The notes under the pieces were generated by a model. It was not told where the DNA came from. It saw only the letters and a program-made list of their open reading frames with translations, and searched no databases. From Amoebophrya sp. A120 (lineage: Eukaryota > Protista > Dinoflagellata), in contig CAJINV010000001.1 of the NCBI GenBank assembly GCA_905178155.1, forward strand, positions 5,716,495 to 5,763,727: 47,233 bases of DNA, written 5' to 3'. This document shows, one piece after another, positions 1-47,233 of this stretch. A program made the translations under genes and the position numbers. Positions within the stretch are counted from its first letter, which is position 1, and the number at the start of each line of letters is the position of its first letter.

Positions 1-325
1 GAAAGGGCGCGAGGGACGGCTCAACTTGGGCCAGAGGATTCCTGAGAGGATTTTGGAATCCTCTGCGGAATCCTCTGTGGAATCCTCCCCCGAAATCGAG
101 GCACCGCCGTCGGGGAAAGGGCGCGGAAGACGGCTCGACTTGGGCCAGAGGATTCCTGAGAGGATTTTGGAATCCTCTGAGGAATCCTCTGTGGAATCCT
201 CCCGCGAAATCGAGGCACTGCCGCCGGGGAAACAAAGGGCGCGAGGGACGGCTCAACTTGGGCCAGAGGATTCCTGAGAGGATTTTGGAATCCTCTGAGG
301 AATCCCCTGCGGAATCGTCTGCGAA
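1..325. repeat. Tandem repeat, 114-118 bp unit, about 2.7 copies, truncated by the window edge
   Basis: tc(a/g)acttgggccagaggattcctgagaggattttggaatcctctg recurs at 21, 135 and 253. Each unit has an internal inverted pair agaggattcc/ggaatcctct. Confidence 0.9.
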
Positions 326-583
326 AATGTGCGCCGGTTTGCCGGGGCCGCCAGGTTGCTCGCAATCCGCAGCCGACTGTGGCGATTTGGGCGCACGAGA
401 CTGCAACGCAGACGCGGCGCGGTTGTGCACACAAACAGCAGCGGCGTCCTTGCGCGCGCCGCGTTTTCGGTTGCATTGCAACACACTTTAGCACGAGCGA
501 AGCCGAAGGTTTCCCGGGAAACCTTAAACGACCTTGCCCGAGCGGAATCCATTGATTTCTGGGTCTCACAGCGTCACTTTCTC

Positions 584-2325
584 TTTTTTTTTGACGCTAA
601 ATTTGAAAACTTTGGAAGGAAAACAAACAAACCCGATGGCACGGCCGTCCTCGGGGCTCCGGCAAGTATGCGAACCCGCATGGCACGGCCTCCCCGCAAG
701 AACCGCCAAAAGGCGCCGGACCTCGGCCGCAGCATAGCACCGGGATTCGGGTCCCCCGCCTGCCCCGGGGAGGCCGTGGCATGCGGGTTCGGGCGCGCTT
801 TTTTTTTTGACGCGAAATTGGAAAACTTTGGAAGAAAAACAACAAACCCGGATGGCCCGGCAGTCCTTGGGTTTCCGGCAAGTATGCGAACCCGCATGGT
901 ACGGCCTCCCCGCAAGAACCGCCAAAAGGCCCTGGACCTCGGCCGCAGCATAGCACCGGGATTCGGGTCCCCCGCCTGCCCCGGGGAGGCCGTAGCATGC
1001 GGGCTCGGGCGCGTTTTTTTTTTGACGCGAATTTTGCAAATTTTGGAAGAAAAACAAAAAACCCCGATGGCACGGCCGTCCTTGGGGTTCCGGCAAGTAT
1101 GAGAACCCGCATGGTATGGTCTTCCCGCAAGAGCTGTCAAAAAGCGCCGGGCCTTTGCCACAGCAAGCATAGCACCGAGATTCGGGCCCCCCGCCTGCCC
1201 CGGGGGGGCCATAGCATCCGGGTTCGGGCGCGCTTTTTTTTTTAGTGCGAATTTTGCAAATTTCGAAAAAAAAACAAAGAGCCCGGACGGCACGGCCGCC
1301 CTTGGGGTTCCGGCAAGTACGCGAATCCGCATGGTATGGCCTCCCCGCAAGGGCCGCCAAAAAGCGCCGGGGCTTTGCCGCAGCATAGCGCCGAGATTCG
1401 GCCCCCCCGCCTGCCCAGGGGGGGCCATAGCATGCGGGCTCGGGCGCGCTTTTTTTTTTGCGCGAATTCTGAAGGTTTTTGAAAAGAAACAAGGCAGCCC
1501 GGTGGCACGGCCGTCCTTCGGGTTCCGGCAAGTACGCGGGCCCGCACGGTGTGGCCCCTTCGCGAAAAGCCGCCAAAAAGCGCTGGGCGGGCCTTGGCCG
1601 CAAAATACCGCCGGGATTCAGCCCCCCCGCCTGTTCCGGGAGGGCCAACCATAGCGCGCGGTCTCGGGCGAAAGCTTGAAGCTTTTTGCGCAAAAAGCAG
1701 CGGCATCGGGCGGAAACCTGCCGGGCGCTGGATGGTCGCTCGCAGCGGCCGGGGTCTTTTTCTTTGATGTAGGCGCTGCCTTTTTCTAGTGTTGCCTTTG
1801 TTATTCTTGCGCACCTCCTTCCGCGCTCCGCTTTATCAAGTGTAAAGCTGTCTGGGTCTGGAAGGCGTCCAGAAACGCGCCGGGCTATCTTTCAACCACC
1901 CTTGCAAAATCAATGCTGGAAATAAGTGAAGCAGAGGCTTTTTTCATTAAAAAGCAGCAAGTAGATAAAGGAATAGCTAGAAGTAAGAAGCTAAGTAATT
2001 AGGCCGAGACCCGCCACCAGAGTGGGGCGATAGCTACCACAAAATAGACAAGGCTTCCCGCTTGGTCACTAGCTATCTGAACTATCTTAAGGCGTCGCGC
2101 TAAGGAAAACCTAGCTAGCTGAAGCGTTTAAAAACCTCGGGCGTTAAGGAAAAGCGGCACGCGCAGAAGGCTCCGCCGTTGGTGTGGCGTCGCCGGCAGC
2201 TCTATGCAGATTGAAAATTCCCCACTCCACAAGCAGCACGGTAGAGCCACGCTCTAGGTATTTGCCATGCATTTTTCTACTTTCTGACTGATGTCTGTCA
2301 TGCGTTTCTCTATGTCCGTCGTGCT
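584..2325. repeat. Left arm of a ~1.75-kb inverted duplication, including 5 tandem 215-220 bp units (about 584-1670)
   Basis: ggcaagta recurs at 661, 877, 1092, 1312 and 1527. The arm is the diverged reverse complement of about 3493-5233 (e.g. 2219-2325 vs 3493-3600). Confidence 0.92.
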
Positions 2326-2329
2326 AAGG

Positions 2330-3376
2330 CGGTCGCTTTGATCACAAACGCGCGACGCTTCTTTCTTCATTTCTTCCGATTTTCCTTGTTGTTTCGATAT
2401 GGGGGCGCGGTCGCCATAGCGTCGGGGCTAGCGACGCCCCCGCTCTGATTCTGCTGCCCACTTTCGTCGTTCTTTCGCGGTTCTGTTGTTGCAGAAGCCA
2501 AGCGGTCCAAGACTCGCAATGTGGCTAGCCCCACTGCTATGGCGACCACGCTCCCATATCGAGGCAACAAATAAAACGACGACGGACTGGCGGCCGTTTT
2601 GCGCACAAATGTGCGGCGGTTCTTTCTTCATTTTTTCCGGTTTTCCTTGTTGTTTCGATATGGGGGCGTGGTCGCCGTAGCGTCGGGGCTGGCGACGCTC
2701 CCGCTCTGATTCTGCTGCCCACTTGCGTCGTTCTTTCGCGGTTCTGTTGTTGCAGAATCCAAGCGGTCCAAGACTCGCAATGTGGCTAGCCCCACTGCTA
2801 TGGCGACCACGCCCCCACATCGAAGCAACAAATAAAACGACGACGGATTGGCGGCCGTTTTTTTGATCTATCACAAATGTGCGGCGGCTCTTTCTTCATT
2901 TTTTCCGATTTTCCTTGTTGTTTCGATATGGGGGCGTGGTCGCCGTAGCGTCGGGGCTGGCGACGATCCCGCTCTGATTCTGCTGCCCACTTTCGTCGTT
3001 CTTTCGCGGTTCTGTTGTTGCAGAATTCAAGCGGTCCAAGACTCGCAATGTGGCTAGCCCCACTGCTATGGCGACCACGCCCCCATATCGAAACAACAAA
3101 GAAAACGACGACGGATTGGCGGTCGTTTTGATCACAAATGTGCGGCGGTTCTTTCTTCATTTTTTCCGATTTTCCTTGTTGCCTCGATATGGGGGCGTGG
3201 TCGCCGTAGCGTCGGGGCTGGCGACGATCCCGCTCTGATTCTGCTGCCCACTTTCGTCGTTCTTTCGCGGTTCTGTTGTTGCAGAATCCAAGCGGTCCAA
3301 GACTCGCAATGTGGCTAGCCCCACTGGTATGGCGACCGCGCCCCCATATCGAAACAACAAAGAAAACGACGACGGA
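2330..3376. repeat. Tandem array, four 261-268 bp units, each with a ~35-bp internal inverted repeat; forms the spacer of the large inverted duplication
   Basis: cgatatggggg at 2395, 2656, 2924 and 3185. Each pairs with a downstream gctatggcgaccacgcccccatatcga. Confidence 0.92.
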
Positions 3377-3492
3377 GGTGCAGGCGCAGAGGTGGCGCCC
3401 GAGTCCGACTGAGGTGTAGGCGCAGGCGCTCCACAGCGCGAGCCGGGTCGGTAATATGTGTGAGAGCTGAAAAATACCCCCACGCCACAAGC

Positions 3493-5450
3493 AGCACGAC
3501 AGACATAGAGAAATGCATGACAGACATCAGTAAGAAAGTGGAAAAATGCATGGCAAATACCTAGAGCGTGGCTCTATCGTGCTGCTTGTGGAGTGGGGAA
3601 CTTTCAATCTGCATAGGGCTGCCGGCGACGCCACACCAACGGCGGAGCCTTCTGCGCGTGCCGCTTTTCCTTAACGCCCGAGGTTTTTAAATGCTTCAGC
3701 TAGCTAGGTTTTCCTTAGCGCGGCGCCTTGCGGTAGTTCGGATAGCTAGTGACCAAGCGGGAAACTTTGTCTATTTTGTGGTAGCTATCGACCCACTCTG
3801 GTGGCGGGTCTCGGCCTAATTATTTAGCTCCTTACCTCGTTCTAGCTATTCCTCTATCTACTTGCTGTATGTTTTTTAATGAAAAAAGCCTCTGCGTCAC
3901 TTATTTACAGCATTTTGCAAGGGTGGTTGAAAGATAGCCCGGCGCATTTCTGGACGCCTTCCAGACCCAGACAGCTTTCCACTTGATAAAGCGGTCGGAG
4001 CGCGGAAGGAGGTGCGCAAGAATAACAGAGGCAATATTAGAAAAAGGCAGCGCCTACATCAAAGAAAAAGACCCCGGCCGCTGCGCGCGACCATCCAACC
4101 CCCGGCCGGTTTCCGCCCGATGCCGCTGCTTTTTGCGCAAAAAGCTTCAAGCTTTCGCCCGGGACCGCGCGCTATGGCCCTCCCGGAACAGGCGGGGGGG
4201 CTGAATCCCGGCGGCATGTTGCGGCCCAGCCCGCCCGGCGCTTTTTGGCGGCTTTTCGCGAAGGGGCCACACCGTGCGGGCCCGCGTACTTGCCGGAACC
4301 CGAAGGACGGCCGTGCCACCGGGCCGCCTTGTTTCTTTTCAAAAACCTCCAGAATTCGCGCAAAAAAAAAAGCGCGCCAGAGCCCGCACGCTGTGGCCCC
4401 CCCGGGGCAGGCGGGGGGGCCGGGTCTCGGCGCTATGCTGCGGCAAAGCCCCGGCGCTTTTTGGCGGCCCTTGCGGGGAGACCATACCACGCGGGTTCGC
4501 GTACTTGCCGGAACCCCAAGGGCGGCCGTGCCGCTGGGGCTCTTTGTTTTTTTTCAAAATTTGCAAAATTCGCATCAAAAAAAAAAGCGCGCCCGAACCC
4601 GGATGCTATGGCCCCCCCGGGGCAGGCGGGGGGCCCGAATCTCGGTGCTATGCTGTGGCAAAGGCCCGGCGCTTTTTGACGGCTCTTGCGGGAAGACCAT
4701 ACCATGCGGGTCCTCATACTTGCCGGAACCCCAAGGACGGCCGTGCCATCGGGGTTTTTTGTTTTTCTTTCAAAATTTGCAAAATTCGCGCCAAAAAAAA
4801 AGCGCGCCCGAACCCACATGCTACGGCCTCCCCGGGGCAGGCGGGGGACCCGAATCCCGGCGCTATGCTGCGGCCGAGGTCCGGCGCCTTTTGGCGGTTC
4901 TTGCGGGGAGGCCGTACCATGCGGGGTCGCATACTTGCCGGAACCCCAAGGACGGCCGTGCCGTCCGGGTTTGTTGTTTTTCTTCCAAAGTTTTCCAATT
5001 TCGCGTCAAAAAAAAAAGCGCGCCCGAACCCGCATGCTACGGCCTCCCCGGGGCAGGCGGGGGGCCCGAATCCCGGCGCTATGCTGCGGCCGAGGTCCGG
5101 CGCCTTTTGGCGGTTCTTGCGGGGAGGCCGTGCCATGCGGGTTCGCATACTTGCCGGAGCCCCGAGGACGGCCGTGCCATCGGGTTTGTTTGTTTTTCTT
5201 CCAAAGTTTTCAAATTTCGCGTCAAAAAAAAAAGCGCGCCCGAACCCGCATGCTAAGGCCTCCCCGGGGCCGGCGGGGGACCCGAATCCCGGCGCTATGC
5301 TGCGGCCGAGGCCCGGCGCCTTTTGGCGGTTCTTGCGGGGAGACCGTACCACGCGGATTCGCAACGTAGGGACATCCCAAAGGACGGCCGTGCCACCGCG
5401 ATTGCTTGTTTTTGATTCAAAAAAGTGCTGCACTTTTGAAAAAAAGCGGA
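3493..5450. repeat. Right arm of the inverted duplication, with about 6 inverted copies of the ~216-bp unit
   Basis: Reverse complement of 584-2325 up to about 5233, followed by one further degenerate unit. Confidence 0.9.
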
Positions 5451-5670
5451 ATCCGCGTGCTACGGTGGCCCCAGGAAACCCAAACCCGCTTGATATCTTG
5501 CCCAAGTGCCACTTTCTCCCGCACCCGGTTGATATTCGCACCAAAGAAACTAAAACCCGGTCGATATCGTGATCAAAAAAACTACATCTGATTTGAGGTA
5601 TCAAATAAATTGTTTTTTTTTTGTGTTTCTGTCTTTTCGATATGGGGGGGGGGGATTTTTCCTCATGATA

Positions 5671-8600
5671 ACGACTCGCTATTGTTTATAATTCCCGAGG
5701 ACGAGCGATAATCCATCGCGATATCCACCACGTCCTCCTTCACCGGCTCTTCTTCTACTTCGATCTTGTTCATCATCTTTGGTGTGGTCGTCGGGAACAC
5801 GTGCTCTGGTTCCAAATCCCGTTCGGAAGCTGAAAAGGCGCTTTTGTTCTTGATCGTGTCCTATCAAATGTACAAATGTCTGGGTCTGGAAGAGTCATGC
5901 TGTTTTTGCACATAGAAAACCAAAGCGACACAAAGACCTCGAGGAACCATCCACAACCAAGAACCTTGGATAAGTGGAGTCCCCGAAGTCCTGGAGGTGA
6001 GATGCGAGGGGGACGCCTATTAGCTAAAGCACTAAAAATTAGCACTAAAGCAGAGACCTTTGGCACTAAAAAAAGCACTAAAAATTAGCACTAAAGGCAT
6101 GCTGTTTTTGCATGACGCCGAAGGTCTGGCATGGAAGCTCTAGCATCACAGGTCTCGAGAAGCTTCCGCCATGCCGAATCCGCATGACAAATCCCACATT
6201 TTGGTGACAGAAAGTGGGCAGCTTTTGCTACCTATGCATGAGAGATTTTTCTGTGTTCTGAAATGCGCATCACAAGTTTGTATTCTTCCAGACCCAGACA
6301 TATTTGCAATGCATATGTCCGCGATACTGGACTGTCGTTTCGTGTTCTTGATGTTGCTCACAAAGTCCGCGTGTCGCTGCGCGAACGCCGCGGCGTCGAC
6401 CCGCTCGTGCTCCGGGGTCTTCTTGTCCAGCGGACTGCTCGTGCCGATGCGCAGCGGCGACCCGGCGCCGAACACGCCCGTGTCCTTCCGGAAGGGCACG
6501 GAGGTCAGCACCCCGGTTAAATTTCGCGCAGACACGCTGTCGCGGTGGAACACCGACTTGACCCGGTTCCAGTGGGGAGACACGCTGGTGCTGTCCTCGC
6601 CCTCCATGGACAGTTGCCGGTGCATCTGCTTCGCGCCGAGATTGAACGCCTTGTTCAGCTCGCTGCTGTAGCCCTGCAGCGCGCAGAAGCTGGACAACAC
6701 CAAATCGTCCGCCATGTACCCGTTAAACAGGCGGAGCTTGACCAACCCCGCGAAGATCAGGTCCGTGAAGCAGATGCGGATCATCAGCACGTTGATTACG
6801 GCGTCCACTGCCATGGTGACCACGGTGCCCCAGAAGGAGTCCGCGCGGAACACCACGTCCATCACGGTTTGCGCCTCCTCGTAGATGCCCCAAAGAACCA
6901 AAGAGAGCCCCAGCCAGAACAGCGCGAACGCCGTGAACCAGGCCTTGGTCACCTTGGGCAACATTTTGGAGTGCAAGTGCGACATCAGCGTGCCCTGCAC
7001 GATCGCCTCGCGCAGCTCCACGGACTGTCGGGACTTGGTCGCGCGTCCGTTGCCCGGGGTCGCGGCCGTGGCACCGCTGCTGCCGTGGGAATCGAAAATG
7101 GTGGAGGGCAACTGCGTCTGGTCGTCCAAATCTTCGGTGCTCTTCATCTTGCGCATCACCCAGTTGCCGATATCCGTCATGGCCCCGCTGCCGCGCCGGG
7201 CCAGGGACTTCCGCGATACCATCTTCTCCTGCTGGACACCCGTCGCCTGGCTGCTGGCGCAGCTCTCCTTGCTGCTGTTGGAGTCGCGCTTGGTCAGCGC
7301 CATGGGGTTGTTGGTTACCATTTGCTGCTGCTGCTGCTGTTGCATGGCCTTCAGGTTGCCGCGACGGTTCACAACCGGCTCCTTCTCGGTACCCACCGCA
7401 GCGGAAACGAGAGTCTTCTTTTCGCTAGACAGCAGCGTTGGGATGGCGTCCTTCAAAAAGCTACCGGCGGAGGATACGGGAGACGGGTTACCCGACTTTA
7501 GCGCGGGGGACGTCTGAGTTTTGATGTTGAAATTATGTTGAAAAGATCTAGATTTACTTTGCACAACCAACCAAAAACAATTTTTGAACAGCGAAGAAAC
7601 CTCTGCTCATGGTCCTGTCGCGATCGAGTTCTCACCGACTTTCCCCTCTATTACTTAATCAGTTTTCTAACTTCTGTTTTAGCAAATTTCATCAGTACCG
7701 CTTGTTCATCCCGATTTGGCGTGACACCGGTTTTCTCCACCGCTTTTCTTCCCAGCAAACGAAAAGCTTCCAAAGACGCCAACGCCCGGAACGCAGCCCA
7801 GGAGGTGATACCGCAGTAGCCGACGTAGATCAGGGATCCGTACAGCAGCTTCAAGTTGCCCATCCCGTGTCCGATGATGCTGAGCACCGGCCACAGCATC
7901 ACGATCGCGAGCAAGGGGACCACGAAGATGATCATGTAGGGGAAAATTGTGAACGGCAACAGCTCCATGACCAATCTCGCCCCACCGACCACGCCCGGGG
8001 TGACCATCATGCCGACGGAAGCCACGGGCAAATTCAGCATGACGTCGATGAACAACCTCGCGGCGACGTTGAGAAATTCCGGGCGCTCGTCGCTGTCGGG
8101 GAACAGCATGTAGAACCAGGGCAACCAAGACAACACCACGGTGACCGTCAACCGCACGGTCAAAGCAAGAATGGTCCACTTGGCGGACGCCTTGTAGTCC
8201 CGCCAGTGGTTCAACGCCCGAATCGCGGCGTACAGGGTGACCGCGGCGACGAACAATTTGAAGATGTACATCAACGTGTAGAACACGGACAGTCTCCGCT
8301 TCACCTCAAAGGCCTGCTCCACCGTGTAGTCGTCGTTGGCACTCGGCGACGCGGGCGTGGTTTCCGCACTCACGGACTCCGCGGAGGCGACCTGCAGGTA
8401 CCGCCGAGCTGTTCCTGCTGCGTTTGAAGCAGAAACTTCCGTCAAAACCCGCCTCCGCGAGTCGCCTTCCGCGCCGTCGCCGCCGAAACCGCTGCCGGCG
8501 GTGCGAAACATGTCCAGCATGGACTTCACGTCCTCGTGCGTCAGGCTCTCCTCCTCGCCGGAAAACAGCGTCTTGCACACCTGCGGCAGCTCCTGCACCG

Positions 8601-11600
8601 CACCCATGGCGACGATGACGAAGGCGAGACCGACGAAAATCATCAGGATCGAGCGCCGGAACGCGAGGAAGGAGCGGATGGTCGGGGTGAGGTTCTTGTC
8701 CGTCCAGTATTACAATCAAAAATGCCCCACCCCCGAACTTGAGAGCATTTGTATTGCAAACCTTTCCAAATGAAACGTTCGCCCTCTTGCATCTTTCGCA
8801 TCACAGATTTCCGATCGTGAATAGCAAAAATTTGTATTGCAAAAGATCCCAGCAAGAGCGGCGCTTGTCATGCAAGCGATGCGACACACACCTAGACTCT
8901 GCATCAGAAAGGTTCATACTCCTTTCATGAAAAAGTTTTCATTTGGAAACTTTGCATCACAAATTTTTGCAACTTTGGGGGTGGGGGCATTTTTCCTCGC
9001 GATATCCAGTACTTTTCGTCCGGAAACAGCGGGAGTTGAATCACCTTCGTTGATCGGAAGAAGACGCGCGCGACGTGCATGGGCCACGCGTTCAACAGCA
9101 GCTTCCGCACGTTTGCGTCCTTCGGGATCCAGCCCGCGCACGTCCACACGCAGTCCTTCTTCCCCGTGAACCGGGAGAACAGCTGCGGGTTCTCCAGCCG
9201 GGCGAGAAGCACCGGGGAGGGGCGGTCGACGGACTCGAGGGAACTCAGATCCTCGCCCGCGATGGAGGAGGTCGACAACCGATTTCCCCTGGTGCGGCCC
9301 TTGTCGTGATTCGGCGTGCCGGGGCGGAACCAGGCCAATCCGGCGGAAATGAGTGTGACCAAGGTGGCGATGCCCACAATGGAAATAAACATGATTAAGG
9401 CGGGCGACATGCTGGACTCCGAGCCGCTCTGCGGGGGGTCGGACTCCTGCATCGGCTCGTCGACCGCGGGGACGACCGGGCTCACGCTGTACTGCGTGCC
9501 AACGACCTCCTGCAACCGACGCGAAGAGGAAGCTGGAGCGGCAGTGGGTGTGGAGGAGGTGATTTGCGCCACGGGCACGTTGTAGCACGTGTTGTACAGG
9601 GCGGGAACGCAAACGCCGACGCTGATCGTGTTTTCCACCGTCGTGGTCGAAGCAGCTGCTCCTGTGGACGTCAGCTGCCGGGCACGCAGCCGACCTCCGG
9701 CACCGGTGGAACGCACACACAAGTCCGCAATGGGGATCGTCCGCGCGGCGGTGCCGCCACCGTTCACCTGCGTGCAGGCCTCCGTCTGGTCGGTGAGGGG
9801 CAGGACTTGCGAGAAAAGCGAGCTGGTTTGCCCAGACTCCAGATCCGTCTCCTCCAGATCCACGCCTAAGTTCGGTGCGCCCGCCGCCGTGGCGAGCACG
9901 CGGACGCGAGTGCGCAACTGCCGCTCGAAGGAGAGCGGCACGACGGAGAACCCGACCTTCACCAACGCCGACACCGACACGTCCGTCGGCGCCTGCATAA
10001 CCTCGGTTTCATCCGGGTACTGCACACGCACGAAGGACTTCTCGCCCAGGATCGCGCAGCGCTCGTAGGGCGCACCGTACGAGGGGTCCTGGCCCAGCTG
10101 AAACAGCTCGAAGTCCTGGTCCTTCTCGATGCAGGGGTGGCCGACCGTTCTCTTCGCGTCCGCCGCCGTGTCCGGCACGCACACACCCTGGTCGTTGGCG
10201 CACATGTTCGCCGCGCACCCGCACAGCCCGCCGCGCAGACACTTGGCGTTGCGGAAGGCGTCGCAGGTCCGCTCGCCGGCCTCGTAGTTGCAGAAGGCCG
10301 CCGGCACGATTTTCGCGCAGTAAGACTGCTCCGTGGACTTGGTCAGGGACAGAGACTGCTCCATCTCGGCGTAGCCGCGGTCGAGGAACTTCTGCTCCAG
10401 GTTGCCGAACTCCTTCGCGATCGCAACCTGGCTCACGGCGGTAAGCAAACCCGTCCCCGCGTCGATTTCCGCCACGTGCACCTTGTAGGCGCTGTCGCCC
10501 GGCTTCACGAACGCGTAGAAGTCGACGGAGTAGACGTTCGTGTTCGGGTCTTTCAGTTCGTACACGAGACACACCTTCGTGCTCGCGTCCAACCCCCGGC
10601 ACAGCAGCTTCTGGGGCGTCAGTTTGTACTCCAACCGCAGGGCCGGCGCGTTCTTCGCGTACACCTGCACAAACACGGCGTTCTCCTCCGGCAGCAGCAC
10701 GGCCACGTGCAACACCAGCGTCGCGGTGGCGGTGACCGCGGTCGCCGCGGGGGCCACGTTTCCGTAGTAGGAAGCTTCGACCTCCACCGCGGTTCCAGCG
10801 GACGTTTTGGACGCGTGGGCGAGGAGAAACGAAGCGTCGTCCAGCGCGACGCAGGCGACGGAACTCGCCGGGTGCTGCCCCGTGACTACCGCCGGGCACA
10901 GGTTCGGGTTCTTCAGCTGCAGTTCCAACGCCTGCACGTCCGGCACCGAGAATTTGTTGGCCGTGAGTGAAGCGGGGGGCGCCAGCGCCGGCGGCTGGCC
11001 GGGCCGCAGCTGCGTGATCGCGGTCGCGCGCATGGACTCGTACGCCAAGCTCGAGCGCAGCACCTCCGCGCCCATGGCGCACTGCGGGTCGTGCGCTGCG
11101 CACTTGTCCGTCACGCACTTGTCGATCCACTCGCCGGCGGTCGTGGTCGCGCACTGGCCCGCGGCGGGGGTCAAACCCGTGGACGCGTAGGTGTCGACGA
11201 AGGTACGGTATTTGGACAGCACGTGGTGGTCGAAAATGTCGCAGAAGTTCACCTCCCCCAACTCAAAGCCGTTGCAGCCCTTACTGTGCATCACGCCGGT
11301 GGGCGCGGTGCACATGCTGTGCTCCCGTACGCCGCCCAATCGGAACCCGAGGGGGAAGGCTTTCACGATGTCCTGCTGCATGTGGAAGGAGTCGCCAAAG
11401 CAGTACTGCGGGTAGGAATACGGCGCGAACACCGGCGGTGCCGCGAAGGTGACCAGTCGGCCAAACTCGATGTCCAAGCGGTGCAGGACCGCGACGGCAG
11501 CGCCTAACGAGTGACCGGTGATGTACACCTGGTTGCACTGGGCGGAATCCTGGGCCAGCGTCATCCAGTTCGCGAAGTCCGGGTGCTCCTTGAACCGCTT

Positions 11601-14600
11601 GTACTCGCGGGCGCAGCCCCGCCACACCTCGTACCCGTTGATCATGATAGTGCCCAATTTGAAGGCCGGCTCGATCGGCTCCAGGTCGTCGTCGCTGCCC
11701 TGGAAGGAGATCGCACACAGGTCGTTTTTCTTCGAGACCACGGCGCAGTCCTTGCGCTGCTTCAACTGCAAAACGTTCCCGGCCGGGAACTCCGCGTCGT
11801 GCGTGAGGCAGAAGCGATTCTGCACCTGCCAACCATCCTCCGCGTACAGGTCCGTCACCGTCCAGGCGTCGTCGACCCGCACGTCCGTGGCGTAGGAGCT
11901 GCCGGCGAGGCGCACGAGCTGCTGCATCAAGGACCGGGAGTCGCCGTTGGCGGTCGTGAACAGCGACGGGAAGCAGGGGTTCTGCCCAGCAGCGCCCTTG
12001 AAACATTGCTCCCCGGCCGGACAGGTGATGTGGCGGCACTCGTCGTGCGGATCGGCTTTCCGTGTGGCGTCGAAGCCCTCGTTGTCGTTGAACCCGACCC
12101 ACAAGCCCTTGGCGACGTGCATCGCTTTGGAGTTGCTGTCCAACGCCGCGAGCGGAAAGACCTTCTTCGCACCCCCGGCCAACGTCGTCGAAACCGTCAA
12201 CCCGAGCACCGATTCCGTCGCCTGGAGCTGCAACTTCCGCCGGGGAGTTCCTCCTCCATTCGCGGCGGACACGGACCAACCCTCGGGTAACGCGATCGCG
12301 GTGGTGCTCCGCTCGACACACACCGTGAACTCGGACGCACCGAGGCACTGCTCGCTTTCCTCGGTCAGATCGACGTCGAACATGCGGTAGCCGTTCAGCT
12401 CGAACTGCACCCGGACATCGGAGTCGTCGTTGTGCTTCGTGAACTTCAGCTGCAGGGACTGTTCCTGCAAATCGTGCAGCACCTCCGACGTCAGCAGCTG
12501 CCGGTTGGCCGCGGTCACGGCGCCGAAAATGTCCACCTTGGCGTTGATGCTGCACTCCGTCGCGCTCGTGCAGGTGGAGTCCACGGAGAGAAACGCGTTC
12601 TCGCTCAAGACCGTGCAGGATTTCGCCGCCGTCGCGCTGTCGACAATCTGCTTCACGGAGAAGTTGTCCGCCTCGGACTGCCACGCGCGCAGCAGGCACG
12701 GGTGCGGCGTTTCCAGTTCGAACACCTGCATTTCCGGGGACTGCAAGCTGCCCATGGCCGTCTTCACCGTCGTGACCACCTGCGTCTTGCCGCCGGACTG
12801 GAGCTGGCGGCCGGCGGCCGCGCCGGCGACCAGCTTCTTCTGCGCGCAGAACTGCAGGCCGGCAAGGCCCAAATCAGTGCAGCTGGGTGCGTCGGTGTTC
12901 AGGGCTAACGCGGCGGGAGTGGTTTTGCCGAAATCGGGCGTGACTTGCAACTCAAGACCGGAGACCCCGTTCGCGAGGGATCCAACCACGGTGCCGGTCA
13001 GAATCTTACCAGCGCCCACGTCGATCACGACGTCCACGCGGAGACCCTTACCTGCGGATTTTTCATATTTCAGAAAATCATGCCCTCTGTGATTTACGAA
13101 GCAAAAAAAAATTTCATATCCGGGCCTCCAAGTTACAGTTTCCGTACGTACACTCAGGTAGAAATCTGAATGGTATGACACTTTGCTTATTCAAACTAAC
13201 CCTTACTTAGTACCTGCTTCCTGAAACGTGACCCCCAAGGACTCGGACAGCAGCCAGGGATCCGCGGTGGCCTTGTTGACTTCGCCCCAGCGCTGCGTCA
13301 GCGCTGCGTTGTTCCAGTCGGTCGTCGCGTACACCGGTGTGGTACCCGCCTGGCGGGCCACGCGGGAGTACAAAACCCCGTAGATGTGCAGGAAAAGCGC
13401 CATGGACCGGTGAAACAGGTACTCCTCCGGCAGCGCGCAGGTGACCGCCGGCGCGAGCAACTTCGCGTAGAAGTAGGGCGACTCGGCGTAGTGGGAGACG
13501 AACGCCAGGTTCCAAGTTTCGTACAAGTCCTTGTGCGCCTTGCTGGTGGAGATCTTCTTCGAGGGCACCACGGTCATGGCCCGGCCCGCGTCCGCGTTCT
13601 CCGGGAACCCGAGGCGAATGTCCTCCAGAACCGCCTCGAGGATGTTCACGCGGAGCGCGACCTGAGACACGTCCGTCTGACAGCACTTCTTACTGGCGTC
13701 GTCCACGCCCCAGGTCGTGGACGGCATGTAGGCGAGCACCACCTGCTCCATAGTCAGCGTCTTCGCGATTTCGAACGCGTTGAAGTACGACTTCCAGTTC
13801 GCCGGCCGGTTGTTGGTGACCGCGTTGAACACGTCGGTCAAAATCCCAGAACCGCCGTTCGCGTCTATTACATTGAAAAATGCCCCGACCCCGGAATTTG
13901 CAGAAGTTTGTCATGCCAAGTTTCCAAATGAAAGCTTTTTGTCTTGCATAAAAGGATTGCGAGCGTTTCTGATGCAGAATCTGGGTGCGCAAGGTGCCTT
14001 GTGCATAACAGATCCGGCTGCTGTTGGGCTACTTCGCAACACAAATTTGACCTGTTCAGCATGGAAAATTTGTGATGCTGAGATATGCAAGACGGGGAAT
14101 GTTTCTGTTGGAAAGGTTTGCAATACAAATGCTGCCAAGCTGGGGGTGGGGGCATTTTTCATTGTAATAGCGTCCGCGGAGATCGCCTTGGTGAAGCCGT
14201 CGAGCAGGATCGAGTAGTGCACCGCGTCCTTGATGTGCTTGTTCGTGACCGCCTCGTCGGTCCCGACGTTCGGCTGCAACGCCGGGTTGTCCAGCGCCTC
14301 GCACACGAACTCGGACAGAATCGGGTTCGAGGCCGCGCAAGTTTTCACCTGGTCCAGCCACTGCGTAATGTCCAAATTCTGCATCGCAGTCACCGCAGGC
14401 TGCAAAGAGGGGACGTTCAGCAACTTCATCTCCAGCATCATGCTGTTCAACAGATTCACGTCCAGTTGCGTCGCGCCCGCGGCTTGGATCCGGGCCTTCA
14501 CCTGGTCGAGACAGGCGACGCTCTGCGCGGCCGTCGGCGGGTTGTTGGTGGGCGTGGCGTCCACGACAGAAATTTTCGCGCCGGACCCGCCACCCACGAT

Positions 14601-17126
14601 CACGCACTGCTCCTGGTTCTTCGCGACCACGGTCAGCGGCTTCTGCAGGGCGGCCTTTTCGTTCACTGGGACGCCGGACAGACAGAAGTGCGTGTCCGGA
14701 ATCAACTTGTAGTCGTTCAACAGCATCGGCTGAAATTCCGTCGCGACGGTCTGGATCTGGTTCAGCTTCGCGAGCACAGTGCCCGCACCGCTGGAGGTTC
14801 CGGGCAAAACCAAATCTGGCACCGTGGACACCTGCAAGCCGTTGGCCACCGAATTCGTGCTCATTTTCACGTGCATCAACTGCGTGTCCGCGTTCTTGCG
14901 GCCGAAACCCGCGTAGACGGTGAGAACGTTGGTGTTTTCCAACACCGCGAACACGCACACCTGAACGACGTTGTTCACCAAACCGCACTTCTTCGTGTCC
15001 GCGACCAGCTCCGCGTCGACGACCGCCACCGAATTCGAGGTGGGCGAGGTTGTGTAGGTAACCACCACGTGCTGCTTGAGCTGTTGCGGCGTGGACAAGT
15101 CCTTCATCAAAAACGCCGCCTGGAAGCTGGCGTCCAGGGAAAGCGTGTTGACCCGGAACACCGCGTTGAACGCCTTTTCGGAACCGCTCCCGCTCGCCCC
15201 CGTCAGCAAGTAGTCCTCGGAGCCACCCAGGAAGGTGCAGTGCTGAAACAGGTTGTTCTGCGTCAGCGCCCCCGAGAGCGTCACGGTCTGCATCAGCATC
15301 GGGACGCTCGCGGTGTTGTCGGCCAGACAGGGGTGCGACAACGGAAAGTTCGTGTTCGTGTCGGTCAGCTTGTTCCGCCAGTTCAGCGCCAGTTCCGGCA
15401 GCTTGTTAACGCACCGCGCGGTCCGGCAGGGCGCGCAAAGCTGCTGCGGATCGTTGGCCGGCACAAGCACCTCGTTCGCGCAGCCGCCGTCCGTGGTCCC
15501 GTCGGCGTTCAGGATGGCATCCTGGTCCAAGTAGTGCGTGACGGCGGTCGACCAGTGCGTGAAGTAGCGGCACATCGCGAAGTTCCGGTCCTGCTCCTCG
15601 AACACCGGCACCAGCAATCGCGCGCCGCTCCACCCGACCGAGCGTTCGCAGAAGTCCTTGGCGGGCGAATAGGCTTTCGCGTCGCGCAGTTCCGTCGTGC
15701 CGAACTTGCAGACTTTCCCCGCCTGGTAGTCCATCTGTCCGTACGCGTCCAACGCGTGCACGTACTGCGTGATCTGCCCGTGCAACACGGTCACGTCGAC
15801 GTCCGCCGAATACGCGGCGGGGAGCGCGTACCGCACCGCGCACTGCACGCCCACACCGTCGAAGGTGTACGTAGGAACCGTCATGGCTTTGGTCTTTTCC
15901 AACCACATCGAGACCAGAGACGCCCGACCGCCGCCCTGCGAGTGACCTGTGGTTTTTGTAGAGAAAGTACTTATTTTATGTTTTTTCAAAGATATCAGTA
16001 CGCAGCAATTGTGGATTTGTGAGTGCAGGGAAGAACGACCACGTAGCAGATCCCTTTTCCGACAAGATACATGCACTTGCAATGCTGTTAGGAAAGAACC
16101 GATGAACAATTTGATTTCGCAGTAATATCAAGTTGTACCTGTGATGTAAAGCGTCTTGCCGGCGACCGTGGGCAAAATCGTTTCCACGAGCTGCTTTGTC
16201 AGCGGCCAGTAGCCTTCGTTGATCACGGAAAAGGTGTTCGCCAAGCCCAGCTGCATCCAATCCACGTCCTGCTTGACCAACAACCCCTGCGTCGCCGCGT
16301 AGAAGGCGGCTTTTTCCTTCAGATCCGGCAGTTTCGCCCGCTCCAACATCTCGTTCGTCAGCGCCTGCTGCGTGGCGTCCTGCCAGTTTTGCATCATCTG
16401 CGCCTGCAGCCGGTCGCTGAACCAGCCCTCGAACCAGAGAAACATGTTGTTGAAGTCGGCACCGGTGTGGCTGCCGCGGAAGACGATGACGGCCTCCGTT
16501 GCGGACTGGTAGACCGCGGCGGCGACCCCCAGCCCCGTCGGCTCGCCGTTCGTCGGGTTGAACTTGCTTTCCCAGCTGTCCTGCGCCACCTTGGTGCTCA
16601 TGGCCGCGTGCCACGCGGCGGTCACCGTCGTCTCTGACGCCGCCCGGTCTGCGGCGGTCTGCCCGGTGCCGTACAGGTTGACGCCGGCTTCGTACACTTC
16701 CCCCAGCTTGTCCAGGTACTGGGTGTAGTCCGTGGGCGGGTAGATGACGCGGTTCATATGGGCAAACGTCCGCACCTTGGCCCGCTCGTCGGCGAAGGAA
16801 ACCGTTTGGAGGTTCCGGCGCTTCTCGACCTCCTGCTGCGGCAAACGGTGCTCGATCACCGCCGGTTGGTTGTCATTTTCCAAATCGGTGCCGATCCGAA
16901 ACAGGTTGGTCAAGTGAAATCCGTTCACACTGCTCGCCCCGTGCTCCTCGTGCTGGAGCGCGTGAGGCTCCTCGGTGACGCGCAGGTTGATAGTGCTGGT
17001 GGTGGTCGGGTATGCGTTTGCAGCATTGGTGGTGGTCCAGAGCGGCAGCAACGCCGCCGCGAAGAAAGCGACCAGTGGCATGTGGGGCCACAAAAGCGGA
17101 GAGGATGTTTGTTTTTTCCTCGTCAT
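5671..17126 (-). CDS. Giant (>=3280 aa) predicted secretory-pathway membrane protein with two class-3 lipase (alpha/beta hydrolase) domains, Cys-rich segments and a multi-TM C-terminal part
   Basis: Exons 17126-16139, 15946-14170, 13860-13214, 13051-9005, 8702-7699, 7513-6316 and 5856-5671 join in frame. The joins use GT-AG introns (16138-15947, 13213-13052, 7698-7514) and three introners. Splicing creates LYITG|HSQGG. The second domain has SFQGS, YITGHSLG (GHSLG at 11502-11516), TFAAPPV, DIV and DHH. There is an N-terminal hydrophobic signal. If the element ending at 5670 is not removed, the frame stops at 5663-5665 (3284 aa). Confidence 0.82.
5862..6315. mobile_element. Introner family A (TIR core tgtctgggtctggaag), 454 bp including a nested insertion
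   Basis: Direct repeat tgtcc at 5857-5861 and 6316-6320. Near-identical to 20729-20978 apart from the insertion. Removal gives ...SIADTIKNKSAF... Confidence 0.93.
5911..6097. mobile_element. 187-bp nested insertion with a 15-bp duplication and an (agcactaaa)-repeat tail; retroposon-like
   Basis: catgctgtttttgca at 5896-5910 and 6098-6112. It occurs once in the uninterrupted paralog at about 20763. Confidence 0.75.
8708..9004. mobile_element. Introner family B (TIR core aaaaatgccccacccc), 297 bp
   Basis: Direct repeat tccag at 8703-8707 and 9005-9009. Highly similar to 39172-39477. Removal gives PDEKYWTDKNLTP. Confidence 0.93.
13866..14169. mobile_element. Introner family B, 304 bp, in the opposite orientation to the copies at 8708 and 39172
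   Basis: Direct repeat gcgtc at 13861-13865 and 14170-14174. TIR tattacattgaaaaatgcccc / ggggcatttttcattgtaata. Removal gives KAISADANGGSGILTDVF. Confidence 0.93.
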
Positions 17127-20100
17127 TGATTTGTCCGGTTTATACCTTTCTCGTCCCGGACAAAAAGTAGAGCAAAAAGGCGTCAGCAAAAACCGCAAAG
17201 CGGCTTCGCCGAAAACTGGGAAGTAAACGACCTTCTTTTCTGCTGCTGTTGCTGTAAAAAACCCTTGTCAATGAAGATAGTGTACACCGAGATAGACTTT
17301 TATTCAAACGAGTTCTACTTCTTCCGATATTTCAGCTATACAGACTAGCTTGACCCTGCAGGAAAAGTTGCCGCACGGGAGGAGGTCGTGCACGACCTGC
17401 AACTCCTTTCCGGGATGCGCTTCTCCTCCTTCCTTCCGAGAATTCACCTAGTAGAGGAATCAAAAAGTTGTATATTGACTTACTACTTTACTCAAGGTTG
17501 CTTGCAATGTGGCAGTGATTTTTTTCGTTGCGTTGACTTATGCTTTGTTTTCTATGTTTGATACTCTACTATATGTTATCCGTCAAATCGTCTATGCTTC
17601 GACTGTGATTTCGAAGAGTTTCTTTTTGTTTTTTGCAAACTGTTGAAAATGTTTCTGCGGATTGTGTTCTGTATTTGATGGTTGAGTTGCTTTTTCGTCC
17701 ACAGTATCCTACGAGTTTTTTTCTTTTTTCTTTACAGGAAAATTCAGTTTCGTTTTGAGATGAAAATTAGCGGGTTGTACGTTGTGTTAGTTTTCCAAAA
17801 CTTTGAAAACAGTAATCGCTGGCAGTTGATTACCGCTCCTGGCCGCCATTTTTCCTTCAAATTCCCATCACGAAAAAAAAACCTCACCTGCTACAAACGA
17901 ATTATCGCGCAGATCAAGCTGAAGAAAAACAGGTTCCTTTTGTGCGGCTAAAGTAAGCTTTCGTCCAGAAAAAAACCAAACCGATTGACGACCAACACAG
18001 AGGATAATTTAATATCAATTTTTGACAGCAAGTCTTCGCTTCAATTCATCGCAAAGACAAAAGAAAAAACTCGCTCACTTTTGTCAAGAAAAAACACGGG
18101 ACAGTGACAGATCCTAACCGCATGTGTCCGAAAACACTACAGGACCGACACTCGACCGAATCTCAGAACGCGCTCCGTATTACAACGCCTTTACGGGAAA
18201 AAGCCAACGCGCAAAAAAACTCACCAAAAAAAAGGCACGCAGAAGTCGAACTCCTCGAACTTTATGGAAAAAAGTGCAAAGCTCAACAGCACATCATGCT
18301 CTTTTTTTTGCTTCGTACCGCTTGTAATAGATCTCGTGAAGATTAAGCTGTGTTTATTGTCATCGCTGGCAGGGAGAGTACAAGACATCTTCGAAGCAAG
18401 TAGGATCTGCAATAATTCGTGTAGTTGGGTCAACATATTCTTATTGTATCTACTGTATCCACCTCTCCGTGAGGCGCGACATGCTGAACCTCATCAAGTA
18501 GTGGCATTTTTCGACATCGGAACCTTCTCGCGTTTCAGTAATTAAACTTCAAGTCGTCGCTCATCTTTAAGGATGTCTAGATGATCCCTGGATGCTGGTA
18601 GAGATGAATACTAAAAGGCACTGCTCTGAGTGTTATATATAATGAGAATGAGAAGAGTAGTATTGAAAAGTTTAAGTTTTGCTGGTTGTAAGAATGATAA
18701 TTGGTAGATGTTGCGAGAGTCGCTGCGGACTTCGCTTGCGCACGACAGCTCAACAAGAAAATCCCAGGATTTTCTTGCATAGCCATCGCTTTCTTTTAAA
18801 AGTAAAGAAAAATGGGAATAGCTGATAAGACATAGCGAAATATCTCAATATTTCCGGCCCCCCGTGCGGGTTCTTCGGCCTTCTCGGAGTATCTGAGTCA
18901 CGAGCTTTATCCTAAGAATCCACGTAGGATAGAGCCCGATACACGTCGAAACTCAATAGTTGTATCTATATATAATTGGCATCGTAGTAGAGCTTTGCCT
19001 CGTAGTAGAAGGAAGATGGAGATGGTCGTCTATTTTTTCTTGGGCATCCGCTCTGCGACATCAAGGCTGAGAGCACGAGGTGCTGCGTGCAGCCGCCCAT
19101 GCCGATATTTTCAAATAAACCTAGTAGAGTTACACGAAAAAGTACTGCTTCGCCAAAGCAGTTTTTTTTTCTCAGCATTGCATGAAGCGAAAGAACTTCA
19201 AAGTCGTACATTTTTACTTTTAGGCAGTGACTGACAGGTGTTGCTGTGATATAGCAGAAGAGTGCTGCTCCGAGTAAGCTATCGACTACTTTCTTTTCCT
19301 CGTCGACAATCAATAGCTGAAACGGAGCAACATGCTCCTTGACTTTACTGTGACATCGTGCGATAGGTGTAAATAAAGCACGGTAGAAGAAGTACTAACA
19401 ACATTAGTCACGCGGTAGTTCGTTAGGATTGTGCTAGCGTTCGATCAATCGAAAACTATGCCTAGGACGAACCGGCAACACGCAACTCTAAGTGTTCTGA
19501 AGTAGAGATCAGTACGTTTATTCAAACGGTAAACCGTGACGGTTTGCTTTTTCTTTTCGCGATCGTGAAAACAAAGTGCTATACCTTCTTCAACTTCATC
19601 TATGCTTTTCGAGAAATCTGAGAACCGCAGTGGAGTCCTTTTTAGCTAACTTTTTTCAATGACTGTAGCCCTAGATCACAGAACGACCACTGATCCGCTT
19701 CTCAGGTCGCCATCACAATCATGGGGCCCCGATTCCGCTCGCTCCGGTGACATTTTTTTTCATTCTTCACACACAAATATCTTCAGAGGTGCTCCTGATA
19801 ACCTGAATCTACTCCTTGCGCCAAACAATAAATCGCCTGTTGTAGTTGCTGGCAGAGCACGTTGACGGACGACCGTCTCCAGCGCAGCTGCACCCCTCCT
19901 AGTTTTCGATGGATCAGTGTAACTAGCGAAGGGTCTTTGACATCGATCACACTCAGGTTCTTACGTGACGATGGCAGCGCCGTGCGAGCAACTTGTGATG
20001 GAGTAGATTAAGATAATTTTAGCGTGCGTCCACCCGATAATTTTCTGTGCCCGTAGTGCCTCGTCACTTTTCTGGCATGACCGCGGTGGACTTAGGCTCT

Positions 20101-20289
20101 GGGTCGTGGTCAATTGCGGCGCAAAATTTCTTCTGCACTTCCGACCAATTCTCCGGCTCGCTCACCTGAAATGGAGCAGGGGAAGTTACTTATCTTCTAT
20201 GTGGCAGCCAGAATTGAAAAAACAATCTTGTTCGAAAGAATCTAACCATGCATCAAAAGGAGATGTGAAAACAACAAGTCTAAAATACT

Positions 20290-21173
20290 TGGAAAGTGAT
20301 GGTGAGCCGGCCTTCCTTGCCCCAACCCAGACCGGGGTACACTCGAATGTCGCCGTCACGTACCATCCGGGGTACTGCCAGCTCTACCTCTTCCCCGAAA
20401 ACATTCGCCTTGCAGGTGCCTTTTTACAGTGAAGGATAGAGACTTGACTTTATTTCCCGTTCTTCAGTGTTGTAAGTAGAAATACGGCAAACACGCTTAA
20501 GTACATTGAATTCTTTTCCAATGAAAAATCTTCGTTTCAGCTGTACAGAATCAAACAGCTTTCTTCTATCTGTACCTCCCAGCAGCGCCGTGTAGAAGTC
20601 GATGGGCACGTTTTCTAGTTTCAAGTCCTCCCCGTCCAGCATTTCCTTCTCCTCGTCCGCGAGACACACGACCAGCGTTTGCGAATTTTCGGTCAACTTT
20701 GTCCCGGGTTTCGTCAGCGGCGGAATGGTATCAAATGAAAAAATGTCTGGGTCTGGAAGACTCATGCTGTTTTTGCATGACGCAGAAGGTCTGGCATGGA
20801 AGCTCTAGCATCACAGGTTTCGAGAAGCTTCCGCAATGCCGAATCCGCATGAGAAGTCCCTCATTTTGGTGACAGAAAGTGGGCAGCTTTTGCTACCTAT
20901 GCACGACAGATTTTTCTGTGTTCTGAAATGCGCATCACAACTTTGTCTTCTTCCAGACCGACATATTTGCAATCCATAAATGGTGAAGGTAACCGACTCG
21001 AACTCGTCTTTGTGTTCGAACGGGCCGCCTTTGTACAGGACCGCCAGCGGTACCTCGGCGCGCAAAATGCAGGAAACCTCCACACCGTCGTCATCGACGG
21101 CACCGGTTCCGTCCCCGGTGAGGCTCTCCACCACGTGCTCCGCGTCAGACGCATCGACGACACTATTTTTCAT
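20290..21173 (-). CDS. Protein with a DnaJ/Hsp40 C-terminal substrate-binding domain; 5' and 3' ends uncertain
   Basis: After removing introner 20729-20978 and GT-AG intron 20575-20420 the frame reads VPLAVLYKGG...FTIPPLTKPGTKL...DGEDLKLENVPIDFYTALLGGTCKANVFGEEVELAVP...YPGLGW, which follows the DnaJ_C pattern. Confidence 0.65.
20729..20978. mobile_element. Introner family A, 250 bp
   Basis: Direct repeat aatgg at 20724-20728 and 20979-20983. The right TIR has a 2-bp deletion (ccagacc--gaca). Confidence 0.93.
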
Positions 21174-21278
21174 TTGGGGTTTTGGAAATTGGCGCAGTCC
21201 TCTATCGATCGACGGGGAAAAAAGAATACAAATGCATTGGGAACAAGTGGACTACTTAAATTGCAAAAAGAAAAACTA

Positions 21279-24200
21279 CTATGAACAATACACAGCAGCG
21301 TGGTCGAGCTGCGCCGCGGCTGCTGCTGCTGCATCGTACAGGTAGGCATTTTCCGGACTCGCCCACTGCCCGTACCACATCTGCGCGCGGTTGGGGGACT
21401 GGTAGCCTTTAAAGCCCGGGGCAGCGGAGCTTTGGTTCACGTGCGCGCCTGAAAAAGTGAAATAAATTCGGAATGCTGCTGGTGTTTCTTGTGCATATTG
21501 AAAAAGTTCATGCTGAGTAGAGTCTCTTCATTTAGATGTACTGTCTTACATGATACTTAGACCACGATTAAGGGCTCCGGTACTCGGAAGTCATACAGGA
21601 ATAGTTTTTCTCCTATAACACAGTACCTGGCGGCGCTGCTGGCTGTTGGAATAGCACACCAGGCTTCTTCGCGTTGGGGTCTGCGTGCGGTGCGGGCCCT
21701 TGCTGCATTGCCTCGATCAGTGTCGGCTTCTTGCGCTCCTGCTCTTCCCGCTTTTTCCGTCGAATCTCTGCGCGCTCCTCGTCCGCGGCACGACGCTTTT
21801 CCGCAGCCTCTTTTCTGTTTAGTGTATGGATGTTGCGCATGCATTTTCGTTTCCAGCAATCCAACGCGATGAAGCCACCAGGGTACAAATTTTATTGGAG
21901 GTTTGAACTACGAAACAGTTCTTATCCAGTAACTGCTTTTGTCATGAGGATTAAAAGTCGTTTTTGATCTTCCCAGTCACGATCATGGTTCAAGCCAGTT
22001 AATAGATACCGAAAGCGTTCGGCGGCTTCCCGCTGCTTCTGCCGAAGGGCCTTTTCCCGTTCCTTCTGCTGCTTGTGCAGGTCGTCCGGGTGCTCTATCA
22101 AGAGGGAACGCCCCCCCTCCCCATATCGAAAACAACGCCCGCGATGCTCTGCCTGGGCAAACCAACCAAGTACGTGCTGCAGTAGAGCACTGCACGCAAA
22201 TGGCGAGCCTAGGCCGGAGCCTTTGACGTAGGCGCCCAGCATGGTAGACGGCTGCCCTGTAGGCCTTACAGCGTGCCCAATTGCCCCCATAACGCGGCGG
22301 ACACACAGCCAGAGCCTGCTCGGCGGCGATGACCTTCCCGATGAGCCGGTGGCCGGCCTTCCGGAACTCTTCGGGCGTCTGGAGCAGGTCGCTGCTGCAC
22401 GGCGCGAAACCCGACCCGAAACAGGTTCGCAGCAGGTCGCTGATCATCGTGCTTTTTCCGGCACCGCCAAGCCCAACAAAGCAGAACAGCTTCTGCGGGG
22501 CCGGCGCCGACTCCCCGCACAACGCGGGGGAGATTATTGCCAGCCACAAGTCCAAGCCGTGGCGGCACTTCCACAAAGTCGAAGCGATCGCCCGCATGAA
22601 CCGCCTCCCGTCCTCTTCGGACGGCCTTAGCAGGATGGCGGCGGGTATGCCAGTGTAGCCGTTGTTTTCTGGCTTTTTGTCCACCGTCACAATTCTGCAT
22701 CACAAATCCGCAGATGGATGCGCTTTCAATATGGGGAGGGGACATTTTTCCTCACAATATGCTCTCGCCTTTCCTCCTGCTCCCGGAGAAATTCTGCCCG
22801 CTGATCCATGACTTCGTCGCGCCGCGCGCCACTCTCCTTCTCCGATTTTGGCTGCGGGTCCTGAAATATTATATATATGTAAGCACATTTTAGGGTTTAG
22901 GGTTTAGGGAAGTACAACCATGATGCGCTGCACTGTAAAATTCTACCACGCCTGTTTTTCAATATCTGCTTCTTCTCTTCCGACCTTGTTGGCGGTGCTA
23001 TTAACTCCTCCAGATGTTGAATATCAAAATTCACAAAATGATAGTACAGAAGCGGCTCCGGCAGCTGCTGCTCCAGCGGCGGGATACGATTCCACGCCCG
23101 CCTCCGGCGAAGTTCTTTGCCCGACGTCGCTCCCGTCCTCGTTTGGCTTAATGTCCTCGGCGTCTCCATTACCATGACTCCCCGGACTTGCTTCCTGCAC
23201 CTCTAACGACATTTTTTCGGGGAGGTTCAGTTGCACCGCTTTTCCGGCCGTGCCAGTGTTCACCTGAAAGCACAAGATGGAAAAGGAAATTGAAGAATGA
23301 ATGACTCACATCGTTTTTCGTCATATTAGCGGTATTAACGTTGACACCAGTCCGAGGCACATGAAATGTTGGCCTCTGAAGATTGATCCCGACTTATCCA
23401 GTGACTGATAAATTTAGATTCTTTCTCCAAAAATGAAACTTGTCGCCTTCTGGGGAAAAATCGGACAAAGGGATGAATGAATCTTTAGAAGTGCTATACC
23501 TGCAGATATTTCTGTGCCATGGCCGTGTTTGACTTCGCCTTTTTGCTCTTCTTGCTGGAGGACGCGGCGATACTGGCCCACGTAGTGGCCCCGTTGTCCC
23601 CCGTAGTTTCCGGCGACGCACCCTTGCTCGCAGCAGCCACGGGGTCCACACTTTCGCGCTGGGGCGTGGGGCCGCCGCCTTTCCGGCCGCTGGGTCCCTT
23701 TTTGCCCGCGGTCACGCTCTTAACTCCTTGTTCCGCCGTAGTCGCAGCTGTTGAGCCTGAGGTGGCCGTCGAGGCGGTAGTCGCGGTTGCAAGGGGGGCA
23801 GCAGCTGCACCACCCGCAGTCGCGGCCTGCAGCCCGGGCGCGGCGGTACCGTAGTGCTCGGCGCCGGCCGCGAACCACCCGGCGGCCGCCGGATCCGCCT
23901 CGCTGTTGAACTCTTGCGTGACCAACGCCATCGCGTCCTCGTATTCGTCGTTGCGTGCGTGGTGCTCGTGCGCGGCGCCCCCAGCGGTCGCGGTTGCGCT
24001 CGCCCCTGGCGCGTAATAGCCGCTACTCATGTGCGACGGCATGTAACCTGTTCAGCAACAAAGAAAAGGACTTATGTATGAAACTTTTCATGTAAACGGC
24101 AAAGAAAAAAACCATGCAGAATTATAATTGACAGTCGCGGTTACAACTCTCAACTCGGCACAAAACCAAAAGGAGCCATCAAATTTATATGGAAATCTTT

Positions 24201-24440
24201 TCACTTACTCGCCACAGCCGCGTAGTAGCCGGCGGTGGTATTGTAGTCTTCCTCCGACATGCCTTCCAGGCCGGGCGGTGCCGAGAACCCGGGGGGTGGG
24301 TGCACCATTTTCTTCTTGCCGCTCTTTGGCGGTTTTTGCGTCCCGAGAAATGTGCCCGCGGCGCCGTAGCCACTTGCGGGCGCAGCGCCCGTCTGCGCGT
24401 AGTAGCCACCGCCAACTGGAGCGTAGTACTGCCCGTGCAT
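21279..24440 (-). CDS. Multi-exon low-complexity (Tyr/Gly/Ala-rich, then charged coiled-coil) protein of unknown function
   Basis: GC-rich exons (about 24440-24208, 24045-23498, 23263-23045, 22860-22760, 22090-22010, 21816-21626, 21448-21279) are separated by AT-rich GT-AG introns. Removing the 22096 element gives EQEERREHPDDLHKQQKE in frame. It may splice on into the DnaJ_C exons. Confidence 0.6.
22096..22759. mobile_element. Introner family E (TIR core cccctccccatatcgaaa), 664 bp, carrying a helicase fragment
   Basis: Direct repeat tgctc at 22091-22095 and 22760-22764. Left end tatcaagagggaacgccccccctccccatatcgaaa; right end tttcaatatggggaggggacatttttcctcacaata. Confidence 0.9.
22316..22690 (-). 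pseudogene. Fragment (~125 aa) of a D5-like / SF3 primase-helicase inside the introner
   Basis: ALCGESAPAPQKLFCFVGLGGAGKSTMISDLLRTCFG...FRKAGHRLIGKVIAAEQ resembles the D5/P4-type pattern L.G....QK.F...G.GGNGKST...LL...G...RL.GK....E. Walker A is at 22448-22474. Truncated at both ends. Recognised by eye. Confidence 0.72.
22889..22909 (+). repeat. (TTTAGGG)3 telomere-type repeat inside an intron
   Basis: Three exact copies. Confidence 0.8.
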
Positions 24441-25812
24441 ACTGCTCGCTGCCTTATTGTTGCGCCCTCGCTCGCATATATCGATCCAGTGTCAGCACTG
24501 GCGAATCTCTCTTTCTGTGTACAGTATCCAAAACTACTTTTATGCCGGTCACTTGATACAAGTGCGGACCTTAATATTTCTTTCTTACGCTGTAGCCTAT
24601 TCTCCTCGGTCTGCGGTCTCTATTGTTTTCCATTGACTACGCTTGGGGAAAAATCCAAGCGGATGTGTTGGCCGGGGGCGACAACAGTAAGTTGAGGGTT
24701 CATCCGGGGTAGTTGTTTGTAAGCGAGTTCTTGGAATAAACTCCAAAAATAGTCCGGTGCTCACTTTTGTGCAGGAAGTGCCTAGAACTCACTTCTATGT
24801 TCGGTGAAATGATAGAAACCAGAAAGAAATTGGCCACGTGATGGAATACACCCGCAGTTCGAAGTCAATGTTTGTCCTGTGACTATAGCTAAGGTCAAAA
24901 AAAAATCAAAATCTAGTCCAGCGCTGCCTATCTACATACAACTACGGGTCGGAAACTGATTCCGAAAAGTGTCCTGTTTCAAATCTGCAAAAGTCGCAAA
25001 AGTTGGAAGGCAAGAAGCAACACGTTGCATCAAGAACAAAATTCCATACATTCATCATCAATCCCTGTGAGTTGCACGCTTTGGCGCAACATCTCTAGTT
25101 GGTTAATAAAGTCTGGAGGCTGTATGCCGCTGTAGATCCTTTTGCCTCTCGCTGTACAGCGTGCGCTGCTCTCGTCAATTGCAATACATAGGGACAACTT
25201 GCATACTCTAAGATAAATTGAAGAGCCTGCGTCTCTGTTTTCGCTTTGCCAATTGCTCTATTCAGTTTTACAGATATTAGCTTATTTGATGATCGCCTCA
25301 TAAATGCAGTCAACTCTTTCAGCTCCTCTTGCCGCCGCTCGTAAAAGCAATCGGTCATCTCCTCAAAAAGTTTTTCAATTTCATGGCAACACGGTATTAT
25401 AGTCGGCATTCATCACCTCAACTGCTCTTCACTGCGATGGATGCACGAAAATGCGTCAACGCACGAACACGTCTGCTACAAATACACGGAGAAACACGAC
25501 GGCACTTTCGCGAAGATTGTTCTTCTTAGACTTAAGGAGTCTGCTCTCCACCTTGCGCAAAAGTCTTCTCTATCTATCGTTCTACGAACCACTCGGCGTT
25601 CCTCTTTCTACAATGCGGTGATGTCGCGGTCGCTGAAATTCGCTGGGGATGGGGGGGAGCCGCGGGGGTCCTTACAAAAAGGGTCTATCTTCTTCTTCCT
25701 GTGGTTGCGACATAGGTGAAATCGTCCTGGGGCTCTTGCTCAACGACGGCCAAAACGGCGTCGGAGCACGTAGACAGGCTGCCGCACTTCTTCCCAAAAT
25801 GAATAACCCTCG

Positions 25813-28002
25813 TCACACCACCCCTTTGGGACTCGCCAACTTGACCGGTAGGGGCACAAACCACCGCCAGTTGATCGTCTTGCCGCTGCCGCAGACCTCG
25901 GCGAGGGCCCGCACGAACAGCCTTCGGCCGCCCGTGGGCTTCACCGAGCTCGTCGGCGGGGGCGGCCCCGAAGTACCACAGCACGAGACGAAGCATGGCC
26001 CGCTTCCGCACCACCCCGAAGACGTTGCGTGGTGAGAAAAATTTTGCCGAACGGAACTGCCCCCGCTGTCGCCACAGCAGGAACTGCAGATGGAGCTGTC
26101 GTTTGGGGGAACCACCGTACCGTCGCGAATGTACGAGGGATGGGTCGGGTCAATGATGCCCCCGTTGAGGTTGTAATTCCTCTGGTGCGCACCCGTCGTT
26201 CCGCCATACTCTTGGGCTTGCTTCTGTAGCTGTTCTTGCTCCGCGCGGGCTTTCTCTCGGATCTCCCGCTCTGCGCGCTTGGCCTGATGTGAAACAACAT
26301 TCATTTTAGTAGAAAGTGGTAGCAGCTCCTACACAACAAGAACTCAGCGTCTGTTTATCTTTGCGGATGCGATGGGATTGCATCTGGAGAAGCAAACTTG
26401 TGTGTAAAAGTCCCCAAATTCCTCTTTACCTGCAATTGCTCGATCAGGGTTTGATCGCTCGTTATCGCGGAGATTTGGTCGCAGCTCATCGCGCAGGTGA
26501 ACAACCCGAAAGTGGCGCCCTATGGATTGCAAAAATGTCTGGGTCTGGAAACTACTTGTAATGCTAAAAGTGAATGGTAGAACTACTCAAAAAGGCAGCT
26601 ATGCATGACAAATTTTTTGGCTCCCATGTCTTACGGATTCCGCATGGCAAACTGCGTTTTTGCATGACAGGTAAGAGGGCCTTTTCGTGCCTATGCAACA
26701 CAGATTCTCGAGTCATGCCAGACAGGCATGACAAACTTGCATTCTTCCAGACCCAGACATTTTTACATTTGATACGCCCATGAAAAGTACCAGGATCCCG
26801 CCCACCAGGGACCACTCGTCCGGGTTGCACAGCTCCCGCTCGTGCTTCGTCCACGGGTGATAAGAGTTCGAGCGTCGTCGGTTCGTACTGCTGGTTGGGT
26901 AGGCGCGATGCAGGGGCGACACGTCCCCGCTGCTCGTCCAATCCTCCGACGGCAACAGCCGTCTCCGCGGCGCGCTCGGATCAGCGGCCTGTCCCGTGAG
27001 ACTGGTGGGCTCTATCAGGCTGGTGGATCCGTGCGTTTCATACCCGTCTAGCTCGGCGAAAGACAAAGGCGAACTGGCGTCGTCGACGTGCGGTCCACCT
27101 TTGTCGTGCTGGCCATGATCCGGCTTTGTTCCCCCGGACGAAGAGAAGACGTGCTCGCCTGGCCCCGTAAGGTCCGCATTTGATGCTAACGGGGTTGCAA
27201 AAAATTCCCCGTGGTGTCCGAAGCAGTCGTAGGCCCGCAGTCCCACAAAGCCGATGGACATCCAGCTCATGAGGAATACGTAGAACAGGAATAAAAGAAA
27301 GTGCTTCTGGTTATACTGCCCCACGCAGTTGTTTACCCAGGGACAGTGGTGATCCATCTTCATGATGCATCGCTTGCAAACCTGAGTTTTCATTTTTTTT
27401 TATCCGCGTTGGAGGTTTTCGTTGTCGAAAGTGAGTGCCTTTTTCTGGACTTTATCATCTTTACGCGTGGGACAACACTAAAAACAAAAAGCCTAGATTG
27501 ATCGGAAGACCTAGGCTCGATTAACAATCACAGCAACAGCATCGTGAGTAACTTACTATTATACCGAGCAGTGGTGGGCCCGATTCGGCTTGCGCTGCTT
27601 GCACTTTTTGCACATGCGAATCGGGCCCGCCTCGACGTCAAAGCCGACGTCGACGGCCGACTTTGTGCAGAAGTCGTCCAACGCCTGCCCGCCCGCGGGG
27701 TCGTCGCCCACTAGCGGCACCGCGCCCGGGTCGGTGAGCATGCAGGTGAGGTGGGACCAGATCGCCATGCCGACCACGGCGAGGTAGAGCAGAATCAAAC
27801 ACCCCCGGATCGGGAGCGGGATGGTGTCGTAGGTGGCCAGGATCTGAAACGTGGTCGTGTACGCGCTGCTGAGCAGAATCAGGTAGGCGAGGAAAACACA
27901 GATCACCCCCGCGGGCTCGCAAATGCACCATATCTTGCTGCTCTTGTTCCCAGCACTGTCCTTCTGCGTGACGGAGGCGGGAAACACGGCACTCAGTGCC
28001 AT
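25813..28002 (-). CDS. DHHC palmitoyltransferase (ZDHHC3/7-like)
   Basis: [20 protein letters not shown]|[31 protein letters not shown] (intron 27564-27382). After introner removal [33 protein letters not shown]-terminal ALAEVCG..WRWFVPL. Confidence 0.93.
26521..26774. mobile_element. Introner family A, 254 bp; ends in the opposite orientation to the copies at 5862 and 20729
   Basis: Direct repeat cgccc at 26516-26520 and 26775-26779. TIR tgtctgggtctggaa / ttccagacccagaca. Confidence 0.93.
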
Positions 28003-29095
28003 CTGCCGCTGCTGGCAGCAATATTTGGATCTGCGGCAGCGGTTCCTGGCTTCCCCACTTCAGAAGGAAGTTAGCGTTAAACGTAGAACCCTTGCTCGAA
28101 CGCTGGTGACCTGTTGTGGCGCCGAGCTTCTACACAGGATCGCAGCGTTGGCCTGGCGCAGAGGTGGCGCGTCCGTGCTAGTCGGGGAAAGGTCGGAGTA
28201 TCGAAACAGGCCCGGCCAGAGCGCGACATCATTCCTCAACACGCTTTTTATCTTTTATTTCCCGACAAGGATAAGTCTAATACATCGATGCCCCGCGAAC
28301 AACTCAAACTTGGTTTGATTATTCTGATTCTCAAAATCAAATAACCGAATTTATTGCTCTGAAACTGCGTCTGCTAGTATAATTCGCTACACAAAGACTT
28401 GGGCAAACACCTCCTAACAAATGAATTAGTAAAGTGATTTGTAACAACCGTCAAGGAAAGATAGCCCGTTGCTCAAGTCGTTAATCGCCCTGAAGAAATC
28501 AGTCACATGCTGCCGGTAATATCATGGAACTACTACGTTGCCACCGACTTGCACCTCTATCGACGATGGGAAGGCGATGCTGCAACTTTTAGGGGAAATA
28601 GCGGAACCGAAAGAGAAGTTTTTTTTCTACTGTGATCCCGTATTCATCATATGCGGCAACGGCGATGTGAGAGCGCCTCCGAACACCTGTTGGCAGCGCG
28701 AGATGGATCTTTGGCCTCGGTGGTCGGCAACAGAAATGCCAGGACGTGGGCATTACCCTACGTCATCTTGTTACACAGATATCTTCGATCGAATGAGAGA
28801 GGACTTCTATAGCATGGATTTGCTTTCTTTGCGATTTCTTTACATGACATTTTGTTTTTTTTTTTTGAAAAAACTACCACACATACCTTTTCCGCTCACA
28901 ACTATTGTTGTGGCTCATGTACTTGAAACTATTTGCGAACGAAACTCCGCCAGAGTACGAAAAATTATTGGTTTGGTATAAAATGTTTCCACAGTACCCA
29001 GCATGCACATGTCAAAAGTTGTCAGCATATCTTCATTGCAAAGCAGTTGTAAGCCACGCTGCTTTCCATTTGGAAACGTTCCAGCCACCAGACGT

Positions 29096-29910
29096 TTACC
29101 TGCTCACAGCTGCATTCACAGTGACTCCGGCCGGTGGGACCTCCGCAATCTTCTGCAGCATGAAGGCGGTGATAGCGTCCAGATCGGCCATGCAGTTGGT
29201 AGCGTCCAATCCATCGGCACTGAGGCAACCGCGTCGCCACTCCGCCATAAACTGCGACGCGTAGGTGTCTGCGAACTGGTCAATCATTTGGTCCAGCTGC
29301 CCGCCCGTCTGTGGGCTTTGCTCCTGTATTGGGTTTTGTACTGACGATTCGAGTTTCAACATCGCCATAGTACTTTTCGTTTCGCTTTCGCGCCATAATT
29401 GACTTTGACATAACAACCTTTTCCACTAAAGAACTACGCCTCTGAGGGTTTAGTAGTGTCGCCAAACAGCTCAAGATACCGCATCCGCGTATCCTGAGTA
29501 AAAGTGTACCCATACCAGAGTCAGGATGGGGATTTTGCAACACAAACCTAGGAGTTTTGGGAGTCACACATGACAAGTTTCAGTCCGTAAGGTAGTGCAA
29601 GTTAGCAAGGAAAGCCGCATCACAAATCGACCTGCTGATCCTGTTTATAGCATTACAAGTTCCCAAACACGATTGAAAATGCCTCTCATGGGGTTGCGCA
29701 TCACAAATGTTCCTGTCGTGGCAAATCTGCATGACAACTCTGGGGTGGGGACGTTTTTACACAGGATACCGCGGTGGTTTGCATTTGCAGTAGCGACGAA
29801 GATGCCTGCTCGAGTTCCGCCTGTCTTGGTTCCAGCAGGGACTGCCGGGCCAATTTCTCTTCCAGCAAGTCCGCGGCGTCTGTTTTTTGAAAATGATAGC
29901 AAGTAGGCAT
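29096..29910 (-). CDS. Exons of a hypothetical protein; full structure unresolved
   Basis: Coding-like stretches DAADLLEEKLARQSLLEPRQAELEQ and QLDQMIDQFADTYASQFMAEWRRGCL flank an introner. No recognised domain. Confidence 0.35.
29490..29768. mobile_element. Introner, family B-related, 279 bp
   Basis: Direct repeat ccgcg at 29485-29489 and 29769-29773. Left end tatcctgagtaaaagtgtacccataccagagt; reverse complement of the right end tatcctgtgtaaaaacgtccccaccccagagt. Confidence 0.88.
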
Positions 29911-30495
29911 CTAAGTGGTGGATCTGCATCATACATAATCACAAGATTCTGCAGCTTTGCAACAACCTTTTAAGTTGTACCTGCCGTGACAATTTCGGCT
30001 GAACTGGCCGCTGCACAGGTGGTACCCAAGGCAAACGATAGGAAGTGTCTCATGTTTGCGTGTTCTTCGGCTTAGCCGAGCCAAAAAGTAGACGCAGTAC
30101 AATGGCTTCGCCTCTAGAATAGAAAAGAATTCCTGTGCAGTGGACACGATGAATCTGAATGGAGTATTGGGAAGTCTCTCTGATCAACACTCTCTCGCCC
30201 CTTTCGCTTACTCACGCTCCAATCAGCAGTCTGAAGCCGAGCGGCGCCCTCCCCATCGATTTCCCTCCTGCTGCCCCCGGGTCTGATCGCTCCCCATTCG
30301 GGCGCACGGCAATAGAATGCGCAGTGTGTGAATCAATATGCGACATGCTCGTAATTTTGCTGGCGCGCACCTTTGCGTCCTACTTTTGCGGGAGAGCGAG
30401 TAAGGGACAAAAAGGAAGCTAACCCCAGAAGTTCGAACACATAAGGCCCATTTCCGCTTCCATTTTGACAACTTTTCTTCAGCGAGAAGATTTAT

Positions 30496-32128
30496 TCACG
30501 CCTTCTTCTTATGCTTTGGTTTGTTGCGCTCGCTCGGCGAGGGCGGTGACCTATCTCCCGTTTCCAGCTGCATGGTGAGCAGCGGGCCTTTATTTCCTTG
30601 CGGGCTGTCCGGCGGCCGGGCACTGGTTTTCACCGCCAGCTGTTGCTGCTTCCGGCGTTCCATCTGCAAGAGCTGCGTCTCACGCTCCTCTTCCAATAGA
30701 TCGTACATCAGATGGATGCCGTCCGTGAACGTTTTGACCATTTTCACCCGCTCCTTTTCCGCCTCCCCGCGAAAATCCACGCCGCTCAGCTTGTTCGCTA
30801 GCTGCGCCCGTAATTGTGCCAACCCGCTGTGTATGAACTGCACGAGTATCGTACTCGTATAAACGCATGACAAATTCCCTCAGCATGAGAGATAAAATTT
30901 GTTATGCTGATTTACATTGATAAAAAAATTTGTAATGCATGACTGCAATACGAGTACGATACTTTTGCACAGGATACTGTGGTCGGGGCTCTGCTGCTGG
31001 TCTCGCGGCGACCGACTCGCGCCCGTCTCCTCCTCGTAGCGGGGGGACGCCTGGACGTTCCACGCGGCGAAATCGGGGGTGGGCGGCCGCGACTCCTCTT
31101 GCCCGCCGCTCTCCGCCTGCGCGTGCGCGGTGGGAGAGTTGGCCTGCGGCGGTATGGCGGTCTGCAACTTCTGGATCAGCGCGCTCTGCAACTCGCACAG
31201 ATATTGTGCCTCCACGCGCGGATCCTCCCAGGAAGAAACGCCCAGAGCCTGCGGGTTTTTGGAGTTTATTTGTTGCGAAAATGCGAGCACTGGAGCGATT
31301 GCACTCAAATTGTTCTTGCGGTGTCGTCCTCTATGTACGGAACAAACGGAATTCAAACTTACTCTGGTACATTCTAGTCCGAAAACAAAAGAACAGCACC
31401 TGATTCACAAAGTACTGCCGCCCCTCCGCCACGTAGGGTCCGTGCCACTCCCCTAACGAGTCCCGGAACTGCTGCCAAAGCAGCGTCATCTGCTCGTTGA
31501 TCACGTGCTGGTAGGGATTCTCCATGTAGAGCCGCCCGATGTCCACGACCTGGCGAATGTAGGGGAGTAAGGGACTTTCCCACTGGCTCTGCTGCGTGTC
31601 ACCATCGACGAAGTACTTCTCCAGATCATCCGTCAGGTGCTCCGACCACCGGGGGGGTAGGGGTGACTGCAAGCCGATTATCAAGCAGAAAAATCCCCCC
31701 TCCCCATATCAGAGCGGAAGTCTGTGATGCAGATTTATGGTCAGCTCTGTCATGCCAAAAGGGAAGAGATGCGGACTGTAGTGCTGGCTGGCGTGGGAAA
31801 GCCTTGCATCTTCAGCATGACAGGAGGCAGCTGGAAGCGGGAAACAGCATGACAAATTGCCTGCAAGCGGGGCGACAACTGCGGCTCTTGGCCTTCTAGC
31901 AATACAAGCCGATCTGTGTACTCAAGTACAGCATCATAAATCACGTTTTCGATATGGATTGGGGGGATTTTTCCTTTTGATACCGATCTTCACCACCCAC
32001 ACAAGCGGTTTCTCGTATTCTACGTCGATCCCCAGCTCCTCGCACAGCTGCAGCGCCGCCGGGTCCTCGCCCAGCAGCTCGTCGTCCTCATCGCCATCAA
32101 ATTGCATTTTGAGTTTGATTTCGTCCAA
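30496..32128 (-). CDS. Tandem WW-domain protein (first domain CEP164-N-like) with a C-terminal coiled coil
   Basis: After introner removal: LGIDVEYEKPLVWVVKIGLQSPLPPRWSEH...YFVDGDTQQSQWESP. A second WW, GEWHGPY..GRQYFVNQ|ALGVSSWEDP, spans a GT-AG intron. Start codon uncertain. Confidence 0.75.
30832..30976. mobile_element. Introner family D (TIR core agtatcgtactcgtat), 145 bp
   Basis: Direct repeat ctgtg at 30827-30831 and 30977-30981. Removal gives SPDHSGLAQLRAQ. Confidence 0.92.
31679..31982. mobile_element. Introner family E, 304 bp
   Basis: Direct repeat ccgat at 31674-31678 and 31983-31987. TIR tatcaa....aaaaatcccccc...ccatatc. Removal gives VVKIGLQSPLP. Confidence 0.92.
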
Positions 32129-32540
32129 TGCGAAAATTTTTTAAGTAGTTCTGAAATCTACGGCTACTTGCAGGAGCTCCACGTTGCTCAATTACCCAAA
32201 CCGGACCGCTCAATTCAGCAACGGTGTGTAGTCCCTTCTCCTCTGGTAACCAGCCTTGCGGCACGATATCTTTACAGAACTTCTGACTGATCCATACACG
32301 ATGACAACTAGTACACCCTCGGCGCACACCGCTGCGCGCTGTCAGCAGTCGCGGACAGAAGTGCATGTATTCCGAAGAGGAAGATCGGAACTCGTTTGTT
32401 ATACAAACATGTAAACCCCGCTCTTCTTGAAGCTGCCATTACACAACGAGCTGGTAGTTAGTCAGCCAGGCTGCGAGAGTCGCAGCGTGTTTTCGCAGAA
32501 GGTCAAAACTTTCATTTTTTGTGCTTGGCATATGAAATAA

Positions 32541-33671
32541 CTATGCGCCCATCAAAATTTCAGGCTGTTTTTTTGTCGGTACCGCGAAGGTGTCGTCAAG
32601 CGACGTGACACGGTACACGTAATCCTTGTACACGTTCAAAATTGCCTCGTGCCGCTCCGTGCTCCTGTCCGCTAGGCAATCTTCGAGGAGCGACACTTTG
32701 TACCCGCGCATGAACGCGCCCAGAGCACTAGCCTGCACGCAGGCCGACGTAACCATACCCGCAATGAAAACTTTCTCAATTTTGTGCGTGCGCAACATTC
32801 CGTCGAGCCCCGTGTCCAGAAACGCGTCAAAGTTCGGCTTCTCCAGGACAACTTCTTTCGGGCCGGTCGAAGTGGGACAAGCGGATGAACCGCGGCTCTC
32901 TGCCCCGAATGTACTAGTAGAAGCATTACGCTCGGACATGTACGGCTCATCGTTTTCGTTGCCGCTGCTCGCAGGGACGATAACTGGGTCAACGCTTACT
33001 CGAAGATCCGCGCCCTCCAAATGTTCCTCCTGAATGCAGCCCCAAACCTTCTTCTTAAATTCGACATGGAGATTTTGACCTGTCTTCTCTATTTCTGCCC
33101 GACTGAGTGCGAAAGGCTCTGGCGTGTTCCTCACTCCTGCTGCAATTTTCTCCGGATTCAGTTCTGAAAAGAATTCCGTCCAGCGCGAGCCTTTCTCCGG
33201 TCCGTAAACCGCGCGCACGTGAACGATTAGATCGACTCCGGTTTTGGCTTCACCTACTTGGTCCTCTTTCATCGGAAGCGCACCCGCACCGTCACCCACT
33301 CCGGGCCTCAAAGTCCCTCCCTCCCTCGCGCGCCGTAGCAGCTCTTCAATTTTGCCGGGGAAGTTCGGGAATGCAGCCTGTATGTTGGGGTTCGCGGACC
33401 AGAAGTCCTCTTGAACGTCGATCAGCAGCAACGCGACTCTGGAAGGAGCAGCAACTTGAAGGCTTTGCGGCGTTTTTTCACCTGTGTCAAGGCCACTGGT
33501 GTAGGAGGTGCATGATGCCGGCGACTGCTCTGCACACAGTAGGGAAGATTCCGTCACATCGCCGTTGCCCCGCAGCCATCCGAAGCCCGCCGATGAAGTT
33601 GTTTTGTTGACAAAAACGCTCGCCACGTGGGCAACTTTCGCAAACGACAGAAACCGAAAAACGACCTTCAT
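32541..33671 (-). CDS. Isochorismatase / cysteine hydrolase family protein, single ORF
   Basis: ALLLIDVQEDF, LEKPNFDAFLDTGL, IAGMVTSACVQASALGAFMRGYKVSLLEDC (Asp-Lys-Cys triad motifs). Confidence 0.9.
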   Translation of the reverse strand: MKVVFRFLSFAKVAHVASVFVNKTTSSAGFGWLRGNGDVTESSLLCAEQSPASCTSYTSGLDTGEKTPQSLQVAAPSRVALLLIDVQEDFWSANPNIQAAFPNFPGKIEELLRRAREGGTLRPGVGDGAGALPMKEDQVGEAKTGVDLIVHVRAVYGPEKGSRWTEFFSELNPEKIAAGVRNTPEPFALSRAEIEKTGQNLHVEFKKKVWGCIQEEHLEGADLRVSVDPVIVPASSGNENDEPYMSERNASTSTFGAESRGSSACPTSTGPKEVVLEKPNFDAFLDTGLDGMLRTHKIEKVFIAGMVTSACVQASALGAFMRGYKVSLLEDCLADRSTERHEAILNVYKDYVYRVTSLDDTFAVPTKKQPEILMGA

Positions 33672-34316
33672 GGTAGAAGCAACTGCGAAGACTAAGAGAG
33701 CCTGGAATCAGTGTATGTGAACTTGTCGTCGCAGAAATAAAGCCGATTGGTTCATAGACAGAGTACTGATGAACACACGTCGTCAGCCAAGAGAAACGAA
33801 TCGTGCGCTCTGCTTGCGCTCGTACGCCGAATTTCTAGCGGTAGATTCAGAAAAAGTTCGGTTGAAAACTCCAGCGATCCAGAAACGGTGAAAGTTGTAC
33901 TTACGCCGAGACACACAAGTAGCGGCTCTTGCGATGCGTCCTTGGGGTAATTCTCTCTGGGGGACCAGAAGGAAAATAAATGAGCACTACCTGAGTTTAC
34001 TTTGGAATGGGAAAATCATGAAACACAAAAAAGACTTCTTCCTACCATGTGAATGCGTACATCTACTAAACCACTTCCCTAATTCGCGAAGGACCCACAA
34101 CTCCTTCCTTCCAGTTCCAACTACTTTTAGCTATTTAAGCACTTATTTCGAGCAAACGTGAGTCAGAGTACGGCGGACACTAGATGCAAAAAATCCACCA
34201 TCGGTTGCCCCGTCGAAAGAGGCGCGTATGCTTCTGAAACTTGCGAGGGCTAGCAATAGCATGGCTTGTATTCTCTAGGAAAAAAATCGGAGAAGCAAAA
34301 ACATCCACCCCCTGTC

Positions 34317-35150
34317 TCATACAATGATGATCTCGTCTGGTGCGCCCCTTTTTGCAGCGCAGGAGCTGCAGCAAGCCGCGAAGAGACCGCCGCCGCCAGG
34401 GGAGGCAACTGCTGATCCCGACGACGAGCCGGCAGCAGCGCCGTCGGCCGCGCCGGCCCCTCCAGCAGCTGGCTTCTGTCCGGCCAGGCCGACGCTTTTT
34501 GCACGTGGAACAGTCGGCTCAGACGCGCCCGGACGCTGATAGAGCATTTGCAACGGCCGGATCTTCGTCAACGCGTTCATCTTCTCATCCGGGGTCAGCT
34601 CGGAGTAACCTTTGCCGTCGATGGCAATCAGCTCGTCGTTCACCTGTACGCCAATTTCCACGGCGAAACCGGACGCACCTATCCACGACACTTGGCGGCC
34701 CTTCATGCGGCACCCCGGAGTCTTGTCCTGCAACTGCCCCACAATCGTTTGGCACTGAAGTGATGATTTTATGCGATACAAACAAGTGCTTCCAGAAATT
34801 AATTTAATGTCGCGCCAAAAATCTAGCCAAAAACACAAGTAACAGCCAACTTATTTTGTGATCCGATAAGCCAGGTCTCAACGGAAAAAAAAACGTACCC
34901 GCTGCTGGGGTCGGTCCAGCTTGAGCTTTAAATTGGCGCCGCTGAGCAGTTGCTTTCGCTTGGCCAAGTCTGTGACGGTGGTCAAGGGCGTGCCGTTCAC
35001 ATCGACGAGCACATCCCCGATGTCGAGCTGGCTCGCGGGAAGGCTCGCCGCCCAAGAGTTTGGATTTACCAGCACGACCTTGCCCTCGTTAATCACAATG
35101 CCGCCGAGGTCCTTCTTCTCGTTCGGACAGGTGAGGGTGACCGACGACAT
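34317..35150 (-). CDS. Small tandem-PDZ protein with a C-terminal Cys cluster
   Basis: VNPNSWAA...LDIGDVLVDVNG and GVQVNDELIAIDG, joined by GT-AG intron 34898-34755. Ends LFAACCSSCAAK... Confidence 0.75.
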
Positions 35151-36001
35151 GTTTTTTTTTTCTTGGCACTAGAAGAGTTGAGACTAATTAAATACAAGGT
35201 TGAAGCCACAAGACTTTTGTTTTTGAAAAAAATATTAACGATGCCGCGCAGGAGGTGCTAGTCGCACGGGCGTAAAATTGAGAGAGAAAAAAATGGGGTC
35301 GTCGTGGCGACGAAGGGTAAATAAAAGTTTGGGGTCTGCAGAAATCGAAGGAAGACGGGTTCTGGAGAACATTCGAACGGCGACGGCGAGCTGTACCGAC
35401 CACAATTTCTAGTGCTTCTTGTCCTTCCATTCATATTCCTAGCCATCAAGTGGTTTGTGCACGAAATCATGTGTATCCGGACCGATGGACGTTGGAATTA
35501 ACGACTAAAGAGAATTCTGGCAATTGATGAACGAAAACCGAAGCACGCAACAGCACCATCTGGCTAAAAGGACGAAAAACCGAAGGAAAACTTTTCAATC
35601 ACGATCGACTTTTTTGGTATGAGAGAACGATGCCGACCGACGTTTTTTCAACTACGCGGAATGGAACAAGCGGTGAGAAAAGGCATGAGAAATTACCTCG
35701 TCCAGGTGACATTGGCCCGTCATATGAAAGTTGCTTTATGATTATCAATTTCAAGGCTCTTCACCATGCCAAAAAAAATTGAGCTGTTCCAAAAGTTTCA
35801 GGATACATTACCTTTGTGGTCGTGTAAATCATACAGAAACTGGCAAAATCTCCAACAAAATGCAAAAAAGGGACTATCGAAATATCAGCTACTGGGCACA
35901 CGCCGCAGCAGGCAGGCTTTCTAGTGCCGAAAAAACCTTGCAATCATACACGGAAGCGAAGAAGATGGTGAAATTCAATTTTTCTTGCCTTCTGATCTCT
36001 A

Positions 36002-37392
36002 CTACCCCGCTCCTGCCTTCTTGTTCGCGATATTTCTGTTCCACCAGAAAGGCGTGTGAACCCAGTCGAAAACTCCGCCCCGCCAAATGTGCGTCTCCCT
36101 TCCATCCTCCGCTCCGATACTCCCATCACCGGAGGTTGTCGTATGCAGCTTCCGCTTCTCGTCGGTTTGGAGCATGAGCTGCTTCAGATCGCGGACGAAA
36201 GTCTTATCGCGCAACGGGTGGAACCGGAGTACTTGCTCGACGTCGCGCAAGGTTAATCCAGCGTACCGCGTCAGCAGCCGGACGCAAACCATGGGCACCA
36301 TCACGTACTCGCATCTGATGTTTTTATGTATTTGCGATTTATGATTGTACATGATTTTTCGGCTATTAGGCTTGTCTTGCCACCGTCAATTGCACAGACA
36401 AAGCTGCACTTCTTGGTCCTGCAAGAGGACAATACAATCGCGGAAAGCGTACTCAGTTCCAAACTATACCCGACAATCTCGTGCATGTCGTAGAGCGCAT
36501 TCACCGCGTTCTCACAGTCCGCAAAACACGAGCCAAACGCGTGAATATCGTGGTGAATCTTGTCGTGGTACGCTCCTTGCGTGCTGGGATCGTAGGCACT
36601 GCCGCGGTTCAACAGCAAAAGCTTCAAGTACAAGCTCGCTAAGCGCTCCGCCGCGGCCTCGCGAAAGAGTGTTTGCGCTACTGCTACCACGAGCGTCCAA
36701 AAGTCTGCAGACGGGGTACTAGGTGGTAGCCAGGACGGGCCGCGATTTGTCAGGGAACAATCTGCGCCGGCTGCTGTTGCATCCTTGTCCCCGTCGTCGA
36801 GCGCACCGGAGGACAAGAGTTCTACTACATCGGAGTCCTCGTTTACACCCAACATTGCAGCATCATCAGCATCAACAGAGCTTCCATTTGACGAATAGGA
36901 CAAGATTTTATCCACGTCAAACCACAACTCCGACATGTTCTTCAACTGCGTTTGGATGTCAGTTACAAACCGCTGCAACACCCTGGCGAAGTCCAACTGT
37001 AGTAAATTCGGCGTATTAAACCCGATCTCGTCCTCTTCTTCCGGCATTGCCAGTGAGGGCTTTACCAACCGCGCCAGAGGCTTCTCCCGGCGGAGTGACA
37101 GACCCCGAGTCGCGTGCCGGGCGGTTACACGCGTGACCAACGCGTCGCGCACGGCGTGCCGTGCGGATTGGAGAGCGTGAGGACCAGATAAAGTGGGTGC
37201 GGGGGAATGATCTTCTGCGGGGGGTGCTTCCTCTTCGGCAGAAAGGTCGTCTTGCGCGTCGTGCAACAAGCCCACCGCCACAATCTCCTGCAGTGCCTTA
37301 ATCAAGTCCTCCTCCGCACGCGAGTGCGCACCGTCGGCAATGGCACGCAGCTCGGAAACTAGCGTGGCACAAAAAACCCCGCCGCTCTTCAC
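36002..37392 (-). CDS. Helical protein, possibly an exocyst Sec6-like C-terminus; further upstream exons likely
   Basis: A 363-aa ORF plus the downstream exon via a GT-AG intron. KIHHDIHAFGSCF and RLLTRYAGLTLRDVEQVLRF loosely recall Sec6; the product call is weak. Confidence 0.45.
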
Positions 37393-38060
37393 GAACAGCT
37401 GAAGTAGGCCAGGTTTGCGCGGGAGGAGGTCTCCATCTAGTACCTATGTACAGGCAGTCGCTCGGGATCTAAACTTGAAGATTACAACACAGCACAATCA
37501 GAAACCACCTCATGATGCTCTTGTTGAGCGTTGATAAAAATCTATACCTCAGTAGTGTCACCCGCCTTCCCACTGGCTCCTATGGGCGGTGCTTCGTCGG
37601 ATCCTTTGCTGCTGGTCCGGTCAAACTCGGCAGTCGTGTTATCGTGTGCAGCCTTGAGAAGCGACCGACCGGGCGGATCGGGCATATTCAACGCCACCGG
37701 AGCTCGGAAGTAGAGCCCCGAGCGCAGTTTGCGTTGCGGGGAGAGCATGACTCCTGGGAACGCAATTGATTATCTGGTGCTCTTTTACTTCTGCGGTGCT
37801 ATTCGCTCTCAGATTATGTTCAAACTCTTGGAGCAGCAGCCGTTACAACTAGGAGCTCATCAAGAGGACTGTCGCTCTTGCGCAGAGAGAGTTGGGGCAA
37901 TGAACACCAGTACCAACGATCCTTTCGTAATTCACCTCGCGCTCGCTGGCGGCCCGGTGTGCGGTCCAGTTTTCGTGTCTGACTTGGATTTTTGCAGTTG
38001 CTAAACAAAGTACGTGTATTAAAACCAGGGAAAAAAGAAGTAGAAGCTTTATCGTTTTCG

Positions 38061-38516
38061 TTACATAACGTACATTTTGTTGTAGAACATGACAAACACG
38101 ATGAACAGCGCTGTAACCACCGACATCGCGAGTACAGGAGTACTCATGGGCATGGTTTTGATTCCGGCCGGAGTGTGCGAAATTTTGATTGGGTCGTAGA
38201 AAAATCGCAGCAGCCAGGGCCGCCGCGCGCCGGAAGAAAACCAGGAAAGGACCCCGGATCCGTTTTGTGTTTCCGTTTCTGAACTTTTTTCCGCGGCAAG
38301 CTGTGCCGGTTTTTTGCCCACCTCCGCAACGACCACGCTTCTAAGTGGCTCCTGGAGTTGCCCTTCTCCGCTCGTCGGTGTCAATGCCACTGTTGCCCGC
38401 CGACCGCGTCGGGAAGTATGTACTGCGTGCGAGCAGCTGAAGTTGCAGCATGTTGCAAGAGCAACTAGCAACGACACTCGCGACGAAAGCATCATCCTCC
38501 GCAGCGGAAGATGCAA
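38061..38516 (-). CDS. Hypothetical small membrane protein
   Basis: 151-aa ORF with a signal-like N-terminus and a C-terminal hydrophobic helix (VLAMSVVTALFIVFVMFY). Confidence 0.5.
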   Translation of the reverse strand: MHLPLRRMMLSSRVSLLVALATCCNFSCSHAVHTSRRGRRATVALTPTSGEGQLQEPLRSVVVAEVGKKPAQLAAEKSSETETQNGSGVLSWFSSGARRPWLLRFFYDPIKISHTPAGIKTMPMSTPVLAMSVVTALFIVFVMFYNKMYVM

Positions 38517-39087
38517 CTTCGAACCTCGTCAACAAGGAAGCGCCATGTTGGTGATCCTTCAACTGCGACGCCGCAAAAAGGCGACGGGCCACTCGCAAAA
38601 TTCTGCTTCCTTCCCAAGAGGAAGAGTCACTGTATGTAGGTTCTCTGCACGAAACGCGGGCCCCGCTGTGAACTTTTCGCTCAACGCCACCCTCGCGACT
38701 CGTACCGTTATTTTCCGCTCGAGCTAGAAACACGACCTGCTTCTTTTTCTGGGAACGGCTGGCACGCGGGATAATACAATCAATACTTTTGTCCCCGCAA
38801 ACAGGAACGCGTCCCGCCGGGGTCATCTTTCTGCCACGATTTTTTCAATGGTGCTGTATTCTCGCGAAAACGTACATCTTCCATCCAGTATTTGGCATAT
38901 TCATTCGAACGCATCGCTAATTGTGAAATTGTATGATACAACCGTGCGTGTGGTGTATCCGCGCAGCCAGTTTGGGTTAGTTACTTACAGAACAAGGGCA
39001 ACAAAGATGAGCTCTCTATCAAACTTACTTCCCCCTGCGAAATAACGCGCAGGAAGCAGTTATACAGCAGTGTCGTCTTCAACAAAG

Positions 39088-41990
39088 TCACGCCGCTGCT
39101 TCCATCCGGCCGTGTTTCTCCGGCTCTTCCCCGGCGCCTTCCTCGTCCGCGTTCTCTTTCTCTTCTCCCTCTATTGCAATGAAAAATGCCCCCATCCCCG
39201 AACTTTAAAGCATTTGCATTGCAAACCTTTCCAAATCAAACATTCGCCCTCTTGCATGTATCAGCATCACAGATTTCCGATCGTTAATAGCAAAAATTTG
39301 TATTGCAAAAGATCCCAGCAAGAGCGGTGCTTGTCATGCAAGCGATGCGAAACACCACCAGAATCTGCATCAGAAAGATTCATATTCCTTTCATGCATGA
39401 CAAAAAGTTTTCATTTGGAAACCTCGCATCACAAACTTTTGCAACTTTGGGGGTGGGGGGCACTTTTCACTGTAATACCCTCCTTGTCCTCTTTATCTTT
39501 TATCATGTAGGTTTCCGTCCACTCCGGCCGTGGGTCCAGATCACCCCGCTCCTCTGACCCCGGTCCCCCGGCGAGATACACAAACTTTTCACCGTCCCAC
39601 TCCTGCTTGGTCACAATCTTTTTCGGAACCTGATGATTTTGGAGACAGAAGGTTAAGCTTTAAAGTGACATAATATTTCTCGAAATACTTATACGAGCAT
39701 CGAGTATGAGGGACACTGGAACAAGTAAAAGCAAATCAAAAAATTTTCGCAAAAATAATACGTTTGGAGATAGCACGACGTCGTTCCACTCGTTCTTTTC
39801 GTGTTCCACGCCGTATTTCAAGCGGAACGCGGTGGGCAAGTTGGTGTCGTCCTGGCGCTATGAAATGGAAAAGTGTCTGGGTCTGGAAGGATGCAAGGTT
39901 TGTCGTGCACATTTTGCATGAGTCCTGATGTCTGTAATGCATGCCCTGGCATCACAGATTTTGTGAGGGCTTTCTGATGCCTATACCGCATGAGAAATGC
40001 CCTCTCGCAATGGAAAAGAGTGGACCTCTTTTGCTGTTCATGCACTGCAGATTTTTGTAGAATCCAGCTGCAGCATCACAAGTTCGCATCCTTCCAGACC
40101 CAGACATTTTTACATTTGATAGGCGCAGGGGCGGGTCGCCGTTCTCGCCCCAGACGACGTGCCACAGGAATATAACCCGCTCAGGTGTTACAATCTCAAA
40201 CGTTGCAATAGAATCTGGACTTTGAATTGCATGACGCGCATGACAGACTCGCAGAGCGTTCCACTTTCTGCAATACAAATTTCTGCAGATTCTAGTGCGG
40301 TTTGGGACTCGAGAACTTGTCATGCGCAATCCTGTGGGAGTAGGCTAGATCATGCACTCTCGCATTACAGATTTCCATATTCTACTGTAACGTTTGAGAT
40401 TGTAACGTTTGAGCGAGTCATAAGGAACTCCATGCCGTAGCAGTGCGTGCTCCGGGCCACTCGGGACGTCGTGCACAGGTCGTACGGCAGCGTGCCGTTG
40501 ACCATCGTCAGCATGTTCGCGTAAAATTCCCGGTCCCGGGAGTGGATCTTGTCCCGCGACACGATGAACTGCGCGCAGCAGTAGGGGCCGACCGTGCCCT
40601 CCAGCTTGTGCCCGAAGATGCGCTCGGCAATGGCCTGGATGCAGGGCGTCATGGTGCGCACGTGGCGCGGACCGTTGAGGTGCATGAAGTCCTGATTGAA
40701 GGTCCGATACCCAATGCTCTTCAGCACGACGGAGAGAAAGGGGAAGTGGAGGTGGTCCCCGGGGTCGCTGTGGATAAACACTGTGAAGTCGGCCAGCTCG
40801 TGGTACCTGGACGACAACGCTTACTTATTCGGGAAGTGATGTCGACGTCAGGAGTAGCAAGAGTAACACACAGCATAGCATGCAAGACCATGCACTACAT
40901 CAAAAGTGATAAACAACGAACTTCAAATTTTGTGCAAGTAACTGTTCCAGCTGAAGCTACTTCTTCTATACCGGTAGGTGATATGGCTCAGATAGGCGGA
41001 GCACTCGTCGCCCCGCGCGACGAAGCTGGGATCCGGGGTCGCGATGATGTAGATTTCCTGAAACAAGTCCTGGAACGGTTCTACCGCGGTGACCTGGTGG
41101 CACTTCTCGTACACAAAGAGCCGCGCCGTCACGTCCTTCAGTGCGGGTCGCAGCTTCGCATTGATCCACGTCAGGTCCGGCTCCTTGCAGTGGCACATCA
41201 CAAAATCCACGACAATCAGTTGGCCCTCCCGTTGCTCGCGCAACTGGAGAATGTACTGCTCTTGGTGTATGCATTGCAAAACTAACGTGTACTAGTAGAA
41301 AGTGCATTACAAATAACTTTCTCACGAAGAGAAATTAATGCGTGTTCGGGTAGAAAATTGGATTTGTCATGCACGGCTGCAATTACTACGTAGGTACGAT
41401 ACTTTTGCAGAGGATATTGTGCGTGATTTGACTAATCGCCTTTTTCAGCGGCCAGGTGTCGGTGTTCTCCAGCAGGTACTTTTGGTCCGCGGAGACGGAA
41501 TCCAACTGCTGCAAACCGAATTCAAAGTACGCCATCGCGTTCGGGTCAAAGTCCAGCCGAGCTTCCGCCACAAGGAGAAAAGCCATGATCAACGGCGGCG
41601 CGCAGTCGGAATCGAGGAACTGAAAAAGATTCAGTAAGGGAAAGACAAAGATCAAAAATGGAGCGCCTATAATCTCGGAATAGGAGCGATATCATCATGC
41701 GACACATTGCGACAAGCACTCAAAACAAAAGTACTATACCACTTCCTTTTGGTAGATCCGCGGGGTTTTGGTCATGAAGTAGGCTTCCAGTAGCGGTGGA
41801 CGCTTGCCCTCGTCGTAGTAGGCGTCGAGTTTGCGCTGGAAGTGTGAGACGGAGAAGGTGTAATCGTGGATGCACGATGCCTCCGTGTGGTTGTTGCACC
41901 AGCTCATGCTGTAGTCGGAGAAGCACCCGAAACCGTGCACGCGGAAGGACAGGAAGTGCTGGAAGATGAGGAGCACGACGGTCAGATACC
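39088..41990 (-). CDS. DUF3431-family protein, multi-exon, interrupted by four introners; start uncertain
   Basis: RGDECSAYLSHITYR|YHELADFTVFIH, YCCAQFIVSRDKI, and after element removal YGMEFLWHVVWGE. An acidic tail ends at the stop 39088-39090. Confidence 0.82.
39172..39477. mobile_element. Introner family B, 306 bp
   Basis: Direct repeat ccctc at 39167-39171 and 39478-39482. Removal gives KEDKEGEEKENADEE. Confidence 0.93.
39859..40121. mobile_element. Introner family A, 263 bp
   Basis: Direct repeat ggcgc at 39854-39858 and 40122-40126. Removal gives DPPLRQDDTNLP. Confidence 0.93.
40171..40422. mobile_element. Introner family C (TIR core gttacaatctcaaacgtt), 252 bp
   Basis: Direct repeat aggaa at 40166-40170 and 40423-40427. 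Imperfect TIR of about 45 bp. Removal restores MEFLWH. Confidence 0.93.
41268..41416. mobile_element. Introner family D-like, 149 bp, degenerate
   Basis: Right end gtacgatacttttgcagaggata resembles that at 30976. Flanks tggtg/ttgtg have one mismatch. Removal joins SQITH to (Q/K)EQYILQ in frame. Confidence 0.78.
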
Positions 41991-43348
41991 CGGAAAAAAA
42001 CTTTGTCAGGCTGATGCAATTCGTATCCCTGGCGGGGGTTCTTGTGGCTTTCTTTACACCGTTCCTCTTCGAAGTGTTTCTCCACACTTGCGGCACACGA
42101 CATCGAGACCAGATAAATTTGGCACCATCTTCTAGACGCTTTGACACTGCCGGCGTGGCATCACTTTGCTGAAAAGCAAAGAGGTTGCGACGCTCGGATT
42201 TTGCGTGATTCCTTCTCAAGGCCGTGCACTGTCGAAGCCAAGGCCACATTTTTCTGGCGTCGCAGTCCGGCGTTGTTTTTCTGCAGTGCAGATCTTGACT
42301 ACAATGTGGTGTCATGATTGCTGGGAATCGTGGTCTGGACGTTCGTTTTCGTACTTGCGTTTCTTCAGAACTCTTTGCTCGATGACGCAGAAGTTGGTAG
42401 CTATTCGCGAAATTAGCTGAAGCAGGTCGTATCCTGTTTCTTCTTTGGCTCGGCCAAGATTCCGCGGAGTCCTCTGCGTGCATACTGCAGTCACGGCGCG
42501 GAATCGTTCTCCGTTCACCGTCTTTCAGTGACGTGGAGAGAGCAGCTTCATGACTTGCCGCGAATCTCCGCTCGTGCGTTGCATGTCTCTCCGATGCACC
42601 ACACGCGACGGACACAGATGAAGAGGTCGACACCCCGCCTTCCCGCTTGGCGCGGCTATTCGAAGAGGCGGACTCCCAACGCGCTGCCGCGTACGCCGCA
42701 ACCGGATGCGATTGTAAAACAGCAGTCATCGGAAGTCGTACCTTTTTCAATACTGCGTCACAGAAACGCAACAAGTAAGTCCAACCGATTGATTATAGTA
42801 GCGTGACGCCGACGGTCGTTGAGGGCTCGCTCGTATTCATTCAAATAATTTCAGCAAAACGAAGTAGGTGATATTCAAAAGCACCTCAACAGGCAGCCAC
42901 GAGCCGCAAGATCTTCAAAAAAGATCCAATCCACCACAAAACAAAAACTCATCGTCTTTCTTGACCGACCGCATTACTACGATTCTTGATGGATCATTGA
43001 CCCTTGGCGCAAAAGCGCGACCATGCGAAGAAAAAGAATAGAGATTGAGCCTGACGACGGATGAGAGGTTAGCAAACAAAAGTTGGGGCACACGTTACTT
43101 GCACCTCCCGGAGAAAACCAAATCCCAAAGCCGAGCGTCAAGCCTGCAGCCTCTGTCGCTGAGTGGCCTCCGCGACGCACCGTGGAAATACTTAAAACAT
43201 CACTTCAGTCCGTGGACGCTGGGTGTTTTGTTCATCATGGCCGTGTAGATAAGTTGTGTGTTTTTCATTAGATGTAAGCTGTCCGATGGTCATCACGAGG
43301 GCAGAGGTGAAGGCCCACAAGGTTTGTCGGACGATCCTTCCGTTGTCG

Positions 43349-44325
43349 TCACATAGTAGCTGCTACTGTTGGTGCAGCTACCGGTGTGGTCGCGCCACCC
43401 ATCGACGACTGGTTTGCGGTGGCGGTTGCACACCGTTTCGCTTCCTCGTCCGGTAGTCTCGCTGATTCCGATGGTGATGCAGATGACATACCCTCGTAAT
43501 ACCTGGCGTCTTCCGGATCCAACCACTCGGTGGGTTCCTCGCGAAGTTTCGCCCGCATGTAGTCTTCCCGCTCCTTGGCGCCGCGCAGTCGCCGCCAGTC
43601 AAAATACGGCACGTGCAGAACCTTGTAACCCATCCGGGTCAGCAGTCGGTGCTTCAACTTGCTGTACCTGTAAAGACCGAGGATAAGTACTAGAAACTGC
43701 ACTTCGCGCCCCGCCTGGAAAGTACTACCAACGTACTGGCGAGATTAATTTGATTATCGGCTAAAATGCGGGGGAGCTAAACAAGGAATGAAGATTTGTA
43801 TTTCGACTGCATTCATCAGAGTACGCTGTGTAGCGCTGGGAGTTGGCGTAGAAATGCGATGGCCCGTCTACTTCGATAGCAATGGGTCGGTCCTTGCCCG
43901 TGGGGACATTGCCGTTCTCGTCGGCCAGGGGGCCGCTGAGTCTCCGGGTAAGCTCCTTGATAAGCCGCTGCTTTTCCTCATGCTGTGCGGGCGTCAAAAT
44001 CTCTTCCTCTCCATCGTACCTGTTGCTTTCCACCATGGGTAACGCCACTGACAACTTACGAAAAATTTGTGGACATGATTCACAATTCTTATGCCAAGGT
44101 CTCGCGCAAACGACAGCAGTTACTTAAAAACAAAGTTGCAAGTTAGTACAGGAGCGTTTTGATATTCCCGTCGGGTTGCCGTATGGTGTTTGGAGGTAAC
44201 TCATTCTTCACAGCTGCGGGCCTCTGCGCGAGCGCGCAAAACCTCCTCCTCCCAAGTCCGAGCGTGTCGTGCAGTACTGGGGACCGGAATGGCTGCCGCG
44301 TCAGGTGACGCGAGACGCGATTCAT
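43349..44325 (-). CDS. RAP-domain RNA-binding protein with a mitochondrial-presequence-like N-terminus
   Basis: [12 protein letters not shown]...TA|[24 protein letters not shown] across a GT-AG intron. Arg-rich, nearly acid-free N-terminus [16 protein letters not shown]. Confidence 0.85.
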
Positions 44326-47096
44326 GGTGTCTTGAAGAGGGCCGTTTGTTAACGGAGTCAAGCTCAAAGTCAGTAGCTTACGATAAACCAATGATGCAGC
44401 GCTCCGGAGCGAGCAACTAAAAAAAGCTTCTGATTTCAAACAAAAGCGTCCTCGCCGCGTCACGTGCAATATGATCAAAGTACAGATCAAAGTGGTCAAA
44501 AAAGATCAACAAAAGAAAATTGGATCATTTCACGGTGTGCGTCGGATCGTTTTGTGATCTTTTAAAAAGCGAAAGAAAAAAAACGCGGGTGGCGATCAGT
44601 ATGGAGGCCCAGTAGACGACTTCAATCTAGTAAGAAGGCAACCAACTTGTAGAGCCACTCGTGGGGTCCGCAGGGAAGCTCTTCGACCGGGGCGCCGGCG
44701 GACCGTAGCCTTTCTAGCGCGGCACGACCCCTTATTTCCAACGTGAGTAAAATCACCGTCTGCGCCGGCCCCCGGAGAAGGACGCCCCCCCGGGTTGCAG
44801 CACGATCACGAAAGGACGCCTCCGCGTGCCGAGCACGGCGGCCGCGCCCCCCCCCGCTATTGTTTAACCGCGTCGCAATCGCATGTAGCGGCTGGCCATA
44901 ACGCCCAGGAAAATCGTTGCTGTGTACCGCGCACCGCTCCCGGCGCTGCTAGGGGGCTTCGGCGCGCCGCGGGGGCGGGCGGCCCACCGCACGACCGGGG
45001 TGCGGGCGAACCGGACCGATGCCTAACGAGAAAGAAGGACCGCCCCAAGCCCCGGGCCTTTCGCGTTTTCTGCGGCGCGCCCCGCCACTATTATGCCCAA
45101 GCGCGCGCCGACCGCGCTTTTCGCCCCGACCGGCATACCCGCGCTACAGGCTTTGGGAAATGCGTGCGGCGCATCTTCGCGCCAGACACGAAGAGAAGGC
45201 GCCGATCATCACCATGGTCGTGAGTTCGTCATTGCCCGCGTTCCGCCGCGAACAGCTCGGGCGGGCGAGAAACCAGGCGCCCGGCGTCAGTGAACCCGAT
45301 CACCGGCGGCCCTGTTTGCCCTCTTGTGTACTCTATATCAGCAGGCGATCGCGGCCGGCCGGGGGGGATATGGATTGCACTTAACATAGGTGCGCACCGC
45401 CCAACCCGGGGTCTCAGGAGCGGTTTCCGGTCGGGCTAGTGGTTAAAATCGCAGAACAGAGGAGGCGTAGAGGCAATCTCCGGCGACCATTGAGTGGGAG
45501 CTCTTGGGTCCGATCCAGGGGGGTCTGTGTTTGACAGGTACATCCTGAGAAATCTAAGAAACCTAAAGACCTAAAAGTTGGAGCAGCGCTACGATGTCTT
45601 GACAGGTCCTCACAGAGCACATCACTGAGCTGAATTATGGTTATTATGCCACTCATTTCCGGAATTATTATTCAGTTTTCCATTACCTTTGTGGATTCTT
45701 CTCAATTTCCCAGATTCATGAATTCTGAAAAAATTTTAAACTTTTCAAAAACTACATATCATAAGATTCAATAATAAAGCACATACGTTATAAGTTGCAT
45801 TGTGGTGCGTCCTTTGTTAAAATCGATCAAGCTCTGTTCTTCAAAATCGACGACACGAAGTGCGAAATCGTAGACCGAAGCAGACAAGAAGGACTTACTT
45901 CGTTCGAACAAGCAAAAACCTAACACACTCACTCGGAGCTTCACCTGCTACAGTTTTATTGAGAGTTCTTCCCGACTCGGTTGCCAAGTGTAAAACTTGA
46001 GCCAAACCGGTCGGGCCAAAATTGAATGCGCACTTGCTGTCCGTGAAGTGTTCGCTTTTTCCAAATCTCTCTTGCAGTTTCAAAGAAAAGTTCCCGAATT
46101 CCTTAGGTGTCTCTCCCTGTGCAACAACTACTACATGCTGACTAACAAAGAAAAACCCCAATGGTACTATACTAGAATCAGGCTACTCTCGAAACAAATT
46201 CCCTCGGTTCATTCAAATGCGAAACAAGAAAAGGATAATCGTACATCGATGGCCAGTCGTGCATTCTTATGTCGATTCTTGCAGCTGAAAAAACTAAAGA
46301 AACCGAAACAAAAGCGACCCAAAGCAAAGGTAGAAGGTCATCTTACAAGCGTAGTTCTTTGCGGTTTTCTCTAACTTCAGGAAAGAAAAGGCACATGACA
46401 GAAGGATAAAAGGGCTACTTTCTATAGGCTAACGGTGAAGATCTAAATCTGTCTTGCTAGAACTAGAAACACGAAAAGACTACGCATCTAGGCTGTCTAC
46501 GGATCGTAGACAGCCTGAAAGCCACCGGCTCTGCCTGTTTCGCCATCCGCTGAATTCCTGAGCTTGTTCCACCGCCCCAACTACTGCCAAAACCCGCGCG
46601 ACCAGGAAGCGCCAGTAGTTCCACCGGTTCGGCCGCCACCAAACCAATTTCAACCGTTCCGCCAGGTTTCCCGCATACCGCAAAACTGGCACCACCATGC
46701 CAGTGCACGCACCCGTAGGTAGGTACTTGGTGGAAAATTTACCCGCAGGCTGGCACAACTGCTGCGGTCTTGGTCAACTACTGAGAGTTTTCAACATCCT
46801 TTTTTATTATTCAGTATCATGCACAAAATATTAGGTGCAACATTTTGACTTCTAAATTTTCATTTTTTTGAATTTAAAAACTTTCTTCATGTTGGGAGGT
46901 AATTTATAGCAATTCGCTTCCCCATTCCATATTCATAAGAATTCAAGCGCTTTCACCTTAGAAATAAGTGGGATTTGGCGTATTATTATCGTTTATTTTT
47001 TTCCTGAAAAATTTGCAAATTTTGACAATTCTAATCAGGGGTGAAACGGAAGACTGAAACGAATCGCCTTGAAATCAAGGCGAAGACGCGAAAAAC

Positions 47097-47207
47097 GGAA
47101 TGCCCGGCTGAAACGAATAACTTTTTTCAGAAATTCGAAACGTCGGACACCATGAAGTCCGACGTTTTGCATTTCTGAAAAAAGTTATCCGTTTCGGCCG
47201 GGCTTCC
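47097..47207. repeat. Imperfect palindrome, ~52-bp arms with an 8-nt loop
   Basis: ggaatgcccggctgaaacgaataacttttttcagaaattcgaaacgtcggac - accatgaa - gtccgacgttttgcatttctgaaaaaagttatccgtttcggccgggcttcc. Confidence 0.85.
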
Positions 47208-47233
47208 GCGGGGCGAGTCGATTTGCAGTGCAA

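What the first reader, a model, noticed from the sequence alone, without database searches (positions are those of the whole stretch)
22096..22759. An introner carrying a viral-type D5/SF3 primase-helicase fragment: clue to the autonomous parent
Seen: a 664-bp element with family-E TIRs and a tgctc repeat interrupts a host exon whose frame is restored on removal. Its interior encodes ~125 aa with QKLFCFVGLGGAGKST...LL..CFG...RLIGK....E. Established: this pattern is typical of D5-like SF3 helicases of Polintons, Polinton-like viruses, virophages, NCLDV and P4-type phages, not of cut-and-paste transposases; Polintons have TIRs and 5-6 bp target duplications. Inference: these introners may be internally deleted, MITE-like derivatives of a large self-replicating virus-like element, i.e. 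virus-derived spliceable introns. The alternative is Pack-type capture of a passenger fragment. The >5.6-kb family-E-ended block at the window edge fits the first model.
Basis: partly seen in the sequence, partly recalled or inferred. Interest (0 to 1): 0.88.

Follow-up and report, generated by a model that had tools for sequence, protein, structure and literature searches.

The report
Spliced introner carrying viral helicase scrap
A 664-base mobile element sits inside a gene of what is likely a marine parasitic protist, is cut cleanly out of the RNA, and carries a 381-base scrap of a virus-type DNA helicase gene that its sister copies lack, so the scrap is likely cargo picked up by this one copy rather than a remnant of the elements' parent.

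Summary
The element (22096-22759) has TAT...ATA ends and a 5-bp flanking repeat. An RNA-derived contig skips exactly 669 nt (element plus one repeat), restoring a 712-codon host frame, with no GT-AG register. The interior ORF is a real D5-type superfamily-3 helicase piece: 38 hits among 1.84 billion proteins (best E 1e-12). A full-length relative matches D5_N/SF3 clusters, mostly Preplasmiviricota, and folds like poxvirus D5 and ASFV PrimPol. The 'parent' inference is not supported. In DNA contigs laid at 80% likeness the helicase piece (22305-22685) stays at background depth while both flanks are highly repeated. Sister contigs join the flanks with 73 other letters, giving an ordinary member of about 324 bp. 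A second element in the window also carries a private insert. The 5.6-kb block is a satellite palindrome with no helicase match. Best reading: Pack-type capture into one Amoebophrya-type introner, likely moved by a Ginger-like integrase (0.7). A helicase-bearing viral parent remains possible (0.2); no whole genome was available to test it.

The parts
22096..22759 (.). Introner-type element, TAT...ATA ends, inserted in a host exon and removed from RNA
22091..22095 (+). 5-bp target-site repeat TGCTC, left copy
22760..22764 (+). 5-bp target-site repeat TGCTC, right copy
22096..22135 (+). Left terminal inverted repeat (closest in window to the ends at 5670 and 31982)
   Evidence: blastn
22160..22304 (.). 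Ordinary family body, shared with many diverged sister copies (the longer sister pieces about 82-85% alike)
   Evidence: summed contig depth up to 7551 against 44 background
22305..22685 (-). Captured piece of a D5-type SF3 helicase gene: end of the D5_N-like region to Walker B, open frame, GC3 0.82, background depth
22451..22474 (-). Walker A motif GLGGAGKS
22316..22333 (-). Degenerate Walker B position (VIAAEQ, aligned to VIAFDE of P0009); motif name from established knowledge
22686..22759 (.). Right arm with subterminal motif TGTGATGC and right TIR, repeated in the genome
20067..24491 (-). Host gene of unknown function: 11 exons, 712 codons stop to stop when the 10 RNA joints are applied (8 canonical introns, 2 introners)

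Best explanation
This is one copy of a small, repeated, non-coding intron-forming transposon that sits in a host exon, is removed precisely from the RNA, and carries a piece of a D5-type viral helicase gene that it likely captured by template switching during repair of a break in its middle. Shown: ends, 5-bp repeat, 669-nt skip, helicase identity, and sister copies with a different short middle. Inferred: (1) the family is moved in trans by an integrase-type (Ginger/GingerRoot-like) transposase making a 5-bp staggered cut, possibly recognising the subterminal TGTNATGC motif common to all 12 elements; (2) a double-strand break inside this copy was filled from a virus-like element (Polinton-like virus or capsid-less relative) present in the nucleus, replacing about 41 nt by 381 nt; (3) the cargo is tolerated because the paired ends still let the host's non-canonical splicing cut within the 6-nt repeat and restore the original exon; (4) the piece is not translated and is slowly decaying.
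For: Helicase piece at background depth (44.6, one contig) while the flanks reach 7551 and 546 at 80% likeness; sister contigs in runs X1, X4 and X6 join 22272 to 22686 with 73 other letters; loose ends leave the window at 22300-22304. Element 5862-6315 equals its 94%-identical sister 20729-20978 plus a private 202-bp insert, so 2 of 12 elements carry inserts. A family profile finds no other helicase piece in the window (next E 3.1). Published: a TA/TA, 5-bp-TSD A120 family classed as Ginger (PMC12130899 Dataset file 8); GingerRoot has TA...TA ends and 22 of 77 elements carry gene fragments (PMC6839031); single-copy Pack-TIRs arise by gap filling with small internal gaps (PMC8277862). Splicing: 669-nt skip beside 8 canonical introns in X3, absent from X1; ends pair in the RNA fold (z -3.3, 0 of 20 shuffles). 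Decay: the fragment matches 22 of 32 conserved family columns.
Against: No donor was found: no second copy at 80% likeness in X1, no close protein relative (26-43% identity; none). A random capture hitting a viral helicase is a rare event unless such elements were common, though this case was picked out for looking viral. TIRs plus a 5-bp repeat also fit an rve-integrase virus. Host-like GC3 (0.82 against 0.60-0.85 in four host ORFs) suggests a long-resident donor. No transposase was seen in the window. A published A120 family (fam14) has a 'DNA/Maverick' peptide hit.
Confidence: 0.7

Rival explanations
1. The introners are miniature derivatives of a large TAT-ended Polinton-like or virophage-like element with an rve integrase and this D5 helicase. 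This copy is a two-step deletion or gap-repair product that kept an internal piece of the parent.
For: Nearest named relatives of the helicase family are mostly Preplasmiviricota. Such viruses carry TIRs and rve integrase or tyrosine recombinase (PMC10120064 passages). Gap repair would favour a template that shares the TIRs (inference). Published A120 rows show Maverick, integrase and 'viral' hits in other families. No mobilising transposase was found in A120 by PMC7789003. Both models need two template switches.
Against: The piece occurs in one copy only and no parent-like contig extends it at 80% likeness (contigs show presence, not absence). The long family-ended block is non-coding satellite. 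Polinton termini are AG...TC with 6-bp repeats as written in PMC6839031. Amoebophrya appears only in the screened-genome list of the stored, cut part of the PMC10120064 supplement. No TIR-bounded helicase locus was found in viral or metagenome contigs.
Confidence: 0.2
2. The donor was a domesticated host gene, or a host-adapted pseudogene, of D5 type rather than a mobile element; capture otherwise as in the best explanation.
For: Host-like GC3. One relative cluster (P0019) lies on contigs of 27-805 kb. No capsid or integrase neighbour could be shown for any family member.
Against: No second copy at 80% likeness, which a kept host gene should give. D5-type helicases are hallmark genes of viruses and related elements (PMC3671162 passages; Atlas taxa).
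Confidence: 0.07
3. The motif is a chance P-loop or belongs to a cellular NTPase.
For: Pfam gives only weak generic P-loop hits (E 0.09 or worse). PDB sequence search gives an ABC ATPase and Mcm7 at E 0.5-1. The profile of alignment A2 hits only small GTPases in PDB, at E 0.014 or worse. TIGR01613 is far below its cut-off (16-17 against 108.7 bits).
Against: 37 of the 38 hits align as one family over the whole piece, not just the P-loop (P0033 is a spurious repeat protein). TIGR01613 is the only NCBIfam family hit by that alignment (13 of 22 members, best 5.6e-11). The fold of P0016 matches ASFV PrimPol and poxvirus D5/E5 (E 7e-11).
Confidence: 0.02

Closest known systems
Amoebophrya A120 introner elements (Farhat et al. 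2021, PMC7789003; section 10 and passages read)
   Same: TAT start, seven variable bases, then AAA; inverted repeats; short direct repeats overlapping the exon borders; non-canonical splice ends; many families in exons.
   Different: No coding cargo of viral type is described in the passages read ('helicase' 0 occurrences in the main text); the mobiliser was left unknown. Here the repeat is 5 bp in all 12 elements (the scan required it).
Ginger-like A120 family 38 and GingerRoot (PMC12130899 passages and Dataset file 8 parts 15-17; PMC6839031 passages)
   Same: TA...TA termini, TIRs; 5-bp repeat for family 38; GingerRoot elements capture gene fragments.
   Different: No integrase-like ORF in this element; GingerRoot has 6-bp repeats and is kb-sized; the cargo here is virus-type and the element is spliced.
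Single-copy Pack-TIRs / Pack-MULEs (PMC8277862 passages)
   Same: One copy of a TIR family with a small internal gap filled by foreign coding DNA.
   Different: Cargo is a viral replication gene piece, not a host gene; no donor found; the carrier is an intron.
D5-like primase-helicases of Polinton-like viruses, virophages, NCLDV and P4-type phages
   Same: D5_N-like region followed by Walker A, Walker B and an SF3 fold in full-length relatives.
   Different: The closest family (P0016, P0037, P0062, P0063) has no Pfam hit above cut-off and carries a C-terminal polymerase-A-like-looking domain, the reverse order of the TVpol-S3H fusion in PMC3671162.
Introners inside viral elements (Gozashti and Corbett-Detig 2025, PMC12166617; part 1 of 5 read)
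   Same: Introners and dsDNA virus-like elements meet in dinoflagellate genomes.
   Different: There the introner inserts into the virus; here viral sequence lies inside the introner.

Membership tests
Amoebophrya-type introner element | Inverted repeats at both ends starting TAT, then 7 variable bases, then AAA | tested here: met
   Right end TATTGTGAGGAAAAA fits fully; left end TATCAAGAGGGAAC has two of the three A's; 16 of 25 identical (definition)
Amoebophrya-type introner element | 3-5 nt direct repeat at the exon/intron borders | tested here: met
   TGCTC on both sides
Amoebophrya-type introner element | Removed from mRNA, non-canonical ends | tested here: met
   669-nt skip in run X3, one contig, depth 65; none of 7 registers is GT-AG
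Amoebophrya-type introner element | Repeated family | tested here: met
   Body and arms matched by many contigs of X1 (77 laid)
D5-like SF3 helicase (fragment) | D5_N-like region preceding the ATPase | tested here: met
   Fragment aligns to P0016 residues 259-367; P0016 matches D5_N clusters (score 0.97) and D5 structures. Indirect, through the homologue
D5-like SF3 helicase (fragment) | Walker A | tested here: met
   GLGGAGKS in the family's conserved columns
D5-like SF3 helicase (fragment) | Walker B | tested here: inconclusive
   Position present but degenerate, AAEQ against AFDE
D5-like SF3 helicase (fragment) | Motif C and arginine finger (needed for an active enzyme) | tested here: not met
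   The piece ends at Walker B; the downstream DNA is repeated introner body. It is a fragment, not an enzyme
Polinton/Maverick or Polinton-like virus derivative | Polinton termini AG...TC and 6-bp target repeat | tested here: not met
   TA...TA and 5 bp (definition as written in PMC6839031). Termini of Polinton-like viruses vary (recalled), so this does not exclude them
Polinton/Maverick or Polinton-like virus derivative | A parent with the same TIRs carrying integrase or recombinase, polymerase/helicase and capsid genes | not testable with these tools
   No whole genome held; none seen in the window or in DNA contigs at 80%
Ginger/GingerRoot-like non-autonomous element | TA...TA termini with TIRs | tested here: met
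Ginger/GingerRoot-like non-autonomous element | Cognate integrase-type transposase gene with the same TIRs | not testable with these tools
   No genome; none among the 18 + 15 window ORFs scanned
Pack-type TIR element | Foreign coding piece inside an otherwise ordinary family member | tested here: met
   Sisters join the flanks with 73 other letters
Pack-type TIR element | Identifiable donor locus elsewhere in the genome | tested here: inconclusive
   None at 80% likeness in X1; contig sets are filtered, so absence is weak

The most novel reading that the evidence does not exclude
The thousands of TAT-ended, 5-bp-repeat introners of this lineage are miniature derivatives of an undescribed self-replicating virus-like element that encodes an integrase and a D5 helicase fused to a C-terminal polymerase-A-like domain. 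This copy would be a fossil of that parent, making these introns virus-derived and solving the missing-mobiliser problem in Amoebophrya.
Probability: 0.2. Interest if true: 0.85.

Novelty: new variant of a known kind. Interest (0 to 1): 0.42.

Why it matters
Under the best reading it shows that intron-forming transposons can carry foreign coding DNA, here viral, into expressed genes at no cost because the whole unit is spliced out. It also leaves a molecular trace of a virus-like element in a lineage for which the papers read name none. It gives a concrete protein query for a direct test of an open question: what moves the Amoebophrya introners. If the parent model were true, it would be a virus-to-intron route that I did not find described (paper searches). 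A single captured fragment is by itself a modest result.

Tried and rejected
Searches used reference 22269-22751, which is a different reading frame; their blank results are void and were redone in the right frame. PHROGs in the right frame gave only weak hits (best E 0.001-0.007 to a family labelled terminase small subunit; primase families at E 0.06-0.6). The single-sequence fold of the fragment was poor (pLDDT 51) and its viral-library search was meaningless. Word-index protein searches found no relative, longer or near-length. Viral-contig scans found no family member; one search returned only a distant 25%-identical match (L003), not followed up beyond listing ORFs. The TIR pattern is absent from viral contigs. 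Metagenome scans gave nothing and one 2-kb contig, L004, whose helicase fragment sits among satellites with no gene context. An apparent continuation of the helicase (CPPRYG...WARC) below 22304 was rejected: no profile support, and the DNA is repeated body whose sisters read differently. The profile E of 4e-38 is circular, since its members were chosen by similarity to the fragment; it was used only to look for other pieces. The tree failed at display and was not rerun. Earlier-findings look-ups returned nothing. The stop-codon estimate (P(no stop) 0.53, 0.29, 0.10 at 5, 10, 18% divergence) is too weak to date the capture.

Full report
Observation. The element spans 22096-22759, begins TAT and ends ATA, has inverted ends 16 of 25 identical and TGCTC directly outside on both sides. 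The same rule finds 12 elements in the window, against 0.02 on average in 100 simulated sequences. A subterminal motif, TGTNATGC or TGTATTGC, occurs 43 of 48 times inside these 12 elements, which cover 8% of the window (the motif was chosen after looking at the elements). This anatomy matches the published A120-type introners of the parasitic dinoflagellate Amoebophrya: TAT, seven variable bases, AAA, short direct repeats, non-canonical ends (PMC7789003). The organism is therefore inferred, not shown.

Splicing. The host gene is on the minus strand. Removing 664 nt shifts its frame; removing 669 nt restores it. In run X3, contigs skip 8 canonical GT-AG introns, the 255-nt unit at 20723/20979 and exactly 669 nt at 22090/22760 (depth 65, one contig, 24 letters on the short side); an unspliced contig has depth 5.9. 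Run X1 shows none of these skips and behaves as DNA. X3 is only guessed to be RNA by its record, but the canonical skips show it. The ten joints give a 712-codon frame; keeping the element breaks it (longest 447). None of the 7 possible registers is GT-AG, so spliceosomal chemistry is not shown. The two ends pair in the predicted RNA fold (z -3.3, 0 of 20 shuffles). The host protein has no confident family.

The cargo. The frame 22316-22690 has GC3 0.82, within the range of four host ORFs (0.60-0.85). Library scans are weak: TIGR01613 (P4-family primase) is the best NCBIfam hit at E 0.002-0.005, and Pfam, PHROGs and PDB sequences give only generic P-loop hits. A full phmmer search finds 38 proteins at E up to 0.001 among 1.84 billion, 26-43% identical, best 1.3e-12, spanning residues 3-123; one, P0033, is spurious. 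They form a family with Walker A, Walker B and downstream motifs; 13 of 22 aligned members hit TIGR01613 and nothing else. Full-length member P0016 maps to D5_N/DUF5906 clusters at score 0.97, commonest taxon Preplasmiviricota. Its model (mean pLDDT 63.5, helicase core mostly 80-90) matches ASFV PrimPol and poxvirus D5/E5 (E 7e-11). The fragment runs from the end of the D5_N-like region to a degenerate Walker B and matches 22 of 32 conserved columns. It cannot be an enzyme, and it lies inside an intron. The ten clusters looked up come from ENA, Logan and JGI and are unnamed or 'hypothetical', so the element that carries this family is unknown.

Parent or passenger. I laid 22140-22720 at 80% likeness. 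In X1, 22160-22299 is matched by many contigs (summed depth up to 7551 against 44) and so is 22686 onward (434-546), but 22320-22679 stays at 44.6 on a single contig. Summed depth is not a copy number, and X1 may be the window's own source. One contig each in X1, X4 and X6 joins 22272 to 22686 with 73 other letters, and loose ends leave the window at 22300-22304. An ordinary member is thus about 324 bp, like the 279-306-bp relatives in the window, and in this copy about 41 central bases are replaced by 381 bases of helicase gene. A second element, 5862-6315, equals its 94%-identical sister plus a private 202-bp insert, so these elements do take up filler DNA. The block at 1-5670 ends in a family TIR within a host exon and has no partner end in the window. 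It is a palindrome of 216-bp and 261-bp tandem repeats; 15 of its ORFs give no credible Pfam hit, and the family profile finds nothing there. It therefore does not support a viral parent.

Mechanism. Shown: insertion with a 5-bp repeat, exact removal from RNA, private viral-type cargo. Inferred: mobilisation in trans by an integrase-type transposase, as proposed in print for A120 family 38 (Ginger, TA/TA termini, 5-bp TSD; PMC12130899 Dataset file 8), and capture by gap filling, as for single-copy Pack-TIRs (PMC8277862) and GingerRoot (PMC6839031). Against this, no donor was found at 80% likeness or among proteins. TIRs with 5-bp repeats also suit an rve-integrase virus, gap repair would prefer a TIR-sharing template, and in the 50 of 58 A120 rows read one family has a Maverick peptide hit and one is marked viral. 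A parent whose helicase is under 80% identical would be invisible to my read laying. With no genome held this could not be tested. I give capture 0.7, viral parent 0.2, domesticated donor 0.07, chance 0.02.

What was read. PMC7789003: section 10 and passages. PMC12130899: passages, a supplement word search and file 8 parts 15-17. PMC12166617: part 1 of 5. PMC12721341, PMC10120064, PMC6839031, PMC8277862, PMC3671162: passages, plus a supplement word search for PMC10120064. Other papers: search listings only. In these I found introners inside viral elements, but no report of viral helicase DNA inside an introner or of introners derived from such viruses (searches).

Verdict. A real and well-supported feature, best filed as a Pack-type variant of a known introner kind with unusual viral cargo. 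The headline claim, a clue to the autonomous parent, is weakened by the copy analysis but remains directly testable with one genome-wide search.

Noticed in passing
proteins P0016, P0037, P0062, P0063, P0064: An apparently unnamed family: D5_N-like plus SF3 helicase followed by a C-terminal domain of about 270 aa. That domain matches unnamed viral clusters (score 0.96, TM 0.75-0.89) and, as a lead only, DNA_pol_A (0.82). The order is the reverse of the TVpol-S3H fusion; PMC10120064 mentions helicases fused to an unknown domain. Its carrier element is unknown.
   Followed up: partly
window 1-5670: Element of more than 5.6 kb inserted in a host exon: a near-perfect palindrome of 216-bp satellites around four 261-bp hairpin units that contain the family's inner TIR motif CCCCATATCGAAAC, with a nested inverted pair of another family's TIR at 1834 and 3988. 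It resembles the 5,627-bp palindromic, satellite-bearing context listed for A120 fam25. Whether it is spliced was not tested.
   Followed up: partly
window 5896-6097: Private 202-bp insert in element 5862-6315, with a roughly 18-nt repeat at its ends and short 12-13-nt tandem repeats near its 3' end; source unknown.
   Followed up: partly
window, 12 elements from 5862 to 40422: Four unrelated-looking TIR families share TAT ends, 5-bp repeats and the subterminal motif TGTNATGC, which suggests one mobilising enzyme for all of them.
   Followed up: partly
window 41268-41416: Probable 13th, older element with TAT...ATA ends and a 5-bp repeat with mismatches.
   Followed up: no
window 22887-22909: Three copies of the telomere-like repeat TTTAGGG inside a canonical intron.
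   Followed up: no
window 8928-13190 and 13914-16127 (minus strand): Long ORFs with weak Lipase_3 hits; an isochorismatase-domain ORF at 32544-33707 and a DHHC palmitoyltransferase ORF at 26716-27399.
   Followed up: no
L004 1129-1850: Another truncated member of the helicase family, starting near Walker A, wedged between a 24-bp tandem array and palindromic repeats; a possible parallel case of a fragment in repeat DNA.
   Followed up: partly
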